64,000 bases of DNA, from positions 274,814-338,813 of the forward strand of contig JAKLDG010000001.1 in assembly GCA_022703645.1 (NCBI GenBank). The letters run 5' to 3'. The notes beneath the pieces were generated by a model. That model was not told the DNA's origin, did no database searches, and worked only from the letters and a program-made list of their open reading frames with translations. Within the stretch, counting starts at the first letter, position 1, and each line of letters starts with the position of its first letter. Position numbers and translations under genes: made by a program. Source of the stretch: Patescibacteria group bacterium. GTDB taxonomy: Bacteria > Patescibacteriota > JACPGU01. Below, in pieces: positions 1-64,000 of the stretch.

Positions 1-1033
1 TGTCCAGTTTATTCATAAATCCAAGTGAATGTGACGAGAATATTAATTGAGCCTTTTTATTTTTATCTTCATCAATAAAATAACCAATAAGTTTATTTAA
101 AGCTTCCGGATGAAAACCAGTTTCAAGCTCGTCAATAATAACAACATTATTATTTTTCAATGCACTTAGGATATTTGCCATTACAAAGAATAATGATTTA
201 GTGCCTCTCGATTCATATCCAAAATCCAGTTTGTTATTTTCTGTTTTAGTAGAGTGAACGCCTTGTACGGTTATAGAGAATCCCTTTTCTCTGACATCTT
301 CTTTGATTTCAAAACTATTTAACCCAATATCAAAATGGCGAATAAAATTTTCTACTTCTTTTTTTAGTTCAGAATCACTTAAATAAACCTTAAGTGCATC
401 AATTTGATGCATAACATGATTTATTTCGCCTCTTTCATTAATGTTGGTTTTAAATCCTAAGAAATAATCATAAACACTGTTTATGATATCAACGCTATAA
501 GTAGATTTCTTTATAAAGGCTATAAAAGAAACATCCTCTCTTATTTTTGGAAGAGCACTTATAGAAATATTCTTAAAATAATTTTCATTTAACGAATCTA
601 TAGTGCTTAATTGGCGCGAGAATATTTTTATTTTTTTTGAACCCGCTTGGATTGCTTTTATGTATAGGGATTCTTTTGTGATAATGTCTTTTTTTATTGA
701 GAAGTCATAAAAAAACACATTATTATTATGCTCGAATTCAACATAAAAATTTGATAACTTATCATTACCAAAAAAGGTTTTGAAGGCAATGCCTGGCATA
801 AGAGGGAATTCATCATTTATATTTCTGCATACAAAAAACTTTAGAAAACTAAAGAATCTCATGACATTTGTTTTACCCGATGCATTGCCACCAATAAAAC
901 CAGCAATCTTTGTTATTTGGTCGTCAGTCTTCGACTGATAATAGTCGTAAGTTTTTTTCTTTTTCGCTAGAAAACTAATTTCTTGCTCCTTGTTGAAGGA
1001 ATAAAAATTACTAAACTTTACCTTTCTTATCAT
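1..1033 (-). CDS. AAA-family ATPase (AAA_15/AAA_21-like), 3' end beyond window
   Basis: Minus-strand translation from ATG at 1031-1033 gives MIRKVKFSNFYSF...IGGNASGKTN (Walker A GxNxSGKT), later ...VIIDELETGFHPEA (Walker B-like DE plus HP). The reading frame stays open to the window edge. Confidence 0.5.
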   Translation of the reverse strand, partial: MIRKVKFSNFYSFNKEQEISFLAKKKKTYDYYQSKTDDQITKIAGFIGGNASGKTNVMRFFSFLKFFVCRNINDEFPLMPGIAFKTFFGNDKLSNFYVEFEHNNNVFFYDFSIKKDIITKESLYIKAIQAGSKKIKIFSRQLSTIDSLNENYFKNISISALPKIREDVSFIAFIKKSTYSVDIINSVYDYFLGFKTNINERGEINHVMHQIDALKVYLSDSELKKEVENFIRHFDIGLNSFEIKEDVREKGFSITVQGVHSTKTENNKLDFGYESRGTKSLFFVMANILSALKNNNVVIIDELETGFHPEALNKLIGYFIDEDKNKKAQLIFSSHSLGFMNKLD

Positions 1034-1119
1034 ATTTTTTGAGTTATTATTATTTCTCTAGCTAAGTATATCAGTGATTAAATAATAAGTCAAGTTAATA
1101 CAAAATATTGTATTAAGTC

Positions 1120-1480
1120 CTTAGATAGTCATTCATCTCACGGCTTTGCCGTGCCCCCTCTATAATATAAAAAATCAAATTCGTTTTCCCCTATATAAAA
1201 AAGCCTATCAATATTCCTTATTATAAGAAAAATATTTATTGAATTGCGTATAATGTCTCAGTATATCTGATGTTTCGCTCGATACCAAATTAGTTGAAAA
1301 TAGAAGAGCAGAAATATGGACGAACCCCGAGCCGAGGGGTGAGTCAGATATACTGTGTTAGGCGAGGGATTGATTTACTTACATTATTGAATATATATAA
1401 AAAGTAATCAAGAGCGCAGCGCCCCCTTGAGTTTCAAAAAACAAACTTCTCCTTTATTTAAGAGCTCTTTTGGGATTTTT
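1120..1480 (+). repeat. Modular island repeat, copy A (h1 hairpin 1126-1165; three-way-junction core 1250-1362; reversed AAGAGCTCTT module 1414-1480)
   Basis: Core has stem cagtatatctg/cagatatactg, CTGATGT junction, variable hairpin, AATATGG, a GAGCGA-like box and a GTGTTA tail. It is one of 10 copies. Confidence 0.85.
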
Positions 1481-1572
1481 ATTTTAATTGTTAAACAAGG
1501 ATTAATTTTACAGTTAATGTCAAATATGATAAAATGTGGAAAGAAAAAAAGAAAGGAGCGTGACCTTAACAA

Positions 1573-1958
1573 TGGATAATATGACAGCAGTTGTCTGGGC
1601 AAACAGAACGGAGAGAAGAATCTCCCAAAAAGACCTTCAGAAGATAATAAAGGATCATCTTCGCGAACTTGCGGATATGTATAACAAGTTCACGGACGCC
1701 AGTGATTTCACAAATAATGGCATGGATGTTATAGCCAAAGAAATCAGCGAACGCTTAAAAACCCTCATCGTAACAGGTGGCAACCAGATGGTGTCGGTTT
1801 CGGCGAGCGAAGATGATGTTTCAATAGCGCTCATAGAAATGAGCAAAGAAGGATTCTTCGAGGGCGGGCCGACCGGGTTTTTGGTGGTTGATGTGAAGGG
1901 AAGCCTTACGGAGTTCAAGCTGAAGACGGGAGTCAGAACGAAAACTCGATACGAATAA
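1573..1958 (+). CDS. Hypothetical protein (cassette 1; ~50% GC)
   Basis: ORF 1536..1958. An ATG at 1573 follows the RBS-like gaaaggagcg. GC is clearly higher than the flanks. It is followed by a terminator hairpin and T-run at about 1995-2025. Confidence 0.5.
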
Positions 1959-2017
1959 GTTTTCACACGCAATTCATTACACACAATGTCGAAGCTGGCC
2001 GCTGAGGTCGGCTTTTT

Positions 2018-2215
2018 TTCTTTCCCAAAAATCCCAAAAGAGCTCTAATTAAAATATAAAAAAGTTTGTTTTTGAAATTTCGCCTAATGTTTCGGTATAT
2101 CTGATGTCTAGGCTCGCTACCCAATTAAGTTGATGTAGGAAGAGCATAGATATGGGCGCAGGTTTGCGACTTAGCGAACCGTAGCCAGATATACCGTGTT
2201 ATGTGACGTCATGAA
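2018..2215 (+). repeat. Modular island repeat, copy B (forward AAGAGCTCT module 2018-2085; core 2085-2205)
   Basis: Core stem cggtatatctg/cagatataccg, CTGATGT, hairpin, GATATGG, GTGTTA. Confidence 0.85.
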
Positions 2216-2246
2216 AAATTCTTAATTCGACGATTTTAGTCGAATT

Positions 2247-2273
2247 TTAATCAGGGCAGATTTATTTTTTTAT
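2247..2273. repeat. Left 27-bp terminal inverted repeat flanking the cassette-2 methyltransferase gene
   Basis: ttaatcagggcagatttatttttttat is the exact reverse complement of 3058-3084. Confidence 0.9.
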
Positions 2274-3034
2274 TTCTTGGTTATTATGATTAAGTCGTCC
2301 TTAAAATCTAAGTAATTATTCCTTTGATGTTTTATGATGTTGGCTAAAAACTTCTTTACTTCTGTTGCAGTTGGGAGGGTGTTAGTGTTATGTATAAACC
2401 TATAGTAGTTCTTCAAATCAAAGTTTATTTTCCCGCTCAATATATCGCCCACATACATTCGCATTTTGTAGCGCTTTGTTTTTACAGAAAAGCCCTGTTT
2501 TTTATAAAAATCCGAAATATATTCCGAATAATTAAACTTTGGATACACTTGTTTTATAGCAATGTTATAGTGGTCACTTTCTTCAGGTAAGGTTAATATC
2601 AAAAGCTTACCTTTTTTCTTCAACAAGTCAGTCAGTTTTAACAACTGCTCTTGATAACTCTTTTCATCGGATGCCCAGTAATAATTCGTGTGAGAGGTAA
2701 AAATATAATCATATTTTTCATCGGTTTTTAGTTTGGATAGGGGTGCAGTGAATAGCTTTCCTATATTATTCTCGGGCGATAAAAATGTTTTCGCGTACGA
2801 CAGAGCTTTTTTGTTCGGTTCCAATAGATCGCATGAATAATCATACTCCAATCTGTCTAATATCTGTTTTGTAGTATGACCTTCGCCACATCCAATATCT
2901 AAAATCTTTCCACCTTTTATCTCTTTAACTATACCAAATACAATACCGAACCAGTCTTCGGTTAAGGCTCTGATATATATATTCTCATATACTTCTGCGA
3001 ATTGTTTTTCTCCCCAAAAATCCCATTTTGTCAT
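2270..3034 (-). CDS. Class I SAM-dependent methyltransferase (cassette 2)
   Basis: 254 aa with motif I ILDIGCGEGHTT. It is bounded by perfect 27-bp inverted repeats. Confidence 0.65.
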   Translation of the reverse strand: MTKWDFWGEKQFAEVYENIYIRALTEDWFGIVFGIVKEIKGGKILDIGCGEGHTTKQILDRLEYDYSCDLLEPNKKALSYAKTFLSPENNIGKLFTAPLSKLKTDEKYDYIFTSHTNYYWASDEKSYQEQLLKLTDLLKKKGKLLILTLPEESDHYNIAIKQVYPKFNYSEYISDFYKKQGFSVKTKRYKMRMYVGDILSGKINFDLKNYYRFIHNTNTLPTATEVKKFLANIIKHQRNNYLDFKDDLIIITKK

Positions 3035-3057
3035 AAATATATGTATTTTATTATATC

Positions 3058-3084
3058 ATAAAAAAATAAATCTGCCCTGATTAA
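3058..3084. repeat. Right 27-bp terminal inverted repeat (partner of 2247-2273)
   Basis: ataaaaaaataaatctgccctgattaa. Confidence 0.9.
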
Positions 3085-3109
3085 TTTTGCGTGAGCTACG
3101 CAAAAAAGA

Positions 3110-3441
3110 ATTTTTTATTATGTCACATAATGTCTCCGAGTATCTGATGTCTTTGATTTCCTTCAATATTACATTAAATATAAAAGGAAAGCAAAGATAT
3201 GGGTTGAGCGACGGCAGGAGCGAACCAGATACTCGGTGTTGGGCGACCCGAACGAGCTATTCACTTTATTAAATGTAAAAAGCGAGTGAGAGTGCAACGC
3301 GGTGCAAACGTCCATTTTCTTTTTCCTTTATTTATTGCTGGCTGTAACCACTCATAGTATTAGTAATTATAAGAAAATTTTGCTTCTCCATTTTTGGGCG
3401 AGGTCAGAGGGGATTCAGGGGTGAATGACCGAAGCCCAAAA
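3110..3441 (+). repeat. Modular island repeat, copy C (core 3125-3245; tail module; GGGG-loop hairpin 3392-3441)
   Basis: Core stem ccgagtatctg/cagatactcgg, a compensatory variant of copy A. The 3' module is ttttgggcgaggtcagaggggattcaggggtgaatgaccgaagcccaaaa. Confidence 0.85.
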
Positions 3442-3533
3442 TCATAAATGTTTTCAAAAAAATGTTATTTAAGGTATAATATTTGTTGAACAATAAGTTG
3501 TACCCTAAAAAACGAAAAAAGGAGGTGGTGGTT

Positions 3534-4403
3534 GTGATAAAGTTTTCCAATGGTCATGCCTTTGAATACATGACAGCAAGTGGTGCGTTGGGTTTCGACG
3601 GAAAAGGTTGGCCATGGGAAAAACCGTGGCACTGGCTCGGACTTTTTGACCCGACACTCTTTACTTCGGTAACCAAAACATTGACGCTTCAACCAAGGGA
3701 AGGAAATCTGCGGTGGTATAATCCGCTCCGATGTTTGCGGTTCGTCAGCGGTGGGGTCGTCAATGCAGTTGGTTTGTCAAATCATGGCGTTGATTGGTGG
3801 TGCAATAAGATTGGTCCATCAGTCACTTCCAAAAAAATTCCTTTGGTCGCTTCAATTTTTGGGGAACCAGAGGAATTAGTAGAAATGGCAAGAATGCTGG
3901 ACGGTTTTGACTTGGTCGGACTGGAAATCAATGCATCATGTCCGAACACTGAAACTTGCATTCTGCAAGATACTACGAGAGTAATTGCAAGTTGCGAAGC
4001 GGTCAAAACCAATTCACGCCTACCACTGATTCTGAAAGTATCAGTTACTCACGATGTTCCACGAATCACGAAAGAGGTCGAGGGTCTCATTGACGCAATT
4101 TCGATCAATAGCGTTCCTTGGTCAATGGCTTTTCCAAATCGCAGAAGCCCTCTCGAAAATCTCGGAAACGGTGGCGTATCAGGTAAAGTTGCCCAACCGT
4201 TCACGTGGGGCTTGGTCAAAAAAATTACCGAATTAACAAGTATTCCGGTAATCGGACCGAGCGTTTGGGACTTCGACGACCTCGAAAAAGTCAGAAATTT
4301 TGGTGCGAAGGCCGTCAGTTTTGGTTCTGTCTTTCTGTATCGTCCGTGGAGTCCGACGCTGTATGTTCGGAAAGAACAAAAATTCAAACGATTAAGGGTA
4401 TAG
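3534..4403 (+). CDS. Dihydroorotate dehydrogenase-family TIM-barrel flavoprotein (PyrD-like; cassette 3)
   Basis: NAVGLSNHGVDWW and LEINASCPN, the class-1 DHOD active-site Cys motif. The likely start is GTG at 3534 after GGAGGTG; the ORF track began at an upstream TTG. GC is about 47%. A terminator sits at 4404-4440. Confidence 0.55.
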   Translation: MIKFSNGHAFEYMTASGALGFDGKGWPWEKPWHWLGLFDPTLFTSVTKTLTLQPREGNLRWYNPLRCLRFVSGGVVNAVGLSNHGVDWWCNKIGPSVTSKKIPLVASIFGEPEELVEMARMLDGFDLVGLEINASCPNTETCILQDTTRVIASCEAVKTNSRLPLILKVSVTHDVPRITKEVEGLIDAISINSVPWSMAFPNRRSPLENLGNGGVSGKVAQPFTWGLVKKITELTSIPVIGPSVWDFDDLEKVRNFGAKAVSFGSVFLYRPWSPTLYVRKEQKFKRLRV

Positions 4404-4446
4404 TGGCACCCTGTCATAAATGACGAAGCCACTTTTTATTTTCCCC

Positions 4447-4834
4447 TTAAATAGTCCTTCATCTCACAGCTTTGCTGTGCCCCCTATAAATAAAATAAAA
4501 AAGCAAAATTTTCCCTTTGTTAGAAGAAAATAAATATTCAGTCATCACAAACCTTGCCAGCAAAATATAAGAAAAGAAAATGTATGTCGCCCAATGTTTC
4601 CGAGTATCTGATGTTGCTGATTATTTCTACCTTTATTTTATTATATAAAAGAAAAATCAGCAATATGGGTTGAGGGGCGAGCCGAGCCCCGAACCAGATA
4701 CTCGGTGTTAGGCGAGGGTTCATTTCCCCTTCATTATTAGATTAAATATAAAAGGGGGAATGAAAGCGCAGCGCCCCCTTGAGTTTCAAAAAACAAACGT
4801 CACCTCTATCTAAGAGCTCTTTTGGGATTTTTTG
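4447..4834 (+). repeat. Modular island repeat, copy D (h1 hairpin 4450-4493; core 4592-4712; reversed AAGAGCTCTT module 4766-4834)
   Basis: Core stem ccgagtatctg/cagatactcgg. Its internal hairpin is ttgctgattatttct...agaaaaatcagcaa. Confidence 0.85.
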
Positions 4835-4860
4835 GCTCTGGCGAATTGACCAAAAAAAGC

Positions 4861-4889
4861 TTGACAGAGCCACAAATATGTGATACAAT
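4861..4889 (+). promoter_or_regulatory. Sigma70-like promoter for cassette 4 (TTGACA-17-TACAAT)
   Basis: ttgacagagccacaaatatgtgatacaat lies upstream of an AAGGAGG RBS. Confidence 0.6.
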
Positions 4890-4939
4890 GATTATGTAAA
4901 AAATTTAATGCCCGAGTGGCATATAAGGAGGAAAGGACA

Positions 4940-5218
4940 TTGAAAACAAAGAAAGAGTTAATCGAAGAGAAAAGCGACGGTGTGTTCGGCGCTATGACAG
5001 GTCTGGTGCAGTTTGCTTCGCTGGTAAGTGATGAGGAATTCGCACTGCTGTGCGATAACATTCCCAGCGGCGAACATCTCTGGCTGGACTTCAAGAAGTA
5101 CCGCGACTCAAAGTTTGAAGGTTTCGGTATGTTGCACTATTTTCTTGGCAAGCTGGTAAAAGTCAAGCCAGAGATAGCCACGAAACTCGGGTTCGATCCC
5201 GAAACGGTTGCTCTTTAG
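4940..5218 (+). CDS. Hypothetical small protein (cassette 4; ~50% GC)
   Basis: ORF 4916..5218. TTG at 4940 is 7 nt after aaggaggaaagg. It is followed by a terminator. Confidence 0.4.
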   Translation: MKTKKELIEEKSDGVFGAMTGLVQFASLVSDEEFALLCDNIPSGEHLWLDFKKYRDSKFEGFGMLHYFLGKLVKVKPEIATKLGFDPETVAL

Positions 5219-5299
5219 TTCACACTGTACACGTCTGCGGTACAGCAATAAAACTCCGCGCTGAAATGTTCTTCGGAACAAATCGGCCACGGAGTTTTT

Positions 5300-5672
5300 T
5301 TCTTTCCCAAAAATCCCAAAAGAGCTCTAATTAAAATATAAAAAAGTTTGTTTTTTGAAATTTCGCCTAATGTTTCGGTATATCTGATGTTTCAGCTCGA
5401 TACCAAATTAGTTGATAAAAGAAGAGCAGAAATATGGACCGAGCGAGGGCACGAGCGAGTCAGATATACTGTGTTACCCGACCCGAGCATTTCTTTCATC
5501 TTTATTATATGTAAAAGAATGCGAGAGTGCAACGGGGCAAGCCCCCCCAAGGGCGCAGCGTGTATCTTTCGCTCATTGTTATTAGATTGAACACTTAAAA
5601 GAGATTCAAAACAGAATTATTCCATTTTTGGGCGAGGTCAGAGGGGCAGGGGTGAATGACCGAAGCCCAAAA
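5300..5672 (+). repeat. Modular island repeat, copy E (forward AAGAGCTCT module 5300-5368; core 5368-5478; tail; GGGG-loop hairpin 5626-5672)
   Basis: The most complete copy. The core is near-identical to copies G and H. Confidence 0.85.
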
Positions 5673-5685
5673 CCTTAAATGAATT

Positions 5686-6333
5686 TTATTTTTTCTGTCC
5701 GAAGTTAAGTTTGCGAATTACATTGAAATGCATACTTTCGTCAGGAACAATATAAACAAGACCATCGCATAAAAATTCTCCTGCGCTTGTTTTATCTTCC
5801 AATTCTTTCAATAAATCTGCGGTTTCTTCTTTCGAAATGAATTCTGCAATCGTCATGTGCGGGTTGAACGGAAATCTTCTTGGAACAGCTTCTGAAAATA
5901 ATGAAGCGCTTTCAATTTTTTCTCGTACTGCGTTTAGTTCGGTTTGATTTTCCAAAGGGAAAGCAACTCCTGGGTATGGTGGGTAATCCTTGGGTTTGCC
6001 ATAATTAATTTCGAAAGGTTTAATTTCAGAAGCAATGTTCTGCAATTCCTGCCAATCTTCTTCGGTTAATGGTTTGGGTACGGGCACCGAAATACTAATA
6101 TGTGTATCACAACTAGCCTGCGATTTAGGATCATACTTCGAGCGAAGGGAATTGACCAATGAAAGCACCGGTTCAGGCGGCATGATTAAAATGAGTCCAT
6201 AACGATATTCTTTTTCCCAATTTTCCCAATTATCAACATTTGAAACATATTCAGTAATCGGTTTATTTTTTTCAATTTGTTCATGCGCTGGGGTTGAATC
6301 GTTTTTATTCTCTGGCCAATTTTTTTCTGTCAT
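5686..6333 (-). CDS. 2H phosphoesterase (LigT/2',5'-RNA ligase-like; cassette 5)
   Basis: Two H-x-(T/S)-x motifs (CDTHISI and NPHMTI) about 80 aa apart. The N-terminus MTEKNWPE shares the MT..WP leader with cassettes 7 and 8. Confidence 0.55.
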   Translation of the reverse strand: MTEKNWPENKNDSTPAHEQIEKNKPITEYVSNVDNWENWEKEYRYGLILIMPPEPVLSLVNSLRSKYDPKSQASCDTHISISVPVPKPLTEEDWQELQNIASEIKPFEINYGKPKDYPPYPGVAFPLENQTELNAVREKIESASLFSEAVPRRFPFNPHMTIAEFISKEETADLLKELEDKTSAGEFLCDGLVYIVPDESMHFNVIRKLNFGQKK

Positions 6334-6344
6334 ATAATTATTTT

Positions 6345-6794
6345 TATTAATAAATAGTCCTTCAACTCGTAGCTTTGCTACGCCCCTCTTAAATATAAAA
6401 ATTCTGTTTTAATTTTGTTCAGGCTCAGCACAAACATTTAGAAACAAAAAAGAAAGATACATGTCTGGGTAATGTATGCGTATATCTGATGTTTTTGACT
6501 TGCTTCAATGTTAAATTAAATATAGAAAAAAGTCAAAAATATGGACGAGCGACAGCCGGAGCGAGTCAGATATACGCTGTTCTACGACCCGAAGCCCGAT
6601 ATTCAATATTTATTATATGTAAAATCGGGGTGAGAGTGCAACGCGGGCGTCAGCCGTACATTTTCTTTTTCATTATTATTTATTGCTGGCTGTAACCACT
6701 CAGAGTATTAGTTATTAAATGAAAATTTTGCTTCTCCATTTTTTGGGCGAAGGTCAGAGGGGAATTAAAGGGGTGAATGACCTGAGCCCAAAAT
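6345..6794 (+). repeat. Modular island repeat, copy F (h1 variant hairpin 6352-6388; core 6470-6585; tail; GGGG-loop hairpin 6741-6794)
   Basis: h1 is ctcgtagctttgctacg, a compensatory variant of cacggctttgccgtg. Core stem is gcgtatatctg/cagatatacgc. Confidence 0.85.
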
Positions 6795-6876
6795 CCCTTA
6801 ATGAATTTTGGACAAAAAAATATGCCCGGATTACCGCCGGGCGCGGGATCGTTTACAGAACGGAGAGCACAAGGTT

Positions 6877-7203
6877 TCATTTGTGCTCTTGATCAAAAAA
6901 ATCTTCGAAGTCTTTCAGGGTTTTGCGAAGCTTGGATTTTTTTGGTAAGGACTTTTTGCCGTGGGTTTCAATCTCGATTCTCACCGGAACTTCAAATCCT
7001 TTGGTTTTTTCCGTGAAAAACATCGTCCCACTTGTGCCGACAACATCAGCATCCACTTCTCTCAAGAAATCTCTGTTAAATAAAATGGGATGTCTTTTGC
7101 CTTTTGCATCTCCGAGAGAAACTCTGACACTGTGGGGGAGGACTTCGATAACAAGAAAGGGATATCCCTTTTGTTCTTCTGTGCTGAGGGCAGTTTTTTT
7201 CAT
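6877..7203 (-). CDS. Hypothetical protein, 108 aa (cassette 6)
   Basis: ORF only. I could not support a family assignment. Confidence 0.35.
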   Translation of the reverse strand: MKKTALSTEEQKGYPFLVIEVLPHSVRVSLGDAKGKRHPILFNRDFLREVDADVVGTSGTMFFTEKTKGFEVPVRIEIETHGKKSLPKKSKLRKTLKDFEDFFDQEHK

Positions 7204-7317
7204 AATTCAGATTCCTCGCTTCCTTTGGTTTTTTTGATATGTTAAGGTATTTCAATAATACCACAAATGTTTGGATTTGTCAATGGCTTTTTGGCACAAC
7301 AGAGCTAAAAAACCAAA

Positions 7318-7752
7318 TTAAATAGTCCTTCATCTCACGGCTTTGCCGTGCCCCCTCTATAATCAAATAAAAAAGCAAAATTTTCCCTTTGTTAGAAAAG
7401 AATAAATATTCAGTCATCACAAACCTTGCCAGCAAAATATAAGAAAAGAAAATGTATGTCGTAGAATGTCTCAGTATATCTGATGTTTCGCTCGATACCA
7501 AATTAGTTGATAAAAGAAGAGCAGAAATATGGACCGAGCGAGGGCACGAGCGAGTCAGATATACTGTGTTACCCGACCCGAGCATTTCTTTCATCTTTAT
7601 TATATGTAAAAGAATGCGAGAGTGCAACGGGGCGAAGCGTGTATCTTTCTGACTATTGATATTAGAATTAACACTTAAAAGAGAACAAAACAGAATTATT
7701 CCATTTTTGGGCGAGGTCAGAGGGGCAGGGGTGAATGACCGAAGCCCAAAAC
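7318..7752 (+). repeat. Modular island repeat, copy G (h1 hairpin 7322-7366; core 7465-7575; tail; GGGG-loop hairpin 7704-7752)
   Basis: The X-type upstream module is near-identical to 4447-4600. The core is near-identical to copy E. Confidence 0.85.
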
Positions 7753-7753
7753 C

Positions 7754-8602
7754 TTATTTAAAATATTGTGGCACCATCCCTACTTCGGCTAATTTGTTAC
7801 ATTCTATTTCCCACGATTCTTTTTCTTTTTTTGCCATTTCTAAACCCTCCCATAAATCGCTTTTAGAATCTGTGTACAAAAAATTTCTATAAATATTCGA
7901 AAAGGTTGTATGGCGAAAAGATTTTTCTCCATAGGCAACATCTCCTTGATTATCTAAAAATATTTTTTCAATATTATCAACCATCGCGTTCAAACAATGC
8001 AAGAATTCTTGTAGAAAATAAAAAGCATTTCCCATTTTGATTCTTAACTTTTGTTGATAGTCATCAAAATATTCCGGATTAAATGGTCTTGATAGAAATT
8101 GAAAGCAATCCTCCACGCCTTTTGCATCATTTGCAATTCTATCGTAAATTTTTTTTCTAAAATTCGCATCTGATTCATTCTTGGGATCACGATTTTTATC
8201 AATTATTAAAATCGCATCATTAATAATTGGTTCAACATTTTTAACAAAGTAATTTTTAGCCTCGCGCCACTTACCTTCTAATTCTTCTCTTAGTTTTGGA
8301 AATTCCGTTACTTTTATAAATCTAATGTCTTTAGAAGGGGATATGTTAAAGGTAGGATTCTTTATTATAACATCTATTGGTGGAAGCATCCTTGTTAATT
8401 CGTCAATCTTTTCACCTATTTTCTCATCACTAAATTCATTTTTATATTTTTCTAAAAATTTTTCTATATTTTTTATGGTTTTCTCTATAAATTCACTTTT
8501 TTCTGCTCTTTTTTCGACCACATTAATATTATCAACTTTGGGTTGTTCTTCTTTTAGTGGGTTAGTGTTGTCGCCTGTCGGCCATTTTATTGGATCTGTC
8601 AT
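7754..8602 (-). CDS. Hypothetical protein (cassette 7) with the shared MTDPIKWP N-terminal leader
   Basis: ORF 7754..8635 from an upstream TTG inside the repeat module. The ATG at 8602 gives MTDPIKWPTGDNTNP, followed by a Pro/Glu/Lys-rich region. Confidence 0.45.
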   Translation of the reverse strand: MTDPIKWPTGDNTNPLKEEQPKVDNINVVEKRAEKSEFIEKTIKNIEKFLEKYKNEFSDEKIGEKIDELTRMLPPIDVIIKNPTFNISPSKDIRFIKVTEFPKLREELEGKWREAKNYFVKNVEPIINDAILIIDKNRDPKNESDANFRKKIYDRIANDAKGVEDCFQFLSRPFNPEYFDDYQQKLRIKMGNAFYFLQEFLHCLNAMVDNIEKIFLDNQGDVAYGEKSFRHTTFSNIYRNFLYTDSKSDLWEGLEMAKKEKESWEIECNKLAEVGMVPQYFK

Positions 8603-8619
8603 AAGTTTATTTTTTATTA

Positions 8620-9044
8620 ATAAATAGTCCTTCAACTCGTAGCTTTGCTACGCCCCTTTTAAATATAAGAATTCTGTTTTGATTTTATTCAGGTTCAGCA
8701 TAAACATTTAGAAGAAAAAAAGAAAGATACATGTCTGGGTAATGTTTCAGTATATCTGATGTTTCAGCTCGCCACCTTATTCACTTGATAGAGAAAGAGC
8801 AGAAATATGGACCGAGCGAGGGCACGAGCGAGTCAGATATACTGTGTTACCCGACCCGAGCCCTGATACCTTATTTATTATATGCAAAGAAGGGCGAGAG
8901 TGCAACGGGGCAAGCCCCTCAAGGGCGAAGCGTGTATCTTTCTGTTCATTGTTATTAGATTTAATACTTAGAAGAGATTCAAAACAGAATTATTCAATTT
9001 TTGGGCGAGGTCAGAGGGGCAGGGGTGAATGACTGAAGCCCAAA
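8620..9044 (+). repeat. Modular island repeat, copy H (h1 variant 8624-8662; core 8740-8852; tail; GGGG-loop hairpin 8997-9044)
   Basis: Same architecture as copy F and copy E. Confidence 0.85.
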
Positions 9045-9055
9045 ACCTTGATAAT

Positions 9056-9931
9056 TTAATCCTTCTTTTTTGTAAATAAATGCACTGCATTTGGACCAGC
9101 AACACCAAAAATACCTTCATGATGTGTTTTATAACCAGATAGATCAAGAGATTGATGAAGTATAATGCATCCTTCTGGGCTTAGTACTCTATCAATTTCT
9201 TTATTTATAGCCTTAACATATTCTGGGTCTGCATCGTGCATTACACAATCGTCTATACCTGAAGCGTAAATACTAACCGAGTCATCAGGAAGTCTTCTTA
9301 AAAAGGAAAGCATATCTTCATCAGCTACTGAGGCAGGAATCCCGTGAAAATATTCTATCTTCCCTTGTGTATAGTTGCTATTCGTATTGATCAGTTCTGA
9401 TAGTGAGTTCTTTAATTCTGATTTACTTTTGTCTAATGTCTCACTAAGTTGGGAAGAGAAAAATTTATCTACACCGACATATGATTTTGCTCCCAATATG
9501 TCAAGGATGTAGTACGCATCTCTACCGCTCATACCGGCTCCTAGGTCAATTACTATTTGGTTTTTGAGATGTTCCAGCGTAGTCGCAAAGGTTGTGTTTT
9601 GTTCGTTTACTCCTGCATTACGATTTTTAAATTTTTCAATAAGCTCTCCCTCTGTCAAATCCGGATTTGCATTTTTTAAATTAACAAAAAATTTCAAAGG
9701 ATTAATCATCCATCTGAATGCACTATCAGAAAAAGATTGTGGAAGATCGTATCCAGTTTTTTTAAATTCTTTACCAATATCAGTGTTCTGTTCTTTTTCT
9801 TTGATTCCGGGAACTAGCTCTTCAACTGGTCTTAAAATACTTTCTTCTGATTCTTTTTCTACAGTGTTTTCAACTTCAATTTTTGGCTTAGGTGGTTCTG
9901 TATTTGGGTTTGGCCATTTTGGGTCTGTCAT
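9056..9931 (-). CDS. Class I SAM-dependent methyltransferase-like protein (cassette 8) with the shared MTDPKWP leader
   Basis: VIDLGAGMSGRDAYYIL is a motif-I-like sequence. The ATG at 9931 gives MTDPKWPNPNTEPP; the ORF track started at an upstream TTG inside the repeat. Confidence 0.5.
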   Translation of the reverse strand: MTDPKWPNPNTEPPKPKIEVENTVEKESEESILRPVEELVPGIKEKEQNTDIGKEFKKTGYDLPQSFSDSAFRWMINPLKFFVNLKNANPDLTEGELIEKFKNRNAGVNEQNTTFATTLEHLKNQIVIDLGAGMSGRDAYYILDILGAKSYVGVDKFFSSQLSETLDKSKSELKNSLSELINTNSNYTQGKIEYFHGIPASVADEDMLSFLRRLPDDSVSIYASGIDDCVMHDADPEYVKAINKEIDRVLSPEGCIILHQSLDLSGYKTHHEGIFGVAGPNAVHLFTKKKD

Positions 9932-9944
9932 AGATTTATTTTTT

Positions 9945-10310
9945 ACTATTAAATAGTCCTTCAACTCGTAGCTTTGCTACGCCCCTCTTAAATATAAAGA
10001 ATTCTGTTTTGAATTTCGTTAAGCTCAGTACAAGCGTTTAGAAGTAAAAAAGAAAGATACATGTTGGGTAATGTCTCATAGTATCTGATGTTGCTGATTA
10101 TTTCTACCTTGATTATATTATACAGAAGAAAAATCAGCAATATGGGTTGAGGGGCGAGCCGAGCCCCGAACCAGATACTATGTGTTAGGCGAGGGTTCAT
10201 TTCCCCTTCATTATTAGATTAAATATAAAAAGGAAATGAAAGCGCAGCGCCCCCTTGAGTTTCAAAAAACAAACTTCACCTCTATTTAAGAGCTCTTTTG
10301 GGATTTTTTG
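9945..10310 (+). repeat. Modular island repeat, copy I (h1 variant 9948-9986; core 10070-10190; reversed AAGAGCTCTT module 10240-10310)
   Basis: Core stem catagtatctg/cagatactatg, another compensatory variant. Confidence 0.85.
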
Positions 10311-10318
10311 GCTACCTA

Positions 10319-10347
10319 TTGACATTTTTTGGGAAATATGATAAGAT
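10319..10347 (+). promoter_or_regulatory. Sigma70-like promoter for cassette 9 (TTGACA-17-TAAGAT)
   Basis: ttgacattttttgggaaatatgataagat upstream of an aaaggag RBS. Confidence 0.5.
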
Positions 10348-10397
10348 TAATTATCGGTTTTTGCGGATATATAATCCAATAGAAAGGAGTAAAATCG

Positions 10398-10790
10398 ATG
10401 ATCTTTAAGAACTTACAATTGGAAACAGGCGACTTTGTTGCGTTTCAAACAGAGGCTGTTCCGCTTCCGGAAGTTCAGGCGGCTGTCATCGGTATTGAGG
10501 ATGGCGTACTCGAAGTCATGAGTACCTTGCTCGCACCATTCCAGCACAACGGGAAATTTACAGAAGACGAGGTAGGCCAAATCATGGTCGTCTATCCATC
10601 AGCGATTGCCATTCCTCGGGAGTCTCGAGGCAAAAACTTCTCTAAACACCAAGGTGTATCCGTCATCATCAAGGGCGGAGAGGAACATCGGGGTGAAGTT
10701 GTTGCTGCGTTCGACGGTATCGTCGTGGCACGCAGAAGCGATGGTGAGCTGATCACCGGCGGAGCTTCGCATTTCAATGCTGTTGCCTAA
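10398..10790 (+). CDS. Hypothetical protein, 130 aa (cassette 9; ~50% GC)
   Basis: ATG with RBS. GC is well above the flanks. A terminator follows at about 10815-10846. Confidence 0.5.
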   Translation: MIFKNLQLETGDFVAFQTEAVPLPEVQAAVIGIEDGVLEVMSTLLAPFQHNGKFTEDEVGQIMVVYPSAIAIPRESRGKNFSKHQGVSVIIKGGEEHRGEVVAAFDGIVVARRSDGELITGGASHFNAVA

Positions 10791-10842
10791 GAATCGACAG
10801 CAAGTCCTGCTAATTGAGCGCACGACCTACGGGTACGGCGCT

Positions 10843-11135
10843 TTTTTCTTCCCTAAAAATCCCAAAAGAGCTCTAATTAAAATATAAAAAAGTTTGTTTT
10901 TTGAAATTTCGCCTAACGTTTCGGCATATCTGATGTTTGCCGTAGCGTAGCGAAGGCAAATATGGGTGGAGGCTTTTGTATAAAAGCCGTAACCAGATAT
11001 GCCGTGTTATGTGATGTGCATGTTTTACTTTAATCCTGATAGCAATCGGGATTGCTCTAAAAAAGAATTTTAATTTTGTTTTTTTGTTTTGGATTTTGGG
11101 CAGAGGGGTTAGGGGTGAATGCCCAAAATCCAAAA
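10843..11135 (+). repeat. Modular island repeat, copy J (forward AAGAGCTCT module 10843-10918; core 10915-11012; GGGG-loop hairpin 11089-11129)
   Basis: Core stem cggcatatctg/cagatatgccg. The perfect hairpin is ggattttgggc-agaggggttaggggtgaa-tgcccaaaatcc. Confidence 0.85.
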
Positions 11136-11139
11136 CTCC

Positions 11140-11547
11140 TTATTCTGCTAATAATTTAAACACTAAGCTAAATATTTTTGGTGAAAAATCTTTATAAATT
11201 AACTCTCTCGTCTCGTCCTCACCAAATGACCAAAATTTACCATTAATTTCTAAACCAGTAGGATAATGACTCTCGTGAAATAATTTATTTCTTATTTCTC
11301 TTAAAGATTCTAAAAATTTAAGTTCCGCGTCATCAATTAAATCCTTTTCTTTAGCTTCTGTAATTATTCTATGAAAATTGCCGTCAATTTTATTGACAGA
11401 AAATTTTATAATCTGTTCTGACAAAACAAATAGACAAGCAAGCGCAGAAAAGTAATTTTCTTGTTCATAAGAATTTTGTGCCTCGAAACATAATTTCCCA
11501 AAAATATGGTCTCTTTCATTTATTTTTGCAATTATATCGGTATTCAT
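11140..11547 (-). CDS. Hypothetical protein, 135 aa, co-oriented with and abutting the C5-methyltransferase gene
   Basis: ORF only. Its stop is 2 nt from the methyltransferase start. Confidence 0.4.
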   Translation of the reverse strand: MNTDIIAKINERDHIFGKLCFEAQNSYEQENYFSALACLFVLSEQIIKFSVNKIDGNFHRIITEAKEKDLIDDAELKFLESLREIRNKLFHESHYPTGLEINGKFWSFGEDETRELIYKDFSPKIFSLVFKLLAE

Positions 11548-11549
11548 GT

Positions 11550-12527
11550 TTATTTCAAATCAGCCATTATTTTTTTTGCTAAATGGTGGGCAAAATTTAC
11601 TGCGACAGCATTTCCAATCATTTTATATCCGTCGGCAATATCACGATATTTAAAAATAAAATTATCAGGGAATGTTTGAATCCTTGCACATTCACGAACA
11701 GACAAGCGACGATATAAATGTTCTTTTCCGGGAACAAAAATTCTTTTATTTTGACTGATAAATTTCATTTTCGGAGCTTGGGGATGAATTGGAGCATGGC
11801 GACCACCGGCTTGAATGGTAAAAGAAGGTTCATCCCATGAGCGAACACGATTTCGCGACATATAAATTGAAGAAAAACCGCCATTCATGTATTCGTGATT
11901 TGGAATTTTTAACACATCGCCATTTGTCTTATTTTTATCTAACGCAGGTTTTGCTAAACGCAAATCATAAATAGCGTCTTTCAATACTGGTTTATATTTT
12001 TGCGGTTCTGGAAATTCAAATTTTTTCTTTAGTTTTTTATTATATCCAACAATAATGACACGCAATCTATCTTCAGGAACATCATAATCATTTGCATTTA
12101 ATAATTTGCAGGAAATTTCATATCCAGCATTTTCAAATTCTTTTATTATATTTGAAAAAGCCTCTTTGTGTTTAGGGTGAAGAATACCCGATACATTTTC
12201 TGCAAGAAAAAATTTTGGTTGTTTTTCCTTTAATAAACGAATGTAATCATAAAATAATTTTCCTCTTTTATCATTTATTCCACGTCCAGCCCCAGCCTCG
12301 CTCCAACTTTGACAAGGTGGTCCGCCAATGATTCCGTCAACATCGGGAATTTCAGAAGCAGGGACGTCGACAATACTTCTTTTATCAAGTTTTGTTTTTG
12401 GAAAATTGTGTTCAAAAGTTTCCCAAATTGTGGGGTCATATTCATTTGCCCAGACGACATGAAAACCAGCTTTTTCAAAGCCTAAATCAAGTCCTCCTGC
12501 ACCTGTAAACAATGAAGCTATTTTCAT
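11550..12527 (-). CDS. DNA (cytosine-5)-methyltransferase
   Basis: Motif I FTGAGGLDLGF, motif IV GGPPCQSWS, ENV. Confidence 0.9.
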   Translation of the reverse strand: MKIASLFTGAGGLDLGFEKAGFHVVWANEYDPTIWETFEHNFPKTKLDKRSIVDVPASEIPDVDGIIGGPPCQSWSEAGAGRGINDKRGKLFYDYIRLLKEKQPKFFLAENVSGILHPKHKEAFSNIIKEFENAGYEISCKLLNANDYDVPEDRLRVIIVGYNKKLKKKFEFPEPQKYKPVLKDAIYDLRLAKPALDKNKTNGDVLKIPNHEYMNGGFSSIYMSRNRVRSWDEPSFTIQAGGRHAPIHPQAPKMKFISQNKRIFVPGKEHLYRRLSVRECARIQTFPDNFIFKYRDIADGYKMIGNAVAVNFAHHLAKKIMADLK

Positions 12528-12529
12528 AA

Positions 12530-13534
12530 TTATTCGTGACTAATATTTAGTGTGTTTTTAAATAATTTTTTCGGCGATTTCAAAAGATTTATATCAAATT
12601 TCAAAGACGATTCAACCCTAGAACTTGCATTATGAATACGAAAAGAAAGAGTCCAATCATTATTCATGGTTACTATTGCCGTTGTTTGGCTATCGGTTTT
12701 GAAACAAATATCAACAATTTCTGTTGGCAATGGAACTTTTGGTGTTTTGTATTTTGGAAGAATGTCGTTAAAAGGCAAATTTAATGTTCCATTCAAATTG
12801 TATGCGTGTATTTCTACACTATTTTTGCCTTTAATAACTTTGTAAAAATCTTTATTTCCAACGAGGTATGCAACTAGATTAGACGCTACTTTTTTAGAAT
12901 CTTTTTTGTATAGATTTTTCAGTTCTTTAATAAAGGCTTTTAAAATTGGAATATAGATTGATGAATGATAATCACCAAGCTCACTCCACTTTTTCTTTGC
13001 ACCGCTTTCTTTTCTAATTTTCTCTAAATTGTTAAAAATAGGTGTTACTGTTTCAAAATATTCTTTTGATGTTTTTATTCCAAGCCACTTTTCACCAAAA
13101 TCAATATTTGAAGATAGTCGGGAATGCTTTACTGCATGATGATTGTTTTTGGCCGATACTCCAATTTCCCATTTTTGCAACAAACGAATTGCTAAAACAT
13201 CTCTAACATCGCCTGATTTTCCATGTTGATCGGATAAAATTTCAAGTTGCAGAATATCATCTTTACCAACATCATTTGTGAGGCGTGGCTCTATATCCAT
13301 TAGAAAATTAACCGCAAAACTAGCGGTGAGTAAATAATCACTTTTTTCTGTTTCGCTCACATTTTCAAAACATCCTTTTGCAATTTCAAAAGAAGAATTT
13401 TTGATAACTTCAAGATTTGTTTTATCTTTCAATTTTTCTTCAAATTGAACAAGTAAAGCATATTCAAAAGATTTTCCAGTTGTCATTTGTCTTGATGCAG
13501 TAGTAGTCATATTTTTATTATTACATTTTTCCAT
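12530..13534 (-). CDS. Putative cognate Type II restriction endonuclease
   Basis: 334-aa ORF directly upstream of and co-oriented with the C5-methyltransferase gene. I recognise no motif, so the call rests on context only. Confidence 0.35.
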   Translation of the reverse strand: MEKCNNKNMTTTASRQMTTGKSFEYALLVQFEEKLKDKTNLEVIKNSSFEIAKGCFENVSETEKSDYLLTASFAVNFLMDIEPRLTNDVGKDDILQLEILSDQHGKSGDVRDVLAIRLLQKWEIGVSAKNNHHAVKHSRLSSNIDFGEKWLGIKTSKEYFETVTPIFNNLEKIRKESGAKKKWSELGDYHSSIYIPILKAFIKELKNLYKKDSKKVASNLVAYLVGNKDFYKVIKGKNSVEIHAYNLNGTLNLPFNDILPKYKTPKVPLPTEIVDICFKTDSQTTAIVTMNNDWTLSFRIHNASSRVESSLKFDINLLKSPKKLFKNTLNISHE

Positions 13535-13662
13535 TTAAAAATAAATCGTTTTCGTAGCGGAGCGGAGAAAACACCTTATACCCCTTTCTAATTAATAAAA
13601 AACAAAATTTAAATTCTTTTTTAGAGCTGGGCGATAGCCCAAAAGTAAAACATGCATTTCAC

Positions 13663-13709
13663 ATAACTCGTTTTTATCTGAATATATTTCAGATAAAAAC
13701 GAGTTACGG
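13663..13709. promoter_or_regulatory. Perfect 19-bp-arm palindrome in the divergent region between the REase and recombinase genes
   Basis: taactcgtttttatctgaa-tatat-ttcagataaaaacgagtta. It contains the ATCTGA/TCAGAT boxes also present in the repeat cores. Confidence 0.5.
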
Positions 13710-13783
13710 TAGTTTATGCGGTTATTGTGTACATTCTTCAACATCTTTGATATTATCGATTTAATATTATCATTTTTTATTAT

Positions 13784-14605
13784 ATGCAACAATACTTAGA
13801 TAGATTGTCGCAGGAATTACGATTAAGAAATTATAGTAACAGCACGGTCGAAAGTTACCTGACGTGCGTGAAATATTATTTTTATTTTGTGGAAAGAAAT
13901 GGCGCAAGAATTGAAGATGGTGATCAGGATATTCTCAAATCATTTCTTCTTGATAAACATAACAAAGGGTCCTCATCACAAACGATCAATCTTTATCTCA
14001 ATGCGATAAAGTTTTTTTATCGGGAAATCATGAAATCACCACAAAGTATCGATATTAGATTTGCCAAGAAATCAAATAAGCTGCCGGTAGTCCTCTCGCA
14101 TGATGAGATTGAAAGAATTATTGAAGTAACAAAAAATTCAAAGCATCGGCTCATTATTTCGCTGAGCTATGGCGCAGGGTTGAGAGTGAGCGAAATCATA
14201 AGTTTAAAAGTTAAAGACTTGGATTTGGATAGCTTAACGATTCACCTAAAAAATGCGAAGGGGAAAAAGGACAGAATTACGGTTTTGCCGGTAAAATTAG
14301 TTAATTCTTTGCGCAATGCGGTTGCGGGCAAGGATATTGATGATCTGGTTTTTGAAAGCGAGAGAGGCGGGGGATTGACCGATCGGACTGCACAGGTCAT
14401 TTTCAACAATGGGTTGAGGAGAGCGGGAATCAAAAAAGAAGCGACATTCCACTCGCTTCGCCATTCGTTCGCTACACATCTGCTTGAAAACGGTACAGAC
14501 ATTCGTTACATTCAAGAATTGCTTGGACATCAAAATATTCGAACGACTCAAATTTATACAAAAGTGACAAACCCGGCGGTACGCAATATAAAAAGCCCGC
14601 TGTAA
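13784..14605 (+). CDS. Tyrosine site-specific recombinase (XerC/D-like phage-integrase family)
   Basis: AGLRVSE (catalytic Arg), HSLRHSFATHLL (H-x-x-R), LGHQNIRTTQIYTKV (nucleophilic Tyr). At 273 aa it is shorter than classical IntI. Confidence 0.85.
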   Translation: MQQYLDRLSQELRLRNYSNSTVESYLTCVKYYFYFVERNGARIEDGDQDILKSFLLDKHNKGSSSQTINLYLNAIKFFYREIMKSPQSIDIRFAKKSNKLPVVLSHDEIERIIEVTKNSKHRLIISLSYGAGLRVSEIISLKVKDLDLDSLTIHLKNAKGKKDRITVLPVKLVNSLRNAVAGKDIDDLVFESERGGGLTDRTAQVIFNNGLRRAGIKKEATFHSLRHSFATHLLENGTDIRYIQELLGHQNIRTTQIYTKVTNPAVRNIKSPL

Positions 14606-14624
14606 ATTTCATTTATCTTATAAA

Positions 14625-15152
14625 ATGCAAAACGAAAATAAAAATAGAAAATCAATCCGTTTAAAAGAATATGATTATTCTGAACCAGGAGATTATTTTG
14701 TTACAATTTGCACACAGAATCGAGAATGTTTGTTTGGGGAGATTGTAGACGGTAAGATGATTTTAAATGAAATGGGATTAATAGTTAATGATTGTTGGAA
14801 TGATTTAGAAAATCATTACCCGGGAATTTATTTGGATATATTTACAATCATGCCGAACCATATTCATTTTATATTAACAATATTGTGCGATGATCATATT
14901 GTAGGGGCGGGTTTGAAACCCGCCCCTACGGGGAAGCGATATCAATTGTTCGAGATAATTCGTGGGTTCAAAACATTCTCTGCAAGAAAAATAAATAAAA
15001 TGAAAAATACATCTGGTAATCCTGTTTGGCAACGCAACTATTACGAACACATCGTTCGCAACGAACAATCTTACGATGAAATTTATTCTTACATAGAGTC
15101 TAATTCTCAAACCTGGGATCGGGATAGGAATAATCCAAAAAATATGATATAA
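14625..15152 (+). CDS. IS200/IS605-family HUH transposase-like protein (RAYT/TnpA-REP-like)
   Basis: 175 aa with an HUH motif in IMPNHIHFIL. It contains an in-frame REP-like palindrome at 14901-14929. Confidence 0.65.
   Translation: MQNENKNRKSIRLKEYDYSEPGDYFVTICTQNRECLFGEIVDGKMILNEMGLIVNDCWNDLENHYPGIYLDIFTIMPNHIHFILTILCDDHIVGAGLKPAPTGKRYQLFEIIRGFKTFSARKINKMKNTSGNPVWQRNYYEHIVRNEQSYDEIYSYIESNSQTWDRDRNNPKNMI
14901..14929. repeat. REP-like palindrome GTAGGGGCGGGTTTGAAACCCGCCCCTAC inside the transposase ORF
   Basis: Perfect 13-bp arms. The same GTAGGGGCG head occurs at three operon-end hairpins. Confidence 0.7.
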
Positions 15153-15194
15153 TAAATTCATAATTCTAAATTCTAGATTCATAATTCAAACACG

Positions 15195-16457
15195 ATGTTT
15201 TACGATGAAGCGAAAATAAAAATTAAAGCGGGAGATGGAGGCAACGGTGTTGTCTCGTTTTTCCGTACAAAAGGTATTACTCATGGAGGACCGGATGGAG
15301 GAGACGGCGGAAATGGCGGGGATATTTATCTTGAGTCAACAAATAGCGAAAATACGCTTTCTGACTATATTCATCAAAAAGAATTTGAAGCGCCGAACGG
15401 TGAGCCCGGGAGCAAGCAAAGATGTCATGGTAAAGAAGGCGATGATATAATTCTGAAGGTTCCTGTCGGAACGGTGGTTTTCAAATTATTGGACGATAAA
15501 GAAGTTTTTCTTTTTGACTTAAATAAAGCGGGCGTCAAAGTTCTATTAGCCAAAGGCGGTAAAGGGGGATTCGGAAACGCGCATTTTACTTCTTCGACTC
15601 GCCAATCGCCAAAATTCGCCGAGCTTGGCAGCCCGGGAGAGGAATTTGCGATCAGGCTTGAATTGCAATTAATCGCAGATGTGGGACTAGTAGGATTTCC
15701 CAATTGCGGGAAATCAACATTACTTGCTCGTGTTACTTCAGCCAGACCAAAGATTGCGAATTATCCATTTACTACTATTGTTCCAAATCTTGGCGTGGTT
15801 GTGCGCGGTAAATCATCACTCGTATTAGCTGATATTCCAGGTTTGATCGAAGGTGCCAGCCAGGGTAAAGGATTGGGACACGAATTTCTACGCCATATAA
15901 AAAGAACGCGCTTGATCGTTCACATCATAGATGGATTGGAAGATGATTGGGCGGCCAGATACAAAGAGATAAAGAAGGAGCTTGGACAATTCGATAAAAC
16001 GATTTTGGATAAAAAAGAGCTCGTTGCGATAAATAAAATCGATGCGATTAGCAAAGAAGAAATTAAGGAGAAATTAAAGAAAATCAAGAAATTAAAATTA
16101 AAAAAGATTTATCTTATTTCAGCGGTGAGCGGCGAGGGAGTCAAAGAATTATTTGATGATGTATTTGAAATTGCTTCAAAAACTCCTGTTCCAAAATATG
16201 AAGTCGATCAGGAAAAAGTATTCACCTTTGAGGATATCGATCCGAACTTCTTTGAGGTAAGAAAAGTTAAATCCGGTTTCCGCGTATATTGTAAAAAACT
16301 GGATTATATCGCTACCCGAACCAATTTTGACAACGATGAAGCGGTTGAAAGACTTCGAGATGTTATGAAGAAACTTGGAATTGCAAAAGCCATGGAGAAG
16401 CAAGGAATAAATCTAGGCGATGTAGTGTGGATAGGGGAAAAGAAAATTGAATGGTAA
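15195..16457 (+). CDS. obg: GTPase Obg
   Basis: N-terminal Obg fold MFYDEAKIKIKAGDGGNGVVSFFR and a G domain GFPNCGKSTLL. Confidence 0.9.
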   Translation: MFYDEAKIKIKAGDGGNGVVSFFRTKGITHGGPDGGDGGNGGDIYLESTNSENTLSDYIHQKEFEAPNGEPGSKQRCHGKEGDDIILKVPVGTVVFKLLDDKEVFLFDLNKAGVKVLLAKGGKGGFGNAHFTSSTRQSPKFAELGSPGEEFAIRLELQLIADVGLVGFPNCGKSTLLARVTSARPKIANYPFTTIVPNLGVVVRGKSSLVLADIPGLIEGASQGKGLGHEFLRHIKRTRLIVHIIDGLEDDWAARYKEIKKELGQFDKTILDKKELVAINKIDAISKEEIKEKLKKIKKLKLKKIYLISAVSGEGVKELFDDVFEIASKTPVPKYEVDQEKVFTFEDIDPNFFEVRKVKSGFRVYCKKLDYIATRTNFDNDEAVERLRDVMKKLGIAKAMEKQGINLGDVVWIGEKKIEW

Positions 16458-16482
16458 AAAAGCCATATTATTTATATTATAC

Positions 16483-16511
16483 TTGACATAATATTTATTG
16501 TGTGATAAAAT
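16483..16511 (+). promoter_or_regulatory. Sigma70-like promoter (TTGACA-17-TAAAAT) upstream of the rSAM operon leader
   Basis: ttgacataatatttattgtgtgataaaat. Confidence 0.55.
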
Positions 16512-16645
16512 GTGCGAAAGTGAATAAAGTCACTGTATCAACAATAAAAAATATGTCAGAAAACCTAATTCTGCAAAACCAGTTTTTCTGCCAAGAGGAA
16601 AAATTTTCTCTCATGATTTTATCACTTAAAAATAAGGTAAGTTAG

Positions 16646-16679
16646 CATCGGCGTCTACAAGCGCCGATTTTTTTTAATT
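16646..16679 (+). terminator. Intrinsic terminator-like hairpin in the rSAM operon leader (possible attenuator)
   Basis: gcatcggcg-tctacaa-gcgccgat followed by a T-run, 55 nt upstream of the rSAM start. Confidence 0.5.
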
Positions 16680-16735
16680 TTAATTTAAAAGTGAATACCA
16701 GTTGTAACTTAAAAATTTAATAAAGGAGGAATAAA

Positions 16736-18094
16736 ATGAATTCAATAGGCGCTATCAGTGTACCTTCGAAGATTGAGGGAATTTATCAGGATGACGTAAA
16801 TGGTTTTTTATTGGTTTGCAACCCTCTTGATATGAACGGTATCCATGTTCTTGATAATCGAACAACAAAAATTTTTAACCTTTGTTGCGGATTGAAGTCA
16901 ATTGCTGAAATATCGTTTCAATGTGAAGAAGATATCAATTATACAAGCGCTGTGGTAAATGCGCTGTATGAAAAGGGAATTATTAGGATAGGTGATACAT
17001 CTATCGCATCATTTTCAAAAAAACATTTAAAAAAACAACTCGATTCTTGGTTTCATATAACGAACAATTGTAATTTAGCATGTAAATATTGTTACATTAA
17101 TAGGACTAATGAATCGATGAGTTTTGAGACCGCAAAAAAGGCGATTGATAGTTTGATCGCTAGCGCTGTATTATATGGAAAAACTTCGATTCGAGTAAAA
17201 TTTGCAGGAGGTGAGCCGCTTCTTGAGTTCCCCTTGATCAAAAGGATTGTTTCTTACGCGCGTTGGGCAGGAGATACGAAGGGTGTTGATTTCATCTTTA
17301 ATATTATTACAAATGGTACTCTTATATCGAAAGATATCTCAGAATATATTAAATCTGAGGAAATGTCAGTTTCTGTTTCGTTGGATGGCATTGGGGAATA
17401 CCATAACTGTCAAAGAGGCGGTTTTTCAAGAGTTGAAAGGGGCATAACAGTGTTGCAAGATAATGAGGTTATTCCAAGTATTTTGGTGACAGTTTCGGAG
17501 TTAAGTCTAATGGGGTTACCTGCGCTGACAGAATACCTCTTGGATAGAGGACTACCCTTCCGATTTAGTTTATTTAGGGAGCTGGAGGTTCGAAATGATA
17601 GCCCCATCAAAAGCGATGACAATTTTAACCATAGAGTCATAACAACGCTTCATCAATGTTACGACATTATCGAAACCATGCTTCCTAAAAAAGAACTACC
17701 GCAATTTCATAAACTTTGTGATATCGATATTACAAGAAAAAGGATGCGGAACTGCGGGATTGGTAGTAATGGAGTAGTTGTTGGGCATAATGGGCAAATA
17801 GCTATTTGCCAAGCTCTGTTGGATCATCCAGTTGGAACGGTCTTTAGCGGTGACCCTTTAACACTCGTAAGAAACCAGAGCGAATATAAAATAGGCTCAT
17901 ATTCGGTTGATAAAAACACGGAATGCAATTCTTGCATATGGAGGTATGTCTGTACGGGTGGTTGTCCGCTACTCACTACATTAAAAAATGGTAGCTTTAG
18001 TGCAAGATCACCTTTTTGTGAAGTGTTTAAAGAAATGATTCCAAGGCTGTTACGTATTCACGGGCTTCAGATAATTAACAAAAATTCCAAATGA
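16736..18094 (+). CDS. Radical SAM/SPASM-domain peptide-modifying enzyme
   Basis: CNLACKYCY (CxxxCxxC), a C-terminal Cys-rich SPASM-like region (CNSCIWRYVCTGGCP...CEVF), an ~90-aa N-terminal extension that may be an RRE, and a strong RBS aaaggagg. Confidence 0.8.
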   Translation: MNSIGAISVPSKIEGIYQDDVNGFLLVCNPLDMNGIHVLDNRTTKIFNLCCGLKSIAEISFQCEEDINYTSAVVNALYEKGIIRIGDTSIASFSKKHLKKQLDSWFHITNNCNLACKYCYINRTNESMSFETAKKAIDSLIASAVLYGKTSIRVKFAGGEPLLEFPLIKRIVSYARWAGDTKGVDFIFNIITNGTLISKDISEYIKSEEMSVSVSLDGIGEYHNCQRGGFSRVERGITVLQDNEVIPSILVTVSELSLMGLPALTEYLLDRGLPFRFSLFRELEVRNDSPIKSDDNFNHRVITTLHQCYDIIETMLPKKELPQFHKLCDIDITRKRMRNCGIGSNGVVVGHNGQIAICQALLDHPVGTVFSGDPLTLVRNQSEYKIGSYSVDKNTECNSCIWRYVCTGGCPLLTTLKNGSFSARSPFCEVFKEMIPRLLRIHGLQIINKNSK

Positions 18095-18110
18095 AAGGAG
18101 GTGAATCGTT

Positions 18111-18230
18111 ATGGCAGCAGAACTCGGGATTTTTTCAAGTAGCTCAAATGCAGGGATGACCACTCAGTGTCTCGATGAGTGTACATCCCCCGTAGATTGC
18201 GATTGCGACTGCACTGACGCCGACGACTAA
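18111..18230 (+). CDS. Candidate RiPP precursor peptide (39 aa; not in the ORF track)
   Basis: MAAELGIFSSSSNAGMTTQCLDECTSPVDCDCDCTDADD. RBS ggaggtg 9 nt upstream. It starts 17 nt after the rSAM stop. A terminator follows at 18265-18296. Confidence 0.5.
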   Translation: MAAELGIFSSSSNAGMTTQCLDECTSPVDCDCDCTDADD

Positions 18231-18264
18231 GAAAAACCGGGCGAATATTTCAGAAATTCAAATA

Positions 18265-18296
18265 AAAACCCTATTTGTTCGCAAATAGGGTTTTTT
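18265..18296 (+). terminator. Intrinsic terminator after the precursor peptide
   Basis: aaaaccctatttgttcgcaaatagggtttttt. Confidence 0.7.
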
Positions 18297-18332
18297 ATTG
18301 TATAATAGACAGTAACAATAAATAATAAATTT

Positions 18333-19046
18333 ATGAAACCAAAAATATCTTTTAAATATTCGTTAGAAAAAGACGCAGAAAACTGGATTTATAAAATTAT
18401 TGGTACTGAAAAAGGGTTTATATCAGTAGAAGATACTCATTCGTACTATACGGAAAATATTCTTGAAGGATTAAAAAAAGCCAAAGATAAAAAAGAAGCT
18501 TTGGCGTTTATGATTCAAAAAATTAAATCACCAAAAAATTCTGAAATAAAATTTTTAGCAATTCATGAAAATATTAAAACATTAGAAAAAATTTGGAAGA
18601 CAATTCAAGGCGACTATTTTGATATTTTGAGTAAAATACTAAAAGCACCACTTTATCGCGGTGGTTTTATATCTTATTTATCAACTTTTACATTATGTCG
18701 TTCCAATGTCGAAGAAGGTTATTTCTATATTAGTACTTGGGGCAATATCTCTAGTCAAATTAATATAATTTTTCATGAAATGCATCATATGCAATTTCTA
18801 TCAGTCTATCGCAAGACTCTTGAGGAATCAGGTTTGTCTGAAAATCAGATTCAAAACCTTAAAGAAGCTTTAACATTTCAGCTCAATGAAAAAGATTTTC
18901 AAGCAATAACTCTTTTACCCGATCGTGGTTACCCGCAACATAAAGATTTTCGAAAAAAATTAAAAAAGATTTGGGATAAAGAAGGTGATTTTAAATTATT
19001 CTTGCCTAAGGCCATAGAACTAACAAAGAAAATAATTAAGAAATAA
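18333..19046 (+). CDS. Hypothetical protein with a HEXXH motif (possible zinc peptidase)
   Basis: 237 aa. The only motif seen is IFHEMHHMQF. Confidence 0.4.
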   Translation: MKPKISFKYSLEKDAENWIYKIIGTEKGFISVEDTHSYYTENILEGLKKAKDKKEALAFMIQKIKSPKNSEIKFLAIHENIKTLEKIWKTIQGDYFDILSKILKAPLYRGGFISYLSTFTLCRSNVEEGYFYISTWGNISSQINIIFHEMHHMQFLSVYRKTLEESGLSENQIQNLKEALTFQLNEKDFQAITLLPDRGYPQHKDFRKKLKKIWDKEGDFKLFLPKAIELTKKIIKK

Positions 19047-19049
19047 ACA

Positions 19050-19085
19050 AGATTTATAAAGAACCACTAGTTACACTAGTGGTTC
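19050..19085. terminator. Bidirectional terminator between convergent genes
   Basis: aaagaaccactagttacactagtggttctttt. Confidence 0.7.
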
Positions 19086-19092
19086 TTTTATA

Positions 19093-19797
19093 TTATATTG
19101 ATTCTTTCTCTTTCATTTTCAACTTTCTCTTTATCCCAACCCCGATTTCTTTTCCAACTTCTTTATACATTTTCCCTCTATGTTTAAGTCCTTTTTCAAT
19201 TCCCATTTTTTGCTCTTTCATGAGGTGCCCTACTCCGGGAAGGAAAACCTTCATTGATTTCGCGCCTTTTTTCTTAAAATGATTTTTCAGAGCGATTTCA
19301 ACTCCAAACCGGCTATTTTTTATATTGGCGTCTTCGATTAGATACTTCCAGAAAGCCTGTTGTCCGGAGAGATTTGAACCCGTAACTTGAATGAAAGTCA
19401 TCCACCATCTTTTTTTATGCGCGATTATTCCGATACACACATCCGATTGTTTTTCGATTATTGGCATAAGAAGTTTCTCGATGTGGGGTTTTTCGATTCC
19501 AACCAGATCCGCATCTAACATTACAATAATATCTCCAGTTGCATGCTGTAAACCATGCCAGACAGCCCCTCCTTTTCCGACATTGTGTTCCAAGTCAACA
19601 AAAATAATACCTTTCTCATTCCGAAGGATTTCGTAAGTTCCATCTATTGAGCCATCATTAACCACAATTATCTCGTGAAAAATATCACTTTCCTTGGCCG
19701 AATTGATCACTTGTTTGATGGTTAACTCTTCATTGTATGCAGGAATTATGCAGGAAATTCTTTCCATTTGATTTTCATTATATATTAAAAGACTCAA
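19093..19797 (-). CDS. Family 2 glycosyltransferase (dolichyl/polyprenyl-phosphate sugar transferase-like)
   Basis: CIIPAYNEE...VVNDGSIDGT...MLDADL (DxD). Confidence 0.75.
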   Translation of the reverse strand: MSLLIYNENQMERISCIIPAYNEELTIKQVINSAKESDIFHEIIVVNDGSIDGTYEILRNEKGIIFVDLEHNVGKGGAVWHGLQHATGDIIVMLDADLVGIEKPHIEKLLMPIIEKQSDVCIGIIAHKKRWWMTFIQVTGSNLSGQQAFWKYLIEDANIKNSRFGVEIALKNHFKKKGAKSMKVFLPGVGHLMKEQKMGIEKGLKHRGKMYKEVGKEIGVGIKRKLKMKEKESI

Positions 19798-19919
19798 AAT
19801 ACAATGGAAAATTTTCTTGCAAAAAAATGATTGTTATGCTAATATATTTTGGCCAAAGCAGTTCCTTAATAGCTTGTTTGATTTTAATCACAAAAATATA
19901 ATGAAAAGGAGAAAAGCGG

Positions 19920-20153
19920 ATGAATCAAAACGTTGGTGCGGAAAAATTTCATCCGGTATCTGGCAAGTACGCGACATGGATCGACCCGAATGGAAAAATG
20001 ATTCACTGCGTGATACTATGCCCTGATGATTTCGATGAAGATGGGGATCCCGCGTTCAAAATCAAAGACATCGACAATGAATACGCGCCATACATCAAAG
20101 TAAAAGCCAAAGAGCTTAGTCCTAGCGCCAGGCCAAAACTATTTTCAACTTAA
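19920..20153 (+). CDS. Hypothetical small protein, 77 aa
   Basis: RBS aaaggag. Promoter-like TTGCAA-17-TAATAT at about 19817. Terminator at 20196-20232. Confidence 0.4.
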   Translation: MNQNVGAEKFHPVSGKYATWIDPNGKMIHCVILCPDDFDEDGDPAFKIKDIDNEYAPYIKVKAKELSPSARPKLFST

Positions 20154-20228
20154 CGTTTCAGAACCGTTTCAATTTAAATTGGATGGAATAATTAAAAGAA
20201 CCCGCTCTTATGAGCGGGTTTAAATTTT

Positions 20229-20687
20229 TTATTGATGCGTTTTTATATACTCTCTCCAATTTTTTCTGATCCATCTTTTCTGAAACTTCAGAATATCTCC
20301 AAATCCGCGGTCTTTCAGCTCTTGATCAATGATGCCACCAGCATGGGGATTGCGGAAACTTTTTGGTCGCATGGAATTAAATCCATGAACAAAATGGCAA
20401 AATTCATGAGCCAGAATTCCTTCCACGACTGTTTCTGGAATATCTTCACGCGCGAAATAACCGTTGATTGTAATAATACTAACCACTTCATCGGCGTTTA
20501 AAAACTTCATTTTGCGCCGGTCTAGCTGCATACGTTTATTCGCTTTTTCGCGAATAGCAATAGAGCCCAGACGGGTACGATTCGCTCGTCCGAACTTTAC
20601 CTCGATCTCATTACCATCGATAATATCCGAAAAATATGTCTGATGGATGAAAATTAATTTTTCAGTTAACCATGTGTTGTCTCTCAC
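20229..20687 (-). CDS. SprT-like zinc metallopeptidase domain protein
   Basis: HEFCHFVHG is a HEXXH motif in a ~150-aa protein. Confidence 0.5.
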   Translation of the reverse strand: MRDNTWLTEKLIFIHQTYFSDIIDGNEIEVKFGRANRTRLGSIAIREKANKRMQLDRRKMKFLNADEVVSIITINGYFAREDIPETVVEGILAHEFCHFVHGFNSMRPKSFRNPHAGGIIDQELKDRGFGDILKFQKRWIRKNWREYIKTHQ

Positions 20688-20868
20688 GATGTTGGTCGGT
20701 TAATTAATATTTAATTGGGTATTGGGGATTAAAAAATCGATTGGGCATTGATCATTGGATATTGGTCATTATAAACTATTTTCATCTAAAATAAATAATA
20801 AATTTTGATGATTATTTTAGATGAGAGCATTTATTGCAGATCGAAATGCTCCTGTGGAAAAAAGGTTA

Positions 20869-20896
20869 TTGACACCCTTTTTATATATGCTATATT
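20869..20896 (+). promoter_or_regulatory. Promoter upstream of rpoB (TTGACA-16-TATATT)
   Basis: ttgacaccctttttatatatgctatatt. Confidence 0.5.
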
Positions 20897-20967
20897 AGTT
20901 GTGTGAACAATTTGTTCGAACTAATCCAAAATTAAGGTAATAACCACTTACCCCATTTGTTTTTTTC

Positions 20968-23900
20968 ATGATGGTGGAAGATTTTTTTATGAGCTCTAAA
21001 ACTGTTTTAAAAAGAAAATATTTCCAACCAATTAATGAGGCTATAACGCCTCCTAATTTGATTGAAGTGCAAACTGATTCTTATGATTGGTTTTTGCGCG
21101 AGGGGCTCAAAGAAATCTTTGCGGAATTAAACCCAGTCGAAGACTTCATCGGTAAAAACTTAGAGCTAAACTTTCTCGACTATAATGTAGAGGCTCCAAA
21201 ATATTCCGAAGAAGCTGTACGACAGAGAAACCTTACTTATCGCGCTCCTGTGCGATGCAAGGTTCAATTGGTAAATAAAAATACCGGCGAGATAAAAGAA
21301 CAAAATATTTTCCTTGGTGATTTTCCTTTAATGACATCTCAGGGTACTTTTATTATTAATGGTGTTGAAAGAGTTGTTGTTTCTCAGCTTGTAAGAGCTC
21401 CCGGTGTATTATTCACTTCCGACAATACTGCCGGATTTGATTATTTTGGCGCAAAGATTATTCCAGAAAGAGGCGCCTGGCTTGAATTTGAGACCAGCGC
21501 CAAGAACGTTATATATGTAAAGATCGATCGCAAAAGAAAAATTCCTTTTACAACGCTCCTGCGATCATTTGGCTTTGGCAAGAATGAAGAAATTTATTCG
21601 CTATTTGCTGATGTCAATACAGACCCAGATAGAAATTATGTCAAAGCATCACTGGAAAAGGATCCAGCAAACTCAGTTGATACGGGTATTCTTGAAGTAT
21701 ATAAAAGGATTAGACCAGGAGATTTAGCAACAGTAGAGAATGCGAAAACTTTAATTGATAATACATTTTTTAATTTCCGCAGATATGACATGAGTAAGAT
21801 TGGGAGATACAAAATTAATAAGAGGTTGAAACTTGAAACACCAAACGATATAGAGCATCGAGTACTACAGAGAGAAGACGTAATCGCGATTTTAAAAGAA
21901 ATAATGAGGCTCAATAATGATCCAAATGCTGTAGCGGATGATATTGATAACTTGAAAAACAGACGCGTTCGGGCGGTGGGCGAATTAGTTGCCAAAAAAG
22001 TACGCGTAGGGTTCTTAAGAGTAGAAAGAAACATTAAGGATAGAATGAGTGTGGTTGATATTAATAGCGCGACTCCTGCGCAGTTGATTAACGTACGGCC
22101 TATTACAGCTTCATTACAGGAATTTTTTGCCAGCTCACAATTATCTCAATTCATGGATCAAGTAAATCCACTAAGCGAGCTGGAACATAAGAGAAAATTA
22201 ACCGCTACCGGTCCTGGAGGGTTAACGCGTGAAAGAGCAGGATTTGAAGTTCGTGATGTACATGTGTCTCACTATGGCAGACTTTGCCCTATTGAGTCTC
22301 CAGAGGGACCAAGTATTGGTTTGATTTCCTATTTTTCAACATTTGCGCGAGTAAATGAATATAATTTTATTGAAACGCCTTACATTTGGATACAAAGAAA
22401 GGCAAAAAACGACGGTAAAGAAACTATTGGCCACTATATTCGTACTGATATAACGGATGAAAAAGGAAAGATAGTTGCCAAAGACGGTGAAAAGATTACC
22501 AAAGAATTGGCTGAAAAATTAAAGAAATTACCACAAGATAAAATCAGAATTAAGCCTCGCGTAACCGGTGAAGTCGTTTATCTTGACGCTGGTGAAGAAG
22601 AGACAACAGTTATCGCGCAGGCAAACGCAAAAGTTGATGAACGAGGATATTTTACAGAAAAAAGAATTGCTGCCCGAAATCGCGGCGAACCGGACGTAGT
22701 ATCGGAAGAAAAAATTGACTATATGGACGTTTCTCCACGCCAAGTTGTTTCTGTTGCTACAGCCCTAATTCCATTTATCGAGCACGACGAGTTAAAAAGA
22801 GCGTTGATGGGATCAAACATGTTACGTCAAGCCGTACCTCTCGTGAAGCCGGACTCGCCAATCGTGGGAACTGGTATGGAAGGAGTAGTTGCGGCAAATT
22901 CGGGCGAAATGTTGGTTGCTGAAGGTGAAGGAAAAGTTTCTTCAGCAAATAGCAATGAAGTGATTGTTAATTATAAAGATGGAACAAATAAATCATACCA
23001 CCTAAAGAAGTTTATCCGCTCTACAACCGGGACTTGCATTAACCAGAGAATCAATGTTGATGTCGGTGATAAGGTTGAAAAAGGAACGATATTATCTGAT
23101 AGTTATGCTACTGAAAACGGCGAAATCGCATTGGGCAAAAACGTTTTGATTGCATTTATGCCATGGGGTGGTTATAACTTTGAGGATGCTATCATTATTA
23201 GTGAAAAATTAATTCACAGAGACGGATTCTCTTCAATTCACATTGAGCATCATGAAGTAGAAGTCCGTGACACAAAACTTGGACCGGAAATAATCACTCG
23301 CGATATTCCAAATGTTGGTGACGAAGCTTTGAAAAATCTTGACGGAGAAGGAATCATCCGAATCGGAGCTGAGATAAAAGCCGGTGATATTCTTGTTGGT
23401 AAAATTACTCCAAAAGGTGAAACAGAATTAACTCCAGAAGAAAGACTGCTTCGTGCGATATTCGGCGAGAAAGCCAGAGATGTTAAAGACGTATCGCTGA
23501 AGCTTCCTCACGGTGAATACGGAAAGGTAGTTGGTATCAAAGAATTTAGTCGCGACTATGGCGATGAATTGCCAACGGGAGTTATAAAAAGAATCCAAGT
23601 TGCGGTAGCGCAATTCCGCAAGATTTCAGTTGGAGATAAAATGGCAGGACGTCACGGTAACAAAGGTATTGTAAGTAAAATTATGCCAGTTGAAGATATG
23701 CCGATGTTGGCTGACGGTACGCCGATTGATATAGTTTTAAATCCTTTAGGCATTATCTCGCGTATGAATGTGGGCCAGCTTCTTGAAACTCACCTGGGCT
23801 ATGCAGCAAGTATTTTAGGATATAAAGTTGCTTCACCAGTTTTCTCGGGAGTTACGGTAGAACAAATCGGACAGGAATTAATCAAGGCAGGTAAAGCAGA

Positions 23901-24603
23901 AGATGGCAAAGAGCAATTATTTGACGGGCGAACAGGAGAGCCATTCCAACAAAGAACCACAGTCGGTATCATGTATATGATGAAATTACATCACTTAGTT
24001 GATGATAAAATTCACGCCCGATCTATTGGTCCGTACTCATTGGTAACGCAGCAACCTTTGGGAGGTAGAGCGCAATTCGGCGGCCAGAGATTTGGAGAAA
24101 TGGAAGTGTGGGCGCTCGAGGGTTATGGCGCGGCGCATACATTACAGGAAATGTTAACTATTAAATCCGACGATGTTTGGGGCAGACGTAAAGCATATGA
24201 ATCAATTATCAAAAATGAAGAGATAAGAAAGCCTTCAATTCCCGAATCATTTAATGTATTAGTAAAAGAATTAGAAGCTTTAGGATTATCAGTTGATCTG
24301 ATTCGCAAGAGTGAGGGTGGAGGATTGGAAATCGTTGACGCGGAGTTGGCTTCTGATATGGAAATGAGAAAAATTCAAGAAGAAAATGCCTTTGTCGATG
24401 AAGAAACTCTTGTAGAGGAGTTAAAAGATATCACTGGCGCTGCTTTGCATGAAGAATTGGAAGGAGGGTTGGATATCGGCGAGGGAGAAGATTTCCCGAC
24501 CGAAGAGGAGATTCTTGAAGAAGGAGTAGAAGGTGAAGACGAAGTCCCGCTCGACGAAGCAGGATTGAATGAATTTGAAGATGAGATGGGGATAGCGGAA
24601 TAA
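20968..24603 (+). CDS. rpoB: DNA-directed RNA polymerase subunit beta
   Basis: 1211 aa with conserved beta regions throughout and an acidic C-terminal tail. The start could instead be the ATG at 20989. Confidence 0.95.
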
Positions 24604-24649
24604 TTGAGGAAAATTTCATAAACATTTAGAAAAAATAAAATATATTGTT

Positions 24650-27600
24650 ATGAATGAGAATTTAAATGAGAAGATGATAGACTTTGACGCGATAAAGATT
24701 TCTTTGGCAAGTCCTGAAGATATATTGTCGTGGTCTCATGGCGAGGTAACCAAGCCTGAAACCATCAACTATCGGACGCAAAAACCAGAGAAAGATGGTC
24801 TTTTTTGCGAAAGAATTTTCGGTCCTACAAAAGACTGGGAATGTTATTGCGGTAAATATAAGAAAATCAGATACAAAGGCATTATTTGCGACAAGTGTGG
24901 AGTCCAAGTAACTCGATCTTTGGTTCGTCGCGAGAGAATGGGCCATATCAAATTAGCAGCTCCAGTTACTCACATTTGGTACTTACGTTCTGTCCCGTCT
25001 AGAATCGGTCTTTATCTTGGGTTGTCTGTCAGGGATCTAGAAAAAGTGGTTTATTTTGCCGGTTTTATCGTTAGTTCAGTAAATGAAAAAGCTCGAACAA
25101 AAATTTTGGAGAATATTAAAGACGAATACGAAACATTTAAAAAAGAAATTGATAAAGAATTTGATAAAAAGAAAAAAGGCTTAGAAAAAGAGGTTTCTGA
25201 ATATATTAAAGCAAATCCAGGGACGGACAAAAAAACTGCTGAAGGAAAAGTACAAAACGAATTTAAACAATGGCAGAAAGAGATGGAAGAAAAGAAATCA
25301 GAAATGGCTACGGCATTCGACGAAGCAAAGATTGATATTAATTCCATCAAGAAATATAGCGTTATTTCTGAAGGAAAATACATGGATCTATCTCGCAAAT
25401 ACGGGGATTTCTTTGAAGCTGGGATAGGCGCGGAAGCAATATTGAAATTAATCAAAGAAATAAACCTTAATGACCTTGCAAAAGAACTCGAAGAAGAACG
25501 CGACAAATCAGTAGGTCAAAGAAGAAAGAAGGTTTTGAAAAGATTAAGATTTATCAAGGGTTTCCAAAAAGCCGAAATTGATCCATCATGGATGGTTTTG
25601 ACTCATATAGCTGTAATGCCGCCAGATCTGCGTCCAATGGTTCAGCTTGATGGAGGACGTTTTGCGACATCTGATATTAATGATCTATATCGTAGAGTAA
25701 TTAATAGAAATAATAGACTGAAGAAATTACAAGAGTTGCGCGCTCCGGAAATCATTCAAAGAAATGAAAAACGAATGCTTCAGGAAGCAGTTGATGCTTT
25801 GATTGGCAATGATAGCCAGCGCGGCAAGACGAATCTTGCTGCCGGTAAGAAGAAATACAAATCATTATCTGAATCTCTAAAGGGTAAACAAGGACGCTTC
25901 CGTCAAAATCTTCTCGGAAAACGTGTTGACTACTCAGGTCGATCCGTAATCGTAGTGGGTCCCAATTTGAAACTTGACGAATGCGGTGTTCCAAAGAGTA
26001 TCGCTTTAGAGTTATTTAAACCATTTATAATTTCAGAATTAATCGCAAAAGGATTTACACATAGCGCCAAAAATGCTGCGAAAATGATTGATGGCAGTTC
26101 TCCCGAAGTATGGGATATTTTGGAAGATGTTACCAAAAAATACTATGTTCTTCTAAACCGTGCTCCAACACTGCACAGACTTGGTATCCAAGCTTTCAAA
26201 GTGGTTTTGATCGAAGGTAAAGCAATCCAGATTCATCCATTGGTATGTTCGCCATTTAACGCTGATTTTGACGGTGATCAGATGGCTATTCACTTACCAT
26301 TATCACGTCAGGCGCAAGAAGAAGCGCGCGATATTATGGTTTCTTCAAAAAACCTACTAAAACCTTCTGATGGTTCTCCATCAGTGACACCTTCGCTCGA
26401 TATTGTACTGGGTTGTTATTACATTACAACATTTGAAAATGGCGTAAAAGGCGAAGGTAAATATTTTTCAGACAGCTCGGAAGCGATGTTAGCATTTTAT
26501 CGAGATAATATTCACATCAGAGCAAAAGTAAAACTAAAGATTAACTCCGAAGTTATTGAAACAACGATCGGTAGAATTATTTTTAATGAAATAGTTCCGG
26601 AAGAGCTTGGATTTCTCAATCAAGATATGGACAAGAAAAACTTGGAAAAAGTAATCTCCCGTTCTTTTAAAGAATTAGGAATCGAAAAAACAGCTGTTTT
26701 TGTAGATGATATAAAACGTATTGGTATGCAATATGTTACAATGTCAGGCCTTACATTATCAATTTCTGATATGAAAATTCCGGAAGCTAAGTCCATGTTA
26801 ATTGAAGAAGCAGAAAAGAAAGTCGACGAGATTGACGGTCAGTATAAAAGAGGTTTGATCACTGCGAATGAAAAATACCTGAAGAATATTGAGATTTGGA
26901 CTTCAACCAAAGAAGCTATTGAAGTAGAAATGTTGAAAGGATTTGATGAGAAAAATCCTTTGAGTTTGATGTTTACATCAAAGGCCAGAGGAAGTCGTGA
27001 CCAAGTTTCGCAGGTGGTTGCAATGAGAGGTCTGCTTCAGGATACTGGTGGTAACATCATTGAATTACCAGTGAAATCAAACTTTAAAGAAGGTTTGACG
27101 GTTTTAGAATACTTTATTTCTTCCCATGGCGCACGTAAGGGACTTACTGATACGGCTTTGAGAACATCCGATTCAGGTTATTTAACGCGACGTATGGTGG
27201 ATGTTGCGCAAGAAGTTATAGTATCTGAGCCTGATTGTGGTACTGATGAAGGAATGGAATTCTCCAGAACAGAGCTCACAGCAAATAAAGAATCAATCCA
27301 AAGACGTCTTGATGGTAGAATATTGCTTGATGATATCAAAGACAAGAAAGGCAAAGTCCTAATTAATCGCGGCGAAGAATTGACTCCTACTAAAATTGAA
27401 ATGATTTTTGCTTCTGATGTTACAAATATAAAGGTTAGGTCACCTCTAAATTGTAAGAGCGCATGGGGAATCTGTCAGGCTTGTTACGGAAGAGATCTCG
27501 CGCGCGGAAGATTGGTAAAATTAGGTGAAGCGGCAGGTATTATCGCTGCTCAATCTATTGGTGAACCGGGAACGCAGTTGACAATGAGAACCTTCCACGC

Positions 27601-28507
27601 CGGTGGTATTGCGAAGAAAGATATTACATCGGGTCTTCCTCGTGTGGAAGAGCTTCTTGAAGCGCGAACTCCAAAAGGCAAGGCTATTATTGCTGAGATC
27701 GCGGGTAAGGTTCAGATCATTGAGGATGAAAAACTAGGTGTAATGGTTCGCATTATTTCTAATCAACCAAAGAAAGATTTTATAAAAATGAAGCCAAATT
27801 TTAAGGTTTTAGTCAAAGATGGCGACAAAGTAGATGAAGGACAAGTAATAATTGAGGTTGGCAAGCAAAAGAATCTGAAAGCTCATGGCAAGGGAATGAT
27901 TCAGGTTGATAAAGAGAATAATCAAGTAGTTTTAGTTTATAATAAGAAAGAAGAAAAAGTTTATCAGATTGATCCAGATATGGAATTAATGATTGAAGAT
28001 GGGGCTGAAATTACGCTTGGTGAGCAAATTACAGAGGGTCATATTGACTTGCATCAATTGTTATCGCTACGAGATTCATTGGCAGTGAAAAAATACATTG
28101 TCCGAGAAATTCAGGCTATTTACGACTCCCAAGGTCAGTCAATTAATGATAAGCACATTGAAATTATTATCCGCCAAATGTTCTCAAAGGTAAGAGTTAT
28201 TGACTCTGTCGACAGTGAATTTATTGAAGGAGAAATAATTAGTAAAACCCAAGCGCAGCAGTATAATATAAATGCAAAAGCTAATAAGAAAAAGCCGATT
28301 GTATGGGAGGAATTATTGCTTGGTATTACAAAATCTTCGCTCAATACCGATTCTTTCTTATCAGCAGCCAGCTTCCAAGAGACAACTTCAGTTTTGATTG
28401 ATGCTGCTACGACAGGAAAGGTTGACTATCTGAGAGGATTAAAAGAAAATACCATTCTTGGTAAATTAATACCAGCCGGAACAGGGTTTCGGGGGATGAT
28501 ACAGTAA
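24650..28507 (+). CDS. rpoC: DNA-directed RNA polymerase subunit beta'
   Basis: 1285 aa with NADFDGD, Zn-binding Cys, and trigger loop. Confidence 0.95.
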   Translation: MNENLNEKMIDFDAIKISLASPEDILSWSHGEVTKPETINYRTQKPEKDGLFCERIFGPTKDWECYCGKYKKIRYKGIICDKCGVQVTRSLVRRERMGHIKLAAPVTHIWYLRSVPSRIGLYLGLSVRDLEKVVYFAGFIVSSVNEKARTKILENIKDEYETFKKEIDKEFDKKKKGLEKEVSEYIKANPGTDKKTAEGKVQNEFKQWQKEMEEKKSEMATAFDEAKIDINSIKKYSVISEGKYMDLSRKYGDFFEAGIGAEAILKLIKEINLNDLAKELEEERDKSVGQRRKKVLKRLRFIKGFQKAEIDPSWMVLTHIAVMPPDLRPMVQLDGGRFATSDINDLYRRVINRNNRLKKLQELRAPEIIQRNEKRMLQEAVDALIGNDSQRGKTNLAAGKKKYKSLSESLKGKQGRFRQNLLGKRVDYSGRSVIVVGPNLKLDECGVPKSIALELFKPFIISELIAKGFTHSAKNAAKMIDGSSPEVWDILEDVTKKYYVLLNRAPTLHRLGIQAFKVVLIEGKAIQIHPLVCSPFNADFDGDQMAIHLPLSRQAQEEARDIMVSSKNLLKPSDGSPSVTPSLDIVLGCYYITTFENGVKGEGKYFSDSSEAMLAFYRDNIHIRAKVKLKINSEVIETTIGRIIFNEIVPEELGFLNQDMDKKNLEKVISRSFKELGIEKTAVFVDDIKRIGMQYVTMSGLTLSISDMKIPEAKSMLIEEAEKKVDEIDGQYKRGLITANEKYLKNIEIWTSTKEAIEVEMLKGFDEKNPLSLMFTSKARGSRDQVSQVVAMRGLLQDTGGNIIELPVKSNFKEGLTVLEYFISSHGARKGLTDTALRTSDSGYLTRRMVDVAQEVIVSEPDCGTDEGMEFSRTELTANKESIQRRLDGRILLDDIKDKKGKVLINRGEELTPTKIEMIFASDVTNIKVRSPLNCKSAWGICQACYGRDLARGRLVKLGEAAGIIAAQSIGEPGTQLTMRTFHAGGIAKKDITSGLPRVEELLEARTPKGKAIIAEIAGKVQIIEDEKLGVMVRIISNQPKKDFIKMKPNFKVLVKDGDKVDEGQVIIEVGKQKNLKAHGKGMIQVDKENNQVVLVYNKKEEKVYQIDPDMELMIEDGAEITLGEQITEGHIDLHQLLSLRDSLAVKKYIVREIQAIYDSQGQSINDKHIEIIIRQMFSKVRVIDSVDSEFIEGEIISKTQAQQYNINAKANKKKPIVWEELLLGITKSSLNTDSFLSAASFQETTSVLIDAATTGKVDYLRGLKENTILGKLIPAGTGFRGMIQ

Positions 28508-28509
28508 GG

Positions 28510-28625
28510 GGGAATTTTCAATTTTACAATTCTCAATTTTCAATCAATGAAACAATGTATTAATGTTTGAAAATTGAATCATTGAAAATTCAATGAAAAT
28601 TGTGAATTGATAATTGGAAATTATG
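28510..28625. repeat. AT-rich imperfect palindromic element (CAATTTTCAATTG-word family), copy 1
   Basis: aattttacaattctcaattttcaatcaatg and its near-complement flank a short centre. Confidence 0.7.
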
Positions 28626-28697
28626 TTTTTTGGGTTGTAAAAGTTATTTTTTTGTGATAAACTGTCTTAGTAATATAAAATTTTAAGTTAAAACGCC

Positions 28698-29111
28698 GTG
28701 CCTACCATTAATCAATTAATACGAAAAGGAAGAAGAACACAACCAAACAAGAGTAAGGTACCTGCCTTGCTCAAGGATTTTAATTCCATAAAGAACAAAC
28801 TTATTGATAACCCAAAAGGTTCACCGCTGAAACGTGGAGTTTGTACGAAAGTTACGACAATGACCCCAAAGAAACCTAACTCAGCTTTGCGAAAAATCGC
28901 CAGAGTCAGATTATCAAATGGAATGGAAGTAACTGCTTATATTCCGGGAATCGGACATAATCTTCAGGAACACTCAGTAGTTGTCATCCGAGGTGGTAGA
29001 GTAAAAGATTTACCGGGTGTCCGATATCATATAGTACGCGGAATGTTGGATGCCGGAGGAGTAGATAAGAGGAAACAAGGCAGAAGTAGATACGGCGCAA
29101 AAAAGAGTTAA
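28698..29111 (+). CDS. rpsL: 30S ribosomal protein S12
   Basis: [10 protein letters not shown]...[13 protein letters not shown] start. Confidence 0.95.
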
Positions 29112-29153
29112 AAGTTTAAAGTGAAAAGTTAAAAATAATAATTCTAAGAATAT

Positions 29154-29630
29154 ATGCCTAGAGGTAACCGCAAGGTACATCGTCATGATCCAAAACCAGA
29201 TCCAAAATTCGGTTCTGCGATTATTGGTAAATTCATAAACAATCTTATGTGGGCTGGAAAGAAATCCACAGCCACATCATTAGTCTATGATGCTTTTGAT
29301 ATAATAGAGAAAAAAACCGGTAAAAAAGGTTTGGATATTTTCAATAAAGCTATCGCAAATGTTTCGCCAACTCTAAAGGTTCGCTCCAGAAGAATCGGTG
29401 GCGCAAACTACCAGATTCCGATGGAAGTGAAAAAAGATCAGAAAATAGTATTTGCTACGAAATGGATAATTGAGGCTGTCAGAGCGAAAAAAGGCAGATC
29501 TACACCTGAAGAATTGGCAGAAGAGCTGATGTTAGCAGCTGAAAATCAAGGTGCTGCAATGAAGAAAAAAGAAGATACGCATAGAATGGCAGAGGCAAAC
29601 AGAGCATACGCTCACTACGCGAAATTTTAA
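29154..29630 (+). CDS. rpsG: 30S ribosomal protein S7
   Basis: MPRGNRKV... Confidence 0.95.
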   Translation: MPRGNRKVHRHDPKPDPKFGSAIIGKFINNLMWAGKKSTATSLVYDAFDIIEKKTGKKGLDIFNKAIANVSPTLKVRSRRIGGANYQIPMEVKKDQKIVFATKWIIEAVRAKKGRSTPEELAEELMLAAENQGAAMKKKEDTHRMAEANRAYAHYAKF

Positions 29631-29640
29631 TATGATATCC

Positions 29641-29668
29641 GTAGGGGCGAAGTGTCTTCGCCCAAAAA
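29641..29668 (+). terminator. REP-like GTAGGGGCG hairpin terminator after rpsG
   Basis: gtaggggcgaagtgtcttcgccc. Confidence 0.5.
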
Positions 29669-29876
29669 TGAATTTGTTTAAAGGTTAGCTCCGAGTAATG
29701 TCGGAGCCCTTTTAATATTCCCCTAAAATTTCCATTGAAAATTAAAAAATAAAGAATATAATGGGAAATGATCCAAAGTGAGAAAGTTTGGACACGTTCA
29801 TTAAAAACGTATCTTGCTTACTCAAAGGGCAGATTTTATATTTGATCTTTCAAAAACATCGAAAGGAGAGCCATTT

Positions 29877-30584
29877 ATGTCTAAAAAAGATGGAGAGGTT
29901 TTTAGTGTTATTGAATATTACATAAAAAATCATAATCCAGATTATTCCTGCGACCAGTCGCTAAAAAATTGGATTAAATGCAAAGAGAAGATTACTCAAA
30001 AAATTACTATTCCTGACCACACGATTATTCATGACCGGAATCACAAAGAGATCTGTCGCCCTTACCGATTTTCCCTCACACCTCTCGAAAGGTCGGGGGA
30101 GAATTTCCGTTATTATTGTCGGGTACTTACGATTTGGATAAAGGAAAAAATCGAAAATACTGGCGCCAAACCGAATATATTGATCGCTATGGGAGGAGCA
30201 AATATTTTTGCAAAGCAACTGCTTCTTTACCTAGGTCAATATGGCATTTTTTTGGAGTTCGGTAGTATTAAGATGAATCGGGTAGTTTCAGGTGGAGAAA
30301 TGACCATGGAATACGATTCCAACCATTACATACCGGATTTCGATCCCGGGAAGTTCAACGCCTTTATTATCGAAGATTTTCTTAATACGGGTTTATCGGT
30401 GGATACTGCGATTAAAAGAGTTCGCTGCGATAGAACCAAAGTTCTGGGTGTTATTGCCTTTACGAATTCTTACCGGAAGTGTTGGCCTTTCGATGTTCCT
30501 ATCAACATTTCTTTTCTCGAACTGCCTTTCGAGAAATTTCCAGCAGGTACCTGTCCCGAACATTGTCAGAAAATAAGTGGGTAG
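29877..30584 (+). CDS. Phosphoribosyltransferase-domain protein inserted between rpsG and fusA
   Basis: PRTase-like motif AFIIEDFLNTGLSVDTAI. ATG at 29877 after gaaaggagag. Its own terminator is at 30613-30645. Confidence 0.45.
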   Translation: MSKKDGEVFSVIEYYIKNHNPDYSCDQSLKNWIKCKEKITQKITIPDHTIIHDRNHKEICRPYRFSLTPLERSGENFRYYCRVLTIWIKEKIENTGAKPNILIAMGGANIFAKQLLLYLGQYGIFLEFGSIKMNRVVSGGEMTMEYDSNHYIPDFDPGKFNAFIIEDFLNTGLSVDTAIKRVRCDRTKVLGVIAFTNSYRKCWPFDVPINISFLELPFEKFPAGTCPEHCQKISG

Positions 30585-30721
30585 GTTGCAGACGATCAAG
30601 AATCAAAAAATTTCATCCGGGGCATTGCGCCCCGGGTTTTTTATTTTATAAAGTCCTTGCAGTTGTCGGCAGGATTATATATAATTATTTAGCAACACGA
30701 AAAAGTGTGTTATTTTTCTTT

Positions 30722-30852
30722 TTGTTTAATAGAATTTTCAATTTACAATTTCCAGTTTTCAATAAATTTTCAATTTTTCAATGTTTCAAAATTGTGAATT
30801 GATTCATTGGTTCATTGATTGAAAATTGAGAATTGAAAATTGTAAATTATTT
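30722..30852. repeat. AT-rich palindromic element (CAATTTTCAATTG family), copy 2
   Basis: The right arm cattgattgaaaattgagaattgaaaattgtaaatt is the reverse complement of the copy-1 left arm. Confidence 0.7.
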
Positions 30853-30887
30853 TTTTGATTAATAATAATTAAGAGTAAAAAACAAAT

Positions 30888-32984
30888 ATGACAGACGAAA
30901 TTAAGTATCCCTTAGACAAAGTTCGTAACTTTGGAACAATCGCGCATATTGACGCGGGCAAAACTACTGTAACGGAAGGCATTCTTTATATTACCGGAAA
31001 AAAACACAAAATCGGAGCTGTGCACGAAGGCGAAGCGACGATGGACTGGATGGAGCAAGAAAGAGAACGCGGTATCACGATCACTTCTGCTGCTACCACG
31101 GCTTTTTGGAAAGATTGTCGGCTCAATATTATCGACACTCCCGGACACGTGGACTTTACGGTAGAAGTAGAAAGATCACTTCGCGTTCTTGATGGAGCTG
31201 TGGTTATATTTGATGGGAAAATGGGAGTAGAACCGCAATCAGAAACTGTTTGGAGGCAAGCAGATAAATACAATGTTCCAAGAATTTGTTTCATTAATAA
31301 AATCAATCAAACTGGCGGAGATTTTTACCGATCACTCGAAAGTATTAATAAAAGACTTCGCAAAAATGCTTTACCAATTCAGCTGCCTATCGGTTTCGAA
31401 AAAGACATCAATGGAATTGTGGACTTGGTAAAAATGAAAGCGTATACATATAAAGAATATACCGATAAAGCATTAGTTGAAGGCGAAATTCCTGCTGATA
31501 TGATGGAAAAAGCAAAAGAATACCGCAGTAAATTAGTTGAAAAAGCGGTTGAATATGATGAAGCTTTAATGGAAAAATATCTTGGCGGAACAGAGCCAAC
31601 AGAAGAAGAATTGGTTTCTGCGATCCGAAAAGCAACTATTTCCGGAGGATTTTCACCGGTAATGGGAGGAGATGGACGCGGGGTAATTGTAGAACCATTG
31701 CTTGATGCTGTTGTAGCATATCTGCCTTCACCTTTGGATAAACCGCCAGTAACTGGTACTAATCCAAAAACAGGCGAGGAAATAGAAAGGCATGCAGACG
31801 AAAAAGAACCATTTGCGGCTTTGGCATTCAAAATTGCTACCGATCCATTTGTGGGAAAACTTTGTTTCTTCCGTGTTTACTCTGGAAAATTAGCTGCCGG
31901 TTCTTATGTATATAATTCTACCAAGGGGGAGAGAGAAAGAATTGGAAGAATTGTACGAATGCACGCCGCCCAACGTGAAGATGTTGCTGAAGTTACTGCG
32001 GGTGAAATCGCAGCTGCGGTGGGGCTCAAATCAACATTTACGGGCGATACACTTTGCGATGAAGCTAATCCAATAATTTTGGAAAATATCACATTTCCAA
32101 CACCGGTTATTTCAGTTGCCATTGAGCCAAAGACCAAAGCAGACCAGGAAAAATTGGGATTAGCTCTTGCAAAATTAGGTGAAGAAGATCCAACTTTCAA
32201 AATTCATACAGATGAAGATACGGGTGAGACAATTATCTCAGGCATGGGAGAATTACACCTTGAAATTCTAGTAGATCGTATGAAAAGAGAATTCAAAGTG
32301 GAAGCCAATGTTGGCAAACCACAAGTAGCTTATAAAGAAGCAATCCGCAAAGCTGTTGAGTGCGAAGGTAAATTTATTCGTCAATCAGGTGGTCGCGGAC
32401 AATATGGTCACGTATTACTAAAACTTGAACCTCTTGAAAGAGGAAAGGGTTTTGAATTCGTTAATGCAATCGTTGGTGGAACGGTTCCAAGAGAATATAT
32501 CGCTCCAAGTGAAAAGGGTATCAAGGAAGCTATGGATCGCGGTGTTATCGCCGGCTATCCGGTTATTGATGTAAAAGCGACTTTATACGACGGTTCGTTC
32601 CACGAAGTTGACTCTTCTGAGATGGCGTTCAAAATCGCAGCTTCTATGGCGTTCCAAGATGGTGTGAAAAAAGCTGATCCCGTAATACTTGAGCCGATCA
32701 TGAAAGTAGAAGTATTAGTGCCGGAAGACTTCTTGGGAGATGTAATGGGGGACTTGAACGCGAAACGCGGTCAAATCCTTGAGTCCGGTGACAAAGGCGA
32801 AATTAAATTTGTCGATGCATATGTACCACTATCAGAAATGTTTGGTTATACGACAAATCTTCGTTCAATGAGTCAAGGACGAGCCAGCGCGGTAATGGAA
32901 TTTGATCACTATGGCGAAGTACCTCGCAATGTTGCGGAAACGATTATTGGCATCAGGGCAAAGGCAAAGGCGGAAGGGAGATAA
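30888..32984 (+). CDS. fusA: Elongation factor G
   Basis: [17 protein letters not shown], 698 aa. Confidence 0.95.
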
Positions 32985-32990
32985 ATAATT

Positions 32991-33020
32991 GTAGGGGCGA
33001 GCCGTTGGCTCGCCCCTTTT
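32991..33020 (+). terminator. REP-like GTAGGGGCGAGCC hairpin terminator after fusA
   Basis: gtaggggcgagccgttggctcgcccctttt. A second terminator is at 33033-33058. Confidence 0.6.
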
Positions 33021-33273
33021 AAATAAAAATAATAAAACCGCTGTTGTCAGCGGTTTTAGAATAACGTCAGTCTAAAAAATTATACAATCCTAAATCCTTT
33101 AGCACCTTTTAATCTCAGTGTTGCTGGGTCGATTTTGAACTTAATTGCGTCTTAATAATTATAAATATGTATAGCTAAATTATACCAAAATGGCTTAAAT
33201 AAGTCAATAAATTTATTAATCACTTAACTTTGAGTTCGTGTTATAATATTCTTAATACAAATAAAAAATAAAA

Positions 33274-34068
33274 ATGTCAAAAGTAAGCCGCATAAAAGCA
33301 ACAAAAAATCTTAAAAAAGATATTAAATCGGCAGTTGATGAGATTGGGGGATTTTCAAAATTTATAAAAAAGGGCGACGCGGTTCTGATTAAACCAAATT
33401 TTAATACTGCCGATCCGCCGCCGGCTTCGACAGATGTTGATTTTCTAAGACATGTTGTGGAACTAGTTTATGATGCTGGAGCAAAGGCGGTTATAGTTGG
33501 GGATTCATCAACTATGATGTTAAATACTCGCAAAGTAATGGAAGAGAAAAAAGTTTTTGATCTCGATAAAAACATGAAATATCCGCCTCGAATAATTGTT
33601 TTTGAAGAGCGGAAATGGAATGTCAAAAAAATCAAGAACGGAAAATATCTGAAAACCATTTCGGTTCCGGAGTCACTCGAAAAAGTTGATAAGTTGATAC
33701 TGCTGCCTTGCTGCAAAACGCATATGTATGCGGGCTATACCGGGGCTTTGAAAATTTCAGTTGGATTTATGAAGCCAGTAGAAAGAGTTAGGCTCCATAT
33801 GGGGCATCTGCAGGAGAAAGTTGCGGAATTGAATACCGTGATTCATCCGGATCTGATTATAATGGATGCCAGGAAATGTTTTATCACCAAAGGTCCTGCA
33901 AAAGGTGAGGTGAGAGAACCGGGTTTGATATTCGCTTCAACCAGCCGAGTAGATATTGACATAGAAGGAATCAAAACTATTCAAAAATATGAGGGCAATT
34001 CATTAGCAGGAATAAAACCGGAAGAATTAACTCAGATTAAATTGGCAAAGAAAATCGGTATAAAATAA
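33274..34068 (+). CDS. DUF362-family protein
   Basis: KGDAVLIKPNFN. Confidence 0.45.
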   Translation: MSKVSRIKATKNLKKDIKSAVDEIGGFSKFIKKGDAVLIKPNFNTADPPPASTDVDFLRHVVELVYDAGAKAVIVGDSSTMMLNTRKVMEEKKVFDLDKNMKYPPRIIVFEERKWNVKKIKNGKYLKTISVPESLEKVDKLILLPCCKTHMYAGYTGALKISVGFMKPVERVRLHMGHLQEKVAELNTVIHPDLIIMDARKCFITKGPAKGEVREPGLIFASTSRVDIDIEGIKTIQKYEGNSLAGIKPEELTQIKLAKKIGIK

Positions 34069-34146
34069 ATCTTGAAAATAAAAACCCCGCATAAACTGCG
34101 GGGGTTTAGTTTTTAGATTTATAGATCATTTTATGGTAAATAGTTA

Positions 34147-34593
34147 TCAGGGTAATATCGCTTTTACTAATGCATCAGCGAGCGATATTGTAGACTCCTT
34201 GTCCTTACCCCTTGATTTCAGAACAAGATAGTAGAGGGGGTATCTTACAGTTTTTCTTTTAACCATAATTGTTGTGACCACTACTCCTTTTTTGTTTCTC
34301 TCCATAATAATAAAAATATGATCGTTATTTTTGACTTTGTGGGCTTTACGGAGTGTTTCGCAAATCAGCCAGCCCTCCTTGATTCTTACTTCTGGTAAAC
34401 GTCTTTCTGCATGGCAGAAAGAAAATGATGTAAAATTTCCTGCTTGCGAAAAGTCATCTACTATTGGCACCGAGGATTTTTCCTTATTCTGAATGCAGCC
34501 AGGCAGCAATGCAAGTGAGATGATGATACAAGATGATATTAAAGTAATAGTGATAATGGTTTTCCAGTTCGGAGCGTTTTTCATACCTTTCAC
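34147..34593 (-). CDS. Hypothetical lipoprotein/membrane-anchored protein
   Basis: N-terminal hydrophobic segment ending LLPGC. Confidence 0.35.
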   Translation of the reverse strand: MKGMKNAPNWKTIITITLISSCIIISLALLPGCIQNKEKSSVPIVDDFSQAGNFTSFSFCHAERRLPEVRIKEGWLICETLRKAHKVKNNDHIFIIMERNKKGVVVTTIMVKRKTVRYPLYYLVLKSRGKDKESTISLADALVKAILP

Positions 34594-34630
34594 CTTCGTT
34601 TCTTTCTAGTAGTATCATTCTTGTGTGGAT

Positions 34631-34906
34631 TTAACGACCTTCATTCTTGCGTTCTTCGAGATAAGACTTGGCTTTTTCAAGCATTTTTCCGCATTTTTCA
34701 AAGTCGTATTTCTCGCGGCATGTTTGAACAACAACTTTCATGGTTCTTTCGCTTTTTATAAGCCGATTATAAATTATATCGGAATCATGCTTGTAGACTT
34801 TCACATTATCTCTCAGTATTACGATTGTGTGTCTCTGCGAATTTAGCACAAAACCTGTTGTTATGCAAAAAACGCAAATAATTGCATAGTACCATTTCGT
34901 GTTCAT
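34631..34906 (-). CDS. Hypothetical small membrane protein
   Basis: ORF with an N-terminal hydrophobic helix. Confidence 0.3.
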   Translation of the reverse strand: MNTKWYYAIICVFCITTGFVLNSQRHTIVILRDNVKVYKHDSDIIYNRLIKSERTMKVVVQTCREKYDFEKCGKMLEKAKSYLEERKNEGR

Positions 34907-35029
34907 TTCTTTCCTCCTTCAATAAATTGCACGATATGTTAATGTGCTATATTAATAATAATATAAATTAACGATAGCGTCAATATTAATAATAAAAATG
35001 ATAGATATTAAACAAATAAAAAAGGAACG

Positions 35030-35278
35030 CTATGCGTTCCTTTTATTCTGCTTTATTTGTAATTCTGGAATAAGTGAAACCGGTGCATTAGTGCCGCAAT
35101 GAGGGCATCCATCTTCATTTGGTAAAAATGTAAGTCCGCACTTATTGCATTGATGCGAATCCTGTGTGATAGCTTCAGTTGCAATCATATCCAAGTGTTG
35201 TTCGATCGAAATCATGTGGCCTTTGGCAAGGGCAACCATTATCATCAATAAAACTTGATGAACCGCTGTGAACCTCAC
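35030..35278 (-). CDS. Zinc-ribbon small protein (possibly the frameshifted continuation of 35175..35393)
   Basis: CNKCG...CPHCG. Confidence 0.25.
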   Translation of the reverse strand: MRFTAVHQVLLMIMVALAKGHMISIEQHLDMIATEAITQDSHQCNKCGLTFLPNEDGCPHCGTNAPVSLIPELQIKQNKRNA

Positions 35279-35393
35279 TTACTCTCCCCGTGCTTTTCCA
35301 GCCCGGAGCTCCCATAATAACAACTACTCGCTGTCCTATCTCCAAAATTTTTCCGTTCTTATCTTTCGGAACAAAATGTCTGAATTCTACCAT
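35175..35393 (-). CDS. Hypothetical small protein with a strong RBS
   Basis: ccgaaaggagtg then ATG MVEFRHFV. It overlaps ORF 35030..35278 in another frame. Confidence 0.35.
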   Translation of the reverse strand: MVEFRHFVPKDKNGKILEIGQRVVVIMGAPGWKSTGRVSEVHSGSSSFIDDNGCPCQRPHDFDRTTLGYDCN

Positions 35394-35415
35394 GTTGAGG
35401 ATCACTCCTTTCGGA

Positions 35416-36015
35416 TTATTTTAGCAGGAATAAAACTGTATATACGGCCAATCCTAAAATGATTATACTATATATATAGTCAAAATAAAACTTTTGTAAA
35501 CCATTAGCAAGTTTAATTATTATGACAAAGGGATATAAAAATATGGCAAATGGGTTGAAACGTTGGAAAAGATGACGATTGGCTTCCATCAGTAGCACAT
35601 GCGCATCGCCATTTGAAGGGAAGCAACCCAAACTAATAGAAAAACCAAACCAAAGAGCGATAGGTATAAGGATTGCATTGTAAATAGAAAGAGGGAGAAA
35701 ACCAAAGTAAATTTTTTGAATAAACATTAACACAAATGTAAACAATCCAAAAGACAGAAGTGTTCCAAATATAAAAGGTCCGACGGAAATAAAAAATGCT
35801 TGAATAAAATTTCTTGGTTGGGCATGCTCGACATAACCGGCGGGATTTTTGAGCTGAAAATATTTTACTTTAAAAACTTTAACATTTGATAACACGCAAA
35901 AAAGCTCATGAGAAAATTCATGAATGATTATGCCGGGTGCGGAGAAGATGATGTTGGCGATAAATGCGCCGCGTTGTTTCATGGGAATATTATACACCAA
36001 ATTTTCAATTTTCAA
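35416..36015 (-). CDS. Membrane protein with a HEXXH motif (putative zincin-like peptidase)
   Basis: IIHEFSHELF plus several TM helices. Confidence 0.4.
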   Translation of the reverse strand: MKIENLVYNIPMKQRGAFIANIIFSAPGIIIHEFSHELFCVLSNVKVFKVKYFQLKNPAGYVEHAQPRNFIQAFFISVGPFIFGTLLSFGLFTFVLMFIQKIYFGFLPLSIYNAILIPIALWFGFSISLGCFPSNGDAHVLLMEANRHLFQRFNPFAIFLYPFVIIIKLANGLQKFYFDYIYSIIILGLAVYTVLFLLK

Positions 36016-36118
36016 TTCTCAATTTCCATTGAATTTTCAATGATTCAATTTTGAAAATTTAATAATTGTGTCATTGATTGAAAATTGTAAATTGCAAAAT
36101 TGAAAATTTCTAAAAAAA
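36000..36118. repeat. AT-rich palindromic element (CAATTTTCAATTG family), copy 3
   Basis: ttttcaattctcaatttccattgaattttcaatgattcaattttgaaaa. Confidence 0.7.
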
Positions 36119-36268
36119 CCTCTTGCATCATTTCTAAATCTATTATAGAATGTATATCAGCTGTGTAAAAAACAGTCGTTACTTTTTTGTAGCGAGTTTA
36201 TATATTATAAATATAGTAAAATAAAACAATAATTTTTGCCCACAACTTTTGGGCAGGGAGGAAACAAA

Positions 36269-37471
36269 ATGGCAGCAGAAAAATTTGAAAGAACCAAACC
36301 GCATTTAAATGTGGGAACAATCGGTCACGTTGATCACGGTAAAACAACATTAACCGCAGCTATTACAAAATGTTTAGCTGGTTCAGGACAAAAAGTAGAA
36401 GTAAAAGGCTACGATGCTATTGATAATGCACCGGAAGAAAAAGCTCGTGGTATTACTATTAATACTGCTCACGTAGAATATGAAACAGCTGACAGGCACT
36501 ATGCTCACGTTGACTGTCCAGGACATGCTGACTATATCAAGAACATGATTACTGGCGCGGCTCAAATGGACGGCGCAGTTCTAGTAGTTGCAGCATCTGA
36601 TGGACCGATGCCACAGACCAGAGAGCATATCGTACTTGCCCGAAACGTTGGCGTACCATATATAGTAGTATTCTTGAACAAGACTGACCAAGTATCTGAT
36701 CCAGAATTAGTTGACTTGGTAGAGGAAGAAGTAAGAGATCTTTTAACAAAATATGAATTCCCTGGTAAAGACACGCCAATTATCAGAGGTTCAGCTTTGA
36801 AGGCATTGGAATGCGGTTGTGGTAAGAGCGATTGTCCAGCTTGTGGACCAATCCTTGAGCTAACTGCAGCGCTTGACACATATATTCCAGAGCCAACTCG
36901 CGATATTGACAAACCATTTCTGATGGCAGTAGAAGATGTTTTCTCCATCAAAGGCAGAGGAACGGTGGCTACCGGTAGAATTGATCGCGGTATTGTAAAG
37001 GTAAATGAAGAAGTTGAAATAGTTGGTATCAAACCAACCAAGAAAACCGTTGTTACTGGAGTGGAAATGTTCCGAAAAATGCTAGATCAAGGTCAGGCTG
37101 GTGATAATGTAGGAGTACTCTTAAGAGGTATTGAAAAAGAAGATATTGAAAGAGGACAAGTTCTATGCAAACCAGGTTCAATTACCCCACATACAGAATT
37201 CGAAGGACAAGTGTATATTCTAACCAAAGAAGAAGGTGGAAGACATACTCCATTCTTCAAAGGATACAAGCCACAATTCTATATCCGAACCACAGATGTG
37301 ACCGGTGATGTTGAAATCCCAGAAGGTACAGAGATGGTAATGCCAGGGGACACAGTAACTTTGAAGACAAAATTGATTGTACCAGTAGCTATGGAAGAAG
37401 GAATGAGATTCGCTATCCGTGAGGGTGGCAGAACTGTAGGAGCTGGAACCGTAACAAAAATTATCAAATAA
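36269..37471 (+). CDS. tuf: Elongation factor Tu
   Basis: [13 protein letters not shown] at 36269 after ggagg. Confidence 0.95.
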
Positions 37472-37473
37472 AG

Positions 37474-37845
37474 ATGCCAACAAAAGCAAAAGCAGAAGTT
37501 AAAAAATCAACAACAGTTGCTAAGCCGGTAAAGAAAGAGGAAAAGCAAAGAATCAGACTAAAACTAAAATCTTATGATCATAAGGTTTTGGATCAGTCCG
37601 CTGCTCAAATCCTAGAAACCGTGAAAAGAACAGGAGCAAAGCTTGCAGGTCCTATTCCCTTACCAACTGAAAGAAGTCTATTTTCTGTTTTGAAATCTAC
37701 TTTTGTACACAAAAATGCACAAGAGCAGTTTGCTTTAAGAATTCACAAGAGATTAATTGATATATTTGAACCATCGCAGAAGACAATCGACTCTTTAATG
37801 AGTTTAAATCTTCCGGCCGGAGTTGATATCGAGATTAAAATGTAA
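37474..37845 (+). CDS. rpsJ: 30S ribosomal protein S10 with a Lys-rich N-terminal extension
   Basis: [18 protein letters not shown]. Confidence 0.9.
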
Positions 37846-37990
37846 TGTAAGGGCTTATTGCATAAGCCCAATAAAGATTAAAATATAGTTAATTTATTTA
37901 AGCCCGTCAATACGATTGGCGGAAACAAATAAATTCATAGGTAACCGGCAAAACTGGTTGAAATGGATTTATGCCGGTTATTTTATTTAA

Positions 37991-38605
37991 ATGATAACAA
38001 TGTCAAAATTTATACTTGGGAAAAAAATTGGAATGACTTCTATAATCAACGAGGACGGCAATCTCGTTCCTGTTACTGTTATAGAGGCTGGTCCATGTGT
38101 AGTTACTCAAGTAAAGGGAGTTGAAAAAGACGGTTATAAAGCATTGCAGATTGGTATTGGTACGGAAAAAAAGCCAAATAAACCATTAACTGGTCATACA
38201 AAGAAATCTGGGGTAGCTTCCAAAACATTAAAAGAGTTCAGAATCGGTGATGATATTGAAATGAAGGAAGGCGATATAGTTGATGTTTCAATCTTTGAAA
38301 AGGGAGAAAAGGTAAAAATCGCCGGAAATATTAAAGCAAAAGGATTCCAAGGCGGAATAAAAAGATGGGGGTTCAAGAGTCATCCAGCCGGTCATGGTCA
38401 TCCGCAGCAGCGCAGAGTTGGTTCAATTGGTTCAGGATACCCACAACATGTATTCAAAGGTAAAAAAATGCCAGGCAGATGTGGCCCAGATCGCAAGACT
38501 ATTCTTGGGCTTACGATTGTCGATGTAGATGTAAAAAACAATCTTTTATTAGTTAAGGGTTCAGTCCCAGGAGTAAAAGGAAGACTGTTGGAGATAAGGG
38601 GATAA
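37991..38605 (+). CDS. rplC: 50S ribosomal protein L3
   Basis: GKKIGMTSI... Confidence 0.9.
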   Translation: MITMSKFILGKKIGMTSIINEDGNLVPVTVIEAGPCVVTQVKGVEKDGYKALQIGIGTEKKPNKPLTGHTKKSGVASKTLKEFRIGDDIEMKEGDIVDVSIFEKGEKVKIAGNIKAKGFQGGIKRWGFKSHPAGHGHPQQRRVGSIGSGYPQHVFKGKKMPGRCGPDRKTILGLTIVDVDVKNNLLLVKGSVPGVKGRLLEIRG

Positions 38606-38722
38606 TAATTTTACAATTTTCAGTTTTCAATTTTCATTGTAGGTATCGCTTCGCGATGGATTTAATTGAGAATTATAACATTGTAAAATTGATTGGAAAT
38701 TGAAAATTGATAATTGAAAATT
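38606..38722. repeat. AT-rich palindromic element (CAATTTTCAATTG family), copy 4, between rplC and rplD
   Basis: ttttacaattttcagttttcaattttcattg ... tggaaattgaaaattgataattgaaaatt. Confidence 0.7.
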
Positions 38723-38723
38723 T

Positions 38724-39428
38724 ATGAATAATATAAATGTAGTAACAACCAGCGGAGAGTCAAAAGACTCGATTAGCTTAAAAAAAGTCAAGAAGGTATC
38801 TTCTGCTATGATTTCAGCTACGGTTTTGGCGAACCTTTCAAATAAAAGAACAGCTATTGCTCATACCAAGACAAAGGGCGAAGTAAGAGGCGGCGGCAAG
38901 AAACCTTATCGCCAAAAAGGTACAGGACGTGCTCGAGCTGGTTCAAATAGATCACCTTTATGGATTGGTGGAGGAACAACATTTGGTCCTAGGAGCAACC
39001 GTAATTTTTATAAAAGAGTTAATAAAAAGCAAAAGACAGCAGTATTATTACATTTAATTAATCAAAAAGCTGAAAGTGGAAATCTTAAAATAGTAGATGA
39101 AATCAAACTTGTACAGCCAAAAACCAAAGAAATGATAAGATTTTTATCTGCTTTGGGAATTAACGATAGTGCGCTTTTGGTTATTGATGATGCTTTTTCA
39201 AATTCTCCCGAAAGCACATTTGTTTATGTTGCCGGAAGAAATATTAGCTTTTTGCATATTACTTCCCTACAAAAAGCAAGTTCATTTATGATAATGAAGC
39301 ATAAATGGCTTATTATGACAAAAAAAGCAGTAGAAGACCTGAATAATAAAGTGATAGAGAAAGTTGAAATTGAAGTAAAAAAGCCAGTAAAGAAAACGGC
39401 AAAAAAAGAAGAAGTAAAAGCAGAATAA
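38724..39428 (+). CDS. rplD: 50S ribosomal protein L4
   Basis: [20 protein letters not shown]. Confidence 0.9.
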
Positions 39429-39442
39429 TTTAATATAGACGT

Positions 39443-39784
39443 ATGAAATTTGATAAGTTAATTATACATCCATTGGTTACAGAGAAATCGGCTATTGCGG
39501 AAAGCAAGGGCAAGTATTTTTTTAAAGTTGAGAAAAACTCAAACAAGATTGAGGTCAAAAAAGCGGTTGAAAAGATATTTGGAGTTAAGGTAGCGGATGT
39601 AAATATTATAAATACAAGATCAAAGACCAAAAGAAGAGGTAGAATATTCGGGACAGTCGGCGGTTTCAAAAAAGCGTTAGTAACCTTGAAAAAAGGTCAA
39701 TCAATCAAATTACGCGAAGAGAAGAAGGAAGAGAAGAAGGCGAAGACGAAAGTTAAAGAGGAAAAAGCAGAAACAAAAGAGTAA
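39443..39784 (+). CDS. rplW: 50S ribosomal protein L23
   Basis: LIIHPLVTEKS. Confidence 0.9.
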   Translation: MKFDKLIIHPLVTEKSAIAESKGKYFFKVEKNSNKIEVKKAVEKIFGVKVADVNIINTRSKTKRRGRIFGTVGGFKKALVTLKKGQSIKLREEKKEEKKAKTKVKEEKAETKE

Positions 39785-39900
39785 ATATCCAATATTCAAT
39801 AACCAATACTCAATCAATACCCAATATGAAGAAATACCCAATTGAATTGCGAATTGAAAATTGATTGGAAATTGAGAATTGGTCATTGGGTATTATAACG
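39785..39900. repeat. AT-rich palindromic element (CAAT-word family variant), copy 5, between rplW and rplB
   Basis: Left arm ccaatattcaataaccaatactcaatcaatacccaat; right arm caattgaattgcgaattgaaaattgattggaaattgagaattggtcattggg. Confidence 0.6.
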
Positions 39901-39953
39901 GTTTAAATAACAAAAGATAATAGTTCAGTTAGAATAATTTAAGTCAAAACGAT

Positions 39954-40793
39954 ATGGCAGTTAAACACCAAAAACCTACAACCCCCGGACGAAGGCAAAT
40001 GATAATTGCTGATTTTTCGCATTTGACAAAGAAAAAACCAGAAAAAGCGCTATTATCAAAGAGAAAACAAAACGCCGGACGCGGTCATGGTGGTCAGATT
40101 ACGGTAAGACATCGCGGCGGCGGAGCAAAAAGAAAGCTCAGAACAATAGACTGGAAGCAAGATAAGATGAATGTTTCGGGACGCGTTGCTGCGCTTGAGT
40201 ATGATCCAGGCAGAACCGCATATATAATGTTGGTTAATTATAAAGATGGCGATAAGAGATACTTGCTTGCGCCAGAAGGAATCAAAGTAGGTGATGAGGT
40301 TGTTTCTTCGCCAAAAGCTCCAATAAAAACTGGAAATAGAGCAAAATTGGGTCATATACCAACTGGAATTCCGATTTTTAACATAGAATTAAGTATTGGT
40401 AAAGGCGGACAGATCATTCGAAGCGCTGGCGGTAAGGCATTAATAATGGCAAAAGAAGGCGATTGGGTTACTGTAAAACTGCCATCATCAGAAATACGAA
40501 AAATCCACAAAAACTGTTTTGCAACAATTGGTTCAGTCAGCAATACAGAACATAACCTGATATCTATTGGTAAGGCGGGAAGAAATAGATGGAAAGGTAT
40601 CCGACCAACAGTAAGAGGATCTGTAATGAACCCGGTTGATCACCCACACGGTGGTGGTGAAGGTAAAGCACCAGTAGGTATCAAAAAGGGTCCAAAGACT
40701 CCATGGGGCAAGAAAGCATTGGGAGTTAAGACTCGACGCAAGAAGAAATATAGTAATCAGTTTATAGTAAATAGAAGAAGTAAGAATAAATAA
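39954..40793 (+). CDS. rplB: 50S ribosomal protein L2
   Basis: HPHGGGEGK. Confidence 0.95.
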
Positions 40794-40801
40794 TAAATCA
40801 T

Positions 40802-41125
40802 ATGAGCAGAAGTAGTAAGAAAGGGCCATTCGTTGACCCGAGGGTGTTAAAAAAACTTGATGGAATGAGTATCGGAGACAAAAAAGTCATCAAAACATGG
40901 CTTCGACACTGCGTTATTTCTCCAGAAATGGTTGGTTTTAATTTTGCAGTGCATAATGGCAAGGATTTTATCCCAGTTTACGCTACTGAAAATATGGTAG
41001 GGCACAGGCTTGGAGAATTTGCTCCAACGAGAAAATTCCGTGCGCATAGCGGTAAGATGGCAAAAGATCAGGCAAAAGCTGCGGTGGCAAGTACATCAGT
41101 AGCAGCTAGCAAGGATAAGAAATAA
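40802..41125 (+). CDS. rpsS: 30S ribosomal protein S19
   Basis: [11 protein letters not shown]. Confidence 0.95.
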
Positions 41126-41135
41126 TTAAGAAAAA

Positions 41136-41627
41136 ATGGAAAATAAACAAGCAATTGCAAAATCTAGATATTTGAGAATAGGTCAGCGAAAAATGCTGGG
41201 TACTTGTAGTTTGGTTCGTGGTAAGGATGTTGCTGTTGCTAAAGCTATATTAATCCGGACACAAAAAAAAGCCGCAAAATTCATTTCAAAAACACTAGAT
41301 AGCGCGATTGCAAATGCAAAAAACAAGAATATGGATGCAAAATATCTTTTTATCAAAAGCATTCGAGCAGATATGGGGCCGTCAACTATGAGGCATATTC
41401 CTTGGTCACGTGGCACAGCATTACCTATAAAGAAAAGAACAGTACATTTAAGTATAATATTAGAAGAAAAGGCGCATGAAAAGAAGAAAGAAGCAAAGCC
41501 AGTAAGCACAGAAAAGGTTGTTGAGAATAAAGAAGTTAAAACAGAGGAAAAGACAGTAAAGCCGGTTAAAAAGGAAAAAGCGATAAAGACTGGCAAAGTA
41601 AAGACAAAAGTTAAAACTGCTAAATAA
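41136..41627 (+). CDS. rplV: 50S ribosomal protein L22 with a Lys-rich C-terminal extension
   Basis: L22 core plus a KKEAKPV... tail. Confidence 0.9.
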   Translation: MENKQAIAKSRYLRIGQRKMLGTCSLVRGKDVAVAKAILIRTQKKAAKFISKTLDSAIANAKNKNMDAKYLFIKSIRADMGPSTMRHIPWSRGTALPIKKRTVHLSIILEEKAHEKKKEAKPVSTEKVVENKEVKTEEKTVKPVKKEKAIKTGKVKTKVKTAK

Positions 41628-41651
41628 TAATTATCAAGTAAAAAAACACCT

Positions 41652-42284
41652 GTGGGACAAAAAGTACACCCAAAAATAATTAGAATAGGTATTTCAAGAG
41701 ACTGGTCTAGCAAATGGTTTGCTGAAAAAGACTATGCGAAGTTTTTATTGGAAGATCACAAAATCAGAAAGATGATCGCCGATAAATACAAAGCAGCAGG
41801 AGTTGCAGAAGTTGAAATCAGCCGTTCAGCAAATGACGCAAAGGTTACTATTCATACGAGTAAACCTGGTGTCTTGATTGGCAGAGGCGGCGCTGGTATT
41901 GAAGATTTGAGAAAGGCAATTGAAAAACTTACTAAAAGGAAAACGGGTGTAGTAATTCAAGAAGTAGATTTTCCGGAAGATCATGCAGTATTGGTTGCAA
42001 GAAACATTGCGGATCAAATTGAGAAAAGAATCCCATATAGACGCGCAGTAAAGAATGTTTTGGAGAACACGTATAAGACAGGTATTAGAGGTATTAGAGT
42101 CAGAGTAAGTGGGAGATTGAATGGTGCTGATATTGCCCGAAGCGAACCTTTCTCAATGGGAAAAATTCCTTTATCATCACTACGAGAAAATATCGATTAC
42201 GCGCATGTTGGAGCAAACACCACATATGGAGTAATTGGAATAAAAGTTTGGATATACAGAAGAAAAGAAGCTATTAAACAATAA
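41652..42284 (+). CDS. rpsC: 30S ribosomal protein S3
   Basis: GQKVHP... KH-domain. GTG start. Confidence 0.95.
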   Translation: MGQKVHPKIIRIGISRDWSSKWFAEKDYAKFLLEDHKIRKMIADKYKAAGVAEVEISRSANDAKVTIHTSKPGVLIGRGGAGIEDLRKAIEKLTKRKTGVVIQEVDFPEDHAVLVARNIADQIEKRIPYRRAVKNVLENTYKTGIRGIRVRVSGRLNGADIARSEPFSMGKIPLSSLRENIDYAHVGANTTYGVIGIKVWIYRRKEAIKQ

Positions 42285-42293
42285 ATACGACGT

Positions 42294-42698
42294 ATGTTAA
42301 TGCCGAAGAAAGTAAAATACAGAAGACAGTTCAGCCCAAAGATTAGAGCAGTTACGACTCGTGGAGCTACTCTTTCATTTGGCAAATACGGTTTAAAATC
42401 ACAAGAAGAAGGTTATATTACGGCACGACAAATCGAGGCGGGTAGACGCGCAATAACGAGATTTATCGCCCGTGGCGGGAAACTATGGATTCGAATATTC
42501 CCAGATAGACCAAAAACCAAGCATGCGGCAGAAGCGCCAATGGGTTCAGGAAAGGGTTCGCTAGATCATTTCGTAGCAAATGTAGAAGCAGGTAGAATAC
42601 TATTTGAGCTTGATGGAATACCGCTCGATACAGCAAAAGAAGCATTAAGACTAGCAGCTCAAAAAATGTCTGTAAAGACTAAGTTTATTCACAAATAA
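42294..42698 (+). CDS. rplP: 50S ribosomal protein L16
   Basis: MLMPKKVKYRR. Confidence 0.95.
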   Translation: MLMPKKVKYRRQFSPKIRAVTTRGATLSFGKYGLKSQEEGYITARQIEAGRRAITRFIARGGKLWIRIFPDRPKTKHAAEAPMGSGKGSLDHFVANVEAGRILFELDGIPLDTAKEALRLAAQKMSVKTKFIHK

Positions 42699-42735
42699 GC
42701 AATTAAGCAAAAAATCAAGAAAACAATAAATCAAT

Positions 42736-42957
42736 ATGAAGACAGAAGTAATTAAAGAAATTAGAGAAAAATCATTAGAACAATTATATAAAGATATCAA
42801 TTCTTTTGAAAAAGAACTGAGAGAAATTAGATTTAAAACAGTAAATCGTGAAGTAAAGGATTTTAACCAAAAAATGAAATTGAAAAAGAAAATGGCGCGC
42901 TACTGGACGGTAATTCATGAGAAAGAATACGCAAAGATAGTGGAATCAATTAAATAA
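42736..42957 (+). CDS. rpmC: 50S ribosomal protein L29
   Basis: Position and size; EIREKSLEQL. Confidence 0.85.
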   Translation: MKTEVIKEIREKSLEQLYKDINSFEKELREIRFKTVNREVKDFNQKMKLKKKMARYWTVIHEKEYAKIVESIK

Positions 42958-43049
42958 TAATTTCTCAATTAATCCCCAATTTCTCAATTTCAAAACCATT
43001 TAGAAATTAAGAAATTAGATATAATATTTAGGAATAATAATTTAAACGC

Positions 43050-43376
43050 ATGAAAGTTAGCAAACAGGGAATTATAATCAAAAAGTTAGATAACCGCACA
43101 GCCGTTGTGGAGACCTTTTTGATGAAGACGCACCCGATTTATAAGAAAAGTTTCAAGGTTATTAAAAAATATCTTGCGGATGATAAAGAGAATAAATTTA
43201 AAGTAGGTGATATTGTGATAATTAAAGAATGTCGGCCAATCAGCAAAACAAAGAGGTTTGAAGTAGTGGAAAATGTTGGTTCGGTTGGATCGGTTGAAGA
43301 AGACAAGATAGTTGGTGAAGAAGTATTAGGCGCAGAAGAACCGGTAGAAGAGGAAAAAGAACAAGAAAACAATTAA
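43050..43376 (+). CDS. rpsQ: 30S ribosomal protein S17 with an acidic C-terminal tail
   Basis: Order in the operon, and [16 protein letters not shown]. Confidence 0.9.
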
Positions 43377-43396
43377 ACAATAAATCAAGAAATCAA

Positions 43397-43765
43397 ATGA
43401 TACAAAATCAGACACGTTTAAAAGTAGCAGATAACACAGGTGCAAAAGAATTGTACTGTATTAAGGTGTTAGGCGGTTCCGGAGCTCGTTATGCGCGTGT
43501 TGGGGACATTACTACTTGTTCAGTTAAAGATGCAAGACCAGGCGGGGTTGTTAAGAAAAAAGAGGTTGTAAAAGCGGTTATTGTCAGACAAAAGAAAGAT
43601 ATTAAAAGAAAAGACGGAACAACAATAAGATTTGATGAAAATGCTGCAGTAATCGTTGATAAAGATGGGAATCCTCGTGGAACGCGTATTTTTGGCCCGG
43701 TTGCGAGAGAATTAAGAGATAAAGGTTTTATGAAAATAGTTTCATTAGCACCAGAAGTATTATAA
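43397..43765 (+). CDS. rplN: 50S ribosomal protein L14
   Basis: [18 protein letters not shown]. Confidence 0.95.
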
Positions 43766-43792
43766 TCAATTTATCAAGAAAGTAAAAAAACA

Positions 43793-44113
43793 ATGAAATT
43801 GAAAAAAGGCGACAATGTAAAAGTATTAGCAGGAAAAGACCGCGGAAAGACGGGTAAGATTGAAGCTGTCTTCCCAGATAAAGGTAAGGCGGTTGTTGCT
43901 GGTATTAATACGGCAATAAAACACCAAAAGCCAAAAAGAGGCGTGAAACAGGTTGGTAGAATTAATATTACACTTCCGATAGATTTATCAAATCTCGCTT
44001 TGGTTTGCGATAAATGCGCAAAACCGGCAAGAGTAGGTTTTAAACTTTTGGGAGATGGTAAAAAAGTTAGAATATGCAGAAGATGTAGTGAAGTATTAGG
44101 TCAAACATCATAA
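43793..44113 (+). CDS. rplX: 50S ribosomal protein L24
   Basis: KKGDNVKVLAGKDRGKTGKI (KOW motif). Confidence 0.9.
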   Translation: MKLKKGDNVKVLAGKDRGKTGKIEAVFPDKGKAVVAGINTAIKHQKPKRGVKQVGRINITLPIDLSNLALVCDKCAKPARVGFKLLGDGKKVRICRRCSEVLGQTS

Positions 44114-44214
44114 AATATCTAAATTATAATATCTAATATCTAAATAAATCTAAAATCAAAAATCCAGATTAGAAATTAGAGCTTAGGATTTAGAAATTTA
44201 AGGAAATAAATAAT

Positions 44215-44784
44215 ATGAAAAGCAAAGACAATTCACCAAGACTAAAAAAACTTTACAACGAAACCATAATTCCGGCTATGATGGCTGATTTTGGTATAAA
44301 AAATAGGATGGCGGTTCCCGCTATAAAAAAAATATCAGTTAACGTTGGCGTTGGTAAAATCGTGGTAGCTGATAGTAAGGCAATAGAACAGGTTGTAAAT
44401 AATATCAGTAAGATTACTGGTCAGCGCCCGGTTGTTACAAAGGCGAAGAAAGCCATTGCTGGCTTCAAGCTTCGAGAGGCAATGCCAGTAGGGGTTTCAG
44501 TAACACTTCGTGGCCCAAGAATGTATGAATTTCTAGACAGGTTGGTAAATATTGCTTTGCCAAGAATCCGTGATTTCCGAGGGTTAAAAACAACCAGTTT
44601 CGATCAACAGGGAAACTACTCAATTGGAATCAAAGAATATATGGTTTTCCCTGAGATTGTACAAGAAAGTAATGAAATAACTCATGGATTACAGGTAAAT
44701 ATATCACTGAGCAAGAAGAACAAAGAAATGGGCACAGCATTATTAAAGAAATTCGGCTTCCCATTCAAAGAAGATAAAAAATAA
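44215..44784 (+). CDS. rplE: 50S ribosomal protein L5
   Basis: RLKKLYNETIIPAM. Confidence 0.95.
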   Translation: MKSKDNSPRLKKLYNETIIPAMMADFGIKNRMAVPAIKKISVNVGVGKIVVADSKAIEQVVNNISKITGQRPVVTKAKKAIAGFKLREAMPVGVSVTLRGPRMYEFLDRLVNIALPRIRDFRGLKTTSFDQQGNYSIGIKEYMVFPEIVQESNEITHGLQVNISLSKKNKEMGTALLKKFGFPFKEDKK

Positions 44785-44793
44785 TAAACATTT

Positions 44794-44988
44794 ATGGCTA
44801 AAACATCGCAGATTGTAAGTACAAACAGACTAAAAAAGAAAGCGAAATATAAGACTCGCGTATATAACCGATGTGGAATTTGCGGTAGAAATGGCGGTTA
44901 CATGCGGAAGTTTGGTATTTGTAGAATTTGTTTTAGGCAAATGGCCCATAAAGGCTTAATACCGGGAGTAAAGAAAGACAGCTGGTAA
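44794..44988 (+). CDS. rpsN: 30S ribosomal protein S14 type Z (zinc-binding)
   Basis: 64 aa with CGICGR...CRICFR. Confidence 0.9.
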
Positions 44989-45024
44989 AAATAAATTAAA
45001 AAAACAATAAATCAATTAATCAAA

Positions 45025-45110
45025 GAAAAAATCTACACCAAGATATATAGTCGGATTTTTTCTTAAGAGGAGAAATTTCACGAAAGCTGGAGAGAATAAA
45101 ATTTACTAAT
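45025..45110 (+). promoter_or_regulatory. Conserved leader element upstream of rpsH (paralogous to 52155-52270 upstream of rpsM)
   Basis: aaaaaatctacaccaagatatatagtcggattttttcttaagaggagaaat... is about 85% identical to the rpsM leader. Confidence 0.5.
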
Positions 45111-45144
45111 TTTGTTCTCGAAAGTGAAAGTGAAATTTAGACGA

Positions 45145-45534
45145 ATGGATCCAATAGCAAATATGCTAACACAAATTAGAAACTCATTACTAGTAGGACA
45201 AAAATCCTGCCTAGTTCGCTATTCAAAAATTAAAGAAGAGATATTGAAAGCGATAAAGAGTGCTGGATATATTAAAGACTATAAGATTGAAGAAAAAAAT
45301 GACAGAAAAAATATTCGTGTTATATTAGCATATGATCATGATAACAATTCAATAATTACCAGTATTAAAAGAATTAGTAAATCAGGTAGAAGGGTTTATT
45401 GCACAAAAGATAAATTACCATATGTTTTGAGAGGTATGGGAATATTAGTGGTATCTACAAGTAAAGGAATAATGACGGATAAATCCGCAAGAAAAGAAAA
45501 TATCGGCGGTGAGATAATTTGTGAAATATACTAG
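45145..45534 (+). CDS. rpsH: 30S ribosomal protein S8
   Basis: MDPIANMLTQIRN. ATG at 45145; the ORF track started at an upstream TTG. Confidence 0.9.
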   Translation: MDPIANMLTQIRNSLLVGQKSCLVRYSKIKEEILKAIKSAGYIKDYKIEEKNDRKNIRVILAYDHDNNSIITSIKRISKSGRRVYCTKDKLPYVLRGMGILVVSTSKGIMTDKSARKENIGGEIICEIY

Positions 45535-45574
45535 ACAATTAAACAAGAAATCAATAAAACAATAAAGCAAAACT

Positions 45575-46117
45575 ATGGCGAGAATAGGTAAGAAAGCGAT
45601 ACAATTAGCAAGTGGAATAACTGCCGAAATCAATGGCGGAATTGTTAAAATAAAAGGACCAAAGGGTGAACTAACTCAAGATTTTGGTCCGATTCCAAAT
45701 ATTATATTAAATGGCAGTGAAATAACCGCAGAGAAAAAAGATAATTCGCAAGAGCAGGATGTTTTTCAAGGGACTGTCCGGGCGATTATTGCCAACATGG
45801 TTGAGGGCGTTACAAATGGATACAAGAAAACTCTTGAATTAAACGGTGTTGGTTACCGCGTAGCAAAAAAAGGAAACGATGTGGAATTTCATATTGGTTT
45901 CTCTCATCCTGTGTTATTCAAGGTTCCAGAGGGAGTTACTGTAGATATTGAGAAAAATCTTATACACGTTTCCGGGATCAATAAGCAATTAGTAGGTGAA
46001 GCAGCTGCAAATATCCGAAAACTCAAAGTTCCAGAACCATATAAAGGTAAAGGAATTAAATATATCGATGAGCATATAAGAAGAAAAGCAGGTAAAGCCG
46101 GAAAAGCAGCCAAATAG
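45575..46117 (+). CDS. rplF: 50S ribosomal protein L6
   Basis: MARIGKKAIQL. Confidence 0.95.
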   Translation: MARIGKKAIQLASGITAEINGGIVKIKGPKGELTQDFGPIPNIILNGSEITAEKKDNSQEQDVFQGTVRAIIANMVEGVTNGYKKTLELNGVGYRVAKKGNDVEFHIGFSHPVLFKVPEGVTVDIEKNLIHVSGINKQLVGEAAANIRKLKVPEPYKGKGIKYIDEHIRRKAGKAGKAAK

Positions 46118-46153
46118 TCAATTAAACAAGAAAACAATAAACCAAGAAAACAA

Positions 46154-46513
46154 ATGAAGAAAATATCAACACAAGATCAAAGAAACATTCTTAGAAAAAA
46201 TCGCGTAAAAGCCAAGATTCAACGCGGCGGAATTACTCGACCACGTTTTTGTGTTTCAAAAACCAATAAGCATATATTTTTACAGATTATTGATGATATA
46301 AAAGGTGTAACACTGGTAAGCGCATCGGATAAAGATGTGAAGGGAAAAGATAAGAAAAAAATCGATATAGCTTCAGAATTAGGAAAGATTATTGCGGCTA
46401 AAGCTATTGAGAAAAAAATTAAAAAAGTAGTTTTTGATAGAAATAAGTATAATTATCATGGTATAGTTAAATTGATTGCAGATGGAGCAAGAGAAGGAGG
46501 GCTAGAATTTTAA
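46154..46513 (+). CDS. rplR: 50S ribosomal protein L18
   Basis: Operon position, and RPRFCVSKTNKHIF. Confidence 0.9.
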   Translation: MKKISTQDQRNILRKNRVKAKIQRGGITRPRFCVSKTNKHIFLQIIDDIKGVTLVSASDKDVKGKDKKKIDIASELGKIIAAKAIEKKIKKVVFDRNKYNYHGIVKLIADGAREGGLEF

Positions 46514-46538
46514 GTAACAAAGGGGGCATGGAGGCAAT

Positions 46539-47051
46539 ATGGCAGAGGAAACTGTTAAAAAAGATAAAGGACAAGTAGGAAAATTCAAGAAGTATGTTTG
46601 GGTGGTAGTACTGATTTTGGCTGCTGTCATAATAGGATTGCTTTTTTATAAACAAAGAACAAAGATTGAGACAACAAAAGAAGTTCAGATCGAAAAAGAT
46701 TTTACGGATAACTGGCAGACTTTCAAAAGTGAGAAATACGGGATATCATTCAAATATCCAAAAAAAGAAAGTGGCTGGAGCATTACTGACTTGACTGATA
46801 CGCCATATGAAAGACCGCAGAGTAGTTTTTTAATATTACACAAAAAAGATGATGGTACGGATACTGCAGTTAGCGTTGGAATATCAGAATCAAGAAATAT
46901 TGCCATCCAAGATAAAAACTATGCCATTCAAATATCAATCCCATTTGATAAGAAAAACTATATAATTTTTTCTTCAACAACGGAGTTAACGAATGAAGAG
47001 AAAAAAGTTTTTTATAACATTCCAGTAACATTGCAAATAGGAAATAAATAG
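46539..47051 (+). CDS. Hypothetical single-pass membrane protein inserted between rplR and rpsE
   Basis: RBS aagggggcatggagg; TM helix YVWVVVLILAAVIIGLLFY; 170 aa. Confidence 0.45.
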   Translation: MAEETVKKDKGQVGKFKKYVWVVVLILAAVIIGLLFYKQRTKIETTKEVQIEKDFTDNWQTFKSEKYGISFKYPKKESGWSITDLTDTPYERPQSSFLILHKKDDGTDTAVSVGISESRNIAIQDKNYAIQISIPFDKKNYIIFSSTTELTNEEKKVFYNIPVTLQIGNK

Positions 47052-47102
47052 TTATAAAGTAGAAAGTTACAAAGTTTATAAAGTAAGATTAAAATAAGAA
47101 AA

Positions 47103-47873
47103 ATGTCAGAAAACAAACCAACGAAAGACATCAAGGATGAAAAAATAGAGGCGGAGAAAGAAGCTGAAATAGAGGCTGATATCTCCGAGGCTATTGTTAG
47201 CACTCCAATAGAGATTGTCCCTCCGCGAACAGACGCAGTGCCAACAGGCGGAGGTAGGGGCGGTCGTTTTAGTGGCGGAGCCGGCGGAGGTAAAGGCGGC
47301 GGCAGAAGACCGGGTGGACGAGGACCGCGCAGAGAAGAGAATAAAGACGGCTTCGAAGAAAAAGTAATAACAATTGACCGAGTTACACGTGTAGTAAAAG
47401 GTGGACGCAGAATGAGATTCCGCGCATTGGTTGTAGTAGGGGACAAAAAAGGCAAGGTTGGATATGGTCTTGGAAAAGGTAATGAAGTACAAATGGCTGT
47501 TGCCAAAGCTGTTTCTAGCGCCAAAAAAGACCTGATTACAGTAGAACTTGGCGATGGTACGATACCGCATGATATTATTGGCAAATCAAGAACTGCAAGA
47601 GTATTATTAAAATCAGCCAAAAAAGACCGCGGAATTATTGCTGGTGGAGCAGTGAGATCTGTATTAGAATTGGCTGGATATAGCGACATTGTAGCAAAAT
47701 CCTACGGATCAAATAATAAGATTAACAGTGTTATTGCAACTATCGACGGATTGAAACATCTTTTAAAGCGCAGAACATTTAAAGGGGAAGTAAAGAAGGC
47801 TATCGAAAAAAAGGATGAAAAGCCAGCAGAGAAAACGGCAGTAAAACCAGTCGAAAAGAAAGAGAAAAAATAA
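47103..47873 (+). CDS. rpsE: 30S ribosomal protein S5 with Gly/Arg-rich N-terminal and Lys-rich C-terminal extensions
   Basis: S5 core RVTRVVKGGRRMRF. Confidence 0.9.
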   Translation: MSENKPTKDIKDEKIEAEKEAEIEADISEAIVSTPIEIVPPRTDAVPTGGGRGGRFSGGAGGGKGGGRRPGGRGPRREENKDGFEEKVITIDRVTRVVKGGRRMRFRALVVVGDKKGKVGYGLGKGNEVQMAVAKAVSSAKKDLITVELGDGTIPHDIIGKSRTARVLLKSAKKDRGIIAGGAVRSVLELAGYSDIVAKSYGSNNKINSVIATIDGLKHLLKRRTFKGEVKKAIEKKDEKPAEKTAVKPVEKKEKK

Positions 47874-47885
47874 TTTATATATAAA

Positions 47886-48350
47886 ATGAATACATTATCA
47901 TCACTAAAATCTATTAAAAGTGGAACCTCCAAAAGAAGAGTTGGTAGAGGAGGGGGAAGTGGCAAAGGAAAGACTTCTGGACGAGGACACAAAGGTTACA
48001 AAGCAAGAACCGGCTCAAACTCACGTCTTCGTTACGAAGGTGGTCAGATGCCGATTATTTCACGTATACCAAAACTAAAAGGTTTTAAGGTTGTTAACAC
48101 AAAAAATCTTAAAGTTATTAATGTTGGTGAGATTGCGGAGTATGCGGTTAGCGGAGAAATAACCAAAAAAATCTTGGTAAAAAATGGCATTTTAAGAAAA
48201 GGATTTAATCTTAAAATCTTAGGAGACGGAGAATTAAATGAAAAATTAAATATTGAGGCAGATGCTTTTACGAAAAGCGCCATTGAAAAGATAGAGAAGG
48301 CAGGGGGCAAGGCAATAATAGCTGTTGTTAAGAAAAAAAGAAGAGAGTAA
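47886..48350 (+). CDS. rplO: 50S ribosomal protein L15
   Basis: GSGKGKTSGRGHKG. It follows rpsE after 12 nt, with no rpmD. Confidence 0.9.
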   Translation: MNTLSSLKSIKSGTSKRRVGRGGGSGKGKTSGRGHKGYKARTGSNSRLRYEGGQMPIISRIPKLKGFKVVNTKNLKVINVGEIAEYAVSGEITKKILVKNGILRKGFNLKILGDGELNEKLNIEADAFTKSAIEKIEKAGGKAIIAVVKKKRRE

Positions 48351-48512
48351 AAAATAGTTCTTTAATTTCTAAATTATAAATTATAAGTTCTAATTAGATA
48401 TTATTTTTTTAGACATTTTATTAGAAATTGCAATTTAGTAATTAGAAATTTAAATATTTTTGAAATTGTGATATTATACAGTTAATAAAAATTATTTAGG
48501 GAATAACTCATT

Positions 48513-49814
48513 ATGTGGAACAAAATAGTACAGGCTTTTAAAATTAAGGATCTCAGAAATAGAATTTTATTTACTATTTTACTTTTATTAATGATTCGTA
48601 TTTTATCTCATATACCAATTCCAGGAATTGATGTTGATAAATTACAATTATTTTTTACTAGAAGCAAAGGGCTTGGATTGCTAGATATTTTTTCCGGTGG
48701 CGCGATGAAAAACTTTTCAATTGCCATGATGGGTGTTGGTCCATACATCAATGCGTCTATTATTATGCAGTTGCTGACCCATGTCGTACCTTCTCTTGAG
48801 GCATTACAGAAAGAAGGAGAAGATGGAAGAAAGAAAATCAATCAGTGGACTAGATGGATATCTGTACCATTAGCATTTCTGCAATCTTATGGAATGATAA
48901 TGTTATTACGAAGCCAAGGTCAGGGGTTAGTTGGCGATCTTGGAATCGGTCAATTCCTCTCAGTCATTTTAATTACAGCAACCGGAACAGTACTTCTAAT
49001 GTGGCTAGGAGAACTGATCACAGAAAAGGGGATTGGAAATGGTATTTCGCTTATCATCGCGCTTGGTATTATTGCGGGTATGCCTTCAATCGTTCAAAGC
49101 TTGTGGGTTGCAAATCAGGGGACTGGTGTTAGCGGAATTATTTCAATCGCAGGTCTAATTATATTATCAATTATCGTAATAGTTTCAATTATCTATACAA
49201 ATGAAGGAAATCGTCTGATTCCCGTTTCTTACGCCAGAAGAGTGCAAGGAAATCGGCTTTATGGCGGCGGCGATACGCAATTACCTCTGAAATTAAATAC
49301 TGCCGGAGTGATTCCAATCATTTTTGCGTTGTCTTTTATGATTTTCCCAAATATGATTTCACAGTTTTTATCCAACGCCCGTACTCCTTGGCTTGCGCAT
49401 GCGGCAAAATGGGTAGGTTCAACTTTTAGTATTAGCCCACCGACTATCTGGTATACATTGCTTTACTTCGTTTTGGTGGTCGCTTTTACTTTTTTCTACA
49501 CATCAGTTATTTTTAATCCAAAAGAAATTTCCGAGAATATTCAAAAACAAGGCGGGTTTGTACCAGGGATTCGACCTGGAAATGAAACTTCAAAATATCT
49601 TGGTTTTATAATTTTACGCTTAACATTTTCAGGAGCTTTATTTCTTGGTATCATCGCTGTTTTACCAAATATTGTTGATTTAATTAAATCTGGTCACCAA
49701 TCGGTTGATACGCTGATCGGTGGTACTTCAATTCTAATTATCGTCAGTGTAATTCTTGAAACTTATCGTCAGCTTCAAGCACAGATGATTATGCGAAGCT
49801 ACGAAGATTATTAG
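48513..49814 (+). CDS. secY: Protein translocase subunit SecY
   Basis: 433 aa, multi-TM, operon position. Confidence 0.95.
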   Translation: MWNKIVQAFKIKDLRNRILFTILLLLMIRILSHIPIPGIDVDKLQLFFTRSKGLGLLDIFSGGAMKNFSIAMMGVGPYINASIIMQLLTHVVPSLEALQKEGEDGRKKINQWTRWISVPLAFLQSYGMIMLLRSQGQGLVGDLGIGQFLSVILITATGTVLLMWLGELITEKGIGNGISLIIALGIIAGMPSIVQSLWVANQGTGVSGIISIAGLIILSIIVIVSIIYTNEGNRLIPVSYARRVQGNRLYGGGDTQLPLKLNTAGVIPIIFALSFMIFPNMISQFLSNARTPWLAHAAKWVGSTFSISPPTIWYTLLYFVLVVAFTFFYTSVIFNPKEISENIQKQGGFVPGIRPGNETSKYLGFIILRLTFSGALFLGIIAVLPNIVDLIKSGHQSVDTLIGGTSILIIVSVILETYRQLQAQMIMRSYEDY

Positions 49815-49854
49815 GATAGCTTGTAGCTCTATTAACTTTTTAGGTAGATATTTT

Positions 49855-49880
49855 TAGGGGCGAGCCGTTGGATCGCCCCT
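49855..49880 (+). terminator. REP-like TAGGGGCGAGCC hairpin terminator after secY
   Basis: taggggcgagccgttggatcgcccct. Confidence 0.55.
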
Positions 49881-50004
49881 TTGAATTATCTAAATAAAAA
49901 AGCGATTCTTTCGAGCCATTTATTGTTTTTTTGTTTAATTATTTATATTGATGTGGTAAGATAGATAAGACAATACAAATTAAACTGAAAGAAAGGATTG
50001 TAAA

Positions 50005-50649
50005 ATGCGCAATATAATATTATTTGGTTCACCTGGCGCAGGCAAAAGCACATTAGTTGAGTTATTAACCGAGAAGAATTTGCCATATTCCTTGATAAGT
50101 GTTGGAATGATTTTACGTGACATTAGTAAGGAAGATTCAGAACTTGGCAATAAAGTACGCGAAACAATGGCAAAAGGAGATCTTCTCGATGATTTTTTTA
50201 TTACAGAGTTAGTAAAAAAAGCTTTGCGTGAAGTCGATAAAAGCAAATCAATTATTCTTGATGGATACCCCAGAAGCCTTGGGCAAGTCAATATAGTAGA
50301 TGGGATATTTAAAGAAAATCAAATTGATTTTCCTGTATTAGTTTACGTAAAAATATCGAAGCAAGAAGCAATCGATAGACTCTCTACTCGCAGAGTCTGT
50401 TCGCTCTGCAAAGAAAATTTTCAAGTTTATGAATTGGAAAATGCTGAAAAATGTCCAAAGTGTGGTGGAAAATTAATTCAAAGAGAAGATGATAAGCCTG
50501 AAGCTATTGAAAAACGATTTGAATTGTTTGATATGCAATTCAAAATAATTGAAGAATATTTTAAATCACGCAATCGATTCTTTGAAATCGACGGAACAAT
50601 ACCAAAACCGGAGAGAGTAGAGGAATTAATAAAAATAATTCAAGGTTAA
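50005..50649 (+). CDS. adk: Adenylate kinase
   Basis: GSPGAGKST; Zn-lid CSLCK...CPKCGG. Confidence 0.95.
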   Translation: MRNIILFGSPGAGKSTLVELLTEKNLPYSLISVGMILRDISKEDSELGNKVRETMAKGDLLDDFFITELVKKALREVDKSKSIILDGYPRSLGQVNIVDGIFKENQIDFPVLVYVKISKQEAIDRLSTRRVCSLCKENFQVYELENAEKCPKCGGKLIQREDDKPEAIEKRFELFDMQFKIIEEYFKSRNRFFEIDGTIPKPERVEELIKIIQG

Positions 50650-50711
50650 GGGTTTAGGGTACAAGGTATAGTTAAGTCCATATTCTACTACACCATATAC
50701 CCTAATTCGCT

Positions 50712-51470
50712 ATGATTACTATCAAATCACCCGAAGAAATTACTAAACTTAAACGCGGTGGTTCCATCCTCGCCTCTATTTTGCGTGAGCTGAAGGTCTT
50801 CGTTCTGGAGAATTATCAAAATAGTGATCTAACAACAGCAGATGTAAATGCGAAATCCGATGAATTGATGGCGAAATACGGTGTTTTGCCGGCTTTTCCA
50901 ACAGCTGGTTTTCCAACGGGGCTATGTATCTCAGTTAATGACGAAGTAGTCCATGGAGTGCCAGGCAGTAGAATTCTTAAAGAAGGCGATATAGTTAGTC
51001 TCGATTTAGGTGTGATTTGTGAAAAATTATTTACTGATGCATCGATTAGCTTTATTCTTGGAAAAGGTTCGAAAATCGATACAGATTTAGTTGAAGCGAC
51101 ATATAAATCCCTTATGAAAGGAATTGAGCAGGTTCGTTCCGGGGCAACTATCGGAGATATTGGTTATGCTATTGAAAGGCATGCTTTTGATAATGGATTT
51201 GGGATTGTGCGCGAATATTGCGGGCATGGGGTAGGTTATAGCGTTCATGAACCGCCATCGATCCCGAATTATGGCAAAAAGAATAGCGGAGACATTCTTA
51301 AATCCGGAATGATTCTGGCTATTGAGCCAATGTTGGTAATTGGTGAAGAGGGAGTATTTGTAGATAAAAATAATAAATGGACCGTGAAAACCAAAGATGG
51401 GGGTAACTCCGCGCATTGGGAACACACTGTGGTTGTTACCGATAAAGGTTCAATGATTTTGACGGGTTAG
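50712..51470 (+). CDS. map: Methionine aminopeptidase type I
   Basis: pita-bread fold motifs; HGVGYSVHE. Confidence 0.95.
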
Positions 51471-51573
51471 TAATATTTTCCTATTGCTTAACAGCAGTAT
51501 ATCTGTTAAAATTAATAAAAGCGGCACGAATTACGCGAATGACACGCGAATGTCGCGAATAATAAGAAACATA

Positions 51574-51837
51574 ATGGGATCCGACGAAAAAAAAGATGTT
51601 ATAAAAGCGGATGGGGAGGTTATTGAGACTTTGCCAAATGCTTTATTCAAAGTGAAATTAGAGAACGGACATGAGATCCTGGGTCATCTGTCCGGTAAAA
51701 TGCGCATGAATTTTATCAAGATTTTACCTGGGGATAGAGTTACACTTGAGATGACACCATACGATTTAACAAAAGGAAGAATCACGTATCGCCTCAAGGC
51801 TGGACAGGTTCGGCCAGGTGAAGAACCGACTGAATAA
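51574..51837 (+). CDS. infA: Translation initiation factor IF-1 with a short C-terminal extension
   Basis: [34 protein letters not shown] at 51574. Confidence 0.9.
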
Positions 51838-51993
51838 TTGTTCAGAAAAAAAGTACTTGGTTTTTTAGAGATTTTAATATAAAATATAGATATTAAAAAA
51901 GCGTTTCCTTTGTTTAGGAAGGAAGACGGTTTTATTTTTAGTCTGGGAAATGGACAATTAATCAAAAAAGCAAGAAAACAACAAATCAAAATT

Positions 51994-52107
51994 ATGAAGG
52001 TTAGGGCCAGTGTGAAGAAAATTTGTATGAAATGTAAAATAGTCCGCCGAAGAGGCAGGATTAGAGTTATATGTGAGAATCCAAAGCATAAGCAGAGACA
52101 AAAGTAA
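51994..52107 (+). CDS. rpmJ: 50S ribosomal protein L36
   Basis: [27 protein letters not shown], 37 aa. Confidence 0.85.
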
Positions 52108-52154
52108 GTAGTAAGTTGTAAGTAAATAAGTAGTAAGTAAGAAATTAAAATAGA

Positions 52155-52270
52155 AGAATAAATCTACACAACAATATATAGTCGGATTTATTCTTAAAAG
52201 GAGAAACTTGCGAAGTGCTTGTAGAGAGATCTTCACCGGAAGAGCTCGCGGAAAGCACCGAGAAAGTTTG
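52155..52270 (+). promoter_or_regulatory. Conserved leader element upstream of rpsM (paralogous to 45025-45110)
   Basis: aataaatctacacaacaatatatagtcggatttattcttaaaaggagaaac... Confidence 0.5.
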
Positions 52271-52275
52271 GACGC

Positions 52276-52659
52276 ATGGTACGAATCGCTGGTGTAAATT
52301 TACCGGATAACAAAAGAATTGAGATTGCTCTCACCTATATTTATGGTGTTGGCAAAAGCGCTTCAACCAAGCTTTTAAATGAATTAAAGATCGACCTAAA
52401 TAAAAGAACAAAAGACTTAACTGATAAAGAAGCGGATACGATCCGAGATAAGGTTGAAAAAGGAATGTTAATAGAAGGTGACCTTCGCAGATCTTTATCT
52501 CAAGATATCAAAAGATTAAAAGAAATTAACTCATATCGAGGCTTGAGACACAAGCTCAGCCTTCCTGTAAGAGGACAGCGAACCAAAACTAATGCTCGAA
52601 CCAAGAGAGGCAAGAGAGTTACAATGGGTAGCGGTAGAGCAAAAGCAGAGAAGAAATAA
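52276..52659 (+). CDS. rpsM: 30S ribosomal protein S13
   Basis: MVRIAGVNLPDNKRIEIALTYIYGVG. Confidence 0.9.
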   Translation: MVRIAGVNLPDNKRIEIALTYIYGVGKSASTKLLNELKIDLNKRTKDLTDKEADTIRDKVEKGMLIEGDLRRSLSQDIKRLKEINSYRGLRHKLSLPVRGQRTKTNARTKRGKRVTMGSGRAKAEKK

Positions 52660-52679
52660 TAACCAAATAAGTTAGAAAA

Positions 52680-53186
52680 ATGGTAAAAGAAGATAAAAAA
52701 GTGAAAAAAGAAGAAAAAATCGAAAAAGTGGAAGAAGTGGTTGAGAAACCTACGTCTGACGCTGTTGTTGATGAAAAAGCAGAAGAAAAGGTTGAAGAAG
52801 GCGCAAAAAAGACCAAGAGGAAGAAAAAGGGCGCGAAAAGCGTCGCTGTTGGTAATGCTTATGTAAAAGCTACTTTTAATAATACTATAGTTACAATTAC
52901 CGACCTACAGGGCAATGTTTTGGCTAGCGGTTCTGCTGGTTCAATGGGTTATTCAGGTTCAAAGAAAAGCACCCCATATGTAGCTGGTTTAATCTCAAAT
53001 GCTGTCGCTACGAAAGTTAAGGGCTTTGGCATGGGAGATATAAATGTATATGTAAATGGTATTGGTTCGGGACGTGAATCAGCTGTCAGAGCTCTTCAAT
53101 CTTCTGGGCTAAATATCACAACCATAAAAGATATTACACCGCTTCCACATAATGGCTGCAAGAGGCCAAGACCACGTAGGGTATAA
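52680..53186 (+). CDS. rpsK: 30S ribosomal protein S11 with a Lys/Glu-rich N-terminal extension
   Basis: S11 core NNTIVTITDLQGNVL. Confidence 0.9.
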   Translation: MVKEDKKVKKEEKIEKVEEVVEKPTSDAVVDEKAEEKVEEGAKKTKRKKKGAKSVAVGNAYVKATFNNTIVTITDLQGNVLASGSAGSMGYSGSKKSTPYVAGLISNAVATKVKGFGMGDINVYVNGIGSGRESAVRALQSSGLNITTIKDITPLPHNGCKRPRPRRV

Positions 53187-53227
53187 GTTATAAGCAAGTA
53201 AGTAATAAGTAAGAAATTAAATAGTAT

Positions 53228-53851
53228 ATGGCGCGAATTACATCACCAATTTGTAGAAAATGTAGAAGAGAAGGAGTAAAGCTTTTCCTAAAGGGAGAGC
53301 GTTGTTTTAGTGCCAAATGCGCTTTTGTACGTAGAAGTTATGCTCCCGGTATGCACGGAGCAAATAGTAGAAGCAGAAATTCACAATATGCCAGCCAATT
53401 AAGGGAAAAACAGAAGGCAAAGATAGTTTATGGCATTTTAGAGAAACAATTCCGCAGATATTATGAGCAGATGAAAAGAAAAGGCGGAACGGAGTCCATG
53501 TTATCACTAATAGAAAAAAGAATCGATAATGTGATTTTCCGAATGGGCTTTGCAGTTTCCCGAAGAGCTGCAAGACAAATGGTTTTACACGGAAAATTTA
53601 CAGTTAATGGTAGAAAATTATCTATTCCATCAGCACAATTAAAACTTGGCGATAAAGTCGCTGTAAAGGGAGCTGAAAAGAATAAGGATTTAAGTAAAAA
53701 TGTAAAAGATAACTTGAAACGCACCACTCCGGTTTCTTGGATAAAAGTAGATGTTGAAGCTTTAACTGGGGAAATTACTTCATTACCAAAGAAAGAGGAT
53801 ATCGGTGAGGATATTAATGAAAAATTGATTATCGAGTACTATTCACGATAA
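53228..53851 (+). CDS. rpsD: 30S ribosomal protein S4
   Basis: MARITSPICRKCRREG. Confidence 0.95.
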   Translation: MARITSPICRKCRREGVKLFLKGERCFSAKCAFVRRSYAPGMHGANSRSRNSQYASQLREKQKAKIVYGILEKQFRRYYEQMKRKGGTESMLSLIEKRIDNVIFRMGFAVSRRAARQMVLHGKFTVNGRKLSIPSAQLKLGDKVAVKGAEKNKDLSKNVKDNLKRTTPVSWIKVDVEALTGEITSLPKKEDIGEDINEKLIIEYYSR

Positions 53852-53930
53852 TAATTAAACAAAAAAGCAAAAAAACAACAAATCAAATTAATTTATAAAT
53901 AAGTATATTTAAAGGGGGAGGGAACAAAAT

Positions 53931-54860
53931 ATGCAAATTGACGAAATAATCTTACCTGAAATAAAAACAATCAAAGAAGAGAAAAACCTTGGAATTTTTA
54001 GTATTGAACCGCTTTGGCCTGGATATGGAATGACAGTCGGCAATTCATTACGCCGCGTCATGCTTTCATCTTTGATTGGTGCGTCTGTTTCTTCTGTTAA
54101 AATCGAAGGTGTTGCGCATGAGTTTTCTACAATTTCTGGAGTGAAAGAAGATGTTTTATCGATAATTTTGAATCTGAAGATGCTTCGGGTAAAAATTCAC
54201 CAAGGTGATAAGCACAAATTAACTTTGAATGTAAAAGGCAGCAAAACCGTTACAGCTGCTGACATCAAGGGCGATGCTGATGTTGAGATTATCAACAAAG
54301 ATCTTTACCTATTCACAACAAATTCTGATAAAGCAAATATCGAAATGGAAATTGAGGTTGAAGTTGGACGCGGTTATGTACCTGCAGAAGAAAAAAAAGA
54401 GAAAAGAGCTATTGGCGAGATTACTGTTGATTCACTATTCGCGCCAATTGAAAAAGTGTCTTATATAGTTGAAAATACTCGCGTTGGACAAGCAACAAAT
54501 TTTGATAAAATCACGTTGCAGATTGTTACAGACGGGACAATTAGTCCAAAACAAGCTATGACTGATGCTGCGAATATATTGGTTGAACAGTTTAGCCTGC
54601 TGGCTGGAAATCGTGAACCAACCAAGATTAAAGAAAAGAAGATCACTGGCATCAAAAAAGATGATAAGAATGAGGACTTGAGCGTCGAAGAAGTAGATTT
54701 CTCTACTCGAACTATCAATGCGTTGCTGAAGAATAATATCAAGACTATCGGTCAATTATCAAAACTAAACAGAGAAGAAATCGGCAGTCTAAGAGGTATG
54801 GGAAGTAAAGCTCAAGAAGAAATTGAAGAGAAGATGAAAGAATTGGGATACTTAGAATAA
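53931..54860 (+). CDS. rpoA: DNA-directed RNA polymerase subunit alpha
   Basis: 309 aa, NTD plus CTD, SD present. Confidence 0.95.
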   Translation: MQIDEIILPEIKTIKEEKNLGIFSIEPLWPGYGMTVGNSLRRVMLSSLIGASVSSVKIEGVAHEFSTISGVKEDVLSIILNLKMLRVKIHQGDKHKLTLNVKGSKTVTAADIKGDADVEIINKDLYLFTTNSDKANIEMEIEVEVGRGYVPAEEKKEKRAIGEITVDSLFAPIEKVSYIVENTRVGQATNFDKITLQIVTDGTISPKQAMTDAANILVEQFSLLAGNREPTKIKEKKITGIKKDDKNEDLSVEEVDFSTRTINALLKNNIKTIGQLSKLNREEIGSLRGMGSKAQEEIEEKMKELGYLE

Positions 54861-54892
54861 GAAAACAATAAAACAAGAAATCAAAAAAACAA

Positions 54893-55243
54893 ATGAAACA
54901 CCTCAATAAAGGACGAACATTAGGTAGAAAACAGGGACCAAAGAAAGCTTTGATGAAAAACTTGGCTAAATCTTTGTTTTTGCATGAAAAGATAGAGACG
55001 ACCCTTGCAAAGGCAAAAGAAATTCGTCCATTTGCAGAAAAATTGATTTCTAGAAGCAGAAATAATGATCTACATTCATACAGAATATTGATGAGAACAT
55101 TAGCTGATAACTTGGTAGTTGATAAATTAGTTAAAGAAATCGGTCCAAAATACAAAACCAGAAATGGCGGGTATACTAGAATAGTAAAGACTGGTCCAAG
55201 GCCGGGTGATAACGCGCAAATGGCGATAATTGAGTTGGTATAA
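54893..55243 (+). CDS. rplQ: 50S ribosomal protein L17
   Basis: MKHLNKGRTLGRK. Confidence 0.9.
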   Translation: MKHLNKGRTLGRKQGPKKALMKNLAKSLFLHEKIETTLAKAKEIRPFAEKLISRSRNNDLHSYRILMRTLADNLVVDKLVKEIGPKYKTRNGGYTRIVKTGPRPGDNAQMAIIELV

Positions 55244-55253
55244 ACTTTTAAAT

Positions 55254-55658
55254 ATGAAAAAGATAGAACAAAAAACCTATGTTATTGATGCAACAGATAA
55301 GATTCTTGGTAGATTAGCTACCAAGATAGCTGATCTTTTGCGTGGTAAAGGAAAAGTATATTTCGTACCAAATGCGGATGTAGGTGATAAGGTTGTCGTG
55401 ATAAATTGCGAAAAGATCAAAGTTACAGGCGGCAAGGAAGAAAAGAAGATTTATTATCATCACACCGGATTCCCAGGTGGAATAAGGGATATATCATACA
55501 AAGCTTTAATGGAAAAAGACCCTACGCAGATTATTAAAAAAGCTGTTTTATCAATGTTACCAAAGAATAAATTACAGAATGGATTTATAAAAAAGCTGAC
55601 GATTATAGTAGGAAATGATTATACTGTTAAAGATGGTGATATAAAGTTAGACGTTTAG
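55254..55658 (+). CDS. rplM: 50S ribosomal protein L13
   Basis: ATG at 55254, MKKIEQKTYVIDA; the ORF track started at an upstream TTG. Confidence 0.9.
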   Translation: MKKIEQKTYVIDATDKILGRLATKIADLLRGKGKVYFVPNADVGDKVVVINCEKIKVTGGKEEKKIYYHHTGFPGGIRDISYKALMEKDPTQIIKKAVLSMLPKNKLQNGFIKKLTIIVGNDYTVKDGDIKLDV

Positions 55659-55722
55659 AAATATTATAAAAATATTTTAAAATATTTCGAAATATTTTCT
55701 TAATATTTTAATCAACAAAACT

Positions 55723-56163
55723 ATGCCAAAAAAAGAAACTTCAACAAAAGAGATTAAAGAGACGAAGAAAGATGAGAAATATTTCTATGGTTTAGGACGC
55801 AGAAAAACTGCCATTGCGAAAGTTCGCCTTTATAGTGGAAATGGTAAAATTACCATAAACGATAAGGACGAAAAAGGATATTTTGGCGGGCTCGAATCTC
55901 TAATTACAAAAATTCAATCTCCGCTGAGCCTGACTGGTCAATTGGGAAAATTTGATATTAAAGCGGTTGTTAACGGCGGTGGAGTTAGCTCTCAAGCCGA
56001 TGCGATATTACTTGGTGTAGCACGTGCTATTATGGCAAAAGATGAAACTCTCAAATCAACTCTTCGAAAAGGAGGATTTCTGACCCGTGATCCAAGAGTT
56101 AAAGAAAGAAAGAAGCCGGGATTACTACGTGCTCGTAAAGCTCCACAGTTCTCTAAGCGTTAA
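55723..56163 (+). CDS. rpsI: 30S ribosomal protein S9
   Basis: GLGRRKTAIAKV...RKAPQFSKR. Confidence 0.95.
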   Translation: MPKKETSTKEIKETKKDEKYFYGLGRRKTAIAKVRLYSGNGKITINDKDEKGYFGGLESLITKIQSPLSLTGQLGKFDIKAVVNGGGVSSQADAILLGVARAIMAKDETLKSTLRKGGFLTRDPRVKERKKPGLLRARKAPQFSKR

Positions 56164-56166
56164 TTT

Positions 56167-56505
56167 ATGTCTTCTACTAGGATAGAACAGGTAAATGAAC
56201 TCATCCAGCAGGAATTAGGAAAAATAATTCTCGAAAATATTGAATTTGAACCCGGAGTTTTAGTTACTATAACTCATGTTTCCACTTCCGATACACTGGA
56301 AAACGCTACAGTTTGGATAAGTATTTTTCCGGAAGGCAAGACAGGGAGCTCTCTAGAAACTTTAAACAAAGAGATAGGCCATCTCCAAAAGTTTTTAAAT
56401 CGAAAATTATTCTTGAAATTTGTCCCAAAGATCGCTTTTAAAGTTGATACTTCGGAAGTTTATGCGAGTGAAATAGAGGAAGTATTTAAGAAAATAGAAG
56501 AGTAG
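56167..56505 (+). CDS. rbfA: Ribosome-binding factor A
   Basis: 112 aa, RIEQVNELIQQELGKII...ITHV. Confidence 0.65.
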   Translation: MSSTRIEQVNELIQQELGKIILENIEFEPGVLVTITHVSTSDTLENATVWISIFPEGKTGSSLETLNKEIGHLQKFLNRKLFLKFVPKIAFKVDTSEVYASEIEEVFKKIEE

Positions 56506-56527
56506 AACACTATTTAAAATAAGATAC

Positions 56528-56556
56528 TTGACACAATTTAAAATTTATGTTATATT
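56528..56556 (+). promoter_or_regulatory. Near-consensus promoter (TTGACA-17-TATATT) driving the GC-rich non-coding unit
   Basis: ttgacacaatttaaaatttatgttatatt. Confidence 0.65.
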
Positions 56557-56563
56557 GTTTTTA

Positions 56564-57553
56564 TTCCCCTGCGTGTGATTTTACCGCAGGGTAGAAAGGA
56601 GCCCTTTTAAAACTGAATAGAAGTATGCCTCACTACTTTGTAGGAGGTACATTATAAATTTAGGAGGAATTGCCTATGCGCACGTTCTGCACAATGGGGC
56701 CCCCGATCGGGGCGAAAGTCAAACACACTATATTGATGACGACTCACATCGGCACCGCCGGCGCGATCGCGGCCACGTAACCGGACGAAACGGGTCCAAT
56801 AAATCTATTTAAAGGTGCACGCGGACGGGCTATTATACGGCTTGCGCGAGGAGATTCCAAAGGCGTAAATAAAAGTATTGCTTCTCGCTAACACCGTTCT
56901 CGCTACGGGCGCCAAATGGCTTACCCGTACCGAACGCACGCGCAAACAGCGGCGGCTTCTTTGACGCACGCGGCACACAGTGCGAAGCCCATGCGGCACT
57001 GTAAAATTACCGGTTCCCGAGTGGACCGGAAGTAGTTGAGCTGCGGGAGAGAGCAAGATTCGGCGCCGCCGTCCTGGCTAATAGTCAGGGTAGCGAGCGA
57101 CGCCGGCGGGCTCTCTCCCGGGATCCGCTGCTGTGAATTCGGCGAGGTGAAAAATGAGGTTAATTCTTTATCAGTCCGAAAATACCAAAGCAGCCGAAAA
57201 GGCTGTCACCGCAAGATAGACCGACGGTGTGAGCGCGGTCGCATCCTTCTAATTTAAACTCGGCAAACAAAGAGGCAGACCCGCCCGATAGGGCACGATG
57301 GGTCATAACCTCGATCAAGCGCCGAGAAAAAAGGAAAAACTGACCCTTATCCGGGTCATGTGCATTCGCCGGTTAAAAGTCCACGTCCCATAAGAGGGAT
57401 ATGGCTATGCCACGAAAGTTGTGGTCTCGGCGAGATAACGCACAAACCAAAAAAGCGCGGTCGTCACCGCGGTATACAAACAGACCGTAGATGGCTTACG
57501 TTAACGCTATCAAATCCAAATCAAGCAGGCCGAGAGGCCTGCTGTTTTATTTT
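56564..57553 (+). ncRNA. Candidate large (~1 kb) GC-rich structured non-coding RNA of unknown class
   Basis: By eye the segment is much more GC-rich (above 50%) than the rest of the window. No ORF exceeds 83 aa in any frame. It has a promoter at its 5' end and two tandem intrinsic terminators at its 3' end. Many local and long-range complementary segments are visible, for example cgggagagag at about 57044 pairing with ctctctcccg at about 57110. Confidence 0.55.
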
Positions 57554-57580
57554 CAACCGTTTTCAAAAACGGTTTTTTTA
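57523..57580 (+). terminator. Tandem intrinsic terminators ending the GC-rich unit
   Basis: aagcaggccgagaggcctgctgtttt then caaccgttttcaaaaacggttttttt. Confidence 0.75.
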
Positions 57581-57782
57581 TTGCTTAAAAATAGATTTGA
57601 GGGTAAAATGAATACAGAATTTCTAATATCTAAATTCTAAATACTAAACAAGCGCAAATCTCAAAATTCAAAAAATAAATTTGAATTTTAGTATTATTTA
57701 GAAATTAGAGTTTGGAATTTAGGATTTTATGTTTTGGTGCAGTTAAAGTTTGGTAGAAAAATATTAATAAATTAGCGGCAAA

Positions 57783-58178
57783 ATGCGATTAAACAACTTC
57801 CTTTGGATATTTGAAATACTAACCTGTGTATTTTGGGTTGTTTTTCTATCCATTTTATTTTTTATCAATCCCTATAATGCCAAAGCGGAGATTTTTATAC
57901 TATTTTTTATTAGTCTTTTAATTGCGCTTGCCGGTACTTGGACGATTACCGAGTTTCGATTAGTTACGAAATATCGTGGAATGGATGCATTAAACCGAAA
58001 GCTTTCAAATTCATTCCGTCATGGCTTTATGACTTCACTTGTTATTTCGGGGTTACTATTTATGCAAGGATTGAGGGTTTTGAAAGTTTGGGACGCTGTG
58101 ATGTTTGTTTTGGCAATAGCGCTTTTTGAGGCATACTTTTTGACGAGAGGCAATTTTATGTCAGGTGAAAATAAATAA
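57783..58178 (+). CDS. Hypothetical integral membrane protein
   Basis: Four predicted TM segments. Confidence 0.4.
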   Translation: MRLNNFLWIFEILTCVFWVVFLSILFFINPYNAKAEIFILFFISLLIALAGTWTITEFRLVTKYRGMDALNRKLSNSFRHGFMTSLVISGLLFMQGLRVLKVWDAVMFVLAIALFEAYFLTRGNFMSGENK

Positions 58179-58183
58179 CCGCA

Positions 58184-59236
58184 ATGGATTTAGAAGAAAT
58201 CAAACAACAATTTATAGATGCACTTTCGAAAGTTGGGTCTGAAAAGGATTTGGCCGAACTTGAAGTTGAATTTCTTGGGCGCAAAGGTAAATTAACAACC
58301 GTTTTAAAGGGCTTATCTGATTTAACGATTGTTGAAAAAAAGAGAATAGGTGGAGCTGCGAATGAATTGAAAGAATTTATCGCAGAAGAATTTAGAATAA
58401 AAAATTTAGAATTTAGAATGAAGAAATGGGAGTTGATAGGCGAACAGGAAAAACAAGATATTAATAGTATTATTCCAGATTCTAGATTCCAGATTCCACC
58501 TTCGACCCTCGGCCACATTCATCCTATTTCAAATTTCCTATTCAAAATTAACCGTGTTTTTGAAGAAATGGAATATGAAGTAGTCGATGGTTACGAGATA
58601 GAGACTGATTACTATAATTTTACTGCTCTTGGAACACATCTAGACCATCCCGCACGTGACGAACAGGACACATTTTATATAAAAGATCTCGAACATCCTG
58701 ATAAAAAAGACTTGCTTTTACGAACTCAAACTTCCGCAATGCAGGTTCGATACATGAAAAAACATCCGCTTCCAATAAAAATTATTATACCTGGAAAAAC
58801 CTACCGCAGAGATAATGATGCAACACATTCTCCGATGTTTCACCAATTTGAAGGTTTGGTAGTAGGGGAAGGTATCACTTTGGGAGATTTGAAAAGTACA
58901 CTAATGATTGCGATGAAAAAGCTTCTTGGCGAAAATACAAAGATTCGTTTTCGAAGTAGTTACTTTCCTTTTGTTGAGCCGGGGCTAGAGGTAGATGTTA
59001 CTTGTGCGATTTGTAAAGGTTCAGGATGCAATGTCTGTAAAAACACTGGTTGGCTGGAATTGCTTGGAGCTGGAATGGTTCATCCTGATGTTTTGAAGGC
59101 TGGCGGAATAGACAGCGAAAAATATTCCGGGTTTGCATTTGGAACAGGAGTAGAGAGAATGGTTATGGTAAAACACGCAATCCCTTCGTTAAAATTACTT
59201 TATGAAAACGATATCAGATTTCTGGAACAGTTTTAA
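58184..59236 (+). CDS. pheS: Phenylalanine--tRNA ligase alpha subunit
   Basis: class II motifs; FPFVEPG...GAGMVHP. Confidence 0.9.
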   Translation: MDLEEIKQQFIDALSKVGSEKDLAELEVEFLGRKGKLTTVLKGLSDLTIVEKKRIGGAANELKEFIAEEFRIKNLEFRMKKWELIGEQEKQDINSIIPDSRFQIPPSTLGHIHPISNFLFKINRVFEEMEYEVVDGYEIETDYYNFTALGTHLDHPARDEQDTFYIKDLEHPDKKDLLLRTQTSAMQVRYMKKHPLPIKIIIPGKTYRRDNDATHSPMFHQFEGLVVGEGITLGDLKSTLMIAMKKLLGENTKIRFRSSYFPFVEPGLEVDVTCAICKGSGCNVCKNTGWLELLGAGMVHPDVLKAGGIDSEKYSGFAFGTGVERMVMVKHAIPSLKLLYENDIRFLEQF

Positions 59237-59239
59237 AAA

Positions 59240-59800
59240 ATGAAGAAATATATTAAAAAGAAAAAAAAGCAGATAAGGAGGGTCTTCTGGCGGGCATTTC
59301 TGGTTACGTGGTTTTTTGCTTTCATCTTTGTTACCGCAACGATTTACACATATTTTCTGCGCCAAATTGAGATGTCAAAAGCGCCATTTGAAGGTAAAAA
59401 CACTCTGGGTGAATGTTTGATACTGCCAGAAAATAGCATGAGAAGTATTTGTTTAATAAGACTGACTGACAACGAGCTTTTCAAAAATGGTTCGCAAGTT
59501 TGTGAGACTGTATGGCAATGGAGAGGAGGAGGCAGCCATGATATGTTGAACAATTGTTATACGAGAGCCGCAAGATATCTTAAAAATCCCGAGCTTTGCA
59601 AAAATCTTAAAAAATATGGATTTAATACAAACCCAATGTATAATCCCGATGGTTATGATAGTAAATGCTTGAGCGAAAGCTTCAGCGTCTTAACCAATGC
59701 TGAATTTGAAAACCTAAAACTGGATGGTATATGTAATAACCTGCGCTGGCGCTATGATAATGAGAAAAACGCATGTTTAGCAAAATTTAGAAGTATTTAA
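59240..59800 (+). CDS. Hypothetical Cys-rich membrane-anchored/secreted protein between pheS and pheT
   Basis: N-terminal TM helix and 10 Cys. Confidence 0.4.
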   Translation: MKKYIKKKKKQIRRVFWRAFLVTWFFAFIFVTATIYTYFLRQIEMSKAPFEGKNTLGECLILPENSMRSICLIRLTDNELFKNGSQVCETVWQWRGGGSHDMLNNCYTRAARYLKNPELCKNLKKYGFNTNPMYNPDGYDSKCLSESFSVLTNAEFENLKLDGICNNLRWRYDNEKNACLAKFRSI

Positions 59801-59807
59801 TTATAGA

Positions 59808-62210
59808 ATGAAATTTTCATACAACTGGTTGAAACAATTAGTAGACTTTAATAAGACTCCGCAAGAATTGGCGGATGATTTAAGTTGCAAATCAATAGAA
59901 ATTGAAAATATTGAGAAATTTGGCGGGGATTTCTTGGACACTATTGTGGTTGGGCAGATTTTAGAGATTAATAAGCATCCAAACGCGGATAAACTGCAGA
60001 TAACCAAAACAGATATAGGGTCGCAAACATTGCAAATTGTCTGTGGCGCCCCAAATATTGCCGTTGGACAAAAGGTTCCGGTTGCTCTAATCGGTACAAA
60101 GCTTCCTATGGGTGAGATCAAACAGGCTAAAATTCGCGATATTGAATCATTTGGAATGCTTTGCGCTCAAGATGAATTAGGAATCGGAAACGATCATACA
60201 GGCATAATGATCCTGGATCCTGATTTACCTCTCGGTAAAAAATTATCAGAAATCTATGGTGATTGGGTTTTGGATGGGAATATTCTTTCAAATAGAGGGG
60301 ATTTACAAAACCATATGCAATTAGCAAGAGAAATCGGGGCGATATATGGAAAGGAAATTAAAGAAATTCAAAATATTGAAAATTGGAAATTGGAAATTGA
60401 GAATTCGGGTCCTGTGGATGTTCAGATTAATAATCTAGAGGCCTGCCCTTTGTATACAGCCCAGGCCATTAAAGGGATTAAGATAGGCCCGTCCCCAACA
60501 TGGATGCAGCAAAAACTTCTGGCTTGCGGGATGAAACCGATCAATAATGTCGTCGATATCACGAATTATGTGATGTTAGAATATGGCAATCCTCTGCATG
60601 CTTTTGATGCGAAGAAAATTCCAACCATAGAAACACAAGGCAATTATCCTAAAAAACATCAAATAGTTGTTCGCCTTAGCAAAAAGGGTGAAGTGATCCG
60701 AACGCTGGATGGGCAGGATCATGAGCTGCCGGAAGAGCTTTTGGTAATTGCAGACCATGAAAAACCGATTGCGGTAGCGGGCGTAATGGGCGGGGAAAAT
60801 TCTGAAATTGACGAAACCACATCAATCGTGATTTTAGAATCAGCTAATTTTAATCAGAAATACATTCGTAAATCTCAAAGAGAGCTTGGACTTGCTACGG
60901 AAGCTTCCAGCAGATTCGCGAAAGACCTTTCGCCATATCTCGCTTTCCAATGTCTGCAGCGTGCTGCAGAGCTTCTTGTTGAATTAGCCAGTGGGGAATT
61001 GATTGGCGGACCGGTTAAGGCAGGAGCATTCTCTTTTGAAAAAAGAATCGTTAAATTTGACTATGAAAAAATTAGAAACTATCTTTCAATGGATATTTCT
61101 AAAGAAGAATCTATAAAAATACTAAAAAATCTTGGATTTGAAATTGATGGAAATGATATTTCAGTGCCGCTTTGGAGAAAAGATGTAGGTATCTGGCAGG
61201 ATATTGCAGAAGAGGTCGGCAGAATTTATGGGCTCGATCGTTCAAAAGAGCACGAATTATCAATTCAAATAGAACCAAAAACTGAAAAAGCTTTATATTT
61301 TGAACAATCCGCCAAGAAATATCTTGCTTCTCTTGGCTTAACCGAGATTTATACATTGTCTATTCTATCTTCAGAAACCGCGGAAAAATCGAAGATTCTG
61401 GGACACTATTTTGAGATTTCAAACCCCATGAACGAATATGATTATATTATGAGATCATCTCTCGTTCCGGGGCTATTGGCTGTTGCATCTAATAACGCAA
61501 AGAAATTTGAACGGTTTAGTTTTTTTGAATTATCAAAAATCTATTTGCCATCCGATAAAGAAGAGGCGCCATCTAGAGAGAATAGAATGCTTTCACTCTT
61601 AGTTTACGGAGAAAAGAATGAAGATGGGATATTGATACTTAAAAACTATATCGATCATTTTGCTGGTGCTTATGGATTAAATTTTCAATACGAAAACGAT
61701 GCAAAACCAAAGGAGTTTATGCATCCCGGAAGATGCGCCAAGGTAATATATAAAGAGGAAGTGATTGGAAACATATTTGAAGTTCATCCAATTGTGTCTG
61801 AAAACCTTGATCTGAAGAATAGATGTTGCGTAGCCGAGATCAATTTTGAAGCTTTTGTTGACGATGCGCTTGACGTTGAAAACAGATTTGCCGAAGAACC
61901 ATCGGAGGTGATTTATAAAGAATTCTCCCGTTTTGAGGTTAGCAAGCGTGATATTGCCGTGGTAGTTGATGTGGGTACGAATACTATTGATATAATCAAA
62001 GAAATAAAGAACACAGACGAAAAAGTTGTCGGTGCAGAATTATTCGATGAATATGTTTCGGACAAATTTGGCGCTGGAAAAAAATCCGTAGCTTATCATC
62101 TCACTTTTCAAGCATCAGATAGAACGCTGAATGATACAGAGGCGAATGAGCTATTTGATAAAGTCTTAAAAATATTAAGTAACAAATTTAATGCAGAATT
62201 AAGGAGGTAA
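59808..62210 (+). CDS. pheT: Phenylalanine--tRNA ligase beta subunit
   Basis: 800 aa with an N-terminal tRNA-binding domain, B3/4 and B5. Confidence 0.9.
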   Translation: MKFSYNWLKQLVDFNKTPQELADDLSCKSIEIENIEKFGGDFLDTIVVGQILEINKHPNADKLQITKTDIGSQTLQIVCGAPNIAVGQKVPVALIGTKLPMGEIKQAKIRDIESFGMLCAQDELGIGNDHTGIMILDPDLPLGKKLSEIYGDWVLDGNILSNRGDLQNHMQLAREIGAIYGKEIKEIQNIENWKLEIENSGPVDVQINNLEACPLYTAQAIKGIKIGPSPTWMQQKLLACGMKPINNVVDITNYVMLEYGNPLHAFDAKKIPTIETQGNYPKKHQIVVRLSKKGEVIRTLDGQDHELPEELLVIADHEKPIAVAGVMGGENSEIDETTSIVILESANFNQKYIRKSQRELGLATEASSRFAKDLSPYLAFQCLQRAAELLVELASGELIGGPVKAGAFSFEKRIVKFDYEKIRNYLSMDISKEESIKILKNLGFEIDGNDISVPLWRKDVGIWQDIAEEVGRIYGLDRSKEHELSIQIEPKTEKALYFEQSAKKYLASLGLTEIYTLSILSSETAEKSKILGHYFEISNPMNEYDYIMRSSLVPGLLAVASNNAKKFERFSFFELSKIYLPSDKEEAPSRENRMLSLLVYGEKNEDGILILKNYIDHFAGAYGLNFQYENDAKPKEFMHPGRCAKVIYKEEVIGNIFEVHPIVSENLDLKNRCCVAEINFEAFVDDALDVENRFAEEPSEVIYKEFSRFEVSKRDIAVVVDVGTNTIDIIKEIKNTDEKVVGAELFDEYVSDKFGAGKKSVAYHLTFQASDRTLNDTEANELFDKVLKILSNKFNAELRR

Positions 62211-62214
62211 ATAT

Positions 62215-62613
62215 ATGGCGGAAATATTACCATTTAAAAAGGCTGAACATAAAAATGATGGTTATGACAATGGCTTTTTATTTATCTTATCAGCTATTAA
62301 TAAAGCAATAGAAGATGAAAGTATTACTGACTTAAGCAATATAAAAGATATTATTAATCAAAGCAATGATACTAAGGAGCTTTTAGCAGTAGAAAACGCG
62401 CTTAACAGCAAACTCAACAATCTAAGGTTAAAAATGGCTGAATTAGATAGATCTGGAAGAAAATATAGGGATATTCATGCAAAGTTTGATAAAATAACTG
62501 CAATTTTAGTAATATTAAGTAAGAAAATAAGTGAAACTCCTTTTATTGAGAGGGCCGGGAATGTTATTAGTCTTGAAGAAAGAAGAAAAATGAAATCTGA
62601 CAAAGGTATTTAA
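62215..62613 (+). CDS. Hypothetical coiled-coil protein
   Basis: ORF only. Confidence 0.35.
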   Translation: MAEILPFKKAEHKNDGYDNGFLFILSAINKAIEDESITDLSNIKDIINQSNDTKELLAVENALNSKLNNLRLKMAELDRSGRKYRDIHAKFDKITAILVILSKKISETPFIERAGNVISLEERRKMKSDKGI

Positions 62614-62634
62614 AATCATTAATCATATAACATT

Positions 62635-63963
62635 ATGGAAAGAATTTTATCATCAAAAATTTCTGAAAGCACAGGTAAAACGGCAAAAATGTGTGGCTGG
62701 GTTCATGCCCGCAGAGATCATGGCAAATTGATTTTTATTGATCTACGTGATAAAGATGGACTTACTCAAGTCGTTTTTGTTCCAAGTGAAAAAGAGGCAT
62801 ATGCGGTTGGCGGGAGTCTGCACCCGGAATATGTAGTTGAAATTGAAGGCGAAGTCAACGCACGGCCTGATAATATGATAAACGACAAGATTATATCCGG
62901 AAAGGTTGAACTATTGGCAAAAAAGATATCTATCATTGGTACAGCGAAAGAGATACCTTTTGAGCTTGGAACAAACCTACAGATTGATACATATCTGGAC
63001 AATCTTCCATTTACTTTACGCGATGAAAAAGCCCAAGCTATTTTTCGTGTTCAATCAGTCGTGATAAAAGCATTCCGAGACTTCCTGAACTCTCAAGGTT
63101 TTACTGAATTTCAAGCGCCAAAATTAATCGGTGATGATGCGGAAGGCGGAGCAAACTCATTTAATGTCGAATATTTCGGACACACAGTTCATCTGGCTCA
63201 AAGCCCACAGCTTTACAAACAAATTATGGTTGGGGTTTTTGAAAGAGTATTTGCGACCGGCAATGTGTATCGAGCAGAGAAACACAGTACTTCGCGTCAT
63301 ATTAATGAATACACGAGTATGGATTTCGAGATGGGATTTATCGAAACCCATGAAGATGTAATGAAAATGGAAAATGATTTTTTGGCATACACTATTGATA
63401 TTCTGAAAAAAGAATGTGCGAAAGAATTTGAATTATTGGGCGCAGATATACCGATTGTTCCAACTGAAATTCCAAAAATGAAATTAAGAGAAGCCCAAGC
63501 TATTATTAAAGAAAAATATGGAGAAGATTGCTTAAGGGCGCCCGATCTTGATCCTCAACATGAAAGGTGGCTATGCGAATATTCACGCGAAACATTTGGC
63601 AGTGATTTTATTTTCATTACTCATTTTCCGATAACAAAACGGCCTTTTTATACGATGGAAGATTCCGCTGATCCCGGTTATGCAAAGGGTTTCGACTTGC
63701 TATTTAGAGGAGTTGAAATCACTACTGGGGCACAAAGAATTCACGATTATGATACTTTGGTAAGATCATTAGAGGGCAGGGGAATGCCAGTAGATAATTT
63801 CAGTTTCTATCTAGAAGCTTTCAAATATGGAATGCCTCCACATGGTGGTCTTGGGTTTGGGCTTGAAAGGTTTACGGCAAAATTACTGAATTTAGATAAT
63901 ATTAAAATGGCTACTCTTTTCCCTCGGGACCTAAACAGAATAGACGTTTTGCTATCAAAATAA
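62635..63963 (+). CDS. aspS: Class IIb aminoacyl-tRNA synthetase, archaeal/eukaryotic-type aspartate--tRNA ligase (possibly asparagine--tRNA ligase)
   Basis: 442 aa, which is short for bacterial-type AspRS. Anticodon-binding OB fold, then class II motifs FRVQSVVIKAFRDFL, GGANSF, GFGLERF. Confidence 0.75.
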   Translation: MERILSSKISESTGKTAKMCGWVHARRDHGKLIFIDLRDKDGLTQVVFVPSEKEAYAVGGSLHPEYVVEIEGEVNARPDNMINDKIISGKVELLAKKISIIGTAKEIPFELGTNLQIDTYLDNLPFTLRDEKAQAIFRVQSVVIKAFRDFLNSQGFTEFQAPKLIGDDAEGGANSFNVEYFGHTVHLAQSPQLYKQIMVGVFERVFATGNVYRAEKHSTSRHINEYTSMDFEMGFIETHEDVMKMENDFLAYTIDILKKECAKEFELLGADIPIVPTEIPKMKLREAQAIIKEKYGEDCLRAPDLDPQHERWLCEYSRETFGSDFIFITHFPITKRPFYTMEDSADPGYAKGFDLLFRGVEITTGAQRIHDYDTLVRSLEGRGMPVDNFSFYLEAFKYGMPPHGGLGFGLERFTAKLLNLDNIKMATLFPRDLNRIDVLLSK

Positions 63964-64000
63964 AACAGACCCCAAAAAAGATTGACAGCTAAGCGAAAAA

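Follow-up and report, generated by a model that had tools for sequence, protein, structure and literature searches.

Five AT-rich palindromes, here called E1 to E5, were found in the window, that is the whole stretch of 64,000 nt from a tiny-genome Patescibacteria MAG on which all coordinates are counted. We read them, with a probability of about 0.5, as one family of non-autonomous palindromic DNA repeats of Patescibacteria, about 115 bp long, which would be REP/MITE-like but built differently: it would be assembled from heptanucleotide simple repeats, duplicated in one piece and reshaped by slippage. Inheritance and copying concern the complete element, arm mismatches included, whichever way round it lies. 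The sites it enters are short junctions, where it takes up nearly all the space between stop and start codons. Occupancy of a given junction differs by lineage, and the junctions of related genomes are filled by the same architecture with other words. A previous sequence-only reading had proposed either MITE-like elements that target intergenic hairpins or co-opted RNA structures, and the present analysis partly supports that interpretation.

The E elements are 113-120 nt long with a GC content of about 23%, and each is over its whole length an imperfect palindrome with 40-43 Watson-Crick pairs, folding into a long stem-loop (-24 to -33 kcal/mol; z -2.8 to -5.1 against dinucleotide shuffles). 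All five copies had been noticed before and proved real, within a few bases of the positions then assigned to them. E1 and the reverse complement of E3 were identical at 101 of 113 positions (89%), including the non-periodic centre, while the remaining pairs showed 75-86% identity in global alignments. Alignment scores between copies ranged from 24 to 85, as compared with 7-13 and a maximum of 25 for shuffled sequences, and nhmmer returned E-values of 2e-23 to 7e-21. The longest exact inverted words measured 25 nt for E1/E2 and 26 nt for E1/E3, against a shuffle maximum of 13, and ATTGAAAATTG with at most one mismatch occurred 39 times where 9.3 occurrences were expected. Judged from these alignments, the copies are homologous over their full length in either orientation, and the similarity exceeds a low-complexity likeness. 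The long words shared in both orientations were thus recovered, although the 30-mer quoted as an example starts at 28520 and not at 28515, and its full reverse complement, said to lie near 30815, is absent.

Table 1. Palindromes and heptamer arrays located in the window (fold z-scores as calculated for each hairpin).
Feature	Position (nt)	Strand	Description	Energy (kcal/mol)	Fold z
E1	28511-28625	.	palindrome	-29.2	-3.3
E2	30731-30850	.	palindrome, fusA leader	-32.9	-4.5
E3	35998-36110	.	palindrome, orientation opposite to E1	-29.7	-5.1
E4	38606-38723	.	palindrome, rplC-rplD gap	-29.0	-4.2
E5	39785-39898	.	palindrome, most diverged copy	-23.7	-2.8
CTAA/TTAG palindrome	44114-44205	.	heptamers of the second word family, rplX/rplE junction		-1.6
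CTAA/TTAG-type palindrome	48357-48455	.	heptamers of the second word family, rplO/secY junction		-1.9
CTAA/TTAG palindrome	57615-57735	.	heptamers of the second word family		-3.8
GAAATTA palindrome	42958-43040	.	AATTTCTC/GAAATTA words, rpmC/rpsQ junction		
Palindrome	55659-55712				
ATTGGNN array	about 20715-20775	+	one arm, divergent spacer upstream of rpoB		
ATTCNNN array	15153-15194	+	one arm, five heptamers, not a palindrome		
ATTG array	60375-60405	+	4.4 heptamer units in pheT, in frame (IENWKLEIEN)		

Each arm of an E element consists of 4-6 imperfect tandem heptamers of the form ATTGNNA, with the core AATTG, and the two inverted arrays enclose a centre of 25-45 nt. The pattern ATTG-N3-ATTG-N3-ATTG was observed 17 times against 0.05 expected, and successive ATTG cores were 7 nt apart in 48 of 71 intervals; as in STRR repeats, at least three tandem 7-nt units are present above chance and mostly in intergenic DNA. 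Information content reached 0.95-1.7 bits at unit positions 1-4 and 7, compared with 0.5-0.8 bits at positions 5-6. In E5 about 15 CAAT/ATTG cores are kept in register at 7-nt spacing, while the variable triplets of the two arms are unpaired. Since the core is better conserved than positions 5-6 and persists in E5 where pairing has been lost, these data hint at a constraint on the periodic core and not at neutral decay, a point against our main reading. The sequence-only reading had overlooked the make-up of the arms as simple-sequence arrays of heptamers, and also the lineage-wide occurrence of such arrays in spacers.

All E elements in the window are strictly intergenic and, as previously stated, disrupt no gene. 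E1 lies 5 nt past the rpoC stop (28507) and 72 nt ahead of the rpsL GTG start (28698); a T6 run and the promoter-like sequence TTGTAA-17-TAAACT come after it. E2 is preceded by a GC-rich terminator (30615-30637) and a promoter-like TTGCAG-17-TATAAT; a T7 run follows, and the fusA ATG (30888) is 37 nt from its end. E3 separates two divergent genes, a minus-strand ORF (35416-35982/36015) and tuf, whose putative promoter TTGCAT-17-TAGAAT (read by consensus and conserved in L001) is located 13 nt downstream of the element. The rplC-rplD gap coincides exactly with E4, from the first base past the stop (38605) to the last before the ATG (38724), whereas E5 begins directly past the rplW stop (39784) and ends 55 nt short of the rplB ATG. 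The five copies are clustered within 11.4 kb out of the approximately 84 kb sampled of the 867-kb genome, and a scan of about 20 kb of flanking genome revealed no extra copy.

Members of the E family, about 80% alike, were detected between unrelated gene pairs in distant relatives. Contig L158 carries three copies, among rnc, nusB::NUDIX, rpmF and rnhB, and single copies occur in at least eight other contigs, namely L196 (GtrA|dnaX), L189 (galT|VTT), L183, L176, L091, L179, L151 and L136; an inner block of about 44 nt, recognised by eye in the alignment, is common to the family across contigs. As L158 is distant from the host (protein identity 56% for Rnc and 35% for NusB), a DNA identity of about 80% cannot be due to neutral vertical descent. 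In the closest relatives the same junctions are either occupied by hairpins of different words or measure -1 to 24 nt. The rplC-rplD spacer measures 118 nt in the host, 81 nt in L001, where the words differ, and 2-11 nt in L005, L006 and L027, while the rplB-rpsS spacer is 8 nt long in the host and 109-132 nt in L001, L003 and L028. The comparison of orthologous spacers suggested by the sequence-only reading thus disclosed differing occupancy, and its statement that these junctions normally span a few bp agrees with the compact relatives L009, L021 and L027, where most of them measure -1 to 20 nt.

The E elements are part of a wider property of the lineage's spacers. Long AT-rich palindromes were present in 33 of 83 co-directional spacers from 10 related loci and in none of 24 from 10 non-Patescibacteria loci. 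Lag-7 autocorrelation gave z 5.8 for the host spacers (4.2 when E1-E5 were removed) and 5.9-12.0 for those of relatives, and was absent in four non-Patescibacteria controls. L029 and L032, which are 92% identical, differ by 18 indels that reach 5 nt or more, six of which measured 7 nt (four cases) or 14 nt (two cases) and fell within arrays; this change in unit number, typical of STRR-like repeats, concerns arrays of non-E words, all assemblies being identical as regards the E family. Heptamers are the over-represented unit among bacterial long simple repeats (PMC4679880, PMC4692102). AT-rich palindromes were rarer in convergent spacers (1/20 versus 45/126, P = 0.004, from crude gene calls with at least two classes mis-assigned), a result that would not be expected from purely neutral insertion and that counts against our main reading.

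Further arrays and palindromes are scattered in the window (Table 1). The looser relatives previously listed are real arrays or palindromes but fall outside the E family by nhmmer, and the one placed at 15150-15195 is a one-arm array, which fills the gap from a RAYT-like ORF to the following gene. The TTAG-N3 motif in three tandem units (at most one mismatch) gave 8 matches versus 0.59 expected, and every one of them falls in the 44114 or the 57615 palindrome. The ATTGGNN array has no inverted partner and its units resemble those of the E5 right arm. The ATTG array in pheT aligns without gaps to solved PheT chains and is therefore not an insertion. These last two arrays, together with the palindromes at 42958-43040 and 55659-55712, had escaped the sequence-only reading.

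We then compared the E family with known repeats. Like a MITE, it is a short non-coding element (within the range of 50-500 bp) that ends in inverted repeats and occurs in multiple dispersed copies with presence/absence polymorphism, and whole-length homology in either orientation, recurrence in a distant genome, variable occupancy and clustering argue for the MITE-like origin proposed earlier. On the other hand, 16 aligned members showed neither a target-site duplication nor a conserved target at their ends, and no parent transposase with matching ends occurs in about 84 kb of the host or beside the copies in other contigs; nothing suggestive of elements targeting intergenic hairpins was found either. 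The E termini, AATT, are self-complementary and could conceal a target-site duplication. MITEs and the Correia repeat enclosed element of Neisseria share with E a size of 100-150 bp, inverted ends, intergenic location, co-transcription and hairpin formation, and both Correia and E could give rise to promoter boxes and to substrates of RNase III (PMC2649163, PMC3184786). Correia elements are characterised by 26-bp terminal inverted repeats, a TA duplication, an IHF site and RNase III cleavage; E shows no sequence similarity to them and no TA duplication at its ends. Unlike MITE and Correia elements, whose ends are unique terminal inverted repeats, E has internally periodic arms and, in the DNA covered, no recognisable parent IS.

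REP/BIME elements are likewise intergenic imperfect palindromes, present in many clustered copies in both orientations without target-site duplications. However, REPs are GC-rich, 20-40 nt long, headed by GT(A/G)G and flank a rayt gene (PMC2817692), whereas E is 115 nt long with a low GC content, lacks the GTAG head and a short GC-rich palindrome, and does not flank rayt as an inverted pair. The host genome does contain RAYT-like genes: its two ORFs (window 14625-15152 and L203 17945-18406) have no flanking E elements and accompany a different GC-rich GTAG-headed hairpin family, which fits REP better than E does. The closest heptanucleotide long simple-sequence repeats are the cyanobacterial STRR, the TAACTGA repeats of Beggiatoaceae, Cyanobacteria and Bacteroidetes, and the Xanthomonas GGGAATC repeats. 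They resemble E in being tandem arrays of 7-nt units, in which some positions form a conserved core and others vary; they are intergenic and often abut start codons, are found within r-protein operons, vary in length between relatives and are occasionally paired in inverted orientation so as to make stem-loops (PMC4679880, PMC4692102). E differs in its AT-rich words, its Patescibacteria host and its inverted array pairs with a specific centre, copied as a whole 115-nt unit and conserved across genomes. Self-folding inserts that essential genes tolerate are also known as Rickettsia palindromic elements and rRNA intervening sequences, and L083 has a heptamer-built hairpin of about 140 nt inserted in a 16S rRNA gene; E, however, is strictly intergenic in the window, and the pheT array is not an insertion. 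TIGR arrays, associated with Tas, consist of 36-nt units that carry edge/loop repeats or box C/D motifs together with two spacers and lie beside a gene with a Nop domain (PMC12045711). This assignment was rejected, as E has a period of 7 nt and shows no 36-nt unit; the Pfam-scanned ORFs and the Pfam marks on called genes included no Nop-domain protein. Rfam gave no match at gathering thresholds in the window and none relevant at E <= 1 on 28300-40100.

Selection might instead have acted on the E elements as cis-acting RNA hairpins, namely RNase III sites, 3' end barriers setting cistron ratios, or couplers masking the next start until the upstream ribosome melts the stem foot. The hairpins begin a median of about 8 nt past the stop, and about 15 nt (median) separate their ends from the next start, with E4 filling its gap exactly; their fold z-scores, the RNase III encoded by the host genome and the L083 hairpin also fit. 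No Shine-Dalgarno is visible at the r-protein genes after E1, E4 and E5 and fusA after E2 has only a weak AAGAG, with GGAGG present at some other host genes. An RNA-unfolding model of translational coupling is established (PMC12548453), and Correia elements are bound or cut by RNase III (PMC2649163). We nonetheless consider this explanation unlikely, since G·U mismatches are as frequent as A·C (window: 24 and 23; 33 hairpins: 79 and 81), there are no compensatory pairs and the own arms of an element are less complementary than foreign arms (P = 0.006). In addition, E1 and E3 are oppositely oriented, E3 precedes the tuf promoter-like site and is placed between divergent genes, relatives do not keep the same junctions occupied and arm order is random (A-rich arm 3' or 5', 21 vs 23). 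No sign of selection on the RNA stem was found in these sequences, own arms pairing no better than foreign ones, so that the co-opted RNA structure proposed earlier lacks sequence support. It is very improbable that the elements act as intrinsic terminators or attenuators between operon segments: the T6 and T7 runs after E1 and E2, and the site of E1 at the rpoC/rpsL boundary next to a promoter-like sequence, would suit such a role, but E1-E5 do not join a GC-rich stem to a direct U run (stems <25% GC, no T run at E3, E4 and E5), a terminator scan called none of them, E4 and E5 are inside the S10 operon, and the host has canonical GC-rich terminators elsewhere (30615, 33017, 34085).

The better conserved positions 1-4 and 7, the E5 cores kept in register despite unpaired triplets and the two one-arm arrays would also be compatible with binding-site arrays, in which a 4-5 nt core repeated every 7 nt, direct or inverted, would be a platform for an oligomeric nucleic-acid-binding protein and the hairpin would be incidental. 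Possible analogues of such a protein are RNA binders of the cold-shock/S1 or HutP/TRAP-like type, or a ribbon-helix-helix protein of the omega-repressor kind, which binds 7-bp heptads. In other metagenome contigs, sense arrays that precede a co-oriented gene stop at a median distance of 2 nt from its start codon, and for the TAACTGA heptamer repeats S1, Csp and CsrA have been put forward as binding proteins (PMC4679880). This hypothesis appears doubtful, as neither a candidate protein nor a constant spacing relative to promoters or start codons was found, and the several unrelated words in one genome (CAAT, CTAA, GAAATT), with others in relatives, argue against a single sequence-specific binder. 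Finally, each copy could have arisen in place by slippage of AT-rich heptamers, the similarity being convergent low complexity. (ATTGAAA)n arrays are indeed widespread, in more than 120 metagenome contigs (GC 0.24-0.66) and 64 viral contigs and mostly single, the lineage's spacers are generally 7-nt periodic and unit-sized indels separate close relatives. Yet the 89% identity of E1 and E3 across a non-periodic centre, the inner block shared across genomes and the exact common words of 25-26 nt largely refute this origin for E1-E4 and make it highly unlikely overall.

Returning to a dispersed palindromic repeat, heptamer slippage, a known bias of bacterial long simple-sequence repeats, would build and remodel the arms, and copying at the DNA level, by a transposase or by recombination or template switching between neighbouring spacers, would carry the unit into nearby spacers. 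The insert would be tolerated within essential operons because the long imperfect AU-rich hairpin folds out of the mRNA and no frame is broken. Effects on the mRNA are plausible, and candidate by-products are RNase III cutting, 3' end protection, -35-like TTGAAA boxes and a following start site that stays hidden until the ribosome from upstream reaches it. E1-E5 are one example of a lineage-wide filling of gene junctions with word hairpins.

Five palindromic elements of the window (E1-E5), which the sequence-only reading had described as related copies, were confirmed to be present and mutually related by repeat grouping, global alignment and profile search. The repeat search grouped them, in both orientations, into the direct families D15, D17 and D18 and the inverted pairs I1-I10. 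Global alignment of copy against copy returned scores of 24-85 as compared with 7-13 (maximum 25) for shuffled partners, and a profile built from E1-E5 recovered every copy (E = 2e-23 to 7e-21). E1 aligned to reverse-complemented E3 with 101 identical bases over 113, the non-periodic central part included, and the longest exact inverted words measured 25 nt (E1/E2) and 26 nt (E1/E3) against a shuffle maximum of 13. The 30-mer previously quoted as occurring in both orientations does exist, starting at 28520, but its full reverse complement is absent from the window. In folding calculations every copy formed a long imperfect hairpin (-24 to -33 kcal/mol), and relative to shuffles that preserve dinucleotide content the z-scores ranged from -2.8 to -5.1. 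Independent assemblies (ENA, JGI, Logan) matched 100% across the element region, demonstrating that E1-E5 are not assembly artefacts. All assemblies with the same proteins were 100% identical over this region and showed no strain polymorphism. RplC and RplD assign the window to a Patescibacteria MAG; contigs of up to 867 kb carry the identical RplD, and the homologues next in line were only about 60% identical. No further copy occurred in the 10 kb added on either side of the window, and all five copies thus lie within 11.4 kb of the approximately 84 kb read.

Coordinates and context of the features described (window positions unless another locus is named; L203 and L205 are flanking DNA of the window genome, other L numbers are compared contigs or loci)
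Feature	Location	Context or content
E1	28511-28625	5 nt past rpoC stop codon; T run after element
E2	30731-30850	fusA leader, downstream of canonical terminator and promoter-like site; T run after element
E3	35998-36110	Between minus-strand ORF and tuf, just upstream of tuf promoter-like site conserved in L001
E4	38606-38723	Occupies rplC-rplD gap exactly
E5	39785-39898	Begins directly after rplW stop codon
E family, three copies within 1.6 kb	L158	Between rnc, nusB::NUDIX, rpmF and rnhB
E family, single copies	L196, L189, L183, L176, L091, L179, L151, L136	GtrA/dnaX (L196); galT/VTT (L189)
NusB::NUDIX fusion	L203 16673-17518; L158 3692-4588	Encoded between rnc and rpmF
pheT	59808-62210	4.4-unit ATTG heptamer array at 60375-60405
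AT-rich hairpin	L083 ~1440-1600	Inside bacterial 16S rRNA gene
GC-rich hairpins	14901-14929, 29641-29663, 32991-33016, 49854-49879; L203 18192-18268	
RAYT-like ORFs	14625-15152 (+); L203 17945-18406 (-)	Second ORF ~8 kb past window right end
8-nt-unit leaders	42693-42742, 43363-43412, 45529-45578, 46104-46169, 51948-51997, 53845-53894, 54844-54908	Abut r-protein start codons
Clear GGAGG	16736, 18095-18111, 53931	At some other genes
Unknown 256-aa ORF	29814-30584	Between rpsG and fusA
DUF362 gene and four small minus-strand ORFs	33274-35982	Between fusA and tuf
170-aa ORF	46539-47051	Between rplR and rpsE
HaeIII-type restriction-modification pair	11550-13534 (-)	C-5 cytosine methylase (E 9e-98), RE_HaeIII endonuclease (E 5e-97)
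Repeat modules D1-D20	1-11100, on into L205 2097-20518	100-330 nt, 82-99% identity

The arms of these elements are tandem arrays of a 7-nt unit (ATTGNNA, core AATTG) and not unique sequence, with the pattern NNNCAAT on the left and ATTGNNN on the right of a partly conserved centre of 25-45 nt. Three ATTG at 7-nt spacing were counted 17 times in the window, where 0.05 would be expected; outside E1-E5, such matches were confined to a one-arm array (tandem units without an inverted partner) upstream of rpoB and to pheT, with two in each. In the 14 full-length family members, 48 of the 71 gaps between exact ATTG cores measured 7 nt, the most frequent units were ATTGAAA, ATTGATA, ATTGTAA, ATTGAGA and ATTGGAA, and the least conserved unit positions were 5 and 6. 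The pheT array is read in frame as IENWKLEIEN in a variable linker preceding the B3_4 domain; an in-frame insertion of the Rickettsia palindromic element type was rejected on the basis of a gap-free alignment to solved PheT chains.

The family was also found in other genomes. A metagenome contig scan with a 21-nt degenerate right-arm word returned at least 120 loci (GC 0.24-0.66), among whose listed matches most were single (ATTGAAA)n arrays, and nine contigs or more yielded full-length members in the profile search. Members from different contigs have in common the arms and, by alignment inspection, a roughly 44-nt inner block; mostly, the element comes close to filling the intergenic gap and leaves 0-14 nt on each side. 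The rnc-nusB::NUDIX-rpmF arrangement is common to contig L158 and the window genome, which carries a GAAATT-word hairpin at the nusB-rnc junction, where L158 has an E element, and a gap of 8 nt between rpmF and nusB, which is element-bearing in L158. As Rnc and NusB of the two genomes are only 56% and 35% identical, the identity of about 80% between their element DNA cannot reflect neutral vertical inheritance. The window genome encodes its own RNase III at L203 15893-16585. Viral contigs held one-arm arrays and no full element, thus providing no evidence for a phage vector, and no target-site duplication was visible at 16 element ends. The L083 hairpin, about 140 nt long and ending in (ATTGAAA)4, lies in a 16S rRNA gene that is otherwise full-length (a 1674-nt match to Rfam model positions 1-1533). 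In metagenome contigs L105, L172, L173, L192, L147 and L090 (GC 0.60-0.66), AT-rich inverted arrays of the form (ATTGAAA)n ... (TTTCAAT)n surround a GC-rich centre, and their arm order is the reverse of that in the window family.

Presence/absence variation among relatives, for which the sequence-only reading had proposed a comparison, was observed in a table of 26 r-protein junctions from 13 genomes, and spacer expansion is specific to the junction as well as to the lineage. The rplB-rpsS spacer is 8 nt in the window and 109-132 nt in relatives L001, L003 and L028, the rplC-rplD spacer is 118 nt in the window as against 2-11 nt for L005, L006 and L027, and most junctions of the compact relatives L009, L021 and L027 measure -1 to 20 nt. 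L001, which is the closest relative (RplC 80% identical), bears hairpins of tandem 6-8 nt words at the rplC-rplD, rplW-rplB and rplB-rpsS junctions and in the tuf leader, the words (GCTAAAA, AAGATTAAATGATT, ACGAATW, CCGAAT) being different from those of the E family. The intergenic spacers of the window are autocorrelated (z 5.8 at lag 7 and 5.0 at lag 8), a signal that persists when E1-E5 are left out (4.2 and 2.8), is present in relatives (L003 10.8, L028 12.0, L029 7.8, L032 6.8, L004 5.9; L002 7.7 at lag 8) and is absent from four non-Patescibacteria control loci. The spacers of relatives are packed with hairpins and one-arm arrays of other words. As a test for word families specific to a genome, 11-mer sharing within and between loci (5.6% versus 2.0%) gave a weak contrast blurred by AT-rich low complexity. 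Under fixed criteria (palindrome z >= 3, >= 18 Watson-Crick pairs, stem GC < 0.3), AT-rich palindromes were detected in 33 of the 83 co-directional spacers 60-400 nt long from ten Patescibacteria loci and in 0 of 24 from ten other bacteria. Between loci L029 and L032, which are 92% identical, there are 18 indels of 5 nt or more; four measure 7 nt and two 14 nt, these six all falling in arrays and giving direct evidence of the gain and loss of whole units.

Both segments interrupting the str operon of the window genome (29814-30584 and 33274-35982) have their own terminators and promoter-like sites. The ORF within the spc operon has no Pfam domain and a weak MAG1140-family match alone, with a seeming counterpart in locus L002. 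The leaders of 8-nt units (CAANNAAN) are A-rich, G-poor and without a Shine-Dalgarno sequence. Among the dense D1-D20 modules lie small ORFs on both strands (methyltransferase, DHO_dh-like, 2'-5' RNA ligase, AAA_15/21 ATPase and many unknowns), and no Rfam match was returned for 1-11200 at E <= 1.

The E elements were then compared with known families. Rfam gave no relevant match (window at gathering thresholds, 28300-40100 at E <= 1) and a tRNA/tmRNA scan found none. REPs are short GC-rich sequences with a GT(A/G)G head (PMC2817692); E elements were rejected as REPs, and a separate family in the same genome fits this description, consisting of GC-rich, mostly GTAG-headed hairpins (e.g. GTAGGGGCGAGCCGTTGGCTCGCCCC) alongside two RAYT-like ORFs. 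Both ORFs match the NCBIfam REP-associated tyrosine transposase with 53-54 bits, short of the 80-bit cut-off; one contains a perfect 29-nt palindrome and the second another pair. These palindrome-interrupted ORFs suggest that this Patescibacteria genome has a REP/RAYT system, and since they accompany the GC-rich hairpins, RAYT was rejected as the mobiliser of E elements. TIGR-Tas arrays, reported in these bacteria and made of 36-nt units (PMC12045711), were rejected on unit length and motifs. The closest known kinds are two: the heptanucleotide long simple-sequence repeats, namely cyanobacterial STRR, TAACTGA, which lies just upstream of start codons, those of r-protein operons included, and GGGAATC, at times in inverted pairs (PMC4679880, PMC4692102); and the palindromic intergenic repeats of REP and MITE type (PMC3184786, PMC2649163). 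The E family unites both, being a palindrome with heptamer-array arms propagated as a unit. In the literature searched, no Patescibacteria element of this kind was described.

The sequence-only reading had proposed either MITE-like elements or RNA structures acting in cis. The best-supported interpretation, to which we assign a probability of about 50%, is a REP/MITE-like repeat acting at the DNA level and reshaped by slippage. Directly shown are the homology of the copies, their spread through several genomes, the presence of elements at some junctions and their absence at others, indels of unit size and an absence of substitutions that preserve the stem; the way in which copies are made and any influence on the mRNA are inferred. 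Hairpins selected as RNA, suggested by the stable folds, are clearly less probable. A stem needed in the sense transcript is expected to show more G·U than A·C mismatches, and no asymmetry was found either in eleven window hairpins (24 versus 23) or in 33 hairpins (79 versus 81). RNAalifold on 16 members returned invariant core pairs only, with neither compensatory change nor covariation. The duplex between the arms of one element is weaker than that with foreign arms (-20.5 versus -25.7 kcal/mol), as is the arm alignment score (17.3 versus 19.3, permutation P = 0.006). Arm mismatches fall in the variable unit positions, and in E5 the cores are in register, yet most variable triplets are unable to pair. 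A constant orientation of the A-rich arm towards the downstream start was rejected, its order being random (3' in 21, 5' in 23). Palindromes occurred in 39 of 111 co-directional, 6 of 15 divergent and 1 of 20 convergent spacers (Fisher P = 0.004), statistics that use crude ORF calls and place at least two L158 spacers in the wrong class.

Periodic binding arrays are a rather unlikely explanation. Somewhat less likely still, function may reside in the periodic cores and not in the stems: Patescibacteria of this clade would have a general junction code, a core of 4-5 nt every 7 nt, single or in inverted pairs, that an oligomeric protein binding RNA or DNA would recognise; alternatively, function may reside in a hairpin foot uniting a stop codon with the next start, across whose 120-nt spacer ribosomes would reinitiate. 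Convergent simple sequence is improbable: the similarity of E1 to E3 extends through non-periodic sequence. Least probable of all are terminators, the canonical type being rejected as T runs follow two copies only and the terminators elsewhere in the genome are GC-rich.

Patescibacteria genomes are among the smallest and most tightly packed of bacteria, and to our knowledge the phylum is not yet open to genetic study. Despite this packing, about 40% of the clade's co-directional spacers of 60-400 nt within and around the most conserved operons hold long AT-rich palindromes composed of heptamers, one family of which is common to distant lineages. On the practical side, these repeats break assemblies, mislead gene callers, which placed start codons inside E3, and can serve as lineage markers. 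If the elements are selfish, streamlined genomes still host proliferating repeats, and it is self-folding that lets a coupling junction tolerate an insert. Functional elements would point to an undescribed way to process or translate polycistronic mRNAs, and a junction code or hairpin foot, if true, would be an operon-organising system replacing Shine-Dalgarno-led initiation in r-protein operons.

Follow-up and report, generated by a model that had tools for sequence, protein, structure and literature searches.

A GC-rich intergenic island in one Patescibacteria clade: probable gene for a long structured RNA that may also load ribosomes on short ORFs

Background

Dual-function bacterial RNAs include Staphylococcus RNAIII/hld, Streptococcus Pel/sagA, SgrS/SgrT and SR1/SR1P, and the Csr/Rsm-type RNAs (for example, CsrB and RsmZ) act as protein sponges. 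The oapA gene product is a four-TM, CNNM/DUF21-like protein with a DxxxD motif. OLE RNA with OapA is a comparison system for large RNAs that adjoin a membrane-protein gene (RF01071; PMC11332333). Other large RNAs (GOLLD, ROOL, HEARO, raiA) were found as GC-rich intergenic outliers by the GC-IGR approach (PMC11109978).

The window analysed here (the whole 64-kb stretch of DNA, from a member of the Patescibacteria) contains a GC-rich island that resembles each of these systems in part. As in dual-function RNAs, an independent unit with its own promoter and terminator carries a 5' SD-led short ORF within a longer, predicted multi-hairpin RNA, changes rapidly in sequence and is restricted to a lineage. 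It differs in that conservation of the peptide could not be demonstrated, a search for target-pairing motifs such as C-rich loops gave none, the host is an AT-rich CPR bacterium, and the conserved property is GC content rather than sequence. The predicted RNA is also two to three times longer than RNAIII. With CsrB and RsmZ the island shares strong expression (here a prediction), a terminator end, a variable number of hairpin modules, fast change in sequence and length, and recurrent purine-rich GGA motifs. Unlike in those RNAs, GGAGG is only modestly enriched, an ATG comes after half of the strong sites, and no loop motif is common to all islands.

Like GOLLD, ROOL, HEARO and raiA, the island stands out in an AT-rich genome as an extended intergenic segment of high GC that is free of ORFs, and its size is comparable to GOLLD, but it has no model match or conserved core, varies in length and is not phage- or tRNA-associated. 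With OLE/OapA it has in common a large, probably structured RNA gene adjoining a small four-helix membrane-protein gene, the two being inherited together across the clade. However, OLE has an extensively conserved sequence and fold, unlike the island RNA, and its model does not match the island. OapA is CNNM/DUF21-like, whereas the adjoining 131-aa protein has no CNNM/DUF21 or OapA-like sequence signal. In addition, the island RNA would end in terminators and the 131-aa gene has its own promoter, unlike the OLE/OapA arrangement. The best reading of the locus is a lineage-specific structured RNA that matches no described family and would also load ribosomes on short ORFs, in the manner of the dual-function type.

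CPR/Patescibacteria genomes are tiny (approximately 0.9 Mb) and have little room for non-essential DNA. Even so, the clade sets aside 1 to 1.6 kb for a unit that encodes no protein, has expression signals of rRNA grade (a consensus promoter, tandem in some cases, and double terminators) and is held at approximately 55 to 60% GC against strong AT pressure. If transcribed as predicted, the RNA would be among the largest non-ribosomal RNAs of these organisms and a clear case in which composition and folding, not sequence, are conserved. Such constraint escapes standard homology- and covariation-based searches. The island RNA could also be relevant to how RNA is stabilised, to ribosome handling or to membrane-associated RNPs in genetically intractable organisms.

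A GC-rich unit with its own expression signals

Averaged over 400 nt, the island is the GC maximum of the window (0.58; mean 0.367, sd 0.048). Over 300 nt, values are 0.44 to 0.58 between 56500 and 57549 and 0.25 to 0.43 in the flanks. A preliminary description had marked 56528-57580 as a GC outlier; it is indeed the strongest in the 64 kb (up to 58% against 37%). Its statement that no frame is open for more than 83 codons holds for start-to-stop ORFs on either strand (the longest is 83 aa), and the longest stop-to-stop stretch is 100 codons. The main features of the locus are:

56528 to 56556, + strand: island promoter, with -35 TTGACA (56528-56533), a 17-nt spacer ending in TGT (extended -10) and -10 TATATT (56551-56556)
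56781 to 57523, + strand: GC-rich body (approximately 55% GC, the short-ORF region from approximately 56678 included), a predicted array of approximately 20 helices
57524 to 57581, + strand: two tandem intrinsic terminators, 57524-57543 (8 bp, 6 GC, U-run) and 57555-57574 (8 bp, U-run)
57581 to 57609, + strand: downstream operon promoter TTGCTT-17-TAAAAT, overlapping the U-tract of the second terminator
57783 to 58178, + strand: gene for the 131-aa four-helix membrane protein, which in every case comes next after the island; pheS, pheT and a class II aaRS gene (tRNA-synt_2) lie beyond it

The near-consensus promoter (TTGACA-17-TATATT, 56528-56556) and the two consecutive intrinsic terminators (57523-57580) noted earlier are both confirmed. 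The promoter has 11 of 12 consensus matches with a TG before the -10, is one of four such + strand sites in the 64 kb, and would start transcription at approximately 56563. A perfect TTGACA-17-TGnTAnAAT is present in all 11 distinct islands of relatives that include the 5' end, and in three of these the promoters are tandem, approximately 95 nt apart. All relatives with a 3' end have terminators in the same relative position as in the window. Inside the window island there is a single strong promoter, and internal + strand terminators are weak candidates only. Of all non-coding sequence at the locus, the downstream operon promoter is conserved best across lineages (77 to 88% identity over 35 to 50 nt in nearly all pairwise island comparisons).

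The island is probably a stand-alone gene, found in one Patescibacteria clade, for a long (approximately 990 nt), heavily base-paired RNA that is likely to be abundant and long-lived; transcription, size, stability and abundance are here read from sequence signals. It was found once in the 64 kb, has no internal direct repeats and gave no blastn match in phage and plasmid collections. On these grounds a mobile element or repeat (MITE/REP, phage, plasmid) was rejected. ARAGORN identifies no tRNA in the window.

The 5' leader and the short ORF

Two features follow the predicted transcription start:

56563 to 56675, + strand: conserved 5' leader, with hairpin 56567-56576/56583-56591, the block UAGAAAGGAGCCCUUUUAAAA, hairpin 56627-56636/56640-56648 and SD AGGAGG (56662-56667)
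56676 to 56780, + strand: 34-codon short ORF (MRTFCTMGPPIGAKVKHTILMTTHIGTAGAIAAT), its AUG 8 nt after AGGAGG

The leader is nearly identical in the window and in its relative L100 (RbfA 87% identical), though the four-fold sites of rbfA are saturated (0.45 identity). At the base of the first hairpin (pair probabilities 0.99), C-G pairs become U-G in L100, a change that fits pairing on the + strand only.

The SD-preceded ORF at 56676-56780, already pointed out in the preliminary description, is genuine, and its SD and AUG are kept in the two closest relatives (L100 and L101), where the ORFs have 45 and 44 codons. It probably loads ribosomes, and its peptide is not demonstrably conserved. Homologues with a protein-coding substitution pattern had been named as evidence that would speak against a non-coding RNA; in nine of ten pairs, in-frame peptide similarity did not exceed that of the other two matched frames. 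The initiator Met alone is invariant in a multiple alignment across islands, and phmmer returned 0 matches among 1.84 billion proteins. A conserved protein was rejected for these reasons. The first short-ORF stop codons do align in L007 (TGA), L092 (TAG), L104 and L105. Across the islands the short ORFs have 9 to 60 codons, which is the chance expectation for this composition, so that translation may be incidental or the SD-like strings structural. Third-position GC of the short ORF, counted from the sequence, is approximately 80% compared with the 37% GC average of the window.

An ATG lies 4 to 13 nt after GGAG at half of the strong SD sites (15 of 30; 14% expected; P = 4e-6), so these look like true ribosome-binding sites. 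AAGGAG occurs 19 times in the islands (5.2 expected), with a strand bias of 19 on the + strand to 1 on the - strand. We infer from these sites that ribosomes are loaded on short ORFs. A role as an SD sponge was rejected because GGAGG is only approximately 1.5-fold enriched (25 versus 17) and CCUCC is not enriched in the islands.

Predicted folding

The whole transcript has a predicted folding energy of -378 kcal/mol (z = -9.9 on the + strand, -6.8 on the - strand). Against dinucleotide shuffles, the GC-rich stretch 56678-57472 gives z = -5.7 (+) and -3.7 (-), while eight control segments of the window range from +0.7 to -2.8. The helices picked out in the preliminary description were all recovered with pair probabilities of at least 0.91 (56567-56591, 56699-56713, 57191-57205, 57342-57357), as was its nested long hairpin (57045-57054/57110-57119 with 57061-57072/57093-57105, likewise at least 0.91). 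Predicted elements of the body include helices at 56900-56933 and 57010-57029, the 75-nt nested hairpin 57045-57119, a domain at 57259-57326, the hairpin 57342-57357 and a three-way junction at 57360-57443. Three further segments are of interest:

56757 to 56772, + strand: conserved block GCCGGCGCGAUCGCGG, within the 3'-terminal part of the short ORF; predicted partner 57234-57242
56824 to 56858, + strand: conserved block GACGGGCuAUUAUACGGCuUGCGCGAGGAGAUUCC, whose 3' half is the 5' strand of hairpin 56846-56853/56881-56888 with an A-rich loop
57234 to 57250, + strand: distal strand CGCGGUCGC-A-UCCUUCU; predicted partners are conserved block 56763-56771 and SD 56662-56668

The first block is identical in L100, third codon positions all included, and helix 56763-56771/57234-57242 is predicted with a probability of 0.97. 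The second block is identical in L100 at 33 of 35 positions and its helix also has a probability of 0.97. Both helices of the distal strand reach 0.97 as predicted from one sequence, the recovered L100 sequence stopping short of this strand; in the fully folded RNA, pairing of this strand would occlude the ribosome-binding site.

The island in related lineages

In all 12 distinct lineages with recovered upstream sequence, an island lies directly upstream of the 131-aa gene. These related Patescibacteria lineages (PheS 58 to 75% identical) have islands of 0.9 to 1.6 kb with 54 to 60% GC, and the predicted transcripts range from approximately 920 to 1570 nt. Genome GC of the carriers is approximately 36 to 41%, with the exception of L106, a chimeric-looking contig (43%). 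Four-fold sites of the window and its closest relatives are 0.39 to 0.47 identical. Since neutral sites are saturated, the high GC is not passively inherited in these AT-rich genomes.

Sequence turnover of the body is extensive. Between lineages with flanking proteins 84 to 87% identical, similarity is limited to the 5' leader plus two short blocks, and the 3' 500 nt have nothing in common. No sequence match to the window body was obtained in relatives; nhmmer and blastn comparisons with syntenic islands matched the promoters, terminators and downstream promoter and nothing else.

Folding is kept to a greater extent. Complete GC-rich bodies have + strand z values of -2.6 to -6.6, and two partial bodies -0.6 and -1.8. 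The weakest islands (L004 unit 2, -2.6; L005, -3.3) overlap the controls, whose maximum is -2.8. The - strand also beats shuffles; its fold is weaker than that of the + strand in six of ten islands and equal or better in four. Hairpins with GNRA loops number 13 on the + strand and 3 on the - strand (approximately 5 expected), a modest excess overall to which the window's own body contributes none. The 5' hairpins also retain a U-G pair.

Where modules can be aligned (two to five sequences per module, in alignments partly fitted to structure), they keep their predicted helices through compensatory changes. In the L007 group, the 5' hairpin comprises 21 pairs, of which 2 are compensatory, with 94% of cells paired; its covariation score was matched by 28 of 500 shuffles, a weak control with so few sequences. 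The 3' domain of L007 and L092 is 82 to 90% identical, the remainder of both islands being diverged, and none of its 61 pairs is broken at approximately 15% divergence, which is concentrated in loops. A domain shared by L004 and L005 shows 17 double changes, and four lineages retain a long hairpin whose loop is A-rich and whose stem differs in sequence between them. Modules are shared patchwise between lineages. For example, the L004 island consists of two promoter-terminator units, the first of which corresponds to the 3' part of the single unit of L005. A covariance model (R1) of the L007/L092 3' domain, the best-conserved module, matched these two lineages only, with no counterpart in the window or in eight other islands, and a 3' domain common to all islands was rejected. 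Partition-function folds of ten transcripts differ in their long-range helices and share no long-range architecture, and a search for a repeated loop motif shared by all islands found none.

As judged from these comparisons, selection is keeping the signals for expression, the leader (SD and AUG included) and a small number of short blocks. In the body it keeps the high GC and the excess folding, but not the sequence. This suggests that the body would act by bulk structure.

The 131-aa protein encoded downstream is lineage-specific, with four predicted membrane helices. AlphaFold also gives four helices (pLDDT 59), and Foldseek with this low-confidence model returned nothing at E<=0.001. There is no Pfam or NCBIfam family match, and none to CNNM/DUF21 at E<=1.

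Alternative explanations

Might the island belong, in highly diverged form, to a known family (RNase P, tmRNA, OLE, GOLLD, ROOL, HEARO, group I or II intron)? Size and GC-richness would fit, there are weak P4-like strings (AAAAGUCCA ... ACAGA ... UGGCUUA), and a small membrane-protein gene adjoins, as oapA adjoins ole. The scan of the island with all Rfam models, proposed in the preliminary description, identified no known family. At gathering score, no family is found anywhere in the 64-kb window or in 10 loci; GOLLD, ROOL, HEARO and raiA are among those missing. At E<=10, positions 56400-57700 yield terminator-type noise only, with no model for RNase P, tmRNA, SRP, OLE, GOLLD, ROOL, HEARO, raiA or introns, and three other islands behave in the same way. 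OLE (RF01071) gave no cmscan match at either threshold in the window, or in relatives. Group I and group II introns have no match in the window; a sub-threshold domain-V-like match is confined to L009 (14.4 bits versus 61 needed, E=6.8). ARAGORN finds no tmRNA in the 64 kb. The lack of RNase P, tmRNA and SRP hallmarks remarked on earlier holds, and the RNase P-like strings are chance: the 'AAAAGUCCACG' segment is predicted to pair locally, and the P4-like 5' string at 57378-57389 with 57396-57406. In addition, conservation between the islands is lacking, in contrast to all those families, and the 131-aa protein has no CNNM/DUF21 match. We consider a diverged known family very improbable. The preliminary description's self-contained, helix-rich, non-protein unit outside Rfam stands in every part. 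Its suggestion of an ornate large RNA (with GOLLD, ROOL and OLE as examples) is not supported, given the little shared sequence, the variable length and the failure of the module model elsewhere; such classes are defined by an extensively conserved sequence and fold, which is absent among the islands.

A protein gene of GC-rich origin, decayed or acquired horizontally, would account for the foreign-looking composition, and gene callers did place ORFs of 66 to 225 aa in some islands. One island (L104) even encodes a GxGxxG-like string with a weak F420_oxidored match (E=0.097). However, a six-frame Pfam scan gave no match, no long ORF appears in ten islands under any single or double stop-codon reassignment, and tblastn detected no counterpart of the 225-aa L009 ORF elsewhere among the islands. 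On these results both a pseudogene and a recoded gene were rejected. Moreover, a pseudogene would lose GC in AT-rich genomes, whereas 12 lineages keep 54 to 60% GC with a consensus promoter and terminator; this explanation is close to refuted.

More serious, although still unlikely, is an mRNA whose functional product would be one small protein or several (a 34-aa peptide in the window), with the GC-rich remainder forming a long, structured, stabilising 3' UTR. Conservation between the window and L100 is best in the leader, SD, AUG and ORF-internal block, not in the body; the SD-ATG pairs are strongly non-random; the first stops align in the four lineages named above; and the Gly-Pro codons of the window and L100 show synonymous differences. 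The peptide evidence points the other way, with no in-frame advantage in nine of ten pairs, an alignment invariant at the initiator Met alone, chance-like ORF lengths and no homologue among the proteins searched. The 16-nt block is identical at all third positions despite saturated neutral sites, which indicates constraint at the nucleotide level. A third-position GC of approximately 80% is odd for a translated gene where the window averages 37% GC, and the GC-rich, over-folded 800-nt 3' sequence would be left unexplained. Less likely again is a precursor or cluster of several smaller RNAs, processed or separately transcribed, in which the 1-kb unit is not the functional molecule. The two units of L004, the patchwork sharing of modules and the conserved L007/L092 3' domain in otherwise diverged islands are what one would expect of such a cluster, but the window has a single strong promoter, only weak internal + strand terminator candidates, no known processing signals and no detectable module of another lineage.

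We thus return to a lineage-specific structured RNA with ribosome-loading sites. Transcription would start at the near-consensus extended -10 promoter and a stable hairpin would close the 5' end of the RNA. The conserved leader would then present a strong SD and AUG, loading ribosomes on a short ORF whose peptide is itself unconserved. Approximately 800 nt of GC-rich helices would follow, and two terminators would end the RNA. Exchangeable hairpin modules would make up the body, which may act via its bulk structure (scaffold, decoy or stabilising domain) rather than as a conserved ornate or catalytic fold. Such an RNA would be bifunctional, of the RNAIII type: its 5' part would be translated or bind ribosomes, and the other part would be structured RNA. 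A more speculative extension, which we regard as possible but doubtful, is an undescribed class of 0.9 to 1.6 kb RNAs in one CPR clade, in which GC, foldedness and ribosome-loading sites are selected and sequence turnover is near neutral. It might serve as a hairpin scaffold or decoy with the four-helix protein (an independent OLE/OapA-like membrane RNP) or in the host-cell dealings of episymbionts.

Distribution

No such RNA in Patescibacteria was found in the literature. Among more distant low-GC lineages, a GC-rich patch occurs in two Buchananbacteria loci only (fetched loci, at most 6 kb each side of pheS). These patches hold ORFs of 172 to 195 aa and are therefore not comparable to the islands. 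A metagenome scan with the 131-aa protein alignment (poor patterns) gave 0 matches. A degenerate DNA pattern gave 0 matches in viral contigs and recovered seven metagenome loci, and a GTDB scan with PheS yielded a single close relative, L012. Identical contigs came from the ENA assemblies ERZ27257455, ERZ27257480 and ERZ795055, which together with the JGI samples 3300027896, 3300037810 and 3300010357 represent candidate source environments. In public records the clade carrying the island is labelled CPR3, Microgenomates or Saccharibacteria.

Structure of the unit and its locus

The candidate RNA unit (here called the island) lies in a Patescibacteria (CPR) genome, in a window averaging about 37% GC. 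It separates the end of a ribosomal-protein/rpoA operon from a lineage-specific gene for a 131-aa protein. In its public record, the flanking RbfA carries the annotation 'MAG TPA: Patescibacteria group bacterium'. The features concerned are:

56167-56505: rbfA, last gene of the operon end (rplM, rpsI, rbfA), upstream of the island
56528-57581 (+): island
57524-57543 and 57555-57574: intrinsic terminators
57581-57609: conserved promoter of the 131-aa protein gene
57783-58178: gene for the 131-aa hydrophobic protein, downstream of the island and followed by pheS, pheT and a class II aminoacyl-tRNA synthetase (tRNA-synt_2) gene

Since three other assemblies contain an identical sequence, it is not an assembly artefact of a single sample. 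The elements listed in the preliminary description were all recovered: a GC-rich segment (0.44-0.58 across 56500-57549, the window maximum; mean 0.367, sd 0.048), a promoter (TTGACA-17-TATATT with an extended -10 TG, scoring 11/12), the two terminators, and no ORF longer than 83 aa on either strand. All the complementary segments it named form helices in a partition-function fold, with pair probabilities of at least 0.91. The folding energy of the transcript is -378 kcal/mol (z=-9.9 for the + strand, -6.8 for the - strand).

The Rfam search that it proposed (Rfam 15, whole window) gave no match at the gathering score, and at E<=10 the island returned only terminator-type noise. ARAGORN found no tRNA or tmRNA in the window. 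Six-frame translations of the island have no Pfam match, and sets of stop-codon reassignments opened no consistent long frame in ten islands from this and related lineages; by these measures, the island is not a protein gene. A 225-aa minus-strand ORF called in one relative (L009) was rejected as a real gene, being Arg/Ser/Cys-rich with no counterpart elsewhere. No similarity of the island to phage or plasmid records was found, nor any repeat of it elsewhere within the window.

Islands in related lineages

Relatives were retrieved using homologues of RbfA, PheS and the 131-aa protein, together with a degenerate DNA pattern for a motif of the latter. With the window, these represent twelve distinct lineages (PheS 58-75% identical to that of the window). 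Wherever the sequence upstream of the 131-aa gene was recovered, it includes, at the same site, a stretch of 0.4-1.6 kb with 54-60% GC in genomes of approximately 36-41% GC; the shorter stretches are truncated by contig ends, and one chimeric-looking contig (L106) has 43% GC. Of the loci fetched from low-GC lineages further away, covering up to 6 kb on each side of pheS, just two, both from Buchananbacteria, have a GC-rich patch, and these are not comparable because they contain ORFs of 172-195 aa.

All islands with a 5' end have a promoter consisting of a perfect TTGACA and, after a spacer of 17 nt (16 once), TGnTAnAAT; in three of them a further promoter of this type lies about 95 nt upstream. 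Those with a 3' end close with one or two terminators, and the U-tract there merges with the conserved promoter of the 131-aa gene. Transcript lengths deduced from these signals are approximately 920-1570 nt. In L004 there are two complete promoter-terminator units, in an order permuted relative to L005. In four lineages an additional gene of 236-288 aa separates rbfA from the island, so the island is linked to the downstream 131-aa gene and not to rbfA. The positions are:

L007:2258-2400, L092:8690-8840 and L102:3820-3960: tandem-promoter regions
L004:4163-5828: two promoter-terminator units
L004:3296-4162, L005:10323-11132, L102:3000-3710 and L105:2561-3391: inserted gene

The inserted genes of L005 and L102 show a faint or weak phosphoribosyltransferase-like match. 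A near-palindrome, CTTATATGTCACATAAG, is conserved between the tandem consensus promoters; the arrangement looks like an rrn-type P1/P2 pair or an operator site.

Conservation of signals without sequence

An nhmmer search with the window island found no match in the relatives at E<0.01, and sensitive blastn comparisons among islands recovered essentially only the promoters, terminators and downstream promoter. In L100 (RbfA 87% identical), the 5' leader, from start site to AUG, is nearly identical to that of the window; the two also share the block GCCGGCGCGATCGCGG (56757-56772) and another at 56824-56858, between which they are unalignable, with many indels. In L099 (131-aa protein 84% identical), nothing recognisable in the last 500 nt of the window island is retained except the downstream promoter. 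In these pairs, the flanking genes are only 0.39-0.47 identical at four-fold degenerate sites, so neutral positions are saturated. On this comparison, sequence can vary freely over most of the body (the GC-rich helical part), and purifying selection acts on short blocks and on all the expression signals. Other spacers in these genomes have 15-30% GC. Free drift should lower the islands towards this value, yet they remain at 54-60% in all lineages, which means that composition or pairing is selected.

The 3' domains L007:3555-3800 and L092:9915-10150 are 82-90% identical, although PheS is only 74% identical and the remainder of these islands has diverged. The two loci derive from one lake-sediment sample series, and their similarity may reflect either a recent exchange between the lineages or a module under unusual constraint.

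Probable RNA structure

The bodies were also folded alone so that composition is homogeneous. Compared with dinucleotide shuffles, + strand z values range from -2.6 to -6.6 in every complete island (window, -5.7); the range for eight control segments of the window, of which five are annotated genes, is +0.7 to -2.8. Folding of the - strand is weaker in six of ten islands. GNRA-tetraloop hairpins number 13 on the + strand and three on the - strand, with about five expected.

Helix conservation could be followed in few sequences, with correspondingly weak controls. A 21-bp 5' hairpin common to L007, L102, L104 and L105 is 94% paired, with two compensatory pairs; it also shows G-C/G-U alternation and an invariant U-G, which are sensible on the + strand only. 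None of the 61 pairs predicted in a 250-nt 3' domain is broken between L007 and L092, the differences being concentrated in loops, and 17 pairs are altered on both sides in the domain that L004 unit 1 has in common with the 3' part of L005. Downstream of the first short ORF, L007, L092, L102 and L104 all retain a long hairpin whose A-rich loop has 18 nt, on stems that differ in sequence. Between the window and L100, C-G at the base of the first hairpin becomes U-G, and the second hairpin keeps its base (GCCUC/GAGG(C/U)) with a different tip. The island RNA is probably structured.

The preliminary description had proposed a large structured ncRNA, either ornate (of the GOLLD, ROOL or OLE kind) or of a new class. 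A new class is likely; the ornate type did not stand up. A covariance model of the best-conserved module matches only its two source sequences among the twelve sources, window included; long-range helices differ in each of ten partition-function folds; and modules are shared patchwork-fashion, being separately transcribed in the two predicted units of L004. A common ornate fold was therefore rejected.

Short ORFs and putative ribosome-binding sites

The 34-codon ORF of the preliminary description is present (AGGAGG, 8 nt, AUG), and its Shine-Dalgarno (SD) sequence and AUG align with those of L100 and L101, whose ORFs have 45 and 44 codons, respectively. The 13 island transcripts contain 30 strong SD-like sites, of which 15 have an ATG 4-13 nt after GGAG (14% expected, P=4e-6). 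AAGGAG occurs 19 times compared with 5.2 expected, and once on the - strand. Four of five aligned islands end their first ORF at one common alignment column, once with TAG in place of TGA. From these excesses and aligned stops, genuine translation start sites seem to be a conserved feature.

The encoded peptides, as far as alignments can tell, are not conserved. The initiator Met is the sole invariant residue, similarity in the ORF frame is not above that of two other matched frames in nine of ten pairs, and the conserved 16-nt block (56757-56772) is identical between the window and L100 at third positions too. ORF lengths (9-60 codons) are chance-like, and no homologue of the peptide was found among 1.84 billion proteins. 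We conclude that ribosome loading, and not a particular peptide, is probably maintained. In the predicted fold of the window transcript, a single distal strand (57234-57250) pairs with both the SD (56662-56668) and the conserved block (56763-56771), at probability 0.97; on this one-sequence prediction, SD occlusion would allow the RNA to be translated or fully folded, but not both at once.

Interpretation

The proposed layout runs from a consensus promoter through a 5'-terminal hairpin, a ribosome-binding site with a short ORF and a long GC-rich helical body to tandem terminators. To judge from its signals, such an arrangement is that of an RNA that is highly expressed and resists degradation. 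We consider an autonomously transcribed structured RNA with one or more ribosome-loading short ORFs, forming a new family, to be reasonably probable. Conservation of signals, leader, GC content and pairing, but not of body sequence, fits an RNA that would act through bulk structure or exchangeable hairpin modules together with a translated or ribosome-binding 5' part.

A messenger serving only to encode a small protein is unlikely, given the lack of peptide conservation and of any advantage for the ORF frame in nine of ten pairs. Patchwork sharing of modules and their separate units in L004 would suit a cluster or precursor of smaller RNAs, which we nevertheless rate as improbable. A pseudogene is very hard to reconcile with the missing Pfam match, the absence of a long frame in ten islands and the GC content kept in all lineages, and a diverged member of a known RNA family is equally implausible, since Rfam 15 and ARAGORN were negative and there is no conserved core.

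Dual-function RNAs such as RNAIII/hld are the closest known kind to the structured, ribosome-loading RNA that we favour. The hallmark of OLE, GOLLD, ROOL, RNase P and similar RNAs is a conserved core, whereas the island RNA has no common core. The large OLE RNA gene adjoins the gene for a small four-helix membrane protein, OapA (PMC11332333). Similarly, the island adjoins the 131-aa gene, whose product has four predicted helices; unlike that pair, the protein has no detectable relation to OapA/CNNM and the RNA has no OLE match. The parallel may serve as a lead only. What would be new is a clade-restricted large or dual-function bacterial RNA, unusual in that its GC content and folding, but not its sequence, are conserved.

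Additional observations

An unusually large share of contigs end or start within the island (L002, L003, L011, L012, L093, L095, L099, L100 and L101; some are 14 and 15 kb). This suggests coverage loss or graph branching through GC bias, strong structure or strain variation. In L106:1-5150 (ENA ERZ511474 NODE_1493), genes of 60-70% GC (topoisomerase, radical SAM, DUF116/polyprenyl synthase) run straight into the last ~400 nt of the island, followed by CPR genes of 20-35% GC. An independent JGI contig (L095:1-200) begins 87 nt before this junction and is identical. Either assemblers joined a high-GC organism to a CPR genome via the island or a real horizontal transfer occurred.

Between the promoter and start codon of the 131-aa gene, its 5' UTR contains an imperfect AT-rich hairpin of about 105 nt (57621-57725, z=-3.5); comparable AT-rich repeats of the string 'TCTAAAT' occur at the matching place in L106. 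A second GC bump of the window (about 51%; 10398-10790 (+)) is a 130-aa ORF with an SD and a promoter-like TTGACA before it. Two minus-strand features adjoin it, at 11140-11547 and 11550-12527: a 135-aa ORF and a gene resembling a C5 cytosine methyltransferase. The region 10398-12527 is a possible foreign or restriction/defence islet. The + strand of the window has three more consensus-grade TTGACA-17/16-TAnAAT promoters, at 4861, 16483 and 20869, that at 16483 also with an extended -10.
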